Source of the DNA: Coraliomargarita sp.
GTDB taxonomy: Bacteria; Verrucomicrobiota; Verrucomicrobiia; Opitutales; Coraliomargaritaceae
Assembly: GCA_965216325.1 (NCBI GenBank)
Contig: OZ244160.1
Location: 480,001-544,000, forward strand
Length of the DNA: 64,000 nt
Direction: 5' to 3'
In this document: in pieces, positions 1 through 64,000 of the stretch
How positions within the stretch are numbered: position 1 is the stretch's first letter
How the letters are laid out: each line of letters starts with the position of its first letter
The notes under the pieces: model-generated
Seen by the model: the letters and a program-made list of their open reading frames with translations, nothing else
Told to the model about the DNA's origin: nothing
Databases searched by the model: none
Translations under genes and position numbers: made by a program

Positions 1-2
1 TT

Positions 3-3000
3 ACGAATGACGCCTTCAAAGACCTGCAGAATCCCTGTGTCATCGTTTTAGGTAAATGGGACAGCTCATCTTCATGGGGCAATGCCTTTGCCGCCTACCA
101 CGGAGAAAGCGGTGTCGGATGGCAGTTACGGCAGCAGTCTGGAGCTGTTGATAAGCTTACACTCACTGTGCGGGGTACTGCAGGAGCTGATGACCCTGAC
201 CCTTCCGTCACGGCTAACACCAGCTTCTTTATTGGAAGCGCCTATCGGAGTAATGCCAACACCCGAACCATAAGACACAACGGAACGCAAACGTTTACTG
301 ACACTGGTGACACTGGAACAATTACTTATAGCGGGTCAGAACGCTCTTCTATTGGAGGTCGGTATCATGGAGATGCTTTTTCGAATCCTGCGGGATTCCT
401 AAATGGCAGCATAAAAGAGATTATAGTGCTGGATAATGCGACAGACCAGGAGGTCCAACAAATCGAAGGCTACCTGGCATGGAAATGGGGGCTTGAAAGT
501 AACCTTCCCGTGGATCATCCCTACAAGAATGTTGAACTTCGAACCGGAACCGTCAACGCTGGTAACTCAGCAGACATAGATGATTTGCCGAAAGCTCTCT
601 GGCTAGACGCTTCTGACCTTGATGGCGACGGTGTTGCCGAAGGCTCTGCAGAGGATGGTCAGGCTGGCGGATCAGTTACGACCTGGGCAGACAAGAGTGG
701 CAACAATAGAGATGCCACTCAAACAGATGGTTCGTTGAAACCGACCTATACGCTCGGTAGTATGAACGGGCAAGACGTTCTTACTTTTGACGGTACAGAC
801 GACCATTTGGATGTTGATCTCGACTTCCTCGCCGGTGTATCGCATTCGGCTTTCATTGTAACCAAGGTTACTGACTACGACAATATCTATGGTGCAGCAA
901 ACGGGAATTCCGGAAGCAACAGTCTTCACGTAGGCTTCACCGGTGCAAGTACTTATAGAATGAATTACTGGGCTAATGACTACTATCAAGCGACGTCTGC
1001 AAACTTCCATGCCGGACAGGCAAATCTTGTAAACTATGTCTGGACCTCCGGAAGTGATAAGCAAGTCTTTGCCAACGGCTACTCCGAAGGAAACAGCGGT
1101 AGTGCTGGTGTCGTCGGCACTATGGCTGGTGGCGGAATGATCGGTGGAGCTGTTGGAAACTATTTCGGTGGCGATATTGCCGAGATGATCATTGTCACTG
1201 GAGATGTTGATGCCGATACCCGTGAAAACATCGAAGGCTACCTGGCATGGAAATGGGGACTTGAAAGTTCTCTTCCAGTGGATCATCCCTACGCCAGTGA
1301 ACCACCAGCCAGTGCAGAGCACATGGTAACAGCTGATGTTAGCATGAGTGCAGCTGATAGCTACAATGCTTCCACACCGATCAGCCCCGCTCTTGGCGTC
1401 AACGATTATTACCTTACCGATAGCGCAAACCGTACGCCGGTTATTTACGGTGCGCACCAGGCCGATCTCACCATCAAAAGCGATGCGACACAAGGCTATG
1501 CCGAGCTGGCAGAAGAGATGATTGTGGGGGATCGTACTAAAGCCATGATGGTCTGGAAAAAGACGGACTTCCTGGCTGACCGCAGTGTCACACTTACCCG
1601 TTTCAAGCTGGACCTATTCGGGCCGGCCGATCTGAGCTATGAAAACCGCTGGGTGGTGGAGAAGGACGGACAGTTCTACATCAGCGATCAAACCTTTAGC
1701 GCCGGCAATCAGGATGTGGATGCATCCACCCTGACTTGGAGCGAGTACACCCCGCTGAGCGGTGGTTCCGACGCCATAGGAGCATCTGCCACGATCTCTC
1801 TCCATGACCTGGATTCAATTGGCTTCTATGTTAACGCTGAGCGAACGGCGAACAGCGGGGACAGCTGGATGCGGACATCCGTGTACTATTTCGCCGTGGA
1901 TGGCGATGAAGATCCGGATCTGAGCGCGACCGTCAACTACGTCACCTATGAGGCTGGTCCTAACGGTAGTATTACCGGCCCGCCGTCCATCAGTGTTAGC
2001 TATACGGATCAAGAGATCGACATCGTCAACACTGGCGCTAGCAACTTAGTGCAGGCTCAGAATTTTGGTGGCACAGGGAACGTGACCATCAATGGCATTA
2101 CTCACACCAATTCTAACAGCGCGTTAACCCCGGCTTCTTTCCCCGGGCCTTGGGGCGATCCCGATGCCGGCACCTTTACCGGGGACATGTTCACGCTTCT
2201 TGATGGGATAGCGGGCAGCGATACAGCAGCAGCGTCCACGGTCACCATTTCCGGACTGACCCCCGGTGAGACCTATCTCTTCCAAGCCTACTGGCTGGTG
2301 AATGACAATTTCGGCACTCGCACGATGAACGTTAACCTCGAGGGCGAGACGCTCACTAACATCAATGCCAATACAGCAGCGAACGAGTTCGTGCTCATTT
2401 CCTACACTTACACAGCCACTGATGACACCTTTGTAGGCACCTTTGACGATCCTAGCGGCAACGAATGGCTACAAGGATTTTCGCTCCAGGTAGCAGTACC
2501 TGAGTCATCTTCTTCAATAACCCAAGAGGTGCTTTATGATGGTAGCACAATCGCGGTAACAGCTACGCCAGATACCGGCTATGTTTTTGTCAACTGGGAT
2601 GACGGCAGCACCGCCAACCCCCGTTCGGATACCAACGTAACGAGTAGCCAGACCTATACGGCCAATTTTGCTCCGGTAGCGTCCCCCGAAGTGGTCTACC
2701 AGGCCGGAGCGAACGGGAGTATTACTGGAACCGCAACCCAGGTTGTGCCCTATAACGGCAGCACCACCGAAGTGACGGCCGTAGCGGCAGCCTATTACAG
2801 TTTCACCGGTTGGGATGATGGCAGCACCGCCAACCCCCGCTCGGATGACAATGTAACGAGCGACCAGACTTATACGGCCAACTTTGCGGCTGATGTGACG
2901 GGCACAAATTCAGTGCCACACGCATGGCTGGCGGCGCAAGACCCCAGCTGGACCACTGGATTTGAAGCCCTGCAGGCGACCGATCACGATGGTGATGGCG

Positions 3001-3293
3001 TCACCACCGGAGACGAGTACTGGGCCGGCACCGATCCCAACGACAAAGACTCTAAGTTAGGGCTCGTCATTTCGGTTGAGAATGGTGTGCTGACACTCGA
3101 ATGGAATCAGCACAACCCAGCCGCCGAGCTACCGGACCTGCGACTGGAAAGTAGTGTGGATCTTGGCATTGAGTCATGGGGCTTGGTGGAAGCAATACAG
3201 CGTACTGACGGAGTGATGACGTGGACAAAACCAGATCCCCTGTCTGGAGCTGGACCCCGCACCTTCTACCGCCTTGTTGTCCCTCAAAATTAA
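3..3293 (+). CDS. Giant secreted modular protein A, 5'-truncated by the window edge (LamG-like repeats, inserted PEP-CTERM-like domain, InlB-B-like repeats, TSP3-like Ca motif, Verrucomicrobial C-terminal domain)
   Basis: The frame is open from base 3 (TNDAFKDLQ...), so the GTG at 168 is not the real start. Contains LWLDASD...WADKSGN and IEGYLAWKWGL motifs, VTA-x-P/A...YxFxxWDDGSTANPR repeats, DHDGDG...EYWAGTDPND, and ends SVDLGIESW...RTFYRLVVPQN. Confidence 0.85.
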   Translation, partial: TNDAFKDLQNPCVIVLGKWDSSSSWGNAFAAYHGESGVGWQLRQQSGAVDKLTLTVRGTAGADDPDPSVTANTSFFIGSAYRSNANTRTIRHNGTQTFTDTGDTGTITYSGSERSSIGGRYHGDAFSNPAGFLNGSIKEIIVLDNATDQEVQQIEGYLAWKWGLESNLPVDHPYKNVELRTGTVNAGNSADIDDLPKALWLDASDLDGDGVAEGSAEDGQAGGSVTTWADKSGNNRDATQTDGSLKPTYTLGSMNGQDVLTFDGTDDHLDVDLDFLAGVSHSAFIVTKVTDYDNIYGAANGNSGSNSLHVGFTGASTYRMNYWANDYYQATSANFHAGQANLVNYVWTSGSDKQVFANGYSEGNSGSAGVVGTMAGGGMIGGAVGNYFGGDIAEMIIVTGDVDADTRENIEGYLAWKWGLESSLPVDHPYASEPPASAEHMVTADVSMSAADSYNASTPISPALGVNDYYLTDSANRTPVIYGAHQADLTIKSDATQGYAELAEEMIVGDRTKAMMVWKKTDFLADRSVTLTRFKLDLFGPADLSYENRWVVEKDGQFYISDQTFSAGNQDVDASTLTWSEYTPLSGGSDAIGASATISLHDLDSIGFYVNAERTANSGDSWMRTSVYYFAVDGDEDPDLSATVNYVTYEAGPNGSITGPPSISVSYTDQEIDIVNTGASNLVQAQNFGGTGNVTINGITHTNSNSALTPASFPGPWGDPDAGTFTGDMFTLLDGIAGSDTAAASTVTISGLTPGETYLFQAYWLVNDNFGTRTMNVNLEGETLTNINANTAANEFVLISYTYTATDDTFVGTFDDPSGNEWLQGFSLQVAVPESSSSITQEVLYDGSTIAVTATPDTGYVFVNWDDGSTANPRSDTNVTSSQTYTANFAPVASPEVVYQAGANGSITGTATQVVPYNGSTTEVTAVAAAYYSFTGWDDGSTANPRSDDNVTSDQTYTANFAADVTGTNSVPHAWLAAQDPSWTTGFEALQATDHDGDGVTTGDEYWAGTDPNDKDSKLGLVISVENGVLTLEWNQHNPAAELPDLRLESSVDLGIESWGLVEAIQRTDGVMTWTKPDPLSGAGPRTFYRLVVPQN

Positions 3294-3475
3294 CCGAGTT
3301 ATCGAATTTGTCTCGTGCTGCGATTCTTAGGGGGCTTCCCCTCGAACCGTTGAAGATCTTGTTTTTTGTGCATACTGTTGCGTCCTGCGCTGGTCGACTG
3401 TTCGCTGGATCCTAAATTGCTTCGTCCTCATCGCAGACTGTCATTCAGAACACCGCATGCCAAATCGATGAAAAC
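2520..3475 (+). repeat. Copy 1 of a ~950 bp direct repeat (3' end of gene A plus ~180 bp non-coding)
   Basis: Aligns by eye with 8328-9283 (offset 5808); the last ~350 bp are almost identical; the match stops after aaatcgatgaaaac. Confidence 0.95.
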
Positions 3476-3516
3476 AAGAGTCTTGATTTTAGTCTGGCAA
3501 AGGTCGGATGGGGGGG

Positions 3517-3564
3517 GGGCGGTCGATTGACCGTGTTTTCAAGCTGCCCTTTTTCTGCTATCGT
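3517..3564 (+). promoter_or_regulatory. Palindromic operator plus sigma70-like promoter of giant protein B
   Basis: CGGTC-GATT-GACCG (3520-3533), TTTTCA (3536-3541), 17 bp, TG-c-TATCGT (3559-3564); same geometry as the site at 9321-9368. Confidence 0.65.
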
Positions 3565-3641
3565 GCAGGCTGTATCGGAGCGTCGCCGCTGCTTAAATAA
3601 TCCCCCCATACGGCTACCATTTACAAAAAAAAGACACCCCT

Positions 3642-6600
3642 ATGAAAAGATTTTTGCTCACACTCTTGTTCGCCCTCGCAACGCTAGGGCTCAGCCACGC
3701 GGACACCACCAAGGTACTCATTATTGGCTCGGATTACGACCTCGGCGATAAGTATGGATCCGACTCTGCTGCGTTTTCACCCACTGCCATTGCAAGCGAA
3801 CTCGATGAAATACTTACCAAAAACGGCCCCGGCAATGCCACGGTCACGGTGGAGGAACGCTATAATCATTATAATCCAACTGGGTTTGTATATAATGGCC
3901 ATACATTTGGGTCGAGATCTTACAACTTGACTGGATGGTTCCACTATCCGCTCCCAGCCGGTGCGGAAGAAGCTCGCTGGGCGAACCTGCGTGGAGAAGG
4001 CGGCACTGTCTGGGATTATGTCGTGATTATTGGCGACCCCTATACCATTGAAAAGACTCCCGGTATGTACGCCCAGGGGGTGGCAAAAGTAGCCGAAGAA
4101 GTTGCCAAGGGAGCCGATCCTGCGGAAGTCATCCTATTGATGAACTGGCCGGCATCCGCATCTTCATCCAGCGTGGCTCACTACAAGGAGGTTGTTTACC
4201 GCACCGGTCGCTCTGGCGGCTACAAGGTGGCACCTGCTGCCCTGGCGTGGGAGGCAGCCGGTTCTCCAAGCGGTGTCAGTCACCCGAATGCGGACGGCGC
4301 CTATATCGCCGCAGCTTCCATCTACAGCCGTATCTACAATCAAAGCGCCTCGAATTCGGGTTACACCTATAACGACACTTTGGCTGACACCGTGCAAACG
4401 ACGGTTGCAGCCAACGTTGGTCAGCCTCAATACTCCGGTGATTTTAACTTTATCAATCCCTACCTGATGCTGGGCGACAAGCGTCGGGATGTGCATTTCA
4501 GTGAAAATGGCACTAGTACAGAAGAGGATTTCAAGAACGCTGCCAAATCCGCAATGGACCGAATTGGGGTTACCTATAACACAATCGATTACTGCCCAAA
4601 CGGCAGTTCTTCATCGGCCACTTACAACAGCAATACCCCGGAGGACGACGGCCTGGGCTGGCCTGTCGGCAATGAGATGCCTATTGCTTGGAATCATGGA
4701 CGATCCTACCCAGACGGCAGAATCAAGCTGAATCCAGATTACTGGCAGCTGGGTCTTGGCTTTGAATATCAATGGAATACCACCGCCTATTCCACTGAAA
4801 TCGCCAACGATCACTACATCGCCATGATGGATTATTACGATACCAACCGGGCAAATGACAGGCTCGCAGATGCCGCGATAGGGGCACGTTGGATGCCTAC
4901 CCGCATGCTCTGGGCTCAATTTCATAAAGAATATCCGGACAGTAACCCAATGCGGGATAGCAACCACCTCAACTGGGACCAGACCCATGCGATCGGCACC
5001 TACATGTACACGCTCTACTCCGGACGTTGCCCGCTGGATCCCGAGCCGTCACCCATGACCTCGGTCTGGATGGCCCAAAAGATCGGTTATGAGACAGCCT
5101 GGCGTATGGGGCGTTGCCAGACCCGTGCTCCGGGATTCAAGGTGATGCCATCTGCAGCATCGGCAAAAACGGTCACGCCAACCAGCTCGGACACCATGTC
5201 CGTTCAGTTCATCATGGCGCCGACCCATGACGTCACCGTCAACATCGCCTCGAGCGACGTTCTAAAAGGCAAAGTCAGCCCAAGCCAGCTTACCTTCACA
5301 CCAGAGAACTACAACGTGCCCCAGACGGTCACTGTCATTGGAGAAACCGGAGCTGCCGGCTCCTTCGAATTTGATGCTCAGTTCAGCACCACATCAACCG
5401 ATCCGGTATACGATGGCCTCTCCGACACCTGGACCTACACCAACAACCGTACCCAAGGTCTAAGTCAGGTTTTAGGCAATGATGTCGTTATAGAAACCGG
5501 CGACACGACCCCGGATCTTACGGACGGCACCGACTTCGGTTATGTCGATGCCTCACTCACCAAGGTGTTCACCATTTTTAACCAGTCCGCTACCGATACC
5601 GTTAATCTCACAGATTCACCTCGTGTCACCCTCTCCGACGCATCCGGTAACTTCACACTGACGCAAGATGCCGCTTCCGGGGCGATTGCGCCGCTTGGAT
5701 CGACCACTTTTAGCATCACCTATGATGCCACTGCCGATTTAAGCGGAGGCCTGCACACAGCTACAGTCTCTATCTCCAGCTCAGACCCACTTCTCCCAAC
5801 ATACACCTTTACCGTTCAGGCCCTTAGTCCCGGACAACCTACGGTGATTAATGCAGGAAGCACCGGTGGCCAGCTCAGCGCCACACTTGAGGGACAGCTG
5901 AGTGTCGGTAGCATGGCCGATGTCATTATTTACTGGGGCACTACTGATGGTGGCACCACTCCCGAAAACTGGGAGAATGCGCAATCATTCACTGCAGTAA
6001 CTGAGGGGAATAATTTCTCTGTAGAGCTGACTGATCTGGTTGCCGGACGGCAATACTACTACCGTGTTTTTGCCAGCAATTCCAAGGGCGAGGCATGGTC
6101 CGAATCCACTGAACTGTTCATGACTGAGGCGCCTGTAGCACTGCCGAGCACCCCGGTGCGTTGGGGAGCTCCAGCAAAGTATTGGAGTATTGAGGAACTT
6201 AGTCCAGCGCTCTGGCTTGACGCTTCAGACGCCTCGACGATCACCGAGAGCGGTGGTGCGGTTTCACAGTGGGCTGACAAGAGCGGGAATAACAGAGATG
6301 CCACTCAAACAGATGGTTCGCTGAAACCGACCTATACGCTCAGTAGCATGAATGGACAAGACGTCCTTACTTTTGATGGTTCAGATGACCACCTGAATGT
6401 TGACCTTGACTTCCTCGCCGGTGTATCGCATTCGGCTTTCATTGTAACCAACGTCACAGACTACGACAATATCTATGGCGCCGCAAACGGGAACTCCGGA
6501 AGCAACAGTCTTCACGTAGGCTTCAGCGGTGCAAGTAATTATAGAATGAATTACTGGTCTAATGACTACTATCCAGCGATGTCTGCAAACTTCCATGCTG

Positions 6601-9101
6601 GACAGGCAAATATTGTAAACTATGTCTGGACCTCCGGAAGTGATAAGCAAGTCTTTGCCAATGGTTACTCCGAAGGAAACAGTGGTAGTGCTGGTGTCGT
6701 CGGCACTATGGCTGGTGGCGGGATGATCGGTGGAGCTGTTGGAAACTATTTCGGTGGCGATATTGCCGAGATGATTATTTTCACCGGAGATGTTGATGCC
6801 GAAACACGCCAACAAATCGAAGGCTATCTTGCATGGAAATGGGGGCTTGAAAGTAACCTTCCAGTGGATCATCCCTACAAGAATGTTGAACTTCGAACCG
6901 AAACCGTCAACGCTGGTAACTCAGCAGACATCAATGCTTTGCCGAAAGCTCTTTGGCTTGACGCTTCTGACGCCTCTACAATTATCGAGAGCGAAGGCTC
7001 AGTTTCACAGTGGAACGATAAGAGTGGGAACGATTTGCATCTGACTCAAGCTACTGGAACCAATCAACCTCTGTCAGGTTCTGAAACGATAGGCGGTATG
7101 AATGGTATCCTGTTTGATGGAGTTGACGATGTCCTCATCTCTTCCAGTAACCCGTTTGGTACTCAAATCAGCGATGCATCTATATTCTTTGCAATGAAGC
7201 CAAAAAGTGTCAGTACAACCGGAGTGCTCTTTTCTCTAAGTGGTGATCCTAACAGCCGTTGGCAGGCTCATATGCCCTGGTCAGACGGAAAGGCGTACTT
7301 CGACTGCGGTGGTGCAAGCGGTACAAGCAGGATCTCCGGCCCTTCCGGACTTTCGGTAAATCAGGAGCTGATTGCCAGCTTTACCTGTGAGAATGCTACC
7401 GGGAAACAGGAGGTACGGACTAACGGTAATGTTTTGATAAGTGATACGACCGGACATATTGTCAGTACTGGCGGAAATATTATGTTGGGTGGGCCAGTCA
7501 ACTTCCAGAACGTTGTTATCGGAGAGTGTATTGTTATTAACGGAACAGTGTCTGATGCCGACCGAACTATAATCGAAGGCTATCTTGCATGGAAATGGGG
7601 GCTTGAAAGTTCTCTTCCAGTGGATCATCCCTACGCCAGTGAACCGCCAGCCAGTGCAGAGCACATGGTAACAGCTGATGTTAGCATGAGTGCAGCAGAT
7701 AGCTACAATGCTTCCACACCGGTCAGCCCCGACCTTGGCGTCAACGATTATTACCTTACCGATATCACCAACCGTACGCCGGTTATTTACGGTGCGCACC
7801 AGGCCGGTCTCACCATCAAAAGCGATGCGACACAAGGCTATGCCGAGCTGGCAGAAGAGATGATTGTGGGGGATCGTACTAAAGCCATGATGATCTGGAA
7901 AAAGGCGGACTTCCTGGCGGAGCGCAGTGTCACGCTTACCCGTTTCAAACTAGACCTATTCGGGCCGGCCGATCTGAGCTATGAAAACCGCTGGGTGGTG
8001 GAGAAGGACGGACAGTTCTACATCAGCGATCAAACCTTTACGACCGGCAATCAGGATGTGGATGCATCCACCCTGACTTGGAGCGAGTACACCCCGCTAA
8101 ACGGTGGCTCCGACACCATAGGGGCATCTGCCACGATATCTCTCCATGACCTGGATTCCATTGGTTTCTATGTCAACGCTGAGCGAACGGCGAACAGCGG
8201 TGACAGCTGGATGCGGACGTCTCTGTACTATTTCGCTGTGGATGGCGACGAAGACCCGGATCTGAGCGCGACCGTCAACTACGTCACCTATGAGGCTGGT
8301 CCGAACGGAACCATTACAGGAACGGCGACCCAAGAAGTCATCTACGATGGTAGTACTACAGCAGTAACAGCTACGCCAGATACCGGCTATGTTTTTGTCA
8401 ACTGGGATGACGGCAGCACCGCCAACCCCCGTTCAGATGCCAACGTAACGAGTAGCCAGACCTATACGGCCAATTTTGCTCCGGTAGCGTCGCCCGAAGT
8501 GGTCTACCAGGCCGGCCCGAACGGGAGTATTACTGGAACCACAACCCAGGTTGTGCCCTATAACGGCAGCACCACCGAAGTGACGGCCGTAGCGGCAGCC
8601 TATTATAGTTTCAGCGGTTGGGATGACGGCAGCACAGCCAACCCCCGTTCCGATACCAATGTGACCAGCGACCAAACCTACACGGCCATCTTTACAGCCG
8701 TTGCAACGGCCGATAATGCAGTGCCACATGCGTGGCTAGCGGCGCAAGACCCGAGCTGGACCAGTGGATTTGAGGTCCTGCAGGCGACCGATCACGATGG
8801 TGATGGCGTCACCACCGGCGACGAGTACTGGGCCGGCACCGATCCCAACGACAAAGACTCCGTGCTAGCGCTCGCCGTTTCGGTTGCGAATGGAGTGCTG
8901 ACACTCGAATGGAGTCAGCACAACCCGGCCGCCGAGCTACCGGACCTACGACTGGAAAGTAGTGTGGATCTTGGCATTGAGTCATGGGGCTTGGTGGAAG
9001 CAATACAGCGTACTGACGGAGTGATGACGTGGACAAAACCAGATCCCCTGTCTGGAGCTGGACCCCGCACCTTCTACCGCCTTGTTGTCCCTCAAAATTA
9101 A
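3642..9101 (+). CDS. Giant secreted modular protein B (SGNH/DUF4886-like N-terminal region, Calx-beta-like, choice-of-anchor-D-like Ig, FN3-like, two LamG-like domains, InlB-B-like repeats, TSP3-like motif, C-terminal domain)
   Basis: Signal peptide MKRFLLTLLFALATLGLSHA; KVLIIGS, VAPAALAW...HPNADGAYIAA and DSNH motifs; LTFTPENYNVPQTVTV; DGTDFG...FTIFN; YWGTTDGGT...YYYRVFASN; same C-terminus as protein A. Confidence 0.9.
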   Translation: MKRFLLTLLFALATLGLSHADTTKVLIIGSDYDLGDKYGSDSAAFSPTAIASELDEILTKNGPGNATVTVEERYNHYNPTGFVYNGHTFGSRSYNLTGWFHYPLPAGAEEARWANLRGEGGTVWDYVVIIGDPYTIEKTPGMYAQGVAKVAEEVAKGADPAEVILLMNWPASASSSSVAHYKEVVYRTGRSGGYKVAPAALAWEAAGSPSGVSHPNADGAYIAAASIYSRIYNQSASNSGYTYNDTLADTVQTTVAANVGQPQYSGDFNFINPYLMLGDKRRDVHFSENGTSTEEDFKNAAKSAMDRIGVTYNTIDYCPNGSSSSATYNSNTPEDDGLGWPVGNEMPIAWNHGRSYPDGRIKLNPDYWQLGLGFEYQWNTTAYSTEIANDHYIAMMDYYDTNRANDRLADAAIGARWMPTRMLWAQFHKEYPDSNPMRDSNHLNWDQTHAIGTYMYTLYSGRCPLDPEPSPMTSVWMAQKIGYETAWRMGRCQTRAPGFKVMPSAASAKTVTPTSSDTMSVQFIMAPTHDVTVNIASSDVLKGKVSPSQLTFTPENYNVPQTVTVIGETGAAGSFEFDAQFSTTSTDPVYDGLSDTWTYTNNRTQGLSQVLGNDVVIETGDTTPDLTDGTDFGYVDASLTKVFTIFNQSATDTVNLTDSPRVTLSDASGNFTLTQDAASGAIAPLGSTTFSITYDATADLSGGLHTATVSISSSDPLLPTYTFTVQALSPGQPTVINAGSTGGQLSATLEGQLSVGSMADVIIYWGTTDGGTTPENWENAQSFTAVTEGNNFSVELTDLVAGRQYYYRVFASNSKGEAWSESTELFMTEAPVALPSTPVRWGAPAKYWSIEELSPALWLDASDASTITESGGAVSQWADKSGNNRDATQTDGSLKPTYTLSSMNGQDVLTFDGSDDHLNVDLDFLAGVSHSAFIVTNVTDYDNIYGAANGNSGSNSLHVGFSGASNYRMNYWSNDYYPAMSANFHAGQANIVNYVWTSGSDKQVFANGYSEGNSGSAGVVGTMAGGGMIGGAVGNYFGGDIAEMIIFTGDVDAETRQQIEGYLAWKWGLESNLPVDHPYKNVELRTETVNAGNSADINALPKALWLDASDASTIIESEGSVSQWNDKSGNDLHLTQATGTNQPLSGSETIGGMNGILFDGVDDVLISSSNPFGTQISDASIFFAMKPKSVSTTGVLFSLSGDPNSRWQAHMPWSDGKAYFDCGGASGTSRISGPSGLSVNQELIASFTCENATGKQEVRTNGNVLISDTTGHIVSTGGNIMLGGPVNFQNVVIGECIVINGTVSDADRTIIEGYLAWKWGLESSLPVDHPYASEPPASAEHMVTADVSMSAADSYNASTPVSPDLGVNDYYLTDITNRTPVIYGAHQAGLTIKSDATQGYAELAEEMIVGDRTKAMMIWKKADFLAERSVTLTRFKLDLFGPADLSYENRWVVEKDGQFYISDQTFTTGNQDVDASTLTWSEYTPLNGGSDTIGASATISLHDLDSIGFYVNAERTANSGDSWMRTSLYYFAVDGDEDPDLSATVNYVTYEAGPNGTITGTATQEVIYDGSTTAVTATPDTGYVFVNWDDGSTANPRSDANVTSSQTYTANFAPVASPEVVYQAGPNGSITGTTTQVVPYNGSTTEVTAVAAAYYSFSGWDDGSTANPRSDTNVTSDQTYTAIFTAVATADNAVPHAWLAAQDPSWTSGFEVLQATDHDGDGVTTGDEYWAGTDPNDKDSVLALAVSVANGVLTLEWSQHNPAAELPDLRLESSVDLGIESWGLVEAIQRTDGVMTWTKPDPLSGAGPRTFYRLVVPQN

Positions 9102-9283
9102 CCGAGTTATCGAATTTGTCTCGTGCTGCGATTCTTAGGGGGCTTCCCCTCGAACCGTTTAAGATCTTGTTTTTTGTGCATACTGTTGCGTCCTGCGCTG
9201 GTCGACTGTTCGCTGGATCCTAAATTGCTTCGTCCTCATCGCAGACTGTCATTCAGAACACCGCATGCCAAATCGATGAAAAC
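8328..9283 (+). repeat. Copy 2 of the ~950 bp direct repeat
   Basis: Matches 2520-3475, including the non-coding tail. Confidence 0.95.
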
Positions 9284-9320
9284 CAAAGCACACATGCTGC
9301 TGATCCAGGATTCTCGTGGG

Positions 9321-9368
9321 ACATGGTCGATTGACCGTATTGACGGATTTGTCTCGGTCTGCTATTAG
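9321..9368 (+). promoter_or_regulatory. Palindromic operator plus sigma70-like promoter of the PEP-CTERM gene
   Basis: ACATGGTCGATTGACCGTAT (9321-9340) runs into TTGACG (9340-9345), 17 bp, TG-c-TATTAG (9363-9368). Confidence 0.7.
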
Positions 9369-9440
9369 AACAATGTTCTCGATCCGATGTAGGCATTTGA
9401 GTGATCGAAGCAGGACAGTATCTCTAACCCCTCAAAACAC

Positions 9441-10244
9441 ATGATGAAATCAAACTATGAAATCAGCCTAACCGCAGCCGCTCTAATGGCGGCTGGTTCT
9501 TTCGCATCTGTACATGCCGCGACTGTTACCTGGGACGGCAGTGAGGCGAATGGTACTTGGAGTGATGGCCTCAACTGGGACTCCGGCACTGTGCCGGCAG
9601 CCAGCGACACGGTTATCATCAATAATGGCGACACTGTAAACGTGGATGTCACCCTTGCAGGAGGGCAGAACATCACCGTCAGCAATGGCTCAACCTTGAA
9701 TAATAATAGCAGCAGCTTCGCGAATGGTGCGACCATCACGTTCGAAAGCGGCGCGACGATCGACTCGGCTGAAGACAAAAACTGGTATCTTGATGGCGGA
9801 GCCAACTTTGTCTTTGAGGATGGTGCGATTGGTGCTGGTGCCTGGCTTAGCATTTATACAAGAAGTGATTTTAATGGGGGCCTCACCTTTAACCTCTCAG
9901 AAACCGGTTTCACCAAGATGGATGCTCGACGTCTTATGGCTTGGACCGACTACACCACCGATATGCCAGGAACGACATTCACAGTCGATATGGCAAGCTA
10001 CACTGGGGGAGTGGGCACCATTGCCTTGATGGATTTTGGCGCGGACACGGGCCTGACAGATGCTCAATTCCAGCTCAGTAATCTTGTCGTGGCGAATGCG
10101 GGTGGCTACACGGCCAACCTCAGCTTTGATGAGGCAAATGATATTATCCAGCTGAACGTTACCGCCATCCCCGAGCCCTCCGTATTCGCACTGCTCTCCG
10201 GTGCGCTGGCATTCGGTTGTGTGATGCTTCGCCGTCGAGCTTAG
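9441..10244 (+). CDS. PEP-CTERM sorting-domain surface protein
   Basis: N-terminal signal peptide, TWDG...WSDGLNW motif, C-terminal IPEPS + hydrophobic helix + RRRA. Confidence 0.95.
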   Translation: MMKSNYEISLTAAALMAAGSFASVHAATVTWDGSEANGTWSDGLNWDSGTVPAASDTVIINNGDTVNVDVTLAGGQNITVSNGSTLNNNSSSFANGATITFESGATIDSAEDKNWYLDGGANFVFEDGAIGAGAWLSIYTRSDFNGGLTFNLSETGFTKMDARRLMAWTDYTTDMPGTTFTVDMASYTGGVGTIALMDFGADTGLTDAQFQLSNLVVANAGGYTANLSFDEANDIIQLNVTAIPEPSVFALLSGALAFGCVMLRRRA

Positions 10245-10262
10245 AGCTTCCAAGTAATTTCG

Positions 10263-10295
10263 AAAACCCTTCGGCCCTGGCCGGAGGTTTTTTTT
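10263..10295 (+). terminator. Rho-independent terminator
   Basis: CCTTCGGC-cctg-GCCGGAGG followed by T8. Confidence 0.85.
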
Positions 10296-10296
10296 G

Positions 10297-10395
10297 GTGC
10301 GCCCGGCAGGGCGCACCTGCTTGACAGTGATTATTATGAAAATTGATAAAAGTCTGTTACTCACCCGGCAAGGGGAAGAGTTAGCCGAAAGGCAA
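10297..10395 (+). mobile_element. 5' remnant of a group IIC intron
   Basis: Starts GTGCGCCCGGCAGGGCGCAC directly after the terminator T-run, the known IIC target. Later GATAAAAGTC and GTTAGCCGAAAGGCAA resemble IIC domain I motifs (from memory). No RT ORF. Confidence 0.7.
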
Positions 10396-10753
10396 CTGCG
10401 GCACGGCGTCCGAGGTGTAAGCACCTGCCACAAGAAGGCCCAAAAGGTCACCGATAAGCTGTAGTCGCGTTGGCGAGAGTTCTTGCCAACCTTCTTCCGC
10501 TCCAGCGCTCCTGAAGGAATCCATGCACCAAACACACTCATTAGCTCTGACAGACTTGACTCCCTATAATCGCGCAACTTTGCTTCCATCTGCGCAAGGG
10601 TCGTCTTTGGTGGACGTCCGCATATTATGTGATTCATCCCGGGGAGAAAACGTTCAAGGTTTCGCATCCAAGAACAATGCATGCCAACGGCCTTTGCGTA
10701 AGTCTTTTAAGCCGAAAATTCGACTCAATTTAAGGCCTTAACTTGGGACATTC
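10396..10753 (-). mobile_element. IS4-family remnant: left end and N-terminal ~90 aa of the transposase
   Basis: Minus-strand NSRQRDYSLSVTFWAFLWQVLTPRTPCR resembles IS4-family N-termini; GAATGTCCCAAGTTAAG (10753-10737) resembles IS4-type terminal repeats; no DDE core. Confidence 0.75.
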
Positions 10754-10902
10754 GGGTTAAATCTTAAAAGAGTAGTCAGAAGTTAGTCACAGACCATCAG
10801 CAGTTTACGGCACCAGAGGGGTTCGCCAAGTTGGCGAGTCCTTAACATTCCGTAAGTCTCTTACACAGTACTAACTAGCTGCGCCCTCTACGGCAGACCT
10901 CC

Positions 10903-10953
10903 GCCTAACTCGCGAATCTAGAATGAGCGAGCGTTTATGATCCCGTGTTCGCC
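10903..10953 (-). other. attC-like recombination site
   Basis: Immediately after the stop of 10954-11652: GGCGAAC-5 nt-ATCATAAACG...CATTCTAGAT-6 nt-GTTAGGC, folding with bulged bases. The R'' box deviates from RYYYAAC. Confidence 0.45.
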
Positions 10954-11652
10954 TTATTTTGGTTGGGCCTCTGAGGCTATAGGCATGTTCAATTGTGTGA
11001 TTGCTTTGGAGTGTATTTTGGTGCTTCCCTTTTTCTGATAGAGGACGATGATTTCTCTATGTGAAGGAGTCAAACGCCACGACGAAGAAAAGAAAAGGTG
11101 CCACTTCTTCTTATCTATAGAGTGACTCATTTTAACGTTTGAGCTCTTTGCCGTGGGCTCTTCATTTTTGATGATTATTTTGGAGAGTGGGTTTATTTCC
11201 TTGTTCTTACCTCCTATCTCTATGGCTATATTAAATTTAGTGAGGTTTCTTATTAACACTGAGCCCCTTGGGAAGTGGATATCCTCAATATAGTGCCCTG
11301 TGTATTTTCCCTCCTCAGGGTAAAGTAGCACCATTCCACTCGTTGCTGCCACTGGAATTTTAACGCTTCCTATTGGAATGGATTCAGGAGTGATTATGGT
11401 GTCCTTTGGGTATAAATTTAGTGGAGATCCTTCGGTGTAATTTGCTAATACCTCAACGGATAGATGTCTTAAGCTTAATTGTAAGTTGCCTTGATTGCCA
11501 GGGATAACAATTTGTGAACGCTCTTGAATTAAGGAATCACAGGCAAATTTGAGTTTGATTGTTTTCTGTGGGTCTTGTGCATGAGCACAGCATTGGAGAA
11601 AAAGTAGAGACAGGATGATGGTGCTAAATTTTTTCATCGGGTGCTTGTTCAT
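10954..11652 (-). CDS. Exported hypothetical protein, partner of the giant PilX-like protein (paralog 2)
   Basis: Signal peptide MKKFSTIILSLLFLQCCAHA; shares LQLSxR, PRG..I.N.T and W..FSSxWR..P..RE with 11758-12537; visibly AT-rich. Confidence 0.75.
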   Translation of the reverse strand: MNKHPMKKFSTIILSLLFLQCCAHAQDPQKTIKLKFACDSLIQERSQIVIPGNQGNLQLSLRHLSVEVLANYTEGSPLNLYPKDTIITPESIPIGSVKIPVAATSGMVLLYPEEGKYTGHYIEDIHFPRGSVLIRNLTKFNIAIEIGGKNKEINPLSKIIIKNEEPTAKSSNVKMSHSIDKKKWHLFFSSSWRLTPSHREIIVLYQKKGSTKIHSKAITQLNMPIASEAQPK

Positions 11653-11757
11653 TAACCTACGGCGTGCGTCTGTATTGCTATACTAAGGGCGTTGCTAATG
11701 ACTTTTGTTCTGTTTTTTAAGGATGAACAAGGTCTGATGCGCCTATGTTCGCATACT

Positions 11758-12537
11758 TTAGTTGGGGGATCTTGGCTGGGCATTGTCCAAAATGGTTCGC
11801 AACTTGAGGCCCTTATTGTGGCTGTTCGGGGAGATTATGCAGAACTCTCTGCGGTGAGGGTGAACGCGCCACTGGGAGGAGAAGATTTTTTCCCATTGAT
11901 TGGAGCTTTCATGTTTTGAGGGTTGGAAAATAGCGATGGCTTGGGAGCTTGGGGGATTCGTGCCTTTGAAGAGGTGAAACTTGCCAGGATTGAGTTTGAT
12001 AGTTTTATTTTCTTTCAAGCGAATCGCGATGATTTGAGGCGTAACATTGAAGACGATCATGCCTCCACGGGGGATTTTCTGTGAGGGAATGGCGATGGCT
12101 TTATAGGGTAGTTTGGAGGAAGATGGGTTGCCCTTGGGGGCATCGGGGTTGGGAATGAGGATGATATGATAGTGGGTAGAGTTTTTGTTAGGAAGAGAGA
12201 GTTTGGCAAGGGGGCGAGGGGGAAGGGCATTGGAATCTTCTTGATTGAGGTTGCTGGTAGTTTTGTCCGTGATTGTTGCATTCGCAGCGACAGTGGCACT
12301 GGTGAGGTAGATTGTATTGTTGGAATCGGGAGATATTTTGACGGGCTTGGAAAAGTAGCGCGTGCTTAGCTGAAGATTCGGCATGGGCTTTCCTTCAACA
12401 TGGAAGCCTACGAGGCCATCGTGGTTTTGAGCCAGTGCAAAGAGGGCAAAGGTGAGGTGGACGGGTGCTTGTTTTGCTTCCTGGCCGGAAAGGGTCGCCG
12501 TGAAAATAAGCAGGATCAAAGCTTGGATAAATTTCAT
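11758..12537 (-). CDS. Exported hypothetical protein, partner of the giant PilX-like protein (paralog 1)
   Basis: Signal peptide MKFIQALILLIFTATLSG; 40 bp downstream of the PilX-like gene; motifs shared with paralog 2. Confidence 0.8.
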   Translation of the reverse strand: MKFIQALILLIFTATLSGQEAKQAPVHLTFALFALAQNHDGLVGFHVEGKPMPNLQLSTRYFSKPVKISPDSNNTIYLTSATVAANATITDKTTSNLNQEDSNALPPRPLAKLSLPNKNSTHYHIILIPNPDAPKGNPSSSKLPYKAIAIPSQKIPRGGMIVFNVTPQIIAIRLKENKTIKLNPGKFHLFKGTNPPSSQAIAIFQPSKHESSNQWEKIFSSQWRVHPHRREFCIISPNSHNKGLKLRTILDNAQPRSPN

Positions 12538-12577
12538 GGATAAATGGAACTTGGTTTAAGCGTAATGAGAGAGCCGT

Positions 12578-15500
12578 TTAAATTTCATCGGCACTTAACC
12601 AGCGGGAGGAAACAATCTTGAAGCGACGTCCAAAGGTGTTGTTGATATCTGTGAGGTCTGCATTCTCCGTCCCATCATCAAGTTTTCTAGGTATGAGAGG
12701 GCTGTTTTGGGGGTCGACATAGTCAGGGATACGCTGAACGATGGCCTCGCACCAAGCACGGGAAATGATGTTGTCGTTCACGTCCCGGGTATCTCCATAA
12801 GCGCGTATTGTGAAGGTGTCTCCCCGAACGGTGAGCTGGTTGCCGATGGCTTGGAGGAGGTCAGACTGCATCAGGTATCCGGGCATTCCAGCGAAGCGGG
12901 AGCCTTTGGCGGCACGGGAGTTGGGGTAGTCGGCGGGGAGGGATGTGACCATTGCTGCGGCGTCTTTGTAAGCTCCGTTAAGTGAACTGGATGAGCCTGT
13001 GCCATTGTAGTCATTGTCGAATTCATCTGAGTCAATGGCTGCTTGCAGGGTCCCAGAGACGCCCATGGCATCATCTGAGAGCCGATGGTTGATAAAGTCT
13101 GCCATGTTGAGGAAAGGGCCCCGTTTTTTAATTTGGGTGACAATGTCTTCGGCCAGGGTGTCGATGTCACTTTCAGTTAAGAGCCTGAGACCACTCCAGG
13201 TTGTGCTGTTGCCAGGGCTTCCGCTGTCTTGGCTGCTCCCACTGGCAAGACGGAAGCGACTGAGGGCGACATGCTCGCCTTTGGTGTCGATGATTCCCTT
13301 ATCGCCTGTTCTGGAGTCGAGGTAAGGGATTTTCCGGTGTCGCAGTCCCCAGAGAAATGATTTCCACACCTCAACAGAGGTGGTGTTGACATTAAAGGGG
13401 GCTTCCAGCATGAGGTAGCGGGCACTCTTAAGCCATGCGTCAGGGTCGTCAGCGGCGAGTTCATTGACAATTTGGTCACTGCTCTTGCTGATGAAAGGTT
13501 TGAGGTGGTGGTTGAGAAGAGGTTTGAATTTGGCTAAATCAGTGGTGAAGAAATCTTCGGCGACCGTTTTCAAATCACGGATTACTGTGGTTGTTGATGT
13601 TTGGGGGATGAGAGATGAAAAGTAGTAAGAGTCCCATAGTGCTTCGTTGGTAAGGAAAAGCTGGTCCCAATAATCGTCAAAGACATTGATATTGGTTGCG
13701 ACGGTATTGCCATCGGGGTGTCCTCGATCTTCTCCAAGGTTATTCCGGTGATAAACCGAGCTTGGCCCAATCATGGGGTGCGCGTGGCTATTTCCGATAC
13801 CAACACCAACAGATCCTCCTCTGTGCGAGATGTGTTTGTAGTCATAGGTGTTATGTTCGCCACCGTATGCTTCGAAATTTGGTTTGGGAATGTCATCTTG
13901 CAGATGTTGTCGGGTGCGAGCGCGGGCGGAGTCCATTCGCATTGTAGCGAAGGCGGCTAGGCTGGTGGGCGGAGAGGTTGGAAGTTCGAAGAGAGGCACC
14001 TGAGTTTGCCCGGTGGAGGCTCCCCAACCGCCACCAAAGTAGCCATTCCGACCATCCACTTGCACATACTGAGAGACTTCGGTGTCTCCGTTGACGGGGC
14101 GAAAGTGGATTTTGTAGGGAGAATTTGCCCGGCTGAGGGGGGCGGGGTTGAGAAGGACGTTGCAGAGGTTGGCGGGAGAGGCATGGAGGAAGGTTCGATT
14201 GCGGAAATCTTGGGCGTAATCGGGGGTGGTATTTGTATAGCTAAAGGTCTCGGCGCCTTTAGTCATGACGGATACAATGGCAACAGGCTGGGGGAGCTCG
14301 CTACTGAAGTCCCATGCCGCTCTCTCGGCCGCGGAGTTTTTGACCAGCCAGGCACCGCTATCAGCGTTGTCGGGGTCGTGTTCAACCTCAGCAGTCGAGA
14401 ACCAATTGATTGAGACGGAACCAAAGGGGACAGTTCCTAAGTTGGAATTGGTGGTAAGAAGCTCACCGTCGCGATCATAGATTCCTCTGTTTGCACCTGG
14501 ACCGTTCCAGAAGAAAGAGGAGATAGCCTGTGGTTGATTTCCCAGAATACGGTTTTCGGTAAATTGATTGTTGGGATTTGAAAATCTGAGTGAAAATGAA
14601 GGGTTTTCAGTGGGTTCTACTGAATCGAGCACATCAATACGAAGTTGCATTCCGCGGGTAGCCGGAGTGTCTTCAGGTGGTTTGTAGCCAAAGGTCGCAT
14701 TGTAGGCTTGCCCATCCACTTCGTCTTCGGTTGAAAAGGCAATGACCTCCCCGGGTTTAAAAATGATTTCATTGCCCTCGCCAAAAGCTGTTGTGACATA
14801 TCCTTTAAAGAAATCACCAAGATTAAGTCTACGGTTTGTGGCGACGGCGTCAGTTCCTTTATAGACATTGTAGTAAAGGTTGGTGACATTTCCTAGAGAG
14901 CAAGAAAGGCTGAACTTTCCAGGGTCCAGGCGAAGCTCTACATTGTAAGGATTCCAGAGGTGAAAAGTGGGGACCCCAACGATGTAGCAATCATAGCCGT
15001 CAGCCACTTCTTCTGTGCGAGTGCAGATGACCCAGGTTTGTCGTAAGAGTACGGGTTGGCGATAGTATCCATCTGTGTCTAGTGCTAATTTTTTCACATT
15101 ATCAAAGTCATTTGTGTGACCCATGAGGAAGCGCTTGGTGTATGGGGTTGCTGTTTCCCAGTTCAGCCTTTGACCGATGCCTTCGGGTTCATTGCCTGAT
15201 GTGAAATCTGTTCCAAAGGGTCGATAGAGGCGGTAATATTGATGCATTTGACGCCAAGAAACGGGAGCGATGAAAGGATTCTGTGGTTCAATGGAGGCGA
15301 GTTCCCCTATCATCGGGCGGATGGGAGTGTCAAATTCCACACTGTTAAAGACTGTGGAGCTTACCATATTCGTAGGAAGATTTTCTTGTTCAAAAAGAAG
15401 GCTGAGATCTTTTTTCAGACGCCCTGAGCGAACATCAACGAGGAGGCCACGGTTCAATGGCGCAATATGGTGATAGTGTTGCCCCAACTTATCAGGAGTG

Positions 15501-16342
15501 TTCAGTCCAAGTTCGTGGTTTCGAAAAGTGTGGTATTTATCTAGACTGGCTGGATCCAAGTTCATGGATTCTAATCCATCTAAGTGATCCATTCCAGAAT
15601 GATTCGGATAGGCCGCTTGGTTTTGGGCAACCTGGAAATTGTCGTTTGGGGTGGGGGCTTTGCCAATGGCGGCGGTAATGGACTGGGAGTTGTCTTTTAC
15701 CCACCAGGCGTAGCCCCCGGGGATTTTAGTATTGGTTTTGACCAGGGGGACCAGGACTTTGTCGGAGGCAGAGCCGCTTGTTCCAAGAGTTCTTTGAGAA
15801 ACAAGTTCAACAGCTTGACCTGGAAAATCGTTTAAAGCCGAATCTCTTTCATTGACCCACGGGGCATCTGCACTGGAACTTACCAGCCAACGGCGAAAGA
15901 GCTTTTTAGATCTGCCTTGTTCATTATAGGTGTCCTGGATGCTGAGAGTTGATCCATCGGGGAGGGTTTTTGGATCGGTTAGCCAAGTGTCCCAAGCTTC
16001 TGTGACTCCAAGGTAGTTCTTGTGGGTGACTCCATCAATTTCGGGTGTATCCGGGGCAGTGTCCAGTAAGGACGCCGAGAAGGAGATGCGCCCATCGGGG
16101 CCCATTTCTTTCTGCAAATTCCCGATGGCGATCATGAGAGCCATTTTTGCATTGGCTCGAGCAGCCTCGGAGACTGCTCTTTGATTTGCAGCACGAGTCT
16201 CAATGGTGGTGAGACTAACCAGGGTCAGAACAATCAGAATGAGTAGGCTCGACAAGGAGATCGTCACAACCAATGCAAAGCCATGATTTTGAGATAGACC
16301 AAGGTTCCTTCTGCTCGATGGTTTCTTTTTTGAGTGATCCAT
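12578..16342 (-). CDS. Giant PilX/GspK-like minor (pseudo)pilin of the Verrucomicrobial type (resembles Verru_Chthon cassette A)
   Basis: Basic leader, then G|FALVVT hydrophobic helix lacking Glu5; ARANAKMAL..AIGNLQKEMGPD; PFNVNTTSVEVW; RGDTFTIRAYG; C-terminal FGRRFKIVSSRWLSADEI. Confidence 0.85.
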   Translation of the reverse strand: MDHSKKKPSSRRNLGLSQNHGFALVVTISLSSLLILIVLTLVSLTTIETRAANQRAVSEAARANAKMALMIAIGNLQKEMGPDGRISFSASLLDTAPDTPEIDGVTHKNYLGVTEAWDTWLTDPKTLPDGSTLSIQDTYNEQGRSKKLFRRWLVSSSADAPWVNERDSALNDFPGQAVELVSQRTLGTSGSASDKVLVPLVKTNTKIPGGYAWWVKDNSQSITAAIGKAPTPNDNFQVAQNQAAYPNHSGMDHLDGLESMNLDPASLDKYHTFRNHELGLNTPDKLGQHYHHIAPLNRGLLVDVRSGRLKKDLSLLFEQENLPTNMVSSTVFNSVEFDTPIRPMIGELASIEPQNPFIAPVSWRQMHQYYRLYRPFGTDFTSGNEPEGIGQRLNWETATPYTKRFLMGHTNDFDNVKKLALDTDGYYRQPVLLRQTWVICTRTEEVADGYDCYIVGVPTFHLWNPYNVELRLDPGKFSLSCSLGNVTNLYYNVYKGTDAVATNRRLNLGDFFKGYVTTAFGEGNEIIFKPGEVIAFSTEDEVDGQAYNATFGYKPPEDTPATRGMQLRIDVLDSVEPTENPSFSLRFSNPNNQFTENRILGNQPQAISSFFWNGPGANRGIYDRDGELLTTNSNLGTVPFGSVSINWFSTAEVEHDPDNADSGAWLVKNSAAERAAWDFSSELPQPVAIVSVMTKGAETFSYTNTTPDYAQDFRNRTFLHASPANLCNVLLNPAPLSRANSPYKIHFRPVNGDTEVSQYVQVDGRNGYFGGGWGASTGQTQVPLFELPTSPPTSLAAFATMRMDSARARTRQHLQDDIPKPNFEAYGGEHNTYDYKHISHRGGSVGVGIGNSHAHPMIGPSSVYHRNNLGEDRGHPDGNTVATNINVFDDYWDQLFLTNEALWDSYYFSSLIPQTSTTTVIRDLKTVAEDFFTTDLAKFKPLLNHHLKPFISKSSDQIVNELAADDPDAWLKSARYLMLEAPFNVNTTSVEVWKSFLWGLRHRKIPYLDSRTGDKGIIDTKGEHVALSRFRLASGSSQDSGSPGNSTTWSGLRLLTESDIDTLAEDIVTQIKKRGPFLNMADFINHRLSDDAMGVSGTLQAAIDSDEFDNDYNGTGSSSSLNGAYKDAAAMVTSLPADYPNSRAAKGSRFAGMPGYLMQSDLLQAIGNQLTVRGDTFTIRAYGDTRDVNDNIISRAWCEAIVQRIPDYVDPQNSPLIPRKLDDGTENADLTDINNTFGRRFKIVSSRWLSADEI

Positions 16343-16393
16343 GCTACCTAAATGAAAATAAATATTATTCTATTATTATAAAAATAACCACTT

Positions 16394-16423
16394 TGACAAC
16401 ACGGCTGATCGGCCGTGTTTACA
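16394..16423. promoter_or_regulatory. Palindromic operator between divergent promoters
   Basis: AACACGGC-TGATCG-GCCGTGTT (16398-16419), flanked symmetrically by -35-like TTTACA (+) and TTGTCA (-), with AT-rich -10 candidates about 16 bp beyond each. Confidence 0.7.
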
Positions 16424-16469
16424 CATTTAATTTTTATAGTAGTATGATGTCTTAACATTTCATACTCTT

Positions 16470-17345
16470 ATGCGTCTGGGTCTTAATACTTTTCTTGTTA
16501 GCTCGGGCTTCACCGATGCAGATATCCCTTTGATTTCGCAATTCAAGGCCTATGGAGCAGAGGTGATTGAGCTCGCGATCGTAGAGCCCGCATCCGTCAC
16601 TGTGTCCAAATTATTGACTGCGCTGGAGGCGGCCGAGCTGCCTTGCCCGATTATATGTGGTGCATTCCCCCCTGGGCGTGACCTACGTGGCAGTTCCGAA
16701 GAAGTGGCGGCGACGGTGAGGTATTTGAATGAGCTGATCGATTTGGCTGTGCAATTGCACTCAAAGGTGGTCTGTGGGCCGTTTTATTCGGCAACCGGTC
16801 GAGCCGGAAGTCATACCGCTGAAGCGCGTGAGGAACAGTTGGAGCAGATTGCGACGGCCTTGAAGCCAGTCTGCGCAAAAGCGGAGGCGGCGGGCATTGT
16901 GTTGGCCATGGAGCCGCTCAACCGTTTTGAGACAGATTGTGTGAATACACTACAGCAGGCAGTTGATTTAATCGATCGTGTGGGGAGTCCTGCCCTTAAA
17001 ATACACATGGATACATTCCATATGAATATAGAGGAGGAGGACTCCGCTGCGGCGATCCTCAACTATGCGCCCTATATCGGTCATGTGCATGCGAGTGCGA
17101 GTCACCGTGGGCTGTTGGGGCACGATCAGGTCGACTGGCAGGGAGTGCTCGGTGCGTTGCACGGTGTTGGCTACGACGGCGATATTGTGATCGAAAGCTT
17201 CTCTGCGGGCAATGAAGTGATTGCCCGGGCCGCTGCGATTTGGCGCCCCTTATATGAGTACCCTGAAACCTTGGCGGTGGAGGGCCTGAAATTTCTGCAA
17301 GATACTTGGCAACATGTGTGCTCAAAAAACTGTCAACCCGTATAG
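16470..17345 (+). CDS. Sugar phosphate isomerase/epimerase (D-psicose/D-tagatose 3-epimerase-like TIM barrel)
   Basis: CGPFYS, EPLNRFE, DTFHMNIEE, HVH...HRG and ESF metal-binding motifs. Confidence 0.9.
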   Translation: MRLGLNTFLVSSGFTDADIPLISQFKAYGAEVIELAIVEPASVTVSKLLTALEAAELPCPIICGAFPPGRDLRGSSEEVAATVRYLNELIDLAVQLHSKVVCGPFYSATGRAGSHTAEAREEQLEQIATALKPVCAKAEAAGIVLAMEPLNRFETDCVNTLQQAVDLIDRVGSPALKIHMDTFHMNIEEEDSAAAILNYAPYIGHVHASASHRGLLGHDQVDWQGVLGALHGVGYDGDIVIESFSAGNEVIARAAAIWRPLYEYPETLAVEGLKFLQDTWQHVCSKNCQPV

Positions 17346-17381
17346 TTCTTATGAAAAAAGGAACGCTTGATTGAATTTTGT

Positions 17382-17522
17382 ATGATACGAAAAATCACTC
17401 AATCACTCAATCACTCAATCACTCAATCACTCAGTCTGCTACTCGCCGCGGTTGCGCTGTGCAGCACTGCATCTGCGAAACCGAATCAGTTTCGGAAAAT
17501 ATCCAATCTTCAAAATAAATAA
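17382..17522 (+). pseudogene. Signal-peptide-only remnant, possibly the 5' end of a deleted sulfatase gene
   Basis: Translates as MIRKITQSLNHSITQSLSLLLAAVALCSTASA-KPNQFRKISNLQNK*; A-x-A cleavage site followed by KPN. Confidence 0.45.
17393..17432 (+). repeat. Tandem repeat (AATCACTC)x5
   Basis: Five perfect 8-mer copies read directly. Confidence 0.97.
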
Positions 17523-17565
17523 TATCCAACCATCTAAATAAAAAAACATCCAAAATCAGTTACTT

Positions 17566-18837
17566 ATGAATAATTGTACCCGTCGCGATTTCGTCAAAGC
17601 TGCCGCAGTGTCCGCTGCCGCAGTTTCCACTTTTAACATCCTAGGCGCTCAAACCGTCAATGGTATCAGCACCCAAAAGGCTAAGGTCGGTTTGATCGGC
17701 TGTGGTGGGCGTGGTAATGGCGCGCTGGACCAATTTTTGCAGGCCTGCAAAATCCTCGGCATTGAGGTCGAAGTCGTGGCTGTGGCCGATGCGTTCCAAG
17801 ACCGTGTGAATGGTGCGCTCTCAAAGTTTCAGGTTGATGCCTCTAGGGGGCATGCCGGCTATGAGGCCTATCGTAAAGTGGCGGAGTCGGATGCCGAATT
17901 CGTTATCATGGCGACGCCCCCGAATTTTCGTCCGCAACACTTGGAGGCCTGTGTCGAAGCTGGAAAGCATTGCTTTATCGAAAAGCCTGTCGCGGTGGAT
18001 CCGGTCGGTGCGCGTAAAGTGATTGAGCTGGGCGAGCTCGCGAAAGCCAAGGGCTTGACGATTGTTGCTGGCACGCAACGTCGCTACGATGCGAAGTATC
18101 AGACCGCGAAGGCAAAGATTGATGCGGGGGCGATTGGTCAAATTGTCGGTGGTGTGGTGTCCTGGAACCACGTATTGCCGTGGATCTCCTCGCGTCAGCC
18201 AGGGCAAAGTGATGCGCAATACATGATGCGTAATTGGCTCAACTTTACCGAGCTTTCGGGGGATCACATCGTTGAGCAGCATGTGCATCAACTCGATATC
18301 ATGAATTGGTTTATTGGCCGCACCCCAGTGTCGTTCAATGGTATGGGAGGGCGTGCGCGTCGTGAGACCGGCAATCAGTTTGATTTCTTTAGTGTCGATA
18401 TCGACTACGGCGATGGCGTGCATATTCATAGCCAATGTCGCCAGATTTCGGGTTGCTATGATCGTGTGGGGGAGACCTTTCGCGGCACGGAAGGGCACAC
18501 GATTGGCACGAAGGTGAAGGGCAACGATGTCTCCGTGCCTGAGATTAAATTGGAAGCTGCCAGCATGGTTCAAGAGCACGTCGAGTTGATCAAGAGTGCG
18601 CGTGGATCAGGCACACCGCTGAATTGTGCGCAAGCCGTCGCGGAGGCAACACTCTGTGCGATCGGTGGACGTATTTCCGCTTATACCGGACAGCTGGTGC
18701 GTTGGGTGGATTTGGTCTCGAATGAGAAGTCGCCTCATTATGCGATGCAGCTGAGCCCGAGCGCTCTTGATTTTGAACGCGATACAGTCGTCCTACCACC
18801 CGAAGTGCCGCCAGTGCCAGGGAAACCAAGAGATTAA
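17566..18837 (+). CDS. Tat-exported Gfo/Idh/MocA oxidoreductase
   Basis: TRRDFVK twin-arginine signal; GLIGCGGRG, ATPPNFR, EKPVA, GTQRR, GDHIVEQHVHQLD. Confidence 0.93.
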   Translation: MNNCTRRDFVKAAAVSAAAVSTFNILGAQTVNGISTQKAKVGLIGCGGRGNGALDQFLQACKILGIEVEVVAVADAFQDRVNGALSKFQVDASRGHAGYEAYRKVAESDAEFVIMATPPNFRPQHLEACVEAGKHCFIEKPVAVDPVGARKVIELGELAKAKGLTIVAGTQRRYDAKYQTAKAKIDAGAIGQIVGGVVSWNHVLPWISSRQPGQSDAQYMMRNWLNFTELSGDHIVEQHVHQLDIMNWFIGRTPVSFNGMGGRARRETGNQFDFFSVDIDYGDGVHIHSQCRQISGCYDRVGETFRGTEGHTIGTKVKGNDVSVPEIKLEAASMVQEHVELIKSARGSGTPLNCAQAVAEATLCAIGGRISAYTGQLVRWVDLVSNEKSPHYAMQLSPSALDFERDTVVLPPEVPPVPGKPRD

Positions 18838-18909
18838 TTCTAAAACGAAACAAAAGTAACGCGATCATTAATTGCAGCGAAGAACCCACTTGCTGACTCA
18901 TGGCTCGCC

Positions 18910-19962
18910 ATGGTGACTTTCACCATGGCGGCGTTTGCCTCGGATAATCGAGCATATCGTTGCTTTATCTGTGGATTTTTCTTCGCCTTTGAGGTTGGGA
19001 GTGCTGCTTCAACTAAAGCTGCCCTACACTGTAATCTAAAGAAAGATGGGACATGGTTGATTGGGAAGCGTGATCCGGGTATCCAGGCCTGTTGCTACGC
19101 TTCATACTCAGAAAGGCCTGTGATTCTAGTCAGTTCAGCTTTGGTCGAGCGCTTGAATGATGCGGAGCTAACTTCTGTGATAGGCCATGAAATCGGCCAT
19201 TGGTTCTTCAAGCATAATGCATCAGGCCAGCGGTCTGTGGAACATCAGGGGGTTGAGCAGTTAAAAATACTGGCGGCTTCTAGGTGTGCGGAGATCAGTG
19301 CGGATCGTGCAGGGTTGTTGGCCTCGAAGAGTCTCAATGCGACCATTTCAGCCCTCATTAAGGTCTCCACTGGGTTGGATGATCAAAATATCCGGATGGA
19401 TGTTCAGAGCTTCCTCCAGCAATACAAAGAGATTGTCTCAAACGGTCCGAGTTCCAGTGAGGCGATGTCCACGCATCCATTTTTCCTCCTGCGCATTCGG
19501 GCACTGGTTATTTTTGCTCGGACGACAGCATACTACACCGAGATTGGGGCATCCTCAAAGAAGGGTTTAGATCATCAGGAAGTCGACGAATCCATCCATC
19601 GCGATCTGCGCAAAATCAGTGGTCTGTCAATTGATGAGGTCGACGATGATTTGGTGACTGAAATTCTGATTCTGGCCTCATTTTTTGTTTTTGCGGCGGA
19701 TGGCACTTTCTCGAAGGAAGAGCAGGCGTTTTTCCAGGAGACATTTGGCGAAATGGACCTTGGGCCGCACCTAAGGATGGTTCAGGAATTGGGGGTGAGG
19801 GGCTTGGGCCTTCGTTTGCGGCAGAAAATTGGAGCGCTGGGCGGAGTCAGTCAGGAAAACGAGGAGCGCATGAAGACCTTCTTTTCCGTGCTGACTCAGA
19901 CGTTTCCTCAAGATCATACCGAACCGCTCCGAGCGACCCTCAACAGTATAGGATTTGTTTAA
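18910..19962 (+). CDS. M48 family metalloprotease with a TerB-like C-terminus, probably 5'-damaged
   Basis: ELTSVIGHEIGH, SRCAEISADRAGL, STHP, then ADGTFSKEEQ. The first ~50 aa do not look M48-like, so the start is uncertain. Confidence 0.7.
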   Translation: MVTFTMAAFASDNRAYRCFICGFFFAFEVGSAASTKAALHCNLKKDGTWLIGKRDPGIQACCYASYSERPVILVSSALVERLNDAELTSVIGHEIGHWFFKHNASGQRSVEHQGVEQLKILAASRCAEISADRAGLLASKSLNATISALIKVSTGLDDQNIRMDVQSFLQQYKEIVSNGPSSSEAMSTHPFFLLRIRALVIFARTTAYYTEIGASSKKGLDHQEVDESIHRDLRKISGLSIDEVDDDLVTEILILASFFVFAADGTFSKEEQAFFQETFGEMDLGPHLRMVQELGVRGLGLRLRQKIGALGGVSQENEERMKTFFSVLTQTFPQDHTEPLRATLNSIGFV

Positions 19963-19963
19963 A

Positions 19964-19986
19964 ATTCCTGCCACATTCCTGCCACA
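19964..19986 (+). repeat. Tandem direct repeat ATTCCTGCCAC x2 (integrase arm-type-like site)
   Basis: Read directly; about 130 bp before the att core. Confidence 0.6.
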
Positions 19987-20114
19987 CTGAGCACCGACTT
20001 ATGCCCTTTATGGGCTCTTGTTGCCACTCGTCGGAGATTTGTCGGATTTTGCAAAACCCTACAAGTCAGCATTTAATACGATTTCGGGCGATTCGTTAAA
20101 TTCCCCCATCCGAT

Positions 20115-20134
20115 TTCAAGTCCCGCCCTGAGTA
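20115..20134 (+). mobile_element. att core: duplicated tRNA 3' end (probably tRNA-Leu), right border of the island
   Basis: TTCAAGTCCCGCCCTGAGTA = T-loop, T-stem 3' strand, acceptor 3' strand and discriminator A; no tRNA 5' part upstream; a terminator follows. Confidence 0.75.
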
Positions 20135-20139
20135 GTGAG

Positions 20140-20165
20140 AAAGCCCGCATTGCTGCGGGCTTTTT
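20140..20165. terminator. Rho-independent terminator, likely bidirectional
   Basis: AAAGCCCGCA-ttgc-TGCGGGCTTTTT. Confidence 0.85.
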
Positions 20166-20192
20166 GTGTCTTAATCTTGTCTCTTGTGGTGC

Positions 20193-21344
20193 TTAACCAA
20201 CCACGTTGGAAAGCTGGAAGATTGGCAGGAACATCGCCATTACGATACCACCGATTACAATACCTAGGAAACAAATGAGGAGTGGCTCCATGAGTGAGGT
20301 GAGTGCCGCAACGAGGGTTTCGACTTCGGCGTCGTAGAAGGCGGCCACTTTGAGGAGCATCCCGTCGACATTGCCTGTTTGCTCGCCAGCCTTACTCATG
20401 TGCTTAACCATTGGGGGAAAATAGGCGTTTCCAGCTACAATCTCGGATACTTGTCCGCCTTGGCTGATGTGTCGGGAGATGTCCTTGCAGGCTGCTTCGA
20501 TAAAAATGTTGTTGGACGCGTTTGCGACGATTTCCAGAGTGCGCAGAATCGGCACCCCTGAGCGCATGAGAATTGCATAGGTGCGGCAGAAGCGTGACAG
20601 GTTCACTTTACGTGAAAGTTCGCCCACAACCGGAATTTTAATGATGAACTTATCCTTGTGTGCGCGCCCCTTGGGGGTCGCGATGTATTTTTTCATCATC
20701 CATATGAAGCCAGCGATACCAATGATGATGAAGATGATGTATTTCTTTAGGAACTCACTGGTGTTGATCAGGATTTGGGTGGGTTTGGGTAGTTCGGAGC
20801 CAAACGAGGTGAACATTTCTGCAAAGACTGGAATGACCGCGACCAGAAGGACGTTGACCAGTAGGACGGCGAGGCCAATCACTGCGACCGGATACGTCAT
20901 GGCGCCCTTCACTTGGCGCATTAGTTTGACCATGTCTTCGAAATACATCGAGGTCTTGTCTAGGATTTCTGCTAAATTACCGGAGGCTTCACCCGCTTCG
21001 ACCATGGAGACAAACAAATTCGGGAAGGCGTTCGGGTAGTCGGTGCAGGCGTCCGAGAAGGAGCGCCCTGCTGAAACCTCTGTGCGCACATTGCGAATGA
21101 TGATGCGGAAGACCGGGTTTTCGGTCTGTTCTTCTTGGGCTTCCAGTGCGCTCACTAATGGGAGGCCGGCCTCAAGCATGGCTGAGAGCTGTTGGGTGAA
21201 CACGCAAAGTTGATCCAGTTTGATCTTTTTGCGCTTCGATTGCTTCTCATAGGCTTTTTGCTTCGCGAGCTTTTGGCCCTCCATGAAGCTGCCTTTTTTC
21301 TTTTGTTTGGGGGAATTGAGGGACGTCGGGTTCAGTTTTGCCAT
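20193..21344 (-). CDS. pilC: Type IV pilus / T2SS F-family inner membrane platform protein
   Basis: FTQQLSAMLEAGLPL, AGEASGNL, AMTYP, ELPKPT, GEQTG, SLMEP, AMFLPIF. Confidence 0.93.
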   Translation of the reverse strand: MAKLNPTSLNSPKQKKKGSFMEGQKLAKQKAYEKQSKRKKIKLDQLCVFTQQLSAMLEAGLPLVSALEAQEEQTENPVFRIIIRNVRTEVSAGRSFSDACTDYPNAFPNLFVSMVEAGEASGNLAEILDKTSMYFEDMVKLMRQVKGAMTYPVAVIGLAVLLVNVLLVAVIPVFAEMFTSFGSELPKPTQILINTSEFLKKYIIFIIIGIAGFIWMMKKYIATPKGRAHKDKFIIKIPVVGELSRKVNLSRFCRTYAILMRSGVPILRTLEIVANASNNIFIEAACKDISRHISQGGQVSEIVAGNAYFPPMVKHMSKAGEQTGNVDGMLLKVAAFYDAEVETLVAALTSLMEPLLICFLGIVIGGIVMAMFLPIFQLSNVVG

Positions 21345-21622
21345 AGTCAGTTGCTGGTATTTTGCTAATCATATGGGGAAAATCGACGAACTGTCTACAC
21401 AATGATTGCCATTATGCGTGGTGGTGCACTACTATTTACGAGAAATTAAATACCAATGGGGTATATCACTGGCTGTGGCCTGAGGGGGCCTAAATACTCG
21501 ATTTGGGGCGTTAAAAAATGCCTAAACTTAGAGTTGCTTTTCGATTGCCCTATTTTATTGTGCGCCGTTTCCCAATATCTGGGAGTCTACTTATTCCTAC
21601 CCAAACCCAAACTATTTTAGTC

Positions 21623-22282
21623 ATGAATCAATATAAGCTCAAAGTCGTAAATCGTGAAGAAGTCAGCCGTGGAGCGGTTCGTCGTCTGCGTGCTGCTGGC
21701 CAAATTCCTGCCAATGTCTATGGCAAGGGAGAGGCTCGCGCGATCCAGGTTTCTGCCGTTGAGTTTCGTGATCTCAGCCGTGAGATCGCTGGTGAAGCCG
21801 CTCTTGTTGAACTTAATGACGACAAGGGCGAAACAACGCTCACCCAAGTTAAAAGTGTTCAGCGCAATGCCATCAAGGGCGGCATTGATCACATCGATTT
21901 TCAACTGGTCACTCGTGGCGAGGCCATGACGACGAACATCCCTGTTAGCCTCGTCAATGAGTCTGACTGTGTTGGTGTTCGAGTTGATGGCGGTATGGTC
22001 GAAGTTCAACTCCACGAAGTGGAAGTGCGCTGTCGTCCATCCAAGATGCCTGACAATGTTCCTGTTGATGTTGCCGAACTGAAGGCTGGTGAGTCGATCC
22101 ACGTTCGTAACCTTCCCGCAATTGACGGCGTTGAGTATCTTGGTAACGAAGATACCGTAGTCGTTGCTTGCGCGGCTGCCAAGATCGTTGCGGAATCAGC
22201 ACCCGCTGCTGAAGCAGCGGCACCAACCGAGGAGGCTGCACCTGAGGCCGAAGCTGCCGAAGAAGCTCCAGCTGAATCTTAA
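21623..22282 (+). CDS. rplY: 50S ribosomal protein L25/Ctc
   Basis: RRLRAAGQIPANVYG, HIDF, Ctc C-domain, acidic tail; ATG at 21623 preferred over 21518. Confidence 0.95.
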   Translation: MNQYKLKVVNREEVSRGAVRRLRAAGQIPANVYGKGEARAIQVSAVEFRDLSREIAGEAALVELNDDKGETTLTQVKSVQRNAIKGGIDHIDFQLVTRGEAMTTNIPVSLVNESDCVGVRVDGGMVEVQLHEVEVRCRPSKMPDNVPVDVAELKAGESIHVRNLPAIDGVEYLGNEDTVVVACAAAKIVAESAPAAEAAAPTEEAAPEAEAAEEAPAES

Positions 22283-22296
22283 ACACCTTTAATCCT

Positions 22297-22327
22297 GCGG
22301 CGCGTAGCTTGCTACGCGCCGCTTTTT
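22297..22327 (+). terminator. Terminator-like hairpin between rplY and pth
   Basis: GCGGCGCGTAGC-tt-GCTACGCGCCGC followed by T5. Confidence 0.8.
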
Positions 22328-22339
22328 GTTCTTTTACAT

Positions 22340-22927
22340 ATGTCCATCGCGGTAATTGCCGGTCTAGGAAATCCCGGACTGAAATACCGCAACACCCGAC
22401 ACAATATCGGATTCGATGTTGTGGACCGACTGGCTGCCCGAGAAGGGGCTAGTTGGAAGGCTGACGCCCGGCTAGAAGCCGAAGTGGCAGCTGTTGTCCA
22501 TGGCGATCGCAAGCTGATGTTGGTGAAGCCGCAGACTTTTATGAATGCTAGCGGGCGCTCTTTGGGAGCCGTGCTGCGCTATCGAAAGTTGCCGGCAGAG
22601 TCGATGCTCGTCATTTATGATGATATTACGCTCGACCTTGCCCGTCCGAAGCTCAGTCACAGTGGCAGCGCCGGAGGTCATAACGGAATTTCTGATCTTC
22701 TGGATCAAGTCGGGAAAGGCTTTCTTCGCTATCGTATCGGAATCGGAGCCAAGCCGCACAAAACAATGGACCTCGCCGATTATGTTCTCAGTAAATTCAC
22801 TGCGGACGAACAACAACTTTTGGCCGATCGCATGCCGACTTATCTCGATCACCTCGCACTGGTGATTGACAAGGGCGTCGAGACCGCCATGAACACCATC
22901 AATCAACGAAACGCCTCTCAACTATGA
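22340..22927 (+). CDS. pth: Peptidyl-tRNA hydrolase
   Basis: GLGNPG..Y..TRHNIGF, KPQTFMNASG, GGHNG. Confidence 0.97.
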   Translation: MSIAVIAGLGNPGLKYRNTRHNIGFDVVDRLAAREGASWKADARLEAEVAAVVHGDRKLMLVKPQTFMNASGRSLGAVLRYRKLPAESMLVIYDDITLDLARPKLSHSGSAGGHNGISDLLDQVGKGFLRYRIGIGAKPHKTMDLADYVLSKFTADEQQLLADRMPTYLDHLALVIDKGVETAMNTINQRNASQL

Positions 22928-23220
22928 GCGCCACAACCAATAACTATAAATTCTCTTTCATCCTCGACCTTCGTAACACCGAAGACGATGCCGCTAAGGT
23001 CGTGGAAGATATCAAGCAGACACTGACTGTCGTCGGTGGTGAAGCCACTTCGACTGAAGACCTCGGTGTGCGCGAGTTCTCTCGTGCAGCAGACCGCCGC
23101 TTCGCGCAAGGTCACTACATCCAGATGGAAGTCGCTGGCCCAGGTTCCGTTCCTGCAGCACTTAAGGATAAGCTGATTCACGACAAGCGCGTGAACCGCA
23201 TCTTCGTCGAGAACGCCTAA
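22924..23220 (+). CDS. rpsF: 30S ribosomal protein S6
   Basis: 98 aa, Y...FIL, LG.R.F, G.Y; located before ssb. Confidence 0.85.
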   Translation: MSATTNNYKFSFILDLRNTEDDAAKVVEDIKQTLTVVGGEATSTEDLGVREFSRAADRRFAQGHYIQMEVAGPGSVPAALKDKLIHDKRVNRIFVENA

Positions 23221-23265
23221 TCGCAGTCTTAGCCGGCTACCACCAGAACCCAGAACGCAAACGCC

Positions 23266-23730
23266 ATGGCTTCCTTCAATAAAGTCATCCTCATGGGAAA
23301 CCTAACCCGCGACCCTGAGACACGTGTCACGCCGTCCGGCTTGACCATTTGCAAAATGGGTTTGGCGGTGTCCCGCCGCTATAGCACTAAGGACGGTGAC
23401 AGCCGCGAAGAAACCACCTTCGTGGATGTCGATGCATTCGGGCGTCAAGCCGAGGTGATCACCAAATACCTGCGCAAGGGTAGCCCAATCTTCATGGAAG
23501 GCCGCCTACGTTTTGACCAATGGGAAACAAACGACGGTCAAAAACGCAGCAAGCTCGGCGTTGTGCTGGAAAATTTCCAGTTCGTCGGTGGTAATCGCGA
23601 CGAAAACGGTGGCTCCGGATCTTCCGGTGGCTACGAAAACAGCTCGCCTCCAGCACGTTCCAGCAACTCCGGTAGCAGCGAAAACTTCGCAAGTGCCGAC
23701 GATACACTGGACGAAGACGTCCCGTTCTAA
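23266..23730 (+). CDS. ssb: Single-stranded DNA-binding protein
   Basis: NKVILMGNLTRDPE ... C-terminal DEDVPF. Confidence 0.98.
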   Translation: MASFNKVILMGNLTRDPETRVTPSGLTICKMGLAVSRRYSTKDGDSREETTFVDVDAFGRQAEVITKYLRKGSPIFMEGRLRFDQWETNDGQKRSKLGVVLENFQFVGGNRDENGGSGSSGGYENSSPPARSSNSGSSENFASADDTLDEDVPF

Positions 23731-23791
23731 ACCAACCTTCTATACGAATCCGCGATCCGTTCGCACACTCATTTAAATAAAGGATAATACA

Positions 23792-24295
<504 letters not shown>

Positions 24296-24335
24296 GTTTT
24301 TCAGTGCGGTTCAAGTGTTTAAAGCTTAACGACTG

Positions 24336-25790
24336 ATGCCGCCTGAATCAACGCCACAAGGAACCCGAGGGCGCGGCCGTGGAGGCCGCGACCTTCGGGA
24401 CCGGCGTCAAAATCCGGATATTGATCCGGAGTCGCTGCGTGTGCAGCCACATAATGTTGAGGCCGAAGAGGGCCTGTTGGCCGCCTGTTTGATTGATGGC
24501 GGCCGTGAGGTGCTGACCGACTGTATCGAAGCGAAGATCCTGCCGGAGTATTTTTACAAGGCCTCACACCAAGAGATTTATCGAGCCCTGCTCGAACTCT
24601 ACGCGACCGGTGACCCCGTGGATGAAATTTTGCTCATCGAGCACCTGCGTAAGAATGGGCAGGAGGATGACGTTGGTGGCATCAGTGCCATCTACACGAT
24701 TCAAGACCGCATCGAAACGCCGGCTCACGCGCGTTACTTCGCTAAGATCGTTCACGAGAAGTATTTGCTGCGTCGTCTGATTCGCACTTCTCGCGAGGCG
24801 ATTGAGGCCTGTTACGAGCAGCAGGAGGATATCAGCTCCTTCATTGAGAAGATCGAGCAAGATATTCACATGATTAGCACCGGTCGTGTGACCGAAGGTG
24901 CGATTCCGATTAAAGATTCGGTCAACGAGGCGGTCAGTAACATCAAGGCGCTGCTGGATGGCAGCGCGGAAGACATCGACGGTGTCTTGTCGGGCTTCCG
25001 TGACTTGGATGGCATGACCTATGGCTTTCATCCTGGTCAGATGATTGTGTTGGCGGCTCGTCCGTCGGTGGGCAAGACCTCCTTGGCGATGAATTTCGCT
25101 GAGCATGCATTGCTTCCAGATGGAGGGCGCAAATCGTCGGGTGTGCTGGTCTTCAGTTTGGAAATGACTGCGTCCGACCTTGCGATGCGTTTGATTTGCA
25201 GCCGTGCCCGTGTCGACATGAAGCGTATCCGTGACCGAATCGCGTCGGGGCAAGACCAACGCGACCTCGCACAGGCTGCGAAGGAAATCGGTGATGTGCC
25301 GCTCTGGATTGACGAAAATTCCAGCTCCACGATTCTCGACATCCGTGCCAAGGCGCGCCGCGTCGACACCAAGCACCGCCTCGGTTTGGTCGTGATTGAC
25401 TACTTGCAGCTGATTCGTGGTGCGGATCCACGCATCCCTCGCGAACAACAGATTGCCGATATTTCCCGTGGTGTGAAAGGCATGGCAAAGGAACTGGGCG
25501 TTCCGGTGGTTGTGCTCTCTCAGTTGAACCGTGATTCGGAAAAAGAAAATCGTGACCCGCGTCTGTCCGACCTGCGTGAATCCGGTTCGATTGAGCAGGA
25601 TGCCGACGTGGTCCTGATCCTGCACCGCCCGAAGAAGACCGACGATGATGACGGCATTCAGGACGGTGGGATGCCCGGTGATGTGGAGCACATCAAATTA
25701 ATCATTGCAAAGCAACGTAACGGACCAATAGGTGATATCGATCTCACCTTTAGGCGTAACTTTACACGCTACGAGAATTACCAACGTTAA
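24336..25790 (+). CDS. dnaB: Replicative DNA helicase
   Basis: [45 protein letters not shown]. Confidence 0.98.
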
Positions 25791-25817
25791 GACCTTCCCG
25801 GCCTACACATTTAGTAT

Positions 25818-28178
25818 ATGCGATTGTCCAAATCCCTGATCCGCCCTTTGTTCTGTCTCTGCTGCTTGTTCAGCGGAGCTTTTTTGTATGCGCAGCAAGA
25901 GGCGTCGCAATCTTACCCGCTGATCGAAGAGATCACGCTGGAGTTCGATGGCTTCCAGTCTGTCAGTGACGAGTATGTGTTCAATCACATCCAGTTGCGT
26001 GAGGGGATGAACTACAATCCGGCGCTGGTGGATCAGTCGATTCGTAGCCTCTACAATACCAATTACTTCGAGTATGTTGAGTTGGTCGTAAACGATGCCG
26101 AGGGCGGGGCGATCGATGTGGTGATCAAGCTGATCCCGAAATACACCATCGGAAAGATCGTCTACAACGGTAATGAGGCCTATAAGAACAGTCGCCTTGC
26201 AAACAAGGGAGAGCTCGAAGTGGGCACTTCCCTTGACGAGTATGAGGTTAACGAAGCCGCCGAACGTATTGAAGCCTATTACGTTGAGAAGGGGTATTCC
26301 GATGCTGCGGTTGATTACCGAATCTCACGCGATCGCGATACCGGCTATGCGACTGTATTCTTCGATATTGAAGAGAGCACTAAGGTGAAAATCACCAAGA
26401 TTTTCTTCGATGGCAACGAGTCCTTCAAAGACAGCAAGCTGCGTAAGGTGCTTCAGACCAAAAAGAGCAATTGGCTGTCATGGATCACGGGTGACGGTAA
26501 ATTCGATGAGATTAAGTTTAAGGAGGACCTTGAACTACTGAGACAGTTCTATCGCAACGAAGGTTACTTGGATGTTAAAGTCGATGAGTCTGAAATCGAT
26601 ATGGTATTCAAGACCGAGAAGAAGATGCATCTGACAATTGCGGTGCACGAAGGTAAGCAATACTCGCTCGGCGAGATGAGTGTCGAAGGTGCAACCATCT
26701 TTACTGAAGGTGAGCTCCTCAATGCAGTTAAAATTCAGCCTGGAGAAGCCTTCTCTCCGGCTGGTATCGACGATGCGGCCACTGCAGTGCGTGAGTATTT
26801 TACTTCTCGCGGTTATCTGGAAACCCGTGTGCGTGCGGAACGTGTTTCCAATATGGAGACCCGTGAGATCGACGTGGTTTTCCGTGTGCGTGAGAGTGAG
26901 AAGTTCTATGTCGAATCGATCAAGATCGAGGGTAACACCAAGACGAAGTCGAAGGTCATCATCCGTGAGCTGGCCCTACGTCCAGGCGATGTGTTCGACA
27001 TGACACGCATGGACACTAGCCAGCGTCGTTTGCAGAATACCCGTTTCTTTGAAGATGTTCGTCTCAACCCCGAAGATACCAACATTCCGGGCCGTAAAGA
27101 CCTGAGTGTTGCCGTTCGCGAAGGGCGCACCGGTAGTTTCTCATTCGGTGCCGGTTTTGGTTCGGTCGAAAGTGCAGTGGTCTTCTTCGAGATGCGTCAG
27201 GGTAACTTTGACCTCTTCAACTGGCGCTCCGGTTTCCAAGGCGATGGCCAGAAGTTCCGTGTCCGTGCTTCGATCGGCACGGATAGTAATCAGATCCTGA
27301 TCGCCTTCGAAGAGCCGTGGTTGTTCGAACAGCGTTTGGCTTTCGGTGTTGAGCTCTTCCGCACAGAGTCTGACTTCCAAAGTAGTGAGTATAACGAACT
27401 GCGCACTGGTTTTGAGCTTTATCTGCGCCGTCGTCTGTTCGAATTGGTCGAAGCACGTTTGTCGTATCGTCTGGAGTCGGTTGAGATTAAGGATGTGGAT
27501 AAGGGAACTTATCCAGATGCTGATGATGGCATTGCGGATGTTTTTCAGGAGGCTGTAGGTAAGGATGTTGTATCCAAGGTAGGATTAACACTGCTCCGGG
27601 ATACGCGTGATTCTTTGCTGTTCACACGTAAAGGTAATCGCACCACAGTTCTTAACGAGTGGGCCGGCCTTGGTGGTGATGTGGATTACTACAAGTTTGA
27701 GACCCGCACCGCCCACTATATTCCTACGTTTGACTACCTCGATCAGACGTTCTCGATTATTGGTCGCTTAGGCACAGCTATCCCATATGGCAGTAGCGAT
27801 GATGTTCCATTCTACGACCGTTTCTACCTCGGTGGTCCGGACACGCTTCGTGGTTATGACTATCGTGATGTTAGTCCGCGTGATGCTGACGACGAGGACG
27901 AAGCAATTGGTGGTAACACTTACGGTCTGCTCTCCTTTGAATATACTTTCCGTGTGGCGGAACCTTTGGGCTTCGCGCTTTTCTATGATGCTGGTTTCGT
28001 GAACGAAGATGATACAGATTTCAGCACGTCTGATTACGCGGACAACTGGGGGGTCGGTGTGCGTTTGATGATGTTGGGCTCTCCGTTGAAGCTTGATTTG
28101 GGCTTCCCGATCTCAAATCCGGACTACGTCGATGCCAGCGGTTCGCAATTTCACTTTTCGTTTGGCACGCGCTTCTAA
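25818..28178 (+). CDS. bamA: Outer membrane protein assembly factor
   Basis: POTRA repeats, GNTKTK..VI.REL, FYLGG..TLRGY, terminal Phe. Confidence 0.96.
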
Positions 28179-28236
28179 CGCTGTTTAATACGCAGCCACT
28201 TTCATCACTACAACTAATACGATTATCTCACACATA

Positions 28237-28830
28237 ATGAAAAAGATCTCTCTCACATTCTTGGCTTCCATTTTCGCGATTTCTTCGCTGGTAGGCCAAT
28301 CGACTCTCGGCTCCGTTGATATGCCTAAGCTGTTGAACGGCTATGAAGCGTATCAATCCGCAAAGGAAAAGTATCAGGGTGCAATCGCTCCAGCTGAAGA
28401 GGAACTGAAGAACGCGCAAGTGCTCTTGGGCGAAATGCGTGATAAGGGCCAAGAGTTGGAAGCTAAGGTGGCGAACCCTGCACTCAGTGAAGACGCGATT
28501 GCCGCGGCCAAGGAGGAGCTTGCTCAATTGACTGTTGAATTCCGTCAAAAGGGTGCTCAGTTCCAGCAATTCCAACAGCAGGCTCAGGCTCTACGCAACC
28601 AAAGCCGCCAGAAGATTCTGCTGCCACTCGAGCTCAAGGCGCGTCAGGCATGCATGACGGTTGCTAAGGATAAGGGCATCGATTTGCTCGTTGAATCCTC
28701 TGAGGTAACTGTAAAGGAAAGTGAAGAAAGCTCCTTCACCGTCTTCCGTGGCACTGTGATCTTTGCTTCTGAAGATATTGATGTTACCGATGCGGTCATT
28801 GCTTTGCTCAATGCTGAAGCCGCTGAGTAA
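28237..28830 (+). CDS. skp: OmpH/Skp periplasmic chaperone
   Basis: Signal peptide, coiled coil, terminal DVTDAVI; lies between bamA and lpxD. Confidence 0.88.
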   Translation: MKKISLTFLASIFAISSLVGQSTLGSVDMPKLLNGYEAYQSAKEKYQGAIAPAEEELKNAQVLLGEMRDKGQELEAKVANPALSEDAIAAAKEELAQLTVEFRQKGAQFQQFQQQAQALRNQSRQKILLPLELKARQACMTVAKDKGIDLLVESSEVTVKESEESSFTVFRGTVIFASEDIDVTDAVIALLNAEAAE

Positions 28831-28854
28831 ATCGGCAGCACCGTGAATTTATCG

Positions 28855-28890
<36 letters not shown>

Positions 28891-28900
28891 CATCACAGCC

Positions 28901-29980
28901 ATGAATTTTGATTATTCAATCGAGCGTCTGTTGCAAATCGTAGGTGAGGGGGCCGAATGTGTGGGAGACTATGTGGGCACGATTCGTGGAATCGCCTCAC
29001 TCTCCGAGGCTGAGGCTGGAGATCTATCCTTCCTTGGAAATCCGAAATACCGCAAAGAGGTTGAAAGCAGTGACGCGTCAGTGCTGCTATTGCCCAAAGA
29101 TTATTCGGAGGAGCCTAAAGCTGGCCAACTTCAGATACGCCTCGACAATCCATCGTTTGCGCTGGCACTCATCTGCCGCGATATGGAATTGAGTCTTGAG
29201 CCGATGCCCGAGCCAGGTGTGCATCCGACTGCTGTGATCGAGGAGGGCGCGGAAGTTTCGCCGCAAGCGAGCATTGGTGCATTTTGCTATATTGGTCCAG
29301 ATGCGAAGATAGGTGCTGCGGTGTTAATGAGCCATGTCTCTGTCGGGCGTTCCGCGAGTGTGGGAGATGCGTCTATCTTATTTTCGCGAGTGGTGGTTGG
29401 TAATTACAGTCAGATCGGGCCGCGGAATCGCATTCAAGCGGGAGCGGTAATTGGCTCCGACGGCTATGGTTACGAGTTTCATGAAGGAGCACATCAGCGC
29501 GTTCCGCAAATTGGTCGTGTGGTGACTGAGGCCGACGTGGATATTGGTGCCAATACGACTTTGGATCGTGCGCGTTTCGGTTCGACGATTATCGGAGCTG
29601 GCACCAAAATCGATAATCAGGTGCAAATCGCCCATAATGTTCGTATTGGCAAACATTGCCTGATTGTGGCTCAGGTAGGCATTAGTGGTAGCACAACCTT
29701 GGGCAATGGGGTGGTTGTTGCCGGTCAAGCAGGCATTGCAGGGCATTTGGAAATCGGAGATGGCGTCATGATTGCCGGTGGGGCTGCGGTGACTCGCTCC
29801 TTGAAGCCAAAGGAAGCTGTGCGTGGTTCTCCATGCGAACCGATGATGCTCGCCAACCGTATTGCGGTGCTGCAGCGAAAGTTACCGGATCTTTTCAAAA
29901 GGTTTGATCAAGTAGAGAAAACTGTGAAAGCTCTCGACCCTTCCAGTCCCATCCCGAACACAGCAAATGAGTCAAAATAA
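28901..29980 (+). CDS. lpxD: UDP-3-O-(3-hydroxyacyl)glucosamine N-acyltransferase
   Basis: LSFLGNPKY, hexapeptide repeats, IGSDGYGY, IGANTTLDR, KIDNQVQIAHNV. Confidence 0.97.
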   Translation: MNFDYSIERLLQIVGEGAECVGDYVGTIRGIASLSEAEAGDLSFLGNPKYRKEVESSDASVLLLPKDYSEEPKAGQLQIRLDNPSFALALICRDMELSLEPMPEPGVHPTAVIEEGAEVSPQASIGAFCYIGPDAKIGAAVLMSHVSVGRSASVGDASILFSRVVVGNYSQIGPRNRIQAGAVIGSDGYGYEFHEGAHQRVPQIGRVVTEADVDIGANTTLDRARFGSTIIGAGTKIDNQVQIAHNVRIGKHCLIVAQVGISGSTTLGNGVVVAGQAGIAGHLEIGDGVMIAGGAAVTRSLKPKEAVRGSPCEPMMLANRIAVLQRKLPDLFKRFDQVEKTVKALDPSSPIPNTANESK

Positions 29981-30917
29981 ACTGAAGATTTTCACCGGTA
30001 ATTCGAATCCGGATCTCGCCAAGGAGATCTGTGGCATTCTTAACGAGCCGCTTGGTAAGGCCACAGTGATTCGCTTCCCTGATGGTGAGAGCTTTGTTCG
30101 CTACGATGAGAATATTCGCGGCGCTGACGTGTTTATTATTCAATCTAGCAACAACCCCGCCAATGAGAATTTGATGGAGTTGTTTATTATGATTGATGCG
30201 GCTCGTCGTGCGTCGGCGAAACGTATCACTGCAGTGATTCCATTCTTCGGTTATGCGCGTCAGGACCGTAAAGATCAGCCTCGTGTGCCAATTACTTCGA
30301 AGCTCGTTGCGAATTTACTGGTTTCTGCGGGCGCGAACCGCGTGCTGACCGTTGATTTGCACGCGCAGCAAATTCAGGGCTTCTTTGATATTCCGGTCGA
30401 CCACCTCTATGCGTCCCCCGTGCTCTTCCAGTATCTGAAGAATATTGATACCTCGAACCTGACTCTGTTTGCGCCTGATGTAGGTGGTATGAAAATGGCG
30501 TCTGCCTATGCGGAGCTCCTCAAGGTGCCGATTGGCTTTATTGCCAAGCGCCGAACTTCTGCCGAAACGGTTGAAGCGACATCGCTGGTGGGAGAGACTG
30601 AAGGGCGCGATATCCTCTTGATCGATGATATGACTGAAACGGCAGGCACGCTTTGTGCCGCTGCTGAGCTGCTTAAGAAGCATGGTGCAAAGAGCGTCAT
30701 GGCGGCAGTGAGCCACGGAGTGCTCAATGATCGTGGCTACGAGCGTTTGTCCAGCGGATTGCTGGATCGTTTGATCACGACCAACACGACTCCGGTTCAG
30801 CAGCGAGATGGCATTCCGATTACCGTGTTGAGTGTGGCGGAACTTTTGAGTGAAGGTATTCGCCGTATTCACGATAATGAGAGTGTCACCGGCCTCTTCG
30901 ACGTGAAGGGCTACTAG
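29967..30917 (+). CDS. prs: Ribose-phosphate pyrophosphokinase
   Basis: FPDGE, YARQDRK, DLHA.QIQGFF, DDM..TAGT. Confidence 0.98.
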   Translation: MSQNKLKIFTGNSNPDLAKEICGILNEPLGKATVIRFPDGESFVRYDENIRGADVFIIQSSNNPANENLMELFIMIDAARRASAKRITAVIPFFGYARQDRKDQPRVPITSKLVANLLVSAGANRVLTVDLHAQQIQGFFDIPVDHLYASPVLFQYLKNIDTSNLTLFAPDVGGMKMASAYAELLKVPIGFIAKRRTSAETVEATSLVGETEGRDILLIDDMTETAGTLCAAAELLKKHGAKSVMAAVSHGVLNDRGYERLSSGLLDRLITTNTTPVQQRDGIPITVLSVAELLSEGIRRIHDNESVTGLFDVKGY

Positions 30918-30948
30918 CTCTCGCTAACCGGCTCTAAAATTCTTTTTC

Positions 30949-30980
30949 AACGAGACGACCGTTTAGTGTCGTCTCGTTTT
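30949..30980 (+). terminator. Terminator after prs
   Basis: AACGAGACGAC...GTCGTCTCGTTTT. Confidence 0.75.
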
Positions 30981-31053
30981 GTAATTACCCCTGTGGCGCG
31001 CGTAGAAAAAGATCGAAATCTACGTTTCGCCAACAAAACTAGACGACTCGCAC

Positions 31054-32166
31054 ATGTCTCGCATTTATCTATCGCCCCCGGATATTAGTTCTGCCGATCA
31101 CGATTCGGTGGACGCTGTGTTGACTTCAAATTGGGTGGCACCGGTCGGCCCCCATCTTGCTGAGTTTGAACAGCAAGTGTCCAATCGAGTGGGGCGTCAG
31201 CGTGCGGTCGCGTTGAATTCTGGGACGGCGGCCCTACATCTGGCTTTGCGCGTGCTTGGAATTGGTCCGGGGGACGCAGTTATCTGTCCGAGCTTAACCT
31301 TTGCCGCGAGCGCGAACCCGATTTGTTATTGTGGCGCGGATCCCATTTTTGTGGATAGCGAGCAGCAGACTTGGAACCTCGATCCGAAACTTCTGGAGCA
31401 GGCCTTGAAGGAATGCCCGAATGTCAAAGCGGTGATTGTAGTGCACCTGTATGGACAGTGTGCTCAAATGGATCATATTCTTGAGCTGTGTAAACGTTAT
31501 GAGGTTGCTTTGATTGAAGATGCTGCTGAGGCACTTGGTGCGAGCTATCAAGGCCAAGCGGCAGGATCGTTTGGTGAGTTCTCGTTCTTTTCATTTAACG
31601 GCAATAAGATCATTACCACTTCCGGGGGGGGGATGTTGCTCGCAGATAAAAAGGAATGGATCGATGAAGCCTTGTATCTGGCGACACAGGCTCGCGAGCC
31701 GGTTGCGCACTATGAGCATAAGGAGATCGGCTTTAACTATCGTTTGAGCAATGTGCTGGCCGGTTTGGGAATCAGCCAGTTGGCAGACCTTGAACGCCGA
31801 GTGGCAGTGCGTAAGCAGCATTTCGACGCATATGCTGGAGCGTTTGCGGATATCGATCCGATTGAAATGATGCCGGTCTCGGAGCAGGGCTGCGCGAATT
31901 ACTGGCTCAGTTGCCTCACATTGGAATCGAGTGAGAGTGGCCCGACACGTGATCAAGTGATACAGGCATTGGCGGATGCGGATATTGAGGCTCGGCCGCT
32001 GTGGAAGCCACTGCATGAGCAGCCAGTCTATGAAGGCTGTAAACTGTATGGAGGGGCCGTAGCCGCAGATCTTTTCGAGCGTGGCTTATGCTTGCCGAGT
32101 GGCTCATCCTTATCCGCTGGGGAGCGTGCACGTGTCATTGAAATTGTCCGCAGATGTTTTGAGTGA
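31054..32166 (+). CDS. DegT/DnrJ/EryC1/StrS sugar aminotransferase (PglE/EpsN-like)
   Basis: SGTAALHLAL, EDAAEALG, SFNGNKIITTSGGG, GFNYRLSN, RPLWKPLH. Confidence 0.93.
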   Translation: MSRIYLSPPDISSADHDSVDAVLTSNWVAPVGPHLAEFEQQVSNRVGRQRAVALNSGTAALHLALRVLGIGPGDAVICPSLTFAASANPICYCGADPIFVDSEQQTWNLDPKLLEQALKECPNVKAVIVVHLYGQCAQMDHILELCKRYEVALIEDAAEALGASYQGQAAGSFGEFSFFSFNGNKIITTSGGGMLLADKKEWIDEALYLATQAREPVAHYEHKEIGFNYRLSNVLAGLGISQLADLERRVAVRKQHFDAYAGAFADIDPIEMMPVSEQGCANYWLSCLTLESSESGPTRDQVIQALADADIEARPLWKPLHEQPVYEGCKLYGGAVAADLFERGLCLPSGSSLSAGERARVIEIVRRCFE

Positions 32167-34055
32167 GAAAGTTGAATTGCAAAATGGCTAACACAGTTCT
32201 GAGTCGATATCTGAATTTCCGCACACTCTCCTTAGTTGGCTTTTATCTGGTTGTCTCTGCACTCAGCTATTACATCGCGTTTGAGCTTAGGTTTGATTTT
32301 TCGGTGCCGGAGGATTTTGCGCAGGAACGCATCGCGTCGCTTTGGTGGGTCTTGATGTTGAAGCTGATGATGTTGGCTGCCTTTGGGCAGTTGGATTCCA
32401 TCTTATCTTATTTTCGTCTGCCGGACGTGCTGCGTTTGTTTGCAAGTTTGTTTACCTCTGCTGCGGTACTGACTTCCATGTGGTATGTTTATGGGGGGGA
32501 TGGTGTGCCACCGCGCTCGGTTATATTGAGTGACTTGCTCTTGAGCTTTTTGATGATTGCAGCGTTTCGTGTCGGTTTCCGTATGAAAGCGAGCCATGGT
32601 TTGGCAGATTGGTTTGGGGATCATCAGGCGCAGAATGTCTTAATTGTTGGAGCGGGCGAAGTGGGGGCGGCTATTTGTGCAGAGCTTTCCGGCAAGTCCA
32701 GTCTAGGCATGCGCCCGGTTGCGTTTGTGGATGATGCGGAGCGTAAAATAGGACGCTACATCCATGGTATCCAAGTCATGGATCGTGTGGATAACTTGGC
32801 TGCGGTGGCCAAGCGCGTGTCGGCAGATAAAGTTGTCATTGCATTTCCTTCCGCTTCGATACAGCGCGTTCAACAAGTAGTCGATGCTGCACGTGATGCC
32901 AATTTGGCGGTGGATATCGTTCCTGCGCTAACTGACATTGTCAGTGGCCGGGCACGCATGACTCAGTTGCGCCCGGTGCAGCTTGAGGACTTGCTTGGCC
33001 GTGATCCTGTAGACCTGAACTCGGACAGTATTCGTGAGATGCTCACAGGTAAGCGGGTCCTGGTGACCGGTGCAGGCGGAAGTATTGGGCGTGAGTTGGT
33101 CGTGCAGATTTTGGATTATGGCCCGGAAGCAATTGTCTGTATAGATCAGGCTGAAATTGCCGTGTTCAATTTGCAGCAAGAAGTGCTGAGCCCATCGCAG
33201 GCACCGTGTGAGAAGCAAATTCGTGTTCTGGACATTTGTGATCAGGTCGCGATGGAAGCTCTCTTTGATGAGTTCAAGCCGCAGGTCGTCTTTCATGCTG
33301 CGGCGCATAAACATGTGAATCTCATGGAGTCACAGCCAGCCGAGGCTCTAAAAAACAACTTCCTCGCCAGTCATGCGCTCGCCATGTTATCGAGTCGCAC
33401 ATCAGTTGAACGTTTTATTCTGATTTCGAGTGATAAAGCGATCAACCCGACCAGCGTGATGGGGGCGACTAAGCGTTTGGCGGAACTTGCCTTGTTGGAG
33501 CAACAACGCGTTGAAGGCAATACAACCAAGTTCATGGCACTACGTTTCGGCAATGTGCTGGGTTCGTCTGGTAGTGTGATTCCCATTTTTCGCCGACAAA
33601 TTGATGCGGGGGGGCCGTTGACGGTTACCGACCCCGAGGTGACTCGTTTCTTTATGACTGTGCAAGAAGCAGTCGGACTAGTCTTGCAGAGTGCCACTCA
33701 AGGGCAGGGGGGCGAAATCTTCGTATTGGATATGGGAGAATCGATGAAGATTGTCGATGTTGCCCGGCAGATGATCGCCTTGAGCGGTTTGCAAGAAGGA
33801 GTGGATATCGAGATTCAATTCACGGGCTTGCGTCCCGGTGAGAAACTCTACGAAGAGGTGCAGCATGTCGACGAAGAGCACCAGCCAACCGATCATCCAC
33901 GTGTGTTGCGCTTTGTGGCGCAGAGCCGTTCGGTCGAATCATTTGATACGATGAAAACCGCCTTAGTGGATTCGATGAGTTCTAATGAGCCCAAACTGAT
34001 TAAGCAAGTGATTCAGACTTATGTGCCCGAATATACCCCTTACTTAGATGAGTAG
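32163..34055 (+). CDS. Membrane-anchored NDP-sugar 4,6-dehydratase (CapD/PglF family)
   Basis: Four N-terminal TM segments, [57 protein letters not shown]; start may be the ATG at about 32184. Confidence 0.94.
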
Positions 34056-34960
34056 GGGCGCATGGTGCTAGCGACGGATTCACAGATCCCCAAGAAGGTC
34101 TCTTCCGTAATTGAGAGCTTTTTCTCCTTGGCGTAGCAGATGCCCCATTGGCGCTTGATTTTGCGGCTGCCGAATGAAATGCGTGCTAGACTGCCTTGGT
34201 TCACTTCGTTTTCAACAATCCAGGATGCCAGGAAGCTCACACCATAGTTGATTTTGATCAGCTCTTTGATCGCTTCCATACTGCCGAGCTCAATGTAATT
34301 CTCGAGGGCCAGCTTCTTGCTCCGGAAGAACTGCTCAATCTCACGGAAGGTCTGACTACTGTTATTGTAGAGCACGAGACGTTCTTGAGCAATTTCGTTC
34401 ATTCGCACAGTGCCTTTTTGTGCAAAGGCGTGTGTCGCTGAGGTTACGAGCACGAGCTCGTCATCAAAAAGTTTTTGTACGGTCACGTCTCGTTCATTGC
34501 CGGAGTCGACGATAATCGCTAAATCAATCTCGTGGTGACGCACCATATCGAGCAGCTCTGGTGTGTCTGCAGGGGAGATGCTCAGAATGCACTCCGGGAA
34601 ACATTCGTTAAACTCACGCAACACATTTGGAAGAATGTGTTGGCAGGCAGTTGTGCTGGCTCCGATACGCAGTCGACCGCGGCCCCAGTTGGCGCGGTCT
34701 TTGATTTGTTCACGCGCGCTTTCCATCTGATGGAGAATGGCTTGCGCGTGTTTGTAGAGGTCTTCCCCGTCGTCGGTAATGTGGATTTTGCGTCCGGTTC
34801 GAGTCACCAGTTGGCAGCGCAGATCCTCTTCCAGATTCTTTACCGAGTGGCTGATTGCAGATTGCGTGAGGTTTAGCTTACGAGCGGTTTCGGTGAAGCT
34901 TCCCGTCTGCACGAGGGTGCAGAAGGCTAGAAGCTGGCGGCTGTCGATGGTTTCTATCAT
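34040..34960 (-). CDS. LysR family transcriptional regulator
   Basis: [29 protein letters not shown]; substrate-binding domain; T-N11-A dyad ATGAG-N5-CTAAT over its start. Confidence 0.95.
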
Positions 34961-35011
34961 GAGTGAAACTAATATAAATTATGACTCTATTTGTTTCATT
35001 TATTTATCAGA

Positions 35012-35028
35012 TCGGTATGGTCAATGCT
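35012..35028 (+). promoter_or_regulatory. Candidate sigma54 -24/-12 promoter of the nitrate cluster
   Basis: cGGtAtGgtcaaTGCT, exact GG-N10-GC spacing, 16 bp before ATG 35044. Confidence 0.45.
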
Positions 35029-35043
35029 AATTCTGGCAGGCAT

Positions 35044-36102
35044 ATGCAAATCGCAAAGCCAGAATTCACCTTTCAGAACCGTCGCAGTAACTCTATCCGA
35101 CTTGGATATGTGAGGCTGTTGGATGCGGCTCCACTGATTGTTGCCGATAGTTTGGGGCTTTTTCGTGATGCCGGTCTGGATGTGACACTCACCCGTGAAG
35201 TGGGCTGGGCAACCATCCGGGATAAGTTGGCATTTGGCGAACTGGATGTCGTGCAGGCACTGAGCCCGATGCCATTTGTGATGCGACTGGGCCTTGGGGT
35301 GACTCCCACTGAAGCACTCACAGGTATGGTCCTGTCATGGAACGGCAATGCCATCACGCTTTCGATGCAACTGCGTGAAGAAGGGATTGACGACGGCGAG
35401 AGTTTGGCACGCTACATTAAGCGCGGCTACCGTCCTCGCAAGCTGGTCTTTGGTGTGGTTTCACAGTATTCCTCACATTACTTTATTCTCTGCCGCTGGC
35501 TTGAGGCACATGGCGTCGATCCCAAGGAAGACGTGATTGTGACTGTGTTGCCTCCGGAACAAATGGTGCGGAACATCGCCTCAGGAAATATTGATGGTTT
35601 TTGTGTGGGCGAACCATGGAACTCGCTTGCGGTAGAAGAGGGCTTGGGCTGGTGCCCTGCGACCAGTGCTCAGATTGAGCCAGCCTATCCGGAGAAAGTG
35701 CTGATGACTACTGAGCGCTTTAATACGTATCGACCGGATGAATACAGCCGCATGATTGGAGTGCTTAAGCAGGCATGTTCCTTCTGTGAAGACGTGACTA
35801 ATCGTGATGAACTGTTTAGAATCCTGTCCAAGTCCGAATACCTAAACTGTACGCCTGGCACGATGAAACAGGCGTTCTCAGGTGCGTTTCCGCTAGGTTT
35901 TGGACGTGTTGCAGCAGGAGCTTTCATTGGCTTTGAGGGCAATGAACTCAATGCGCCAGATGCAAAGCGTGCTCAACAAGTTTGGGATGACCTGTGCCGC
36001 TATTCTGATCACAGCTGCACCAACGCTGAATCCAACAAGATGATTAAGCAGACCTATCGCGCAGATATCTACCAGCAAGCTGCTGCAGATTGTGTGATCT
36101 AA
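35044..36102 (+). CDS. Cytoplasmic CmpA/NrtA-fold protein (NasS-like nitrate/nitrite sensor)
   Basis: [53 protein letters not shown]; no signal peptide. Confidence 0.8.
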
Positions 36103-36132
36103 ATTTCCTACCTGAAAACTGAAAAAAATAAG

Positions 36133-37491
<1,359 letters not shown>

Positions 37492-37500
37492 TTGGATAGA

Positions 37501-37574
37501 GGTAGGGCGCGTTAACCTTAACGCGCCGGCGTAAACGCGATGCGAGCGGATCGTTAAGAATAACGATCCCTACC
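37501..37574. repeat. Inverted GTAG-type REP doublet (REPIN-like)
   Basis: GGTAG-GGCGCGTTAA-cc-TTAACGCGCC ... GGATCGTTA-agaa-TAACGATCC-CTACC. Confidence 0.75.
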
Positions 37575-37607
37575 ACTAATCAAATACTACCTAACTGACC
37601 AAACCAC

Positions 37608-37636
37608 AGCCTCCTACCCGTCGGGTAGGGGGCTTT
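37608..37636 (+). terminator. Strong hairpin between nrtA and nrtB (weak terminator or mRNA stabiliser)
   Basis: AGCCTCCTACCCG-t-CGGGTAGGGGGCT with only a short T tail. Confidence 0.6.
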
Positions 37637-37694
37637 CGGGGTGAAGCTACTGCGCTTCCTCTTATTACATAAATTCGAAACAACACACCTACCT

Positions 37695-39323
37695 ATGGCT
37701 GAGAAAACCTCAGATGAAATCAAATACCGCATCCTGCGGTTCCTAGACGTAACCGGATTCACAGTCTTTGACCCGATTGTGCGCCTCTGTTTTGGTGAAG
37801 AGCCGAAGAAGCAGGTCGAAGCGATTGTCAAATTCCTGCTGATTCCGATCGCGTTTATTACTTTCTGTGTATGGATCTGGGCAACCGTTGCTCCGAAGCA
37901 CAAAACCAAATCCGGTGAGGTGCCAACACCGGACGTCGTGCTTGAATCTGCACGTATCAACCATCAGTTCGGTCAACGCGAAGACACCAAGGCTGCCGAC
38001 TTCATCCTTGAGGGCGCTGAACGCGAAGCTGCGCTCGCAGAGGTGGAGCAACTGATCGAGAACAACGCAGTCATCCTTGAAGAACGCCAAGCGGAGCTCG
38101 CGAAACACGAGGCCGACTATAAGGCACAACTGGATTCCCGCTTGGCACCCCTCCAAGAGGAACTCGATGCACTGAAGAGCACAAATAAGGGTGCGCTGGA
38201 AGTGGCGAAGGCAACTGTGGCTGCTGAAGCTGAGCAGATTGAAGCCGGAAGCGGTTCAACCGCTGCGCTCGTTGCTGCGATTCGCAATGAGTCTGCGATC
38301 AAGGATACAGGCCGTGCTGCGGAGACGGTCATTAAGGACCAGATCGATGCGATCCGCGCGGAGAAGTATAAGCCTCTCGAAGCAGCGCGTCTCTCTGTGA
38401 ACGCTGTCGCCGATGAAGTGCAGTTTCTCAAGAAGCGTGTCGACATGCTGACATCTGCTAACCGCAGCCAGAAGGTGCTCGCTGCTGAAGAGAAGCTGGC
38501 TGGCTATGAAGCGAAGCTTGAAGGCGCAGACTCTGCTAAGGCTGCAACTCTCGCTGCGAAGAGCGTCGTTCGCTCTGAAGATTCAATCGAGCGTCTCGAA
38601 GGCCAAAAGTTTGCTAAGGCGATGACCGTTTACCTGCAGGTTAAGCGCAGTCTCTTTACCGTGTTCATTGGTTTCATCACTGCTGCGATCATTGCGATTC
38701 CAATTGGTATTCTCTGTGGCCTGAGCCGCATCGCGATGGCCTGTTTGACACCGATCATCTCGATCTTCAAGCCGGTCTCTCCAGTGGTATGGCTCCTGAT
38801 CTTCCAGATTGTTGTCGGTGCCTTCTTCCCGGATCCAGAGTCACATCCATTCTTTCTATTCTTTAACAGCCTGCCGATCATCGGTGGTCTGGGTATTAAC
38901 CCTGCGCTGATCTTCTCCGCGTGCACCGTTGCGATGTGTGCGGTTTGGCCTGCGTTGGTGAACACTGCGCTCGGTGTGTCTTCGATTGATAAGGACCACA
39001 TCAACGTTGCACGTGTGCTTCGCCTGAACTTCTGGGAACGTCTTACCAAGATCATCATCCCATCTGCAATGCCGCTCGTGTTTGCTGGTCTGCGTATCTC
39101 TCTCGGTGTGGGCTGGATGGTTCTGATCGCTGCGGAAGCGCTGTCCTCATCCGATGGTTTGGGTAAGTTTGTATGGGACGAATACCAAAATGGTTCCTCC
39201 TTCTCCTTCGCGAACATCATCTACGCCTGCTTCGTGGTCGGTATCATTGGTTTCTTCCTCGACCGTATGATGATCGTTCTGCAGCGCTTCGTCTCGTTCG
39301 ATGGCGGCAACACCTCGCTGTAA
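37695..39323 (+). CDS. nrtB: Nitrate ABC transporter permease with a long coiled-coil insertion
   Basis: [59 protein letters not shown] 37695 preferred. Confidence 0.88.
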
Positions 39324-39363
39324 GCAATTTATCATTTCTAAATCTTAAATTGAAAATTGACTC

Positions 39364-40287
39364 ATGTCTTATTTGGAAATCGATAATGTGAGCATCGGAT
39401 TCGGCCCGGTGGGCAACCGATATGAGGTGCTCAGCGACCTGAACCTCTCGGTCGAAGAAAACGAGTTTATCGCGGTCGTCGGGTTCTCCGGGGCAGGGAA
39501 GTCTACCTTGATTTCCCTCTTGGCGGGACTTCTTGAGCCCGATGCCGGAGAAGTCCGCATTGGTGGCGAAGTCATCAAAGAGCCATCGCCGCGACTGGGC
39601 ATTATGTTCCAGAACTACTCCTTGCTTCCATGGCTCACCGTGTATGAAAACGTCGCACTTGCGGTGAAGCAGGTCTTCCCGAACTACAGCAAGGCCGAGC
39701 TACGTGAGCACGTTGAGAAATATGTTGCGATGGTGAAGCTTTCACCGGCGCTTGAGAAAAAGCCTTCCGAGCTCTCGGGTGGTATGCGTCAACGTGCGTC
39801 GCTGGCACGCACGCTCTCCATGCAGCCGGAGGTGCTTCTCCTCGACGAGCCGCTCTCCGCGCTCGACGCGCTCACCCGCGCTGAGATTCAGGATGAGATC
39901 ATCAACATTTGGGAGAACGATAAGCGCACCATCGTTATGATTACCAATGACGTCGATGAAGCAGTTCTCATGGCCGACAAGATTGTGCCGCTCACTATGG
40001 GCCCGAGCGCGACGCTCGATACGCCATTCCCCGTCAATTTGGAGCGTCCTCGTAATCGCACCACGCTGAACACCAATCCGGAGTTTCGCCGTCTGCGTAA
40101 CGACATCTCTAAATACATGGTCACACTCAACGAAGAAGCGAAGGCGATGAGTGAGCACCAGTCTGCCATCGATTTGCCGCCGATCATGCCGATCGACTTC
40201 TCCAGCTATCCGCACAAGCCGGCTAGAGGTCGTCGTCGTGCGAAGCTTGCTGAAGCGCTCAACCCACAAACTACATTCTTTAAGTAA
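39364..40287 (+). CDS. nrtC: Nitrate ABC transporter ATP-binding subunit
   Basis: [39 protein letters not shown]. Confidence 0.88.
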
Positions 40288-40296
40288 GGTCGAATT

Positions 40297-41130
<834 letters not shown>

Positions 41131-41146
41131 GCTTGTGTAGTTTACT

Positions 41147-41192
41147 AAGCCGTCAGACTGAGCAGTTAACTGTTTGGTTTGGCGGCTTTTTT
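41147..41192 (+). terminator. Terminator of the nrt operon
   Basis: AAGCCGTCAGAC...GTTTGGCGGC followed by T6. Confidence 0.8.
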
Positions 41193-41448
41193 ATGGTTTT
41201 TGGCTGACGCGGTAGAAGCCTTGTAGTGCTGATTTCAGCTGAATCGGACCATAGCTGGTAGCGCGCAGAGGATCAGTAGGAAGAGTTGTTTGAGGTGCAT
41301 GATTAGGGCTTCTGATTCACTGCTATAGAGCTTTAGTCAAATGTGAAGGGCGAAGGCAGTTGCTCGGTCAGGCGAGACGCCTGTGCTACGGAAATTGCTC
41401 TGGCCGATTAAGATTAGGAGTATGAGTAAGATTAAGAGAGGGCTATCC

Positions 41449-41919
41449 TTACTCGCCGCAGGGGGAGGTGGGTTTGCCTTGGAAATACGCTTGTAGGAGT
41501 TCGTTAGCTCGGGCTTGTTCTTCTTGGGTGAGCTCCTGATAGTTGCGGTCGTAGCTCCAGCCATAGCCCCAGCGATACCAATTATAAAAGTAAGGGCTGC
41601 CGCCGAAACGTACGCCTTGATACATCATTTCGGCGAGGGCTTCGTCACCAGTTTTCTGGAGCACGCAGTCGCGTAGGGCGTGATCGGCGGCGAGACGTTG
41701 AGCTTCGGTGCCGCCTTGCCAGTAGGCGATGTCGTGTTCGACGCAGCAGTCGCACCAGTCATCGGAGTTGATCAGTGAGCGGTCGGGGAAGAGTGAGCAG
41801 CCGTCACTGGCGAAGGGGCTGAGTGAACGGCTCGGGCTTTGCGAGAAGTAGGCAACGCTGGTCACACCCAGTAAGATGAGAAGGGCGATGCCGCGGACGA
41901 TGGTTTTGGCTTTAGGCAC
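41449..41919 (-). CDS. Membrane-anchored hypothetical protein with a PLA2-like CCxxHD motif
   Basis: N-terminal TM, SDGCSLFPD, WCDCCVEHDIAYWQGGT, RLAAD..L..CV, YRWGYGW; GTG at 41919 preferred. Confidence 0.75.
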   Translation of the reverse strand: MPKAKTIVRGIALLILLGVTSVAYFSQSPSRSLSPFASDGCSLFPDRSLINSDDWCDCCVEHDIAYWQGGTEAQRLAADHALRDCVLQKTGDEALAEMMYQGVRFGGSPYFYNWYRWGYGWSYDRNYQELTQEEQARANELLQAYFQGKPTSPCGE

Positions 41920-41970
41920 GTTGAAGCGTGAAGTTTGATCGGTAGAGGATGCTGATGGCTCTGTTGTTGG

Positions 41971-42081
41971 GCCCACTAATCGCACGAATTTTCACGAAAC
42001 TGGTGCTCGATCATTGGGGCACACTGAGGCACGAAGCGGTGATAAAGTCTGTATTTGTGTAGATTAGTGCAATTCGTGGGC
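41971..42081. repeat. Inverted pair of degenerate 9-mer (CACGAAT-type) repeat tracts
   Basis: cccactaatcgcacgaattttcacgaaa versus the reverse complement of atttgtgtagattagtgcaattcgtggg. Confidence 0.6.
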
Positions 42082-42104
42082 GGTTTTCTATTTCTTTTAT
42101 CAAC

Positions 42105-42133
42105 AAAAAAGCCCGTCGGTGAGGACGGGCTTT
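42105..42133 (-). terminator. Terminator of dapF
   Basis: A6-GCCCGTC...GACGGGC-TTT. Confidence 0.85.
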
Positions 42134-42154
42134 AGGGTGGAGTGACAGTTGAAA

Positions 42155-43012
42155 TTAGTTGTCGACGGTGAAGGCGAGGGATTCGGCGTCGAACTCCATG
42201 GTGGCGACGCGGGTGGCGGGGCCGGTCATGCGGATTTCGAAGTCGTCGCCGATTTCGATGCCGATCTTGCCGCCGGGCATGTGGACGGTGATCTCGCGAT
42301 CGCAGAGGCCGATGCGGTGTGCAACCGCAGCTGCGGCACTACTGCTCGAGCCGGAGGCGAGGGTGTAGCCTGCGCCGCGTTCCCAGATTTCGATCTGAAT
42401 GTTGTTGCGGTCGAGTGCTTTGAGGAACTGCACGTTGGTACGGTTGGGGAAGGCTTCGTGCACCTCGATGGCGGCGCCGTCTTTGCAGGCAAGCTCTTCG
42501 GAGATTTCCGGAAGGGGCACCACACAGTGTGGGTTGCCGATGTCAGCGATGTATGCGGTGTATTCGGTGCCGTTGATGGTGAGTTGCTCACCGATCTCAT
42601 GGTCGGCTGGTTCAGGGCCATCGACGGGCACGTGGGTGCGGCCGAAGCGCACTTTACCCATGTCAACTTTGATGGATTCAGCGCCTTCGCTGATTTCGCA
42701 GGTGACGATGCCGCCGAGGGTATTGACGGTGAAGGCTTCGGTGCCGACCTTACCAATGTCGTAGAGGTAGCGAGCGAAGATGCGCAGGCCGTTGCCGCTC
42801 TTTTCAGCTTCGCTGCCATCGGGGTTGATGATACGGAGGCCGAAGTCGGCTTTTTCAGTCGGGATTGGTCCGTAGAGGATGCCGTCGGAGCCGAGGCCGA
42901 AATTGCGGTGGCAGATACGGATGGTGTCGTCCGTTGCCGGAAGTTTAGGAGCGTCATCAGGGTCGAGGACGAGGTAGTCGTTACCAAGGGCGTGATACTT
43001 AGAGAATTTCAT
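42155..43012 (-). CDS. dapF: Diaminopimelate epimerase
   Basis: KYHALGNDY, G.GSDG, NPDGSEAEKSGNGLR, GNPH, ERGAGYTLASGSS. Confidence 0.93.
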   Translation of the reverse strand: MKFSKYHALGNDYLVLDPDDAPKLPATDDTIRICHRNFGLGSDGILYGPIPTEKADFGLRIINPDGSEAEKSGNGLRIFARYLYDIGKVGTEAFTVNTLGGIVTCEISEGAESIKVDMGKVRFGRTHVPVDGPEPADHEIGEQLTINGTEYTAYIADIGNPHCVVPLPEISEELACKDGAAIEVHEAFPNRTNVQFLKALDRNNIQIEIWERGAGYTLASGSSSSAAAAVAHRIGLCDREITVHMPGGKIGIEIGDDFEIRMTGPATRVATMEFDAESLAFTVDN

Positions 43013-43183
43013 AAAACTTAAAAAGTAAGCGAGTTTGGGCGGGTTGCAATCCGAGATGCGCGGAGTTTTTGAATTCCATGGCTTAGATGCTGATATTCGC
43101 TCTATGCGGCCTATAATGCTTGCGGGCTAGGGGAATTTACTCATTGTCAGTATGTCCTTAAATCTTGCTTGGGGACTGGGGAT

Positions 43184-45559
43184 ATGAATCACGCGGCGAA
43201 CACGTCAGAGGGGGGCGAGCATGCAACAGCAACCGGTCGTTACCTGTTGTGGCGTTCAGAGCCTTATTCCTTGTCGCTGGTGTATGTGGCGATGTTGCTG
43301 CTGACACTGTATAATCTAGATTCTGATACAGTGTGGGCTCGCTTTACGCTGCCTCTACTCTTCGCGATCGCGTTCTTGTTGGGCCAGCGTATGGGCTCTA
43401 GAGCAGTCATTGTCGTGGCAATTGTGCAATCGATTGGCTTGCTTGTGGTCGGATTCGGCTGGATTCAGATGCCGATCGCCTGGGCGGGGTTACAGAGTTG
43501 GTGGTTTGCTTTACTAATGTTGGCACTGTTGACGGGATTTACATGGGTCAGTTCGCTGATTGCTGCGTATCAGAGTCGCTCGGTTGAGCTCGCATGTGGG
43601 CGCGAAGCCATGATGGACAAGGTGTTCAATTCGCTGCCTGTTGGTATTTGGGTGCGTAACCGTGGAGGAGAGACTGTATTTTCGAATGAGCGCTGGCTGA
43701 GTTTTTGTTCGCAAGTTCCGCGTGGCGCTGAACTCGATTTTGGTGAAGATTGGCAACTGGAAGCTGAGGATTTGTTGATCAGTGAGAACCCCACAATCCG
43801 ATATCGAAAGGTAGAGTTGGAGGATCACCATGGCACGAGTTGTTCACTGACTTTGTTTACCTTGCGCATGTATATCGACCATCTGGACGATTATGGCTTA
43901 TTATGTTTGTTGGTCGATGAGACTGCGGTGCGGCTGTATGAAGAAAAGGTGCGGCTGAGCGAGCAACGTTTGCGGATGGCCCTTGATAGTGAAGAAACCG
44001 GTTTCTGGGAACAGGATCTCTCCAGTGGTCAGATGTCGACGAATTTAAATTTTTTCCGGATGCTGGGTGTTGAAGAGGCGTCGGTGACAGACCCTAAAAA
44101 GTATTGGACTGATTTAATACACCCGGATGATCGGGCTCTGGCCTTGAAGGAGTTAGGGGATATGTCGTTTGCAGAGGGTGAAGTGAAGCACCTTGATTAT
44201 CGCATGCGCTGTGCGGACGGCAGCTACCTGTGGGTGCAGGACCGGATTCAAGTGACCGAGCGTAACCCGGATGGTTCGGTCAGTCGGATCATGGGAGCTC
44301 TAGAGGATATTTCCACGCGTAAGCAGACCGAGTTCTTTCTCAAAGAGGCGAAGGAAAAGGCGGAGGCTGCGAACCAAGCGAAAGGGCATTTCATTGCGAC
44401 GATTTCTCATGAAATCCGCACGCCGCTCAATGCGATCATTGGCCTGTCAAGTTTCTTGACCGAGTCCGATTTGGATGAGGAGCAGCATAACTTGATTGAG
44501 ACCATTCATAGTAGTGGACAGAGTTTGCTATTTCTCGTGAACGATATTCTCGACTTTTCAAAGATCGAAGCGGGACGCATGGAATTGGAAGTGCAGGAGT
44601 ATCCACTACGTCTATGCTTCGAAGATTGTGTGAAGCTGTTTAAGTTACGCGCAGCGGAGAAGAATGTTGCGGTGCCGATGAATCTGGATCCTGAGCTTCC
44701 GGAGTTTGCGCTCGGAGATATGGAGCGTTTGAGGCAAATAGTACAGAATCTGCTGGGTAATGCGTTGAAGTTTACGGAGTCGGGCTCAGTCGAGATTAGA
44801 GTCTCCAAGGTGGATTTGACGGAAGTGCCCGAGTCACACCGTCCAGATCCGTTGGAGCCAGTTGGCTACTTGGACCAGTCAGACCACGAGTATATACGGG
44901 TAGATGTTAAAGATAGTGGTATTGGTATTCCGGAAGATCGTTTACATATCCTTTTTGACGCCTTTAGTCAGGCAGACCCGTCGACGACACGTAAATACGG
45001 TGGAACCGGTTTGGGCTTAGCTATTTGCAAGCGTCTGGTTGAAGCAATGGGCGGTGAAATCTGGGTCGAAAGCACAGAGGGAACAGGCACGACCTTTAGT
45101 TTTGTGGTGCGCACCAAGCTGGTGTGTGAGGATGTCACGAGCAACGACTCAACACCGGAACGATTGGATACCAGTCTGCGCATATCGGATGAGTATCCTA
45201 GCGATTTTCTCGTGGTCGGAAGTAACGAAGAGGCTGAAGGGCTCTTAGAGCAGTGTCGTGTATTGGGCTATGCGCCGCACCGTGCCTTGGATTACGTGGT
45301 GAGCGATGAGACGCTGATGCGCCGTGACTATGGCATCGTGTTTATCAGTCTCGGTGATGAAGTGAGGGCCCTGCAACTATCTCGGCGGATTGCATCCATG
45401 CGCGGCACGCACCGGCCGCGTGCCATTGTAGGCTATGCGGTTAACGGCAATGATCTGTCGCTGGAGCGCTGTAAGTTGGCGGGCATGGGGCGCGTCGTCG
45501 AAAGCCACTCGGAAGTCGATGGGCTGAAGGCAGTTGTGATTGACGTGCTCGAAGCGTGA
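43184..45559 (+). CDS. Membrane PAS/PAC sensor histidine kinase with a degenerate receiver-like tail
   Basis: TM segments, [46 protein letters not shown]. Confidence 0.92.
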
Positions 45560-45619
45560 GCTGGGCTCAGATCATTGCTTCGATGGTGCGCTATAAGCCC
45601 CGCGCCTGAACTAGCCGGT

Positions 45620-45848
45620 ACCCCTCCTTGAAAAGGAGGGAAGCTGTTGGCAACTTGTCGGCTGGCAAGCTGAGGTTATACCAATTCTATAAAGGTCTGG
45701 CCTGTAATACCTCTCCCATCTGGCCCTTCGACAAGCTCAGGGCAGTGAGCCCGTCGAACTGCAAGCAGGTGACCTCCTCTTCGCAGGGGAGGAGTTTTTT
45801 AGCTCCCCTTGATGAGGAGGGGTGGATCGCGGAGCGAGACGGGTGGTG
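45620..45848. repeat. Cluster of REP-like palindromic repeats
   Basis: CCCTCCTT-gaa-AAGGAGGG; GCCCTTCGACAAGCTCAGGGC...GTGAGCCCGTCGAAC; CTCCCCT...GGAGGGGTGG...CGGGTGG, in a convergent intergenic gap. Confidence 0.65.
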
Positions 45849-46013
45849 CCCATGAGGCCAAACCTTTTGCTAATCGGTATTATACCGCATTGAAGATTTA
45901 GCTAGTGACGCTTGCCCTTAAGCGTCTGAACGCAGCCGTCCGGGCTGTCCAATCAGGCTAAACCTTTACCGAATGGTAATCCCCATTCTTGAGGAAACAG
46001 GCGAGAGCCTGTG

Positions 46014-47687
46014 TTACTTCGCGCGGTTGAAGGCGCTGACGAGTGCGCGCAAGCCGGCGAGTTCGATGTTGGGATCGATGCCGCAGCCGAAGTAAACCGT
46101 GCCATCCTCGTGCTGAATTTGGATGTATGCCGCTGCTTCTGTTTTGGAGCCGGCGCCAATGGAGTGCTGACGATAGTCGATCAAGGTGAAGTTCTTCAGC
46201 GATTGCTTGTCGAGCGCATCAACGAAGGCACTGATCGGGCCATTGCCAGTTCCAGAAATGGTACTTTCGTTGCCCTCGTAGGTTACGTCTGCATCGATGC
46301 GGACTTCGCCGGATTCGGAGAAGTCTTCGCGCTCGATTGCTTTGATCTCCAGCGGGCTGCTGAGATTGATGTATTCGCGCTGAAAGATGGCGTGCACTTC
46401 TTCGGGGGGCAGCTCGCGACTACCCGCATCGGCTGCGTTGTTGATGACTTCGCCGACTTCCGGGTGCATGGATTTTGGCAATTCCAGACCATAGTCGCGC
46501 GCCAAGATGTAGGCGACGCCACCTTTGCCGCTTTGGCTGTTGATGCGGATGATTGCTTCGTAGTCACGGCCCAGATCCTGTGGGTCGATTAATAAATAGG
46601 GGACCTGCCAGAGTTCGCCCTTGGTGTCGGCATCGGTGGGACGCAAGTCCATGCCCTTTTTGATCGCGTCCTGATGGGAGCCTGAAAACGCGGTAAAGAC
46701 CAACTCGCCACCGTAAGGGTGGCGGTCATGCACGGGCATGCGGGTGATGCGCTCGTAGGCAGCACGAATTTGGTCCAGATTGCTAAAGTCCAGCTCCGGA
46801 TCGACGCCCTGCGAATACATGTTCAAGGCCACCGTGACGATGTCGAGGTTGCCGGTGCGTTCGCCATTGCCGAACAAGGTGCCTTCAACGCGGTCGGCTC
46901 CGGCCATTAAGCCGAGCTCAGTGGCGGCAACGCCGGTTCCACGGTCGTTGTGGGTGTGCAAGCTGATGTAGGCCAAGTTGCGCTGCTTCATGTTGCGGCA
47001 GAACCACTCGATTTGGTCGGCATGCACATTTGGCGTCGCGACCTCGACGGTCGCGGGCAAGTTCAGGATGATCTTGTTGTCTTCAGTCGGCTGCCAGACA
47101 TCCATGACCGCTTCACAGACTTCGAGTGCGTAATCGACTTCGGTGTCGGAGAAGCTTTCCGGGGAGTATTGCAGGCGGATATTGGTCCCGGGAATAGTGT
47201 CGACCAAGCTCTTGACCAGCTTGGCACCCTCAACGGCGATTTGCTTAATCTCCTCCTTGGTCTTGTTGAAAGTGACACGGCGCTGCAGGGGCGAGGTGGA
47301 GTTATACAAGTGCACGATGGCCTGCTTGACGCCTTCCAAGCTTTCGAATGTGCGGCGGATCAAATGCTCACGCGCCTGTACCAAGACCTGCACGGTGACA
47401 TCGTCGGGGATGCGGTTCTCCTCGACCAAGCGGCGGATAAAGCGGAACTCGGTGTCGCTGGCAGAGGGGAAGCCGACTTCGATTTCCTTGAAGCCGATTT
47501 TGACCAACAAGTCGAAGTATTCGAGCTTCTCGTCGACCGTCATGGGGATGGCGAGTGCCTGATTGCCGTCGCGGAGATCGACGCTGGTCCAGATCGGTGC
47601 GCGATCGATTGTTTTGCTCGGCCAGATGCGGTCGGGCAAGTCAATCTGAGGGAAGGCTTTATACTTGGTGATGGTTCCTGTTTGCAT
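46014..47687 (-). CDS. leuA: 2-isopropylmalate synthase (yeast/actinobacterial-type)
   Basis: SVDLRDGNQAL, YSPESF, NLPATVE, HTHNDRGTG, FSGSHQDAIKKG, IRINSQSGKGG, GNGPI. Confidence 0.97.
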   Translation of the reverse strand: MQTGTITKYKAFPQIDLPDRIWPSKTIDRAPIWTSVDLRDGNQALAIPMTVDEKLEYFDLLVKIGFKEIEVGFPSASDTEFRFIRRLVEENRIPDDVTVQVLVQAREHLIRRTFESLEGVKQAIVHLYNSTSPLQRRVTFNKTKEEIKQIAVEGAKLVKSLVDTIPGTNIRLQYSPESFSDTEVDYALEVCEAVMDVWQPTEDNKIILNLPATVEVATPNVHADQIEWFCRNMKQRNLAYISLHTHNDRGTGVAATELGLMAGADRVEGTLFGNGERTGNLDIVTVALNMYSQGVDPELDFSNLDQIRAAYERITRMPVHDRHPYGGELVFTAFSGSHQDAIKKGMDLRPTDADTKGELWQVPYLLIDPQDLGRDYEAIIRINSQSGKGGVAYILARDYGLELPKSMHPEVGEVINNAADAGSRELPPEEVHAIFQREYINLSSPLEIKAIEREDFSESGEVRIDADVTYEGNESTISGTGNGPISAFVDALDKQSLKNFTLIDYRQHSIGAGSKTEAAAYIQIQHEDGTVYFGCGIDPNIELAGLRALVSAFNRAK

Positions 47688-47732
47688 GTTCGGAAAGATA
47701 AGTGGTGGGATACAAATTGTGATTCAAGATAG

Positions 47733-47822
47733 AAAAGAAGTCAGGAGTCAGAATTCAGGAGTTAGGATGTGCGAGCATTCATCAACTTCGCGGATCTCTG
47801 GCCTCCGATTTTCGGCTTCTGC
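47733..47822. repeat. Degenerate 7-mer repeats (AGTCAGG/A) with an inverted partner tract
   Basis: aagtcaggagtcagaattcaggagttagg ... tctggcctccgattttcggcttctg. Confidence 0.5.
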
Positions 47823-47853
47823 CCTGTTTGGGCTTCATTGGTTTTGGGCGTTT

Positions 47854-47952
47854 TTACATCAGCTGCGCCCACAGACAAAAACTTCATCCCCCCACGGGGA
47901 GAAGCAGCAGTGCGCCGAGTCGGCTGAGCAACTGTGTTGGGTTTGTCCGCAT
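47854..47952 (-). promoter_or_regulatory. Leu-rich leader peptide upstream of leuA
   Basis: MRTNPTQLLSRLGALLLLPVGDEVFVCGAQLM*, 8 Leu including LLLL; TTGACA (47990-47985) upstream. Confidence 0.7.
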
Positions 47953-48071
47953 CACGCTGAGAAGCATTGGCTGTTGCTGGTGGCTGTCAAGTGTAGGCTG
48001 CTGCCGAATTCGCTGACTTCGAGCGAAACAAGTCTTGTTTGCGGGCCAGAATCTGCACAAATTAATAAATC

Positions 48072-48638
48072 GTGACTGATCCTCTTCCAGCCCTACACGG
48101 TCGCACTATTATTCTCGGTGTGACCGGTTCGATTGCCGCTTTCAAAGCGGCGGATATCACCAGCCGTCTCACCGAGGCGGGTGCCAGTGTCTTTCCGGTA
48201 ATGACGCAGAGCGCGTGTCGCTTCATTACACCGCTGACCCTGCAGACGCTCGCGCGGAATCCCGCGGTCACTGACATGTGGAAAGAAGAGGAAAGCTGGC
48301 AGCCGGGGCATATCGATTTGGCGGACCGCGCCGATCTGATGTTGGTGGCTCCGGCGACCGCGAACTGTCTGGCACTCTTTGCGCAGGGCTTGGCGCCGGA
48401 TTTACTGTCTTCGATTCACTTGGCGACGAAGGCTCCGGTGATGATTGCTCCTGCGATGAATGGAAAGATGCTGGCGCATGCGGCCACTCAAGCCAATATT
48501 CAGACGCTGACGGAGCGAGGCTACCACTTCATCGAGCCGGCGACAGGCATGTTGGCCTGTGGCTATGAAGGCGAGGGCAAGTTAGCTCCGGTCGAGACGA
48601 TCGTAGAGCGTGTCATCCAGTTTTTTCAATTGGCCTAA
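48072..48638 (+). CDS. coaC: Phosphopantothenoylcysteine decarboxylase (stand-alone flavoprotein)
   Basis: LGVTGSIAAFK, HIDLA, VAPATAN, APAMN, GMLACG..G.GKL; no CoaB domain. Confidence 0.9.
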   Translation: MTDPLPALHGRTIILGVTGSIAAFKAADITSRLTEAGASVFPVMTQSACRFITPLTLQTLARNPAVTDMWKEEESWQPGHIDLADRADLMLVAPATANCLALFAQGLAPDLLSSIHLATKAPVMIAPAMNGKMLAHAATQANIQTLTERGYHFIEPATGMLACGYEGEGKLAPVETIVERVIQFFQLA

Positions 48639-48647
48639 AAACACTGA

Positions 48648-51600
48648 ATGGATAAGGAATCAGGGCAGCATGAACGAATGGATGCGGCGAATGGCCCAGG
48701 GCAGGGAGTCGTTCACCGAGTGCTGAGTGCCGGCGAGAGTTTTGGTAACTACCGTGTGGTTGAATGCGTGAGTGAAGGCTTATTGATCAACTACTACCAC
48801 ATGCAGCATGTGCGCGACCTAAAGGACGTGACGGTTGGATTGTTACACCCACGGGCGAATGAGGATCCGAAAACGCTAAAGCGGCTGCAGAATTTGCAGC
48901 AGATGGTCAATGCGATCGATGAGTCTGCGGTTCCTAAGATTCACGATTGTGTGGAAATGAATGGCTACCTCTGCCTGTTTACGGATCCAGTTGTTGGGGA
49001 ATCGCTTAATCAATTTGTAGTCAAGAATCGCAAGGCAGGTTTGCCTGGCGTTGAGCCGCAGGTAGTCGCTCGGATTTGCGCAGGTTTGCTTGGCTTAATG
49101 GGGTGTGCGCATGCGCAGGGACTCGATCACCGAGATCTGGATTCGCAGCATATCTTTGTCACTGAGAAGGGCAAGGTGCAGGTGCTTGGAGTGGGCTTGA
49201 AGGCGGCATTGGGGGTGGATATCTTTGAAGGTGTTGTGTCAGCGTCTATTTCGCCCTTGAAGCGCAACGACAAGGTTAAGGCCGGTCGCTTGACTTCCTT
49301 TGATGTGATGAGTCCGGAGTATAAGTCCGGAGTGGAGGAAGATCCCAGAGTGGATATCTTTGCGATTGGATTGATCGGTTATTGGATGCTGACTGGTAGA
49401 GTTCCGGATCGTCAGAATTTAGAGTTGCCTTCAACGCTGATCGAGGGATTGCCGTCGGGATGGGATGTGTATTTCTCAAAGTCTCTGGAACGGCGCAAAG
49501 AGGATCGTTATCAGACCTGCAAAGGGGCTCTACTTGCACTGAAGCAAACGGAAGTCGAAATTGAGTCGGATGAGTCGAACTTTATTCAGCGTCAAATCGA
49601 CCGTATTCCTGTGCCCAAGGGAGTGGTGGAGCGTGGCGATTTGGCGACGCGCGTTTATCGCCTCAGTTTGATTGGTTTGTTGGGGGTGACATTGACGGCA
49701 CTGATGGTCTCATTTTTTGAGCGCACTTTTCTTGAAGAGACGGGGAGCGCGCCTAGGGAGCTTGTCGTCCGTAAGCTGAAGGTGGATGAGTCGCCGAACT
49801 TGCAACTGACCCTGAGCCCGGAGAGCGCACGCGTTTATGTGGGGCCGCAGTCGCGTGGTTTTAAGGGCGTCAAGGGGAAGGTCGAATTGAAGGCGGACCC
49901 CGGGCACCATGAGTTGAGAATCGCCGCGCCCGGCTATGTCGAGCAGATCGTCGGCGTATCGATCGCCGATGAAGACACCTTGTTGAGTCAATCGGTTACG
50001 TTGTTGCCGAAAGTGACTCGCTTAACGGTTCATTCCGAGCCTGAGGCCTCTGTGGTGTTGGTCGATGCTGATGGGAATGAGCGTGAGCTGGGGCAGGTCG
50101 ATGAACTCGGTGTCTTTGTGTATGAGGAGACCGGTGAAGGTGGGGTCTATGACCTTATTGTGCGCAAAGAGGAGTATTCGACCTTTAGCATTCTCGATTA
50201 TACGATCAAAGGAGGCGATGTTGTTGAGATCGACGCGCCGTTGAAGGCCTTATTTACGAATTTGAAAGTGTCCTCCAACCCGGCGAAGGCAGAGGTTTAT
50301 GTAAATGGGGTCTTGGTGGGGAGCACCCCGCTGGTATTGCGTGCCGTTGAGATTGGTCAAACCTATCGGGTGATGGGCAAGCTAGATGGCTACCGGTCTG
50401 TGAGTGAATTGGTTGAAATCCAGGCGGATGGGCAGTCGGTAGTCGACTTTGGAAAGCTAGCTCGAAGGACTGGTTCGGTGGATGTGGCGGTCAGCTTTAT
50501 CGGGGTTCCCAAAGAACAGCAGAAATCGCTGATGAAGGACTTGGAATTTGAGTTCAACGGTCATCGGATGGCTTTTGATAAAGAGGAGCTAAGTAATCTG
50601 GATGAGGGGCGCTATGTTTTGCATTTCTGGCATCCCGACTACGAAGTCGATGCCTTTGAATTTAGTGTTCAAGATCAGGAAGTTTCGACTCGAAGGGTAG
50701 TCCTGACACCGAAGCCGGGGCGAGTCACGCTCGACTTGGATGATTCGATTGAATTTGAGCTGAGCGTTGATGGAGAGCTTGTCGAGTTAGTGGATTCTAC
50801 CGTGCAGATTGAAGCGAGCAAGCCAGTCGAATTAGAGCTTAAGATGCGTCACTTTATGACGATGCGTAAGGTCGTTGAGGTCGGGCCTAATCAGGAGCGG
50901 GTTTGGGCGGTTCAACCAGTTGGGATCCCCGGACCGGAACTTGGCGGTGAGTGGAATGTCCCTTACATGGGGATGCCCTTTGTCTGGTTGAATCCTGGGC
51001 AGTTCAAAATGGGTAGTCCGCTCGTTGAAAGAGAGCGCATGCCGAATGAGGGACCAGGTACCCATGTAAGCTTTAGCTATGGGTTCTGGATGAGTGCCTA
51101 TGAGGTGACTCAATTAGAGTATTGGGAGATTACTGAGCGCCAACCTGCTGAGTTTAGTGGTCCCACACGTCCGGTGGAATCCATTACATGGCAACAGGCG
51201 CTGGAGTTTTGTCGTCTGTTGACCGAGCAAGAACGCAACTATGGCCGTTTGCCTGAGGGCTATGTGTATCGTTTGCCGACGGAGCCGGAGTGGGAGTATG
51301 GTGCCCGTGCTGGAACCAGGACTCCGTATCATTTCGGTGAATACGTTCAGGGGCGAGTCGGAAACTTTCGTGGTGGATTGCCTGAGGCAACAGGTTTTGA
51401 TCAGCGTGCCGGAGATCAATATGGAAGTGAGCCTGTAGGCTCATTTAAGCCGAATGCATGGGGCCTCTATGATATTCATGGCAATGTTGCCGAGTGGACC
51501 TTGGACTACTATGACGGTCGTCTTGAAGGTGGATCTATTAGCGATCCGCAGGTCCGTAGGCGTGGTGATCGAATTGCGGTGCGAGGTGGTAGTTGGCTGG

Positions 51601-51701
51601 ACAATCGCAAGCGGGTGCGCATTGGTGCACGCGACGATGTGAGTCCTGAAAAGTATAGTAATGCGATCGGTTTCCGAGTCGTGCTTGCGCCCGAGCTCTA
51701 G
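48648..51701 (+). CDS. Ser/Thr pseudokinase - TM - PEGA repeats - FGE-sulfatase (SUMF1) domain protein
   Basis: HRD, MSPE, DIFAIG...MLTG; TM helix; SSNPAKAEVYVNG..VGSTPL; F.MGS, EVTQ, RLPTEPEWEY, NAWGLYDIHGNVAEW, RGGSW, GFRV. Confidence 0.9.
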   Translation: MDKESGQHERMDAANGPGQGVVHRVLSAGESFGNYRVVECVSEGLLINYYHMQHVRDLKDVTVGLLHPRANEDPKTLKRLQNLQQMVNAIDESAVPKIHDCVEMNGYLCLFTDPVVGESLNQFVVKNRKAGLPGVEPQVVARICAGLLGLMGCAHAQGLDHRDLDSQHIFVTEKGKVQVLGVGLKAALGVDIFEGVVSASISPLKRNDKVKAGRLTSFDVMSPEYKSGVEEDPRVDIFAIGLIGYWMLTGRVPDRQNLELPSTLIEGLPSGWDVYFSKSLERRKEDRYQTCKGALLALKQTEVEIESDESNFIQRQIDRIPVPKGVVERGDLATRVYRLSLIGLLGVTLTALMVSFFERTFLEETGSAPRELVVRKLKVDESPNLQLTLSPESARVYVGPQSRGFKGVKGKVELKADPGHHELRIAAPGYVEQIVGVSIADEDTLLSQSVTLLPKVTRLTVHSEPEASVVLVDADGNERELGQVDELGVFVYEETGEGGVYDLIVRKEEYSTFSILDYTIKGGDVVEIDAPLKALFTNLKVSSNPAKAEVYVNGVLVGSTPLVLRAVEIGQTYRVMGKLDGYRSVSELVEIQADGQSVVDFGKLARRTGSVDVAVSFIGVPKEQQKSLMKDLEFEFNGHRMAFDKEELSNLDEGRYVLHFWHPDYEVDAFEFSVQDQEVSTRRVVLTPKPGRVTLDLDDSIEFELSVDGELVELVDSTVQIEASKPVELELKMRHFMTMRKVVEVGPNQERVWAVQPVGIPGPELGGEWNVPYMGMPFVWLNPGQFKMGSPLVERERMPNEGPGTHVSFSYGFWMSAYEVTQLEYWEITERQPAEFSGPTRPVESITWQQALEFCRLLTEQERNYGRLPEGYVYRLPTEPEWEYGARAGTRTPYHFGEYVQGRVGNFRGGLPEATGFDQRAGDQYGSEPVGSFKPNAWGLYDIHGNVAEWTLDYYDGRLEGGSISDPQVRRRGDRIAVRGGSWLDNRKRVRIGARDDVSPEKYSNAIGFRVVLAPEL

Positions 51702-52201
51702 TCGACCTTTAGCACACCATCTGTTAGAATGCGTGCACGCAGGCCGCCAGATCCTTTCATGGCGGCTTCAACCCCGGGAGCGACGGCTTCATTCATCCAA
51801 TAGCAGGGACGGCTTTCTTCGCTACCTTCGAATTCGATGCCTTGCAGTGTGAAGCGCTGGCCAATGAGACTGTTTAGATCGAGCCCACAGACCAATACGT
51901 TGCGACGGAAGATCCACGGTTCGAGCTCGGTGAGGTTAAAGTCGCGCTTGATTCTCTGAAAGACAGCCCAATCAAAAAATGTGATTTGGCCTTTAAAGTC
52001 TTCTTTATGTCTGAAGTAGCGATCGCCGACCAGACCTGCGCCTGCAACGCACTCCACCGTATTTACTGCTTGGAAACCATGGTCGAGTCGACCCTTCCCG
52101 TGGCGGCCTACAAAGTCATGGCCGGTTGAGATGTAGATGGCTTTGATTTGAGCATCGCTCATATCATCGAAGGCGGGCGAAGAGTTTGAGTTGGAGTGCA
52201 T
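51698..52201 (-). CDS. MOSC domain protein
   Basis: GLVGDRY, QITF, FRRNV...DLNSLIG, RPCYWM, GGLRARIL; start may be 52162. Confidence 0.88.
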   Translation of the reverse strand: MHSNSNSSPAFDDMSDAQIKAIYISTGHDFVGRHGKGRLDHGFQAVNTVECVAGAGLVGDRYFRHKEDFKGQITFFDWAVFQRIKRDFNLTELEPWIFRRNVLVCGLDLNSLIGQRFTLQGIEFEGSEESRPCYWMNEAVAPGVEAAMKGSGGLRARILTDGVLKVD

Positions 52202-52218
52202 CTTGGACTGGGGGTTCG

Positions 52219-52674
52219 CTATTTATGCGGGCCACCTGGCTTGGCTGGGGCTGTGACTCCACTGTGGTTGCTCTCGATCCATGCTTCGCTGCCATCGGCA
52301 TAGCGCTCCTTCTTCCAAATGGGCAGGCGGTGCTTAACGTTGTCGATGATATAGCGGCAGGCGAGGAAACTGTCACCACGGTGGTGTGCGGTGACGCCGA
52401 CCCAGACGGCAATGTCGCCGACCGTGAGTGGGCCTATTCGGTGCACAATCGACGCCGCCTCAATGTGGAATTGCTCGACTGCTTCAGCAATAATCTGCTC
52501 GGCGATGGCTGGGGCGAGTTGTGGATAGCCGCTGTAATGGAGTTCTCCGACTGATTTGCCTTCGTTGTGGTTACGCACCCAGCCTTCGTAACTACAGAAG
52601 GCACCAGCGGTTGCTGAAAGCAGCTGTTCGCGCAACTGTTGCGGGTCGATTGTGGATTCGCTGAGATCGAACAT
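52219..52674 (-). CDS. moaE: Molybdopterin synthase catalytic subunit
   Basis: GA...EGWVRNHNEG, HRIG.L.VGD, HR..F...IID.VK...PIWKKE. Confidence 0.95.
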   Translation of the reverse strand: MFDLSESTIDPQQLREQLLSATAGAFCSYEGWVRNHNEGKSVGELHYSGYPQLAPAIAEQIIAEAVEQFHIEAASIVHRIGPLTVGDIAVWVGVTAHHRGDSFLACRYIIDNVKHRLPIWKKERYADGSEAWIESNHSGVTAPAKPGGPHK

Positions 52675-52703
52675 GATGGTCGTAGTCTTGGGGGGAGGCG
52701 GGG

Positions 52704-53354
52704 CTAAATGCTGAATTGTTTTTGGAGCTCAATCAAGCTGCTGACTGCGGATTTTGCACCAGCAGCGATGAGTTCCTCAATGCTGTGTGCACCCGTGTTA
52801 ACGCAGTAACAGTTCAGTCCTGCATTGTTCGCAGTGGCAACGTCGGTGGGTGAATCGCCGATGCAGATTGCCGCGTTCTCTTGGCAGTTCATGGCTTCCA
52901 GGACGTAGCGTGTGAGTTTCGGTTCCGGCTTGCTCCACTCTGTATCAATGTTCCCAATACAAGTGTCGATATGCTTGGAAAAACCACAATGCTTGCTGAC
53001 CAGCCGTGCGGTTTCGCCGTGTTTGTTAGTCAGGATCGCCTGCGGAATACGGTGTTCGGCAAACGCGGTGATTAAATCATGTGCACCCGGCAATACGATC
53101 AGGCCTTCGAACATGATTTCTGGAAAGCGTGCGCGGAAGGCACGGCAGGCTTCGTCCATTTGATCGGGGTGAATGAACAGTTCCATGGTCGAGGCCATGG
53201 GGCCACCCAGACTGCGTCGGATGACTTCTGGGTCGGGTGTGGGGTTGCCGAGCGTAGTCACCACGTCAGCAAAGCAACGTATGATAGCCGCGGTTTGGTC
53301 GATGAGTGTGCCGTCCATGTCCCATATGACGGCGGATGGTCTGTCGAGTTTCAC
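52704..53354 (-). CDS. HAD family hydrolase (phosphoglycolate phosphatase-like)
   Basis: WDMDGTLID, LTNK, KPEP, IGDSPTD. Confidence 0.9.
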   Translation of the reverse strand: MKLDRPSAVIWDMDGTLIDQTAAIIRCFADVVTTLGNPTPDPEVIRRSLGGPMASTMELFIHPDQMDEACRAFRARFPEIMFEGLIVLPGAHDLITAFAEHRIPQAILTNKHGETARLVSKHCGFSKHIDTCIGNIDTEWSKPEPKLTRYVLEAMNCQENAAICIGDSPTDVATANNAGLNCYCVNTGAHSIEELIAAGAKSAVSSLIELQKQFSI

Positions 53355-54017
53355 TTAGGATGCAGGTTGGTTGACTTGTATGCTGAATACTGCCTGTGCA
53401 AGTTCGGGCATGTCAGCATAAATACCAGCGGCACGGGTTTCTTCTTTCAATTGTGCGACACTATGGCTGCCGGTGGCGACCAGATAGCAGGGCATGCCCA
53501 AGCAATCGGCGGCCTCATAATCAAAGGGAGAGTCTCCGATCATTATGGCATCTGAAGCTGATGCCTTTAAGCGGTTTAAGGCGTATTGAGTGAATTCGGC
53601 TTGTGGTTTACGGTAAGCTGTGTCGGCGGTGCCGATCACTGCATCCAGATGCTGGTTTAGACCGAGGTGCTTGAGGATGGCTCTGGAGTGATCACCGATT
53701 TTGTTGGTGAAGACTGCGGTTTGCTTGCCTTGTTCTTTCAGTGACTGGAGTAGTGCCTCAACACCCGGTAGCACGATGGCGTCTTCAAGCATGACTGTCT
53801 CGAAGTGTTTTTTAAAGTGCGGGAGTGCCTCCTCTGCCAGGGACTCGCCCAGTAGGCGAGTCAAGGTTAGCTCAATGCCACCCCCGACGGTGCTACGAAC
53901 GGTGTCGTAACTCGATTCGGGGAGGTCGAGTTGCTGTTGAGCATAGGCGATGCTTTTATGAATGGCGGTGAAGTGATCGATCAACGTCCCGTCCAGATCA
54001 AAGAGTATGTGCTGCAT
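53355..54017 (-). CDS. HAD family hydrolase (phosphoglycolate phosphatase-like)
   Basis: FDLDGTLID, FTNK, RKP, IGDSPFD. Confidence 0.9.
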   Translation of the reverse strand: MQHILFDLDGTLIDHFTAIHKSIAYAQQQLDLPESSYDTVRSTVGGGIELTLTRLLGESLAEEALPHFKKHFETVMLEDAIVLPGVEALLQSLKEQGKQTAVFTNKIGDHSRAILKHLGLNQHLDAVIGTADTAYRKPQAEFTQYALNRLKASASDAIMIGDSPFDYEAADCLGMPCYLVATGSHSVAQLKEETRAAGIYADMPELAQAVFSIQVNQPAS

Positions 54018-54117
54018 AATGATGCCTGTTTCTGTGCTTTGATGGCTTGCGAAGAGCTTTGGATGCAGGAGTTTTGCACTTGTGGCAAGCGTAGGACTCT
54101 CCCATAAAGATCACTTT

Positions 54118-55254
54118 ATGCCGAGCGAGTCTGGTCAGAATGCAGTGCTGGAGCTAAAGCGTGTCGATAAGGAGTTATTGGTCAGCTTCTCGGGTAACTG
54201 GCTCCTAAAGGCAAAACGGCCGTTGATACAGGGGCTGGTGGATCAGTTGGCACATTCTGGCGACCTGCGAAGCTTGCGTTTGAATGCGGGCAATTTGGGA
54301 GAATGGGACAGTAGTTTACTGACTTTTGTGCGTAAATGCTACGATCACGGTGTTGAGGCAGGAGTGGAGGTCCATCTGGACGGACTGCCAGAGGGGGTCC
54401 GAAATATGATGCGTCTTTCGCTGGCGGTTCCGGAGTTCAAGCGCGAGTCGGACCGGGATCCCGACCGTCTCACCCGTATTGGCAATGTGACGCTTCAGTT
54501 ACTGGCCGGACTCGGGGGGTATTTGGGATTTATCGGACAACTTCTTCTTGATTTTGGCTCCTTGCTACGAGGGCGTGCGCAGATTAAGATTAAGGATTTT
54601 CTGCTCTTGCTGCAGGAGACCGGAGTGAATGCCTTGCCGATAGTTATCTTACTGAATGGCCTCACGGGCTTGATTATTGGCTTTATTGGAGTGATCCAGT
54701 TGCAGAAGTTTGCTGCGGACATTTTTGTGGCCGACTTGGTTGGGGTGGCGACTACACGCGAATTGGGTGCGGTGATTACGGGTGTGATTATGGCTGGCCG
54801 AACGGGGGCAGCGTTTGCTGCCCAAATAGGCAGTATGCAAGTCAATGAAGAGGTGGATGCACTGACTACATTTGGAATTTCTCCGATGCAGTTTTTAGTC
54901 CTACCGCGATTGATTGCTTTGGTGCTGATGATGCCACTTCTCTGTGTGATCGGAGATGTTGTGGGCGTGCTTGGAGGTATGGTCATTGCCGTGACGATTT
55001 CAGATGTGTCGATGCTGCAATATTTTAATCAAGTTGAGTCCGCGGTGTCTCTGGCGGACTTTTTAATTGGCATTTTCAAAGCTGGGGTGTTCGGCATCAT
55101 TATTGCCTTAGCGGGTTGTTATCGTGGTTTGACTTGTGGCCGTGACGCGACAGCCGTTGGTATGGCTGCGACATCCGCTGTCGTTACGTCCATTACCTGG
55201 TTAGTCGTCGCGGATGCTTTATTCGCAGTGCTCTTTCACATTTTAGGCCTGTAA
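54118..55254 (+). CDS. mlaE: MlaE-family ABC permease with an N-terminal STAS-like domain
   Basis: WDSS STAS-like motif; RELG..IT..IMAGRTGAAFAAQIGSMQVNEEVDAL; LVLPR. Confidence 0.9.
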   Translation: MPSESGQNAVLELKRVDKELLVSFSGNWLLKAKRPLIQGLVDQLAHSGDLRSLRLNAGNLGEWDSSLLTFVRKCYDHGVEAGVEVHLDGLPEGVRNMMRLSLAVPEFKRESDRDPDRLTRIGNVTLQLLAGLGGYLGFIGQLLLDFGSLLRGRAQIKIKDFLLLLQETGVNALPIVILLNGLTGLIIGFIGVIQLQKFAADIFVADLVGVATTRELGAVITGVIMAGRTGAAFAAQIGSMQVNEEVDALTTFGISPMQFLVLPRLIALVLMMPLLCVIGDVVGVLGGMVIAVTISDVSMLQYFNQVESAVSLADFLIGIFKAGVFGIIIALAGCYRGLTCGRDATAVGMAATSAVVTSITWLVVADALFAVLFHILGL

Positions 55255-55260
55255 CGATTC

Positions 55261-56028
55261 ATGACCTCAGTGAAAAACAAAATCACAGTGAAGAATCTGA
55301 CCATGGCGTATGGTGATTATGTTGTGATGCGTCAGTTGAACTTTGCTGTGCGCGAAGGGGAGGTGAAGGTCCTGATGGGCGGCAGTGGTTGTGGGAAGAG
55401 CACTCTCCTAAAGTATCTGATCGGGTTGTGCGCCAGTTCGGAGGGCGCCATTTACTACGGAGACGACTTATTTCATCCCGATCAGGCCAACTTTCAGCAG
55501 ATCTGTCGCCGTTTTGGTGTGCTCTTTCAGTCAGGTGCCTTGTGGAGTTCCATGACCGTGGAGGAGAACTGCGCACTGCCACTGGAGCAGTATAGCGACT
55601 TGAGCCCTAAAGAGATCAAAGAGCTGGTAGACTTTAAACTCTCTCTGGTCGGGCTCGCGGGCTTTGGGCACCGTTTCCCATCCGAGTTGAGTGGTGGAAT
55701 GCGCAAGCGTGCGGGCTTGGCTCGAGCGATTGCCTTGGACCCGGAGATCTTGTTTTTTGACGAGCCCTCGGCTGGCTTGGACCCGGTCAGTTCGGCTCGT
55801 TTGGATGAGCTGATCTTAGAGTTGCGCAATGCCCTAGGAGCGACAGTCGTGATTGTCACACACGAACTAGCAAGTATTTTTGCGATTGCAGACTCGGCCC
55901 TCTATCTCGACGTGGAGACCAAGACCGCGCTCTGTGATGCGGATCCTAAAGAAATGCTTCGCGACTCATCCCTGGATGAAAAAGTAAAACGCTTCCTTAC
56001 GCGCGGTGGCGCTGAGATACATACTTAG
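55261..56028 (+). CDS. mlaF: MlaF-family ABC ATPase
   Basis: [47 protein letters not shown]. Confidence 0.93.
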   Translation: MTSVKNKITVKNLTMAYGDYVVMRQLNFAVREGEVKVLMGGSGCGKSTLLKYLIGLCASSEGAIYYGDDLFHPDQANFQQICRRFGVLFQSGALWSSMTVEENCALPLEQYSDLSPKEIKELVDFKLSLVGLAGFGHRFPSELSGGMRKRAGLARAIALDPEILFFDEPSAGLDPVSSARLDELILELRNALGATVVIVTHELASIFAIADSALYLDVETKTALCDADPKEMLRDSSLDEKVKRFLTRGGAEIHT

Positions 56029-56078
56029 CTCATTGATTTTTAGCGATTTCGTAGATAACTTTTTTAACCTCCATTATC

Positions 56079-57086
56079 GTGACTCGTAAGCCTAATCCCC
56101 AACTCATCGGTGCCTTTATCACCTTCGCAGGTGCAATTTTGGTCATGCTGATCATGTATTTTGGTTCAGATAAACTGTCCAAGGCAGGGACGCGCTATCT
56201 GATGTTTTTCGATCAATCGGTGAATGGTCTTAGTGAAGGCTCATCGGTTAAATACCGGGGGGTGCCGATTGGCAGTGTGGAGCGTATCCTGATTCATGTG
56301 GAGGGGCAAAAGGATGCCTCTAAGGCGATCCCTGTTATTATCAGTATCGACCACAACCGCTTGGTGCGTGAATTTGTCGATTCGAATGCAGAGTATGAGG
56401 AAGTCTCGCTACAAGAGCTGGTTGATCGTGGCCTCATTGCGCGATTGAACTTGGAGAGCCTGATTACTGGGCAATTGTTCGTTGAACTGGGATATATGGA
56501 TGTGCACGCTCGAAATTACGTATCTCATATGTCGGTGTCAGGCGAGATGATTGAAATTCCTACAGTCGGCTCTTCGCTGGATAAGATTACAGAGGATGCT
56601 GCCGTGCTCATTGCGAAGTTCACAGAGTTGGATTTCGAGGGGATTGTGAACAATACGAATGAGCTTTTGGAGGATTTGGAAAATCAGGTCGAAAACCTAA
56701 ATACTGCTGGAGTGAGTGAAGCGTTGGTTCGAGCTGCCAATGAAGTGAACGATTTTGTGGAGTCCGATGAATTAGGGAAGACATTACGTGAACTCCGTGA
56801 GTCGCTCGAAGTGGTGAATCAGACGATACAGACTTACAATATGGAGAATGGGGCGCTCGGCGATAAGGTGGATCGCTTGGTGGTTTCGGTGGATGAAAGT
56901 TTAGAAGGCTTTGATGAATTGGTTGAGCAGACTTCGGAGGTGCTCAAGCCTGGATCGATGATGCGCGTAGAGATGGGAATGGCATTACGTGAGTTGCGCC
57001 GAACCGCTCAGTCCATTCGTTTACTGACAGACTATATTGAGCGCAATCCAAACGCATTGCTAACCGGACGCCCGAAAGAGGATTAA
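56079..57086 (+). CDS. mlaD: MCE/MlaD domain protein with a long helical tail
   Basis: N-terminal TM, SVNGLSEGSSVKYRGVPIGSV, SLITGQLFVEL, ERNPNALLTG. Confidence 0.9.
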   Translation: MTRKPNPQLIGAFITFAGAILVMLIMYFGSDKLSKAGTRYLMFFDQSVNGLSEGSSVKYRGVPIGSVERILIHVEGQKDASKAIPVIISIDHNRLVREFVDSNAEYEEVSLQELVDRGLIARLNLESLITGQLFVELGYMDVHARNYVSHMSVSGEMIEIPTVGSSLDKITEDAAVLIAKFTELDFEGIVNNTNELLEDLENQVENLNTAGVSEALVRAANEVNDFVESDELGKTLRELRESLEVVNQTIQTYNMENGALGDKVDRLVVSVDESLEGFDELVEQTSEVLKPGSMMRVEMGMALRELRRTAQSIRLLTDYIERNPNALLTGRPKED

Positions 57087-57098
57087 TCGTCGAGCTGT

Positions 57099-57698
57099 AT
57101 GACTATGAAATATTGTTTAATGGTGCTCTTATTGCCGATTTTATTTTCGGGCTGTGTTAATTTGAAGCCAGATCAGGCGACATTGGATCGCTACGCGCTT
57201 GGGCCTACTGACTTGGCGGAAGCGTCTCCTGCAGCGGGGGGCAAAATACTCTACATTGCTCGACCGAACACGCCGGCTTATATCGAGGCTGATCGGATGT
57301 ATCTCTGGGGCGAGGATGGTAAGATTCGCAAGGCGAGAACGGTGCGCTGGGCTGAGCCGTTTAATGAGGGCTTGGCGCGTGCGCTTGCGGAATACATTGA
57401 ATTAAACTCGCCGCATCGGGTGAGTGCATATTATCCTTGGCAGTCGCAGGGTGTAGAGCGGTGCACTGTTCAGCTAAATGTCTATAAGCTGATTGCCCTT
57501 GATGCGGGCAAGCTCTTGGCTGATATTGGTTGGCGCATTGACGCATCCGCAGGGGAGGCAACTGTTGGTCGCTATCAAGCAAGCTTTGACTGGGATCCGG
57601 TGGATTTTGTGACGTATGTGGCTGCAATGAATGCCGCCGTTGAAGGCTTGGCGAATGAGTTGAGCTCAGCACTTTCGTCTGCGGAGACTAAAAAATAG
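57099..57698 (+). CDS. PqiC-like outer membrane lipoprotein (ABC transport auxiliary)
   Basis: Lipobox FSGC, Y.L, P.YI, RWAEP; follows the MCE gene. Confidence 0.85.
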   Translation: MTMKYCLMVLLLPILFSGCVNLKPDQATLDRYALGPTDLAEASPAAGGKILYIARPNTPAYIEADRMYLWGEDGKIRKARTVRWAEPFNEGLARALAEYIELNSPHRVSAYYPWQSQGVERCTVQLNVYKLIALDAGKLLADIGWRIDASAGEATVGRYQASFDWDPVDFVTYVAAMNAAVEGLANELSSALSSAETKK

Positions 57699-57846
57699 TA
57701 TAGCCTATTAAAGCGAGAATCAGAAGCAATAAGAGCACCGATAGGCTGAACCGTTCTTGTTGAGTGAGTCTCATTGGGGCATTTAACGTTTGTCACTAAC
57801 GCCCTACAAGATTTGAATAATCGTTAAATTCGGCCAGACTTAGCGT

Positions 57847-58419
57847 ATGAAACGATTTCACCTGTTTGCTTTTAGTTTGTTTCTTACGGTATCCCTTGGA
57901 ATGCTCGGCTGCGCGACTAGCGATGATGGGCGCTCGGAGTTTACTAAGACGATTAATTTCAGCCAGCTGGATACCTTTAGCTATCAGAGGACATTGGTCA
58001 GTGGCATGCAGTGGCGTGAATCAGAAGAGTATTTCCTCGAAGAGTGGTCTAAGCAAGTGATCGAGCAGGAGATGGCACAGCGTGGCTTCGAATTGGTAGA
58101 TGCCGATGCCGATTTTTATGCAGTCGTTAAGTGGCGCAAGAATGTGAGTTCTTACGTTAATAACTTCGACCCGATTGATGGCCCGGGAGCGACGATCAAC
58201 CGCAGAAATACGAGTCCAACAAGTTTCGCTGCACGAGTCTCGATGACGATAGAGCTTTATAATGCTGAGACCGGTGATCTGTTTTGGCGCAAGGACCAAC
58301 CCAACTTATTCGATGCGATCCAATTTACCCAGGATCGCGTAACGAAGTCCCTGCAGCGAGGCATTCAGAACTTCCCTGAGCGTGTGATTAAAGATCCGAA
58401 TCTGCCGAATATTGAATAA
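57847..58419 (+). CDS. DUF4136-like lipoprotein
   Basis: Lipobox MLGC, FSQLDTFSY, RGF...DADF, IELYNAETG.LFWR, NFP. Confidence 0.75.
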   Translation: MKRFHLFAFSLFLTVSLGMLGCATSDDGRSEFTKTINFSQLDTFSYQRTLVSGMQWRESEEYFLEEWSKQVIEQEMAQRGFELVDADADFYAVVKWRKNVSSYVNNFDPIDGPGATINRRNTSPTSFAARVSMTIELYNAETGDLFWRKDQPNLFDAIQFTQDRVTKSLQRGIQNFPERVIKDPNLPNIE

Positions 58420-58458
58420 GTTTTCTTAGAATCATTCACCTACAACTGACTAACTACT

Positions 58459-59277
58459 ATGGACCAAGAAACTATCGATGCTATTTTCCTCAGACTCTCT
58501 GATTGGAGTCTTCGAATCGTCTTCGCTTTAGTTATCTTTTTTGTCGGCACATGGATCGCCCGGAAAGTTAAAAGCATGCTGACCAATGTGATGACAAAGA
58601 AGGAAATTGACCCGACCCTGGTCGGCTTTCTTGCCAACATTGCTTATGGTGCGATCGTTGTTTTCGTGGTGATTGCCGCGATCAGTAAGCTGGGCGTCAA
58701 TACGACCTCCTTTGCTGCGGTAATCGCTGCCGCAGGTTTGGCCATCGGTTTGGCGCTTCAGGGCTCCTTGTCCAATTTTGCCTCGGGTGTCTTGATTATC
58801 ATCTTCAAGCCATTCAAAGCGGGAGACTTCATTGTCGCTGGTGGTGAGACGGGTGTGGTTGTCGAAGTCGGTCTTCTTGCGACTGAAATGAAGACGGGGG
58901 ATAACATTAAAATTATCCTGCCAAACTCATCCGCTATGGGCGGTTCGATTAAAAACTTTTCTGCGCATCCGACCCGCCGTGTGGACATGACCATTGGTGT
59001 TGGCTACGGAGACAACCTGAGCAAGGCGAAGGAAGTGATTGAAGCGGTTATTGCTGCGGATGAAAGAGTCCTGAAGGACCCGGAGCCGGTGGTTGCGGTG
59101 GCCAATCTCGGTGATAGCAGCGTCGATTTCGTGGTTCGCCCATGGGTGAATTCTGCTGACTACTGGGGCTTCAAGTTTGACTTCACTAAAGCGATTAAGG
59201 AGCGCCTGGATGAAGAGGGCATCAGTATTCCATTCCCGCAACGAGATATCCATGTCTTCCAGGAAGCCGGATCTTAA
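58459..59277 (+). CDS. mscS: Small-conductance mechanosensitive channel
   Basis: AGLAIGLALQGSLSNFASG, KPFKAGD, PN, RRVD, GISIPFPQ. Confidence 0.96.
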   Translation: MDQETIDAIFLRLSDWSLRIVFALVIFFVGTWIARKVKSMLTNVMTKKEIDPTLVGFLANIAYGAIVVFVVIAAISKLGVNTTSFAAVIAAAGLAIGLALQGSLSNFASGVLIIIFKPFKAGDFIVAGGETGVVVEVGLLATEMKTGDNIKIILPNSSAMGGSIKNFSAHPTRRVDMTIGVGYGDNLSKAKEVIEAVIAADERVLKDPEPVVAVANLGDSSVDFVVRPWVNSADYWGFKFDFTKAIKERLDEEGISIPFPQRDIHVFQEAGS

Positions 59278-59305
59278 AGACGTCAAACAGGCCTGACTTT
59301 TTACC

Positions 59306-59333
59306 AAGCCGCTGGGATTCCAGCGGCTTTTTT
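59306..59333 (+). terminator. Terminator after mscS
   Basis: AAGCCGCTGG-gatt-CCAGCGGC followed by T6. Confidence 0.88.
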
Positions 59334-59457
59334 ATGCGTTATGATTACTTCTCGGGCTAGGGAGGCCTGCCCTCTCTACCTTGGATGTTATCTATTCGCG
59401 TCAGAGTAAAACTGCGGAATTAGAACGTGGTTTACCCCGATCACAGATGTAGAGCTT

Positions 59458-60015
59458 TTATGCACTATGCGCTTTGACCAGCTGTGTGAAATCACGGAAT
59501 TTCGGATGCTCCGCGCTGCCGAGGAGGCTGTAGAAGATGGTTTCCGATGGGAGCACGTGGGCATCCATGCTGAGCAGTTGAGTTAAGACGGCCTGACGAT
59601 CTTGCGGTCGGCGCTCACCGATACAGTCGGACAGAAGTGTGACGCCCGTTCCGTTGCCAAGTGCTTGGACCGCAGTTTGATACACGCAAATGGAGGTTTC
59701 GATGCCGATCAGCAGCAGGTGGTCAATTTGACTGGTCTCGATCCAGCGAGTGACTCCGTCCGCTTCAAGGGCCGAGAAGGCGCTCTTGTCGAAGGTCGGT
59801 GTATGTTCTGGCAGGGCCGCTTGGATGGCCGCATTCGTGGCACCGAGTTTTTCAGGCAGTTGTTCGGTGACGGCGACTTTACAGCCGAGAAGCTTGGCCG
59901 CCTCAATCGCAAAGGTGCTGCGCTTGAGGAGAGTTTCTTGCTCGGGTATGGCTTTGAGGAAGACGTCCTGCAGGTCGACGACGAGCAGGCCAAGATGATT
60001 GATTGGATCTGACAT
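59458..60015 (-). CDS. Isochorismatase family hydrolase
   Basis: LLVVDLQ, TEQ.P.KLG.T, K..FS, GIETSICVYQT; ATG 60015 preferred. Confidence 0.92.
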   Translation of the reverse strand: MSDPINHLGLLVVDLQDVFLKAIPEQETLLKRSTFAIEAAKLLGCKVAVTEQLPEKLGATNAAIQAALPEHTPTFDKSAFSALEADGVTRWIETSQIDHLLLIGIETSICVYQTAVQALGNGTGVTLLSDCIGERRPQDRQAVLTQLLSMDAHVLPSETIFYSLLGSAEHPKFRDFTQLVKAHSA

Positions 60016-60112
60016 ACTAAAAGTGAAGGTGTGAAATGAAAGTGAGCGTGTTGTACTTCGGTTCAGGGACAAATTCTTTTTCGACTGTCAGATGGCACGA
60101 TCACGTCCACTT

Positions 60113-60793
60113 CTAGACTGGGTCGGGCAGTCGTTTGCTGTGGGCATAGGTTTTTCGTGCGCGGACTTGGTAGAGTGTTCCTGCGCCAAGCACATAAGCG
60201 GTAAGGTGCCCGCCGTAGACGCAGCCGGTATCGATGCCAATTGAACCCGGGCGCTCAAATACATTGGCTCGAGGGGTGTGTCCGTAGACGACAAAGGGAT
60301 CGCCGTGCCAGCTTTCGGCCCAGGATGGCGCGTCAGGAGCATCGGAGTGTTTCGCCGCTTGCCCTGCCTTAGTCAGCACTTGAATGCTGGTGATGGTATC
60401 CAGCGACTGTGCGCTCCATGGGATTTCCGGGAGAAAGCCACCGTGCACGAAAACAGTGGCGTGTTTCTTCAAGTAGATGTGGCCGGGAAGTTGTTCCAAG
60501 TAGCGCCAGTCCTTGCGGTGGAGTTGCTGGATCGTGTTGAGATCGTAGTCTTTCAGTAGGCTGGGTTTGCGCTGGCGAAGTGCGCGCAGAATACGGAGTT
60601 CGTGATTGCCCAAAATCGCTTCGACGCCGTATTCACGGGCCAAACCGATCACGCCACGGCTATCGGGGCCGCGATTCACGAGGTCTCCCAGTTGGATGAG
60701 CCGGTCATGCTTGGTGGGCTTGATCGCTTGCAGCAGCTCCGCAAATTCCTCTGCGCAGCCATGCACATCTCCAATTGCGATGATACGTCCCAT
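60113..60793 (-). CDS. Metallophosphoesterase (ApaH/PrpE-like)
   Basis: IGDVHGC, GDLVNRGPDS, GNHE, VHGG, YGHTP, IDTGCVYGG.LTA; real start 60793. Confidence 0.93.
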   Translation of the reverse strand: MGRIIAIGDVHGCAEEFAELLQAIKPTKHDRLIQLGDLVNRGPDSRGVIGLAREYGVEAILGNHELRILRALRQRKPSLLKDYDLNTIQQLHRKDWRYLEQLPGHIYLKKHATVFVHGGFLPEIPWSAQSLDTITSIQVLTKAGQAAKHSDAPDAPSWAESWHGDPFVVYGHTPRANVFERPGSIGIDTGCVYGGHLTAYVLGAGTLYQVRARKTYAHSKRLPDPV

Positions 60794-60890
60794 ACCTGAA
60801 AGCGTCGAATGCCGGACAAATCGCTGCAAGTTAAAAGCACTACAAGCTTGTCGAATCGCTCTCGCTGGCTGAACATGCGCCCATTCACTT

Positions 60891-61394
60891 ATGGAATGGC
60901 AAATCAAGACAATTGCACGCAGGTCCGCATTGACGGGTGATTCGTTTGAACCAGGGCAGCAGGTGATCTGCCTGATTTTTAAGGACGAGGCGGCTGATGA
61001 TCTGGGCCGTGCCGATTTGCTCTTGGAAGAGGTGGATGATTTCGAAGTGCCCGGTCCTGTCTTGGGGCGTTGGACGCGAGTCATTAAAGATCCGGACGAT
61101 GAGGCAGAAGGTGCCAAGATGGTGATGGCTTCCGCCGAAGACTTTTTCATGTCCCTCTTCGAGGTTGAGCAGACCGAGCCGGACCTGAAGTTGAAGACGG
61201 ATGGCCTGAAGCATATCCTGTCACTGATGCTTGAGCGCAAACGCGTGCTACGCGCGATCCCACCGCGCCAAATTGAAGGCATGCAGCGCTATCTAATCGT
61301 GAAGCGCAAAGAAGAGATCGAAGTGCCCATTGTTGCGATTTCTGCTGAATTGATGCTGCAGATGCAGGATACCATCGGCGATATTATTCTTTAA
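60891..61394 (+). CDS. Hypothetical protein
   Basis: Acidic 167-aa ORF heading a run of closely spaced + strand genes; LMLERKRVLR motif. Confidence 0.75.
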   Translation: MEWQIKTIARRSALTGDSFEPGQQVICLIFKDEAADDLGRADLLLEEVDDFEVPGPVLGRWTRVIKDPDDEAEGAKMVMASAEDFFMSLFEVEQTEPDLKLKTDGLKHILSLMLERKRVLRAIPPRQIEGMQRYLIVKRKEEIEVPIVAISAELMLQMQDTIGDIIL

Positions 61395-61407
61395 CTACCA
61401 ATACTCT

Positions 61408-61935
61408 ATGAAGTTTTCACTTTTGAAATATATCTCACTGGCAGCCATCGCGCTGTTTTCGCTCACTGGCTGTGTGACGGATGATTTGGTCGACATGATG
61501 GACGGTAACAATGTCGAGAACTATATGGTCCCGCGCATCATGGTTGAAGAGCGTGGAGTCGAATATGGTAGTTTGCGTGCCCTGAAGCTGACCCTACCTG
61601 TGAGCAAGACGCAGATCCAAGTGCTTCGTGAGCCGGTGGTTGGTGAGTACGAGATCATCAATATCGACATGGTGCAATTTGACTTGGGAATTGGTGTGCA
61701 GATACACCTGACGGAGCGCGGTGCACGTGCGCTTTACCGCACTTCGGTGACGCACCGGGGCAATCGAATTGTTCTACTCGCAAATGATCAGCCGGTCGGT
61801 GCACGCACCATTGACGGTGATATGACTGATGGCCGCTTCTACATGTATTTGGAGATGCCGGACGATGAAGTTGAGCAATTTGTGCTCGATATGCGCGAGA
61901 GCATCGCGGAACTCCAGACACAGTATAAATACTAA
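61408..61935 (+). CDS. Lipoprotein with a SecDF P1-head-like subdomain
   Basis: Lipobox LTGC; LTERGARALYR.S....G.RIVL..ND.PVGA..I. Confidence 0.65.
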   Translation: MKFSLLKYISLAAIALFSLTGCVTDDLVDMMDGNNVENYMVPRIMVEERGVEYGSLRALKLTLPVSKTQIQVLREPVVGEYEIINIDMVQFDLGIGVQIHLTERGARALYRTSVTHRGNRIVLLANDQPVGARTIDGDMTDGRFYMYLEMPDDEVEQFVLDMRESIAELQTQYKY

Positions 61936-61947
61936 ACGCCCATACAC

Positions 61948-62970
61948 TTGATGATGAGAGCGTTCTACCAACAAGCCATGCGATGGCTTGGTCTCTTGTT
62001 CCTTTGGCAATCCGTATCCGCCCAAGGCTTGATTTGGCCGACTCCGAATCCCGCGTTTCAAGAGGGGCGTCCAATCGAAGACTTTATTCAGCCGACTTCG
62101 TCCGGTAAAATTATTTCCGGTCTGTTTGGCTGCGTGCGCAACAATGGGCACAAATTCCATGAGGGGATCGACTTGTATCCGATCGCTCGCGATCGATCCG
62201 GGGAGGCGACCGATCCAATCTTCTCGGTGCTGCCCGGGCGCGTCGTGCATGTGAGCAAAGTCGCTGGGCACAGCAGCTATGGGCGTTATGTTGTCGTGCA
62301 GCACGATGGCGAAGAACCCGCGTTCCATACCCTGTATTCGCACTTAGCCAGTGTTGCAGATGGCATCGTTGCGGGCGCACGCGTTGAGGCCGGCACGACC
62401 TTAGGCATTATGGGGCGTTCGGCGACTTATACGATTCCCAAGTCGCGGGCGCACCTGCACTTTGAGATTGGTTTCGGTCTGACGGATGACTTTCAAGCGT
62501 GGTATGATCGCCAGAAGTTTGGCAGTAAAAACCGGCACGGTAAGTGGAATGGGATGAATCTGGTCAGCCTCGATCCGCTGAAATTTTACACTGCAATGCG
62601 CCATGGCAAAGTGAACGGCCTTGAGGATTTTCTGAAGAAAACCCCTGCGGTGGCACGCATCCGAGTTCATACACGACAGATTCCTGATTTCGTCCGTAAT
62701 TATCCGGCCCTGGTGACGCAGCCGTATGCTGGCCGTACTGTGGTTGCCTGGGATGTTGCGTTTACTGACTTTGGCTTACCGAAGGAGTGGACTCCGCGCT
62801 TTGAATATGAGCAGCTCGGTGGCCAGACCGGCGATGTGCGTGTGCTTAGTTATAGCCCAAGCATTCTTGAGAATCAGACCTGCCGTCGGGTTGTCGAGCT
62901 TGGAGGTAAGACGCCCACGATCTCGAAGTGGACGCTTAAAACCCTGCAGATGCTGTTTAATTTTCGTTGA
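61948..62970 (+). CDS. M23 family metallopeptidase
   Basis: HEGID, YGRYVVVQH, TLYSHL, G.MG, HLHFEI. Confidence 0.92.
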   Translation: MMMRAFYQQAMRWLGLLFLWQSVSAQGLIWPTPNPAFQEGRPIEDFIQPTSSGKIISGLFGCVRNNGHKFHEGIDLYPIARDRSGEATDPIFSVLPGRVVHVSKVAGHSSYGRYVVVQHDGEEPAFHTLYSHLASVADGIVAGARVEAGTTLGIMGRSATYTIPKSRAHLHFEIGFGLTDDFQAWYDRQKFGSKNRHGKWNGMNLVSLDPLKFYTAMRHGKVNGLEDFLKKTPAVARIRVHTRQIPDFVRNYPALVTQPYAGRTVVAWDVAFTDFGLPKEWTPRFEYEQLGGQTGDVRVLSYSPSILENQTCRRVVELGGKTPTISKWTLKTLQMLFNFR

Positions 62971-63049
62971 GTTGGAAACGGCTGAATCCTTGCCGTCAGA
63001 ATCGTTAATAGCGCTTTGATGGTGGTCGCATGGCCGGTTGTAGCTTATC

Positions 63050-63484
63050 CTACAGTGGCTTCCAGTCGGAAAAGGTCGCGGCCTGACCGACTGTTTGGCC
63101 CGCGGCGTCGAGCAGCATCCAGATTTGAGCCGATTCGATGTAAAAGCGCTTGCCGGTCGCACTGATGCGGATGCCGCGATAGTTCTCGGAGTAGCCCTTA
63201 CTGCGGACGTCATCCAGCAGCGCTTGGCGCTCATCGCGATGCATGGCTTCGGCCGAATAACGTGAGGGCAGGGCAGTCAGTGTTGCCCAATCCATCTCAA
63301 ACAATTGCTGAGCACAGAGATTGCCGTAGTTGAAGATCGGGTCTGCTTGCGTGCCGTGTGAGAGCACGACAAACGGAGACTGCATCAGGCGCTCAGTTTC
63401 ATCCGGCCCGCGCTCGATCAGTTGGCTGCCGAAGCAACGTGCATAGTTGTCGAGCAAGCGCTCGGTGTGCGCACTGAGATCCAT
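63050..63484 (-). CDS. Stand-alone MEKHLA domain protein
   Basis: PFVVLSHG...DPIFNYGN, LPSR.SAE, YRGIRISATGKRF.I, GQAATF..W. Confidence 0.92.
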   Translation of the reverse strand: MDLSAHTERLLDNYARCFGSQLIERGPDETERLMQSPFVVLSHGTQADPIFNYGNLCAQQLFEMDWATLTALPSRYSAEAMHRDERQALLDDVRSKGYSENYRGIRISATGKRFYIESAQIWMLLDAAGQTVGQAATFSDWKPL

Positions 63485-63490
63485 CGACGC

Positions 63491-64000
63491 CTACTTTAGC
63501 AAGGGGAGGTTTGCTGCGATCTCTTTGAGCAAATCCTTCTGTCCGGAGGTCAAGGTTGCGGCGTCTTTAAGCTGCGCAAGGTAGTTACTCGCGCTTTTGG
63601 TATCGTTGCCTTGCAGCGCGGAGCTCGCCTTGCTGACCAGGTCCGAGAGACCGTTGTCTTGGAAGTTGAAATTGCGCTCCAGCACCAGTGCGGAGAGCGG
63701 ATTCTTAACGTCGTTCCAAGTCGCGAGCTGAGAGGGGGTGAGGTCTGCCTTTGCGATCAGGTCGTAATACTTGAAGCCGCCGAGATAGTCTGCGGCATAG
63801 AACGAGTTCATCAGCCCCTTCGCCGCACTCATGGCTTGGTCGTTGCCTTTGAAGGACTTGAACAGATCTGTGCCCATTGATAGCAGGTCGGTGCTGTCGC
63901 TACTGCCTTGGGCAATTGCGTCGGCTCCCTTGGCGACATCGTTGAGGCTGAAGGCGTGCACTGCGCTCACGCTGACAGTTGCCAGAGAGAGTGTGAGAAG
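63491..64000 (-). CDS. Exported hypothetical protein, 5' end beyond the window
   Basis: The frame is open to the edge, giving LLTLSLATVSVSAVHA (signal peptide end); two helical LTPSQ/LTSGQ repeats. Confidence 0.7.
   Translation of the reverse strand, partial: LLTLSLATVSVSAVHAFSLNDVAKGADAIAQGSSDSTDLLSMGTDLFKSFKGNDQAMSAAKGLMNSFYAADYLGGFKYYDLIAKADLTPSQLATWNDVKNPLSALVLERNFNFQDNGLSDLVSKASSALQGNDTKSASNYLAQLKDAATLTSGQKDLLKEIAANLPLLK

Follow-up and report, generated by a model that had tools for sequence, protein, structure and literature searches.

We found that a 20-bp palindromic box, ACACGGTCAATTGACCGTGT (box-1), is present in 20 copies in the genome of Coraliomargarita sp., and that all 20 copies, each in an intergenic position, lie within a single 94-kb glycan island (genome 402-497 kb). 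We consider it reasonably probable that box-1 is the operator of a single factor that co-regulates this island, most likely the NarL/LuxR-type regulator encoded in the island itself. No published description of box-1 was found in the literature, and the original prediction of an undescribed island regulon with one shared site abutting the −35 was borne out as far as computation goes.

A palindromic box at the promoters of one island

The original prediction was made from three aligned boxes and proposed that the genome be scanned with a position weight matrix (PWM). Using a symmetrised PWM, 20 sites were recovered with scores of 21.6 to 35.9 bits, all between genome positions 402415 and 496418, and the best genome match after these reached 13.5 bits. 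Since the PWM was trained on the same sites that it scores, the independent figure is the count of the pattern ACACGG-N8-CCGTGT, which has 12 matches in the 3.06-Mb genome, 12 of 12 between 405 and 497 kb. The clustering of box-1, whose half-site reads ACACGGYCRA, is far above chance. Three of the copies, GGGCGGTCGATTGACCGTGT, ACATGGTCGATTGACCGTAT and ACACGGCTGATCGGCCGTGT in order of position, were confirmed in the window (the whole 64,000-nucleotide stretch of DNA that was analysed; Table 1), and the copy expected upstream of gene A was present at genome 477140-477159, in the promoter of that gene and 105 nt before its true ATG (genome 477264), which lies beyond the window. The proposed regulon had comprised four units; the shared box held, while the size was underestimated approximately five-fold, as there are 20 boxes with about 22 promoter directions.

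Table 1. Boxes, predicted promoter elements and genes in the first part of the window (window coordinates).
Feature	Position	Strand	Remarks
Giant surface protein gene A, 3' part	1..3293	+	Flg_new_2 and fn3 domains
Box-1 copy, 21.6 bits	3517..3536		Weakest copy; G10 run in place of left outer arm
−35-like hexamer TTTTCA	3536..3541	+	First T is last base of box
Extended −10 TGC-TATCGT	3556..3564	+	17-bp spacer
Giant surface protein gene B, 1819 aa	3642..9101	+	Flg_new_2 and fn3-like domains; putative target of box 3517
Box-1 copy, 27.8 bits	9321..9340
−35-like hexamer TTGACG	9340..9345	+
Extended −10-like TGC-TATTAG	9360..9368	+	17-bp spacer; without usual final T
PEP-CTERM/G8-domain secreted protein, 267 aa	9441..10244	+	Putative target of box 9321
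Operon: 1254-aa protein with prepilin-like N-terminus, 259-aa and 232-aa secreted proteins	10954..16342	−	Putative target of minus-strand promoter at 16399
Predicted promoter TTGTCA/16 bp/AATAAT	16372..16399	−
Box-1 copy, 28.0 bits	16399..16418		Between two divergent predicted promoters
Predicted promoter TTTACA/16 bp/TAGTAT	16418..16445	+	−35-like TTTACA at 16418-16423
Xylose-isomerase-like TIM-barrel protein and TAT-signal GFO/IDH/MocA oxidoreductase	16470..18837	+	Putative target of plus-strand promoter at 16418

As shown in Table 1, the predicted arrangement was found at all three window boxes: each directly abuts its −35-like hexamer, the first two have TG-c-TAT −10 boxes after the expected spacer, and the third has a mirror −35 on the minus strand with its own −10. 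The same arrangement extends over the island. The final T of box-1 also opens a sigma-70-type −35 hexamer, and after a spacer of 15-19 bp (mostly 16-17 bp) comes a −10 that is usually TGn-extended. At least 4 of 6 positions match TTGACA in the same register on one side or both of 19 of the 20 boxes; counted by side, this was the case for 25 of 40, compared to 9.8% of random genome positions in the fixed register. Reckoned from the predicted −10 boxes, the centre of box-1 would lie at about −43.5/−44.5. The box at genome 470463 has no intact gene downstream.

Since several box-1 promoters are recent duplicates, the 20 sites do not represent 20 independent events. Four recent duplicate pairs were found among the flanks, the other flanks being unrelated, and the common part consists of the 20 bp and the promoter hexamers. 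Once duplicates are counted singly, about 15 independent promoter contexts are left, and the differing flanks among these indicate that the conserved thing is an architecture and not a repeat unit. The promoter at window position 3517 is itself an almost identical duplicate of the gene A promoter (the 36 bases that follow the box, from −35 to −10, are 97% identical), so that the claim that the window sites lie outside the duplicated block was true of the block considered in that prediction and failed for this promoter.

The 94-kb island has genes for sulfatases, for GH29/GH95 fucosidases and for GH127-like and GH63-like enzymes, as well as for ThuA, three giant surface proteins, and GFO/IDH/MocA oxidoreductases accompanied by 3-keto-disaccharide hydrolases. 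It also encodes eight small PEP-CTERM-type proteins (seven recognised via Pfam, one via its C-terminal sequence), and a box is present at seven of the eight. SusC/SusD were not seen among the island proteins scanned, and a Pfam scan of the three proteins of the minus-strand operon in Table 1 gave no matches.

The kinase/regulator pair, a paralogous pair and other genomes

The regulator gene had been expected outside the window, in the upstream part of the island, and a candidate was located there: the island contains a single two-component system, a HisKA_3 kinase and a REC-GerE response regulator (genome 454216-456834, with the regulator gene at 454216-454863). By Pfam, this regulator and a HipB/HipA pair are the only DNA-binding candidates of the island. 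The regulator has an N-terminal receiver domain (PF00072, E 1.6e-21) and a C-terminal GerE helix-turn-helix (PF00196, E 5.6e-15), and matched NarL (1a04, E 3.6e-23) over its full length, as well as VraR, DesR, DevR (3c3w, E 5.5e-18) and RcsB. The kinase (655 aa, HisKA_3 and HATPase_c) is encoded immediately upstream in the same orientation, and the best fold match of its core is DesK. Its periplasmic part models as tandem CBM32/discoidin-like beta-sandwiches (pLDDT 83.9, pTM 0.82), and the top structural matches of this model were the ZmpB tandem CBM32, CBM-bearing fucosidases, neuropilin b1b2 and factor VIII C1C2. No box-driven promoter was found for the kinase-regulator operon itself; the neighbouring box faces a divergent sulfatase gene.

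Around a second kinase/regulator paralogue (genome 2404813-2407494) there is a palindrome of another sequence, ATCGCACrTATGyGCGAT (box-2), whose eight copies lie in a 40-kb esterase/glycosidase island. Two such pairs of kinase/regulator and palindrome are thus already present in this genome. Seven of the eight box-2 copies have a −10-like hexamer 21-22 nt past the box and, by eye, no −35 consensus, a layout that on its sequence is the classical activator-dependent one; the predicted centre, reckoned from the −10 boxes, is about −42.5/−43.5. In a comparison that was qualitative only, the recognition-helix residues changed in step with the type of box. Of 13 further paralogue loci, just one had a repeated AT-centred palindrome.

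The box and the pair also occur together elsewhere. In two metagenome contigs (L097 and L098) with a kinase 82% identical to that of the island, ACACGGTCAAACAACCGTGT and ACACGGCCAAACTACCGTGT lie upstream of the gene for this kinase, and each adjoins a TTTACA −35 directed away from the kinase, which in L097 is towards a divergent 748-aa gene. The sequence around these boxes is unlike that of the Coraliomargarita sp. island. The content known to be shared with these two contigs is the kinase and the regulator only. The Rubritalea marina genome has only two box-like sites, ATACGGTCAAACAACCGTAT and ATACGGCCAAATAGCCGTAT, and both sit between the operon of the homologous kinase and regulator and a divergent PEP-CTERM/sulfatase/ThuA operon.

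Clusters of the box were absent from 460 sampled relatives (the 60 nearest and 400 across the phylum), with at most 4 boxes per genome in the 400 compared to 16 in this genome. Among the 60 nearest genomes there was no close kinase orthologue, the best being 53%. Two conserved kinase-core peptide patterns retrieved 591 kinase relatives in genome contigs, labelled Akkermansiaceae, Puniceicoccaceae/Coraliomargarita, Rubritalea, Haloferula and Luteolibacter in the Verrucomicrobiota and Pontiella in the Kiritimatiellota, and of the 79 loci retained, about 35 align with the kinase along almost its entire length. The kinase gene was followed by a NarL-type regulator ORF in 17 of 20 homologue loci (of the others, one gave no ORF and two gave picks that failed to align as regulators). 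A comparable palindrome was not found in most other kinase-homologue loci, and the GGTCAATTGACC core (at most 2 mismatches) was no commoner in these loci than in control loci (5.08 versus 5.47 per 100 kb) and was not enriched in five distant homologue genomes.

Sign of regulation and candidate binding factors

Our best reading is that box-1 is the site of a response-regulator dimer, with a predicted centre near −44, and that this site is probably activating. The poor or absent −35 expected of class II activator-dependent promoters was not seen at box-1. With a good −35 and an extended −10, the box-1 promoters could fire unaided, and their layout therefore fits repression as well as activation. 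We regard it as rather unlikely that box-1 is a repression operator, at which the same regulator or another dimeric factor, bound to the upstream edge of the −35, would block sigma region 4 or the alpha C-terminal domain until released by a glycan. Catabolic islands are often held off by repressors, and the promoters at box-1 match TTGACA at 4-5 of 6 positions, many with a TGn-extended −10, as is usual for activator-free promoters; the minus-strand promoter at the third window box ranked first among promoter-like matches in the first 20 kb of the window. However, most repressors act on the spacer, the −10 or the start region, none of which box-1 ever overlaps, and the box-2 promoters, with their palindrome at the same position but without a −35, point to activation for this regulator family. 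NarL-family regulators beside the −35 are typically activators, and the DevR precedent, in the available text of its description (PMC3177182), concerns activation. We infer an activator role of the box-1 factor.

It is decidedly improbable that box-1 is bound by another factor, be it the HipB-type XRE protein of the island, an unannotated small island protein or a regulator from another part of the genome. The operators recognised by HipB are palindromic with an 8-bp gap, a hipBA pair lies inside the island (genome 475285-476842), several of the small ORFs in the island are without a Pfam match, and co-location, which points to the regulator of the two-component system as the binding protein, is the sole tie between that system and box-1. 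Against HipB, there is no box-1 between 474714 and hipB at 475285, the nearest copy (473892) serving a PEP-CTERM gene; box-1 sits at about 20 unrelated catabolic promoters, unlike an autoregulatory operator upstream of hipBA; and no HTH_31/XRE or HipA domain was matched among the 13 Rubritalea locus proteins scanned. Against other binders in general, a different palindrome, box-2, clusters around the second kinase/regulator paralogue.

That box-1 is no protein operator at all, and instead an RNA hairpin (terminator or stabiliser) or a recombination or repeat element spread by island duplications, is highly improbable: most copies can form an 8-bp stem with a 4-nt loop (−9 to −14 kcal/mol), some directly follow the stop codon of the upstream gene and several are duplication products, but no T-run lies behind any box-1 (at most 3 T in the next 8 bases), no Rfam match was obtained at the gathering score in window positions 1-26000, positions 7 and 14 are non-complementary in 3 of the 20 copies, so that the half-sites vary independently and not in compensating pairs, the register to the −35/−10 is fixed even though the flanks are unrelated between families, and in other organisms the box keeps its place in front of the kinase gene, with an outward TTTACA −35. 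The conserved flanks and the scatter over the genome expected of a REP/MITE-type repeat were not seen: the flanks are unrelated save for the four recent duplicate pairs, and no copy lies beyond the island.

A model for control of the island and its meaning

In our model of box-1 as an activating response-regulator site, the membrane HisKA_3 kinase would sense a periplasmic glycan or oligosaccharide through its two modelled CBM32/discoidin-like beta-sandwiches and would phosphorylate the regulator. A regulator dimer would then occupy the 20-bp palindrome, one GerE domain for each half-site, and, touching the −35 in a class II-like geometry comparable to that of the lux box or Dev box, would aid sigma-70 RNA polymerase at the promoter directions of the island. 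The binding protein, the signal and the transcription start sites at box-1 promoters are predicted ones.

Functionally, the island resembles the polysaccharide utilization loci (PULs) of Bacteroidota, whose regulators (hybrid two-component systems, SusR, ECF sigma/anti-sigma) couple a local sensor to substrate-induced, contiguous glycan-degrading genes. Here, in contrast to one-chain hybrid systems with AraC output, the kinase and the NarL-type regulator are separate, and the cis-element is explicit and repeated at every unit. NarL/NarX, VraR/VraS and DesR/DesK share with this system the families of kinase core and regulator, adjacent genes and inverted-repeat DNA sites; they differ in having a four-helix/membrane sensor where a pair of beta-sandwiches is modelled here, and in their regulons, the one here being a catabolic glycan island. 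The lux/tra box of LuxR/TraR is likewise an 18-20-bp palindrome just upstream of or overlapping the −35 and read by a GerE-type helix-turn-helix. The lux box is centred at −42.5 and replaces the −35, a layout matched by box-2, whereas box-1 lies directly against a good −35; LuxR-type proteins sense acyl-homoserine lactones with an N-terminal ligand domain, in place of which a receiver domain and partner kinase are found here. In the available text on DevR/DosR of Mycobacterium tuberculosis (PMC3177182), a dimer of the C-terminal domain of this NarL-subfamily regulator reads the motif GGGACT in both halves of a palindrome of 18-20 bp, and, as here, a G-rich motif per half, an A/T centre and a promoter-proximal box beside the −35 recur at tens of co-regulated promoters. 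DevR/DosR belongs to another phylum and controls other target genes, its half-site differs from the ACACGGTCA of box-1, its boxes are obligatorily in tandem where one box per promoter is found here, and its signal is hypoxia, via GAF/haem domains, as opposed to presumably a glycan.

Marine Verrucomicrobiota are regarded as specialists on sulfated fucose-rich algal glycans. In the available text of two studies of genome ecology (PMC8857213, PMC13174399), two-component systems, promoters and histidine kinases are unmentioned, and regulation appears only in a title in the reference list. An operator at every unit of the island, absent elsewhere in the genome, allows a regulon of about 45 genes to be delimited by sequence only. 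By including the PEP-CTERM proteins and the giant surface proteins, both enigmatic, this regulon connects them to glycan use. The concrete sensor-regulator pair can be tested for its inducing glycan and offers a handle on how the digestion of sulfated algal sugars is switched on, and the box-1 promoters could serve as ready inducible parts in a phylum for which genetic tools are scarce.

A second regulon with another code within this one genome suggests that the design is a general one. We propose, tentatively, that widespread pairs of a CBM32-like-sensor kinase and a NarL-type regulator, each with a private 18-20-bp palindrome near −43 at every unit of its own glycan island, may constitute the first readable PUL cis-code in the Verrucomicrobiota/PVC, and that in the same scheme paralogous pairs may insulate glycan regulons within one cell through changes in recognition helix and box. 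If this is true, sequence alone could suffice to delimit regulons and substrate-specific islands in bacteria without SusC/D markers.

Distribution and promoter setting of box-1

The three 20-mers that the original prediction had placed at window positions 3517-3536, 9321-9340 and 16399-16418 were found exactly there, each entering directly the -35-like hexamer claimed for it (TTTTCA, TTGACG and TTTACA). As had also been claimed, the first two boxes have TGC-TATCGT and TGC-TATTAG with a 17-bp spacer from the -35. The third box has a promoter-like pair on either side (minus strand, TTGTCA/16/AATAAT; plus strand, TTTACA/16/TAGTAT). In the 3,064,510-bp single-contig genome that contains the window (G000:C1:480001-544000; 24 kb masked), the strict pattern ACACGG-N8-CCGTGT had 12 matches, all 12 between 405 and 497 kb, and the remaining copies of this 20-bp palindrome, designated box-1, were picked up with a relaxed core pattern. 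The genome scan with a symmetrised position weight matrix (PWM) that had been proposed as a check yielded 20 sites (21.6-35.9 bits), every one of them within 402415-496418 (3.1% of the genome), and the best further match scored 13.5 bits. Since the PWM was itself built from these 20 sites, the count obtained with the strict pattern is the one free of this bias. The box-1 consensus is ACACGGTCAATTGACCGTGT, and all 20 copies are intergenic. Judged from sequence, box-1 is a real and sharply delimited operator of a predicted regulon.

When the box is oriented to its gene, its final T opens a -35-like hexamer (TTTACA, TTGACG, TTGACC, TTGCCA, TTGTCA, TTGTCG, TTGAGG or TTTTCA), followed after a spacer of 15-19 bp, mostly 16-17, by a -10 that is often TGn-extended. 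In this fixed register, 25 of the 40 box sides reached at least a 4/6 match to -35, compared to 9.8% at random positions, and 19 of the 20 boxes had at least one such side. The -10 hexamer starts 22-23 nt past the end of the box, which predicts a box lying from approximately -54 to -35 and centred at -43.5/-44.5. Because four promoter pairs are recent duplicates, about 15 independent contexts are left, with no relation among their flanks. The giant surface protein gene B has its promoter at window 3517, a duplicate of that of gene A, where the expected box was indeed present at genome position 477140; the true ATG of gene A is at 477264, and the box-to-ATG distance of 105 nt is identical for gene B.

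Several further features lie near the boxes. In the box at window 3517, a G10 run has taken the place of the left outer arm, and T10-T12 runs occupy the -35/-10 spacer of three PEP-CTERM promoters, resulting in near-duplicate promoters with spacers of 16, 18 and 19 bp; such homopolymer runs in regulatory regions are possible slipped-strand (phase-variable) switches. One orphan box lies 25 bp past the stop of a convergent ThuA gene, with only a start-less, signal-peptide-like remnant (KTITIATFIATAGFASA...) on its other side, which is probably a decayed PEP-CTERM-type gene. In addition, a 75-bp block repeated 3' of genes A and B ends approximately 40 bp short of the boxes at window 3517 and 9321, and a short ATG-initiated frame extends from each block into the adjoining box.

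Coordinates of box-1, box-2 and neighbouring features (genome positions unless marked)
Feature	Position	Remark
Box-1 copies	402415, 405456, 496399	Each between two divergent promoters, serving both
Box-1 copy	437886	No side reaching 4/6 -35 match (TATGCA)
Box-1 copy	473646	Oriented toward minus strand
Orphan box-1 copy	470463-470482 (L006:5463-5482)	
Duplicated promoter pairs	402415/405456, 433222/435612, 461815/463359, 477140/483517	
G10 run	window 3510-3519	
T10-T12 runs	461815-461870, 463359-463415, 473892-473945	
75-bp block	window 3400-3474, 9209-9283	
Candidate kinase and regulator	454216-456834	Minus strand
hipB (XRE HTH)/hipA toxin-antitoxin pair	475285-476842 (L006:10285-11839)	Inside island, no box of its own
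ISL3-family transposase	398953-400191 (L001:8953-10188)	Left edge of island
Second kinase/regulator pair	2404813-2407494	
Box-2 island	G000:C1:2382962-2423178 (L105-L107)	Outside window
Box-2 copies	between 2382962 and 2423161	8 of 8
Box-2, possible ninth site	2147759	
Box-2, tandem weak site	2382922	
L097 (metagenome contig) box		25.9 bits; between kinase and divergent 748-aa gene
L097 second box		32.2 bits; contig edge
L098 (metagenome contig) box		23.3 bits; upstream of kinase gene

Island content and the candidate regulator

The boxed units encode GH127-like and MGH1/GH63-like enzymes, at least six sulfatases, one GH95 and two GH29 fucosidases, GFO/IDH/MocA oxidoreductases together with 3-keto-disaccharide hydrolases, an aldose epimerase and a ThuA protein. 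They also include the operon of a prepilin-like 1254-aa protein, a TIM-barrel/oxidoreductase pair and three giant Flg_new_2 surface proteins (2712, about 2010 and 1819 aa). Seven of the eight small PEP-CTERM-type proteins in the island belong to boxed units, the unboxed gene being at 465615; seven of the eight have a Pfam PEP-CTERM match, and for the remaining one (280 aa, at 469065) the assignment as PEP-CTERM-like comes from the C-terminal sequence alone. The predicted genes mark the island as one of sulfated-fucan-type utilisation. At 51.3%, its GC content is about 2 sd lower than the genome mean (53.3%, sd 1.0%, 95-kb windows), which hints at acquisition.

By Pfam, the only DNA-binding candidates in the island are a REC+GerE regulator and a HipB/HipA pair. 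A regulator had been expected in the upstream part of the island, outside the window, and a candidate kinase and regulator were located there. The response regulator (215 aa) is encoded directly 3' of a 655-aa HisKA_3 kinase, and its relatives are NarL, VraR, DesR, DevR and RcsB. In DevR, a dimer of the same HTH type reads a G-rich motif per half of an 18-20-bp palindrome (excerpt of PMC3177182). An N-terminal helix of the kinase is followed by about 340 periplasmic residues, then a long helix and finally the kinase core. A fold search with the full-length model returned kinase cores only; the periplasmic part was then modelled alone, with 15 homologues, as two beta-sandwiches (pLDDT 83.9, pTM 0.82). 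The best structural match of this sensor model was to the tandem CBM32 modules of ZmpB (7jnd, E 1e-5), followed by CBM-bearing fucosidases (8ayr, 4zrx), neuropilin b1b2 and factor VIII C domains, and the only Pfam signal for the sensor was a weak F5_F8_type_C match (best E 0.0036), seen in 4 of 25 family members. Box-1 is most likely the site of the island's NarL-type regulator, as predicted from sequence; a kinase with a CBM32-like glycan sensor would drive this regulator, which would act at box-1.

Palindromes beside related kinases

Relatives of the kinase in genome contigs, 591 as counted by kinase-core patterns, were obtained by an alignment-based search, a single-protein search having found none. 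On metagenome contigs L097 and L098, whose kinase is 82% identical, a high-scoring box lies 5' of the kinase gene with orientation and register kept, and the sequence surrounding the boxes is unlike that of this genome; contig L007 (kinase 81% identical) begins within the kinase gene and is uninformative on an upstream box. In Rubritalea marina (kinase 37% identical), the top two PWM matches of the 21.9-kb locus (21.2 and 19.2 bits) are both in a 207-bp gap that separates the kinase-regulator operon from a divergently oriented operon (PEP-CTERM / sulfatase / DUF7133-cytochrome c / ThuA). A degenerate pattern had 11 matches in this whole genome compared to 5 for the control, and the box core was present only in the gap's two. 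The 60 nearest genomes contained no box-1 cluster, with single unrelated matches in two, and no close kinase orthologue (best 53% identity; at most 36% within the genus). Across the phylum, AYACGG-N8-CCGTRT occurred at most 4 times per genome in 400 sampled genomes, compared to 16 times here.

The same genome carries a second kinase/regulator pair (kinase 25% and regulator 36% identical to the island's pair), in a 40-kb island encoding SASA/AXE1/GDSL esterases, NPCBM, GH63-like, melibiase and GFO/IDH/MocA proteins and giant proteins. A different palindrome, box-2 (ATCGCACrTATGyGCGAT), is present there in 8 copies, which outscore every other PWM match in the genome (24.6-28.1 bits); next come a match of 22.2 at another genomic location and one of 19.2 that is 40 bp away from one of the eight. 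By inspection, a -10-like hexamer lies 21-22 nt downstream in 7 of the 8, without a -35 consensus.

These observations do not extend to a general rule. The loose core GGTCAATTGACC with at most 2 mismatches was not enriched in 18 near-full-length homologue loci (5.08 per 100 kb, compared to 5.47 in controls) and occurred at 2.54 per 100 kb in 16 distant homologue loci, and counts of GGTCRWWYGACC in five distant homologue genomes (2-8; controls, 3-10) were at background level. A 20-mer palindrome (at least 8/10 pairs) lay within -700..+100 of the kinase start in 10 of 27 loci, and only those of L014 and L019 resemble box-1. Among 13 further paralogue loci, from genomes G002, G026 and G006, an AT-centred repeated palindrome was found in one (L111), GC-rich hairpin repeats, judged REP- or terminator-like, in five and none in seven, so that a convincing palindrome of this type was absent in 12 of the 13. 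Taken together, the unenriched core, the background counts and the 12 negative loci indicate that the cognate site of most family members went undetected by the simple screens used. At loci L115 and L116 (G026), GC-rich hairpin repeats such as ACGCCTGCCCTCAGGCGT and GCGCTTAGGGACAAGCGC form intergenic inverted pairs with a REP-like look.

Other palindromes were seen at individual loci. ACACGCAYAAATRTGCGTGG abuts TTTACA in the box-1 register at two loci, as single observations, the distance to the kinase paralogue further 3' being 129 bp in L019 and about 9.4 kb in L023. A third type, GCTACTGAAATCAGTAGG, has 3 copies around a further kinase paralogue, in a genome of the same genus (L111, G002:C15; 9075, 9801 and 13646), and TGTCTACCAATCAGTAGACA, which is similar, precedes a Pontiellaceae homologue by 179 bp (L035, 9822); in a Pontiella locus, TGCAAA comes after CGCTGGTCAATTGACCAGCT, a single observation. 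Qualitatively, and with phylogeny ignored, the recognition helix QYTE(S/N/R) goes with GGTCAA-type boxes and (Y/H)(V/I)R with CGCAC- or CTAC-type boxes. Separately, single conserved palindromes recur in two other Verrucomicrobiota families, ATACGGCATTATTGCCGTAT in f46 (G075, G080, G097, G263) and ATACGGACTAATCTCCGTAT in f57 (G128, G254, G376; close variants in G112 and G124), and are probably operators of other conserved regulators.

Mode of action and relation to known systems

The favoured prediction for the mode of action is class II-like activation, in view of the position of box-1 touching the -35, the family of its candidate binder and the lack of a -35 in the box-2 promoters. Repression would fit the box-1 promoters, with their good -35 and their extended -10, and we regard it as rather unlikely. 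That box-1 is an RNA element or a repeat rather than a protein operator is highly improbable, since no copy is followed by a T-run, positions 7 and 14 are non-complementary in 3 of the 20 copies, meaning that the half-sites vary independently, and Rfam had no match in window 1-26000.

A literature search for GGTCAATTGACC gave no match, and searches on Verrucomicrobia fucoidan, PEP-CTERM/sulfatase and discoidin kinase regulation found no description of the motif or its regulation. The Akkermansiaceae fucoidan, sulfatase and PEP-CTERM literature, judged by the search listing, included none on regulation, and the parts of PMC13174399 and PMC8857213 reached by term searches do not describe the motif or its regulation. 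Box-1 is of a known kind, a putative palindromic box of the NarL/LuxR family at the -35; what is new about this instance is its organism group, its sensor type, its island-wide coverage and the presence of a second private code in one genome.
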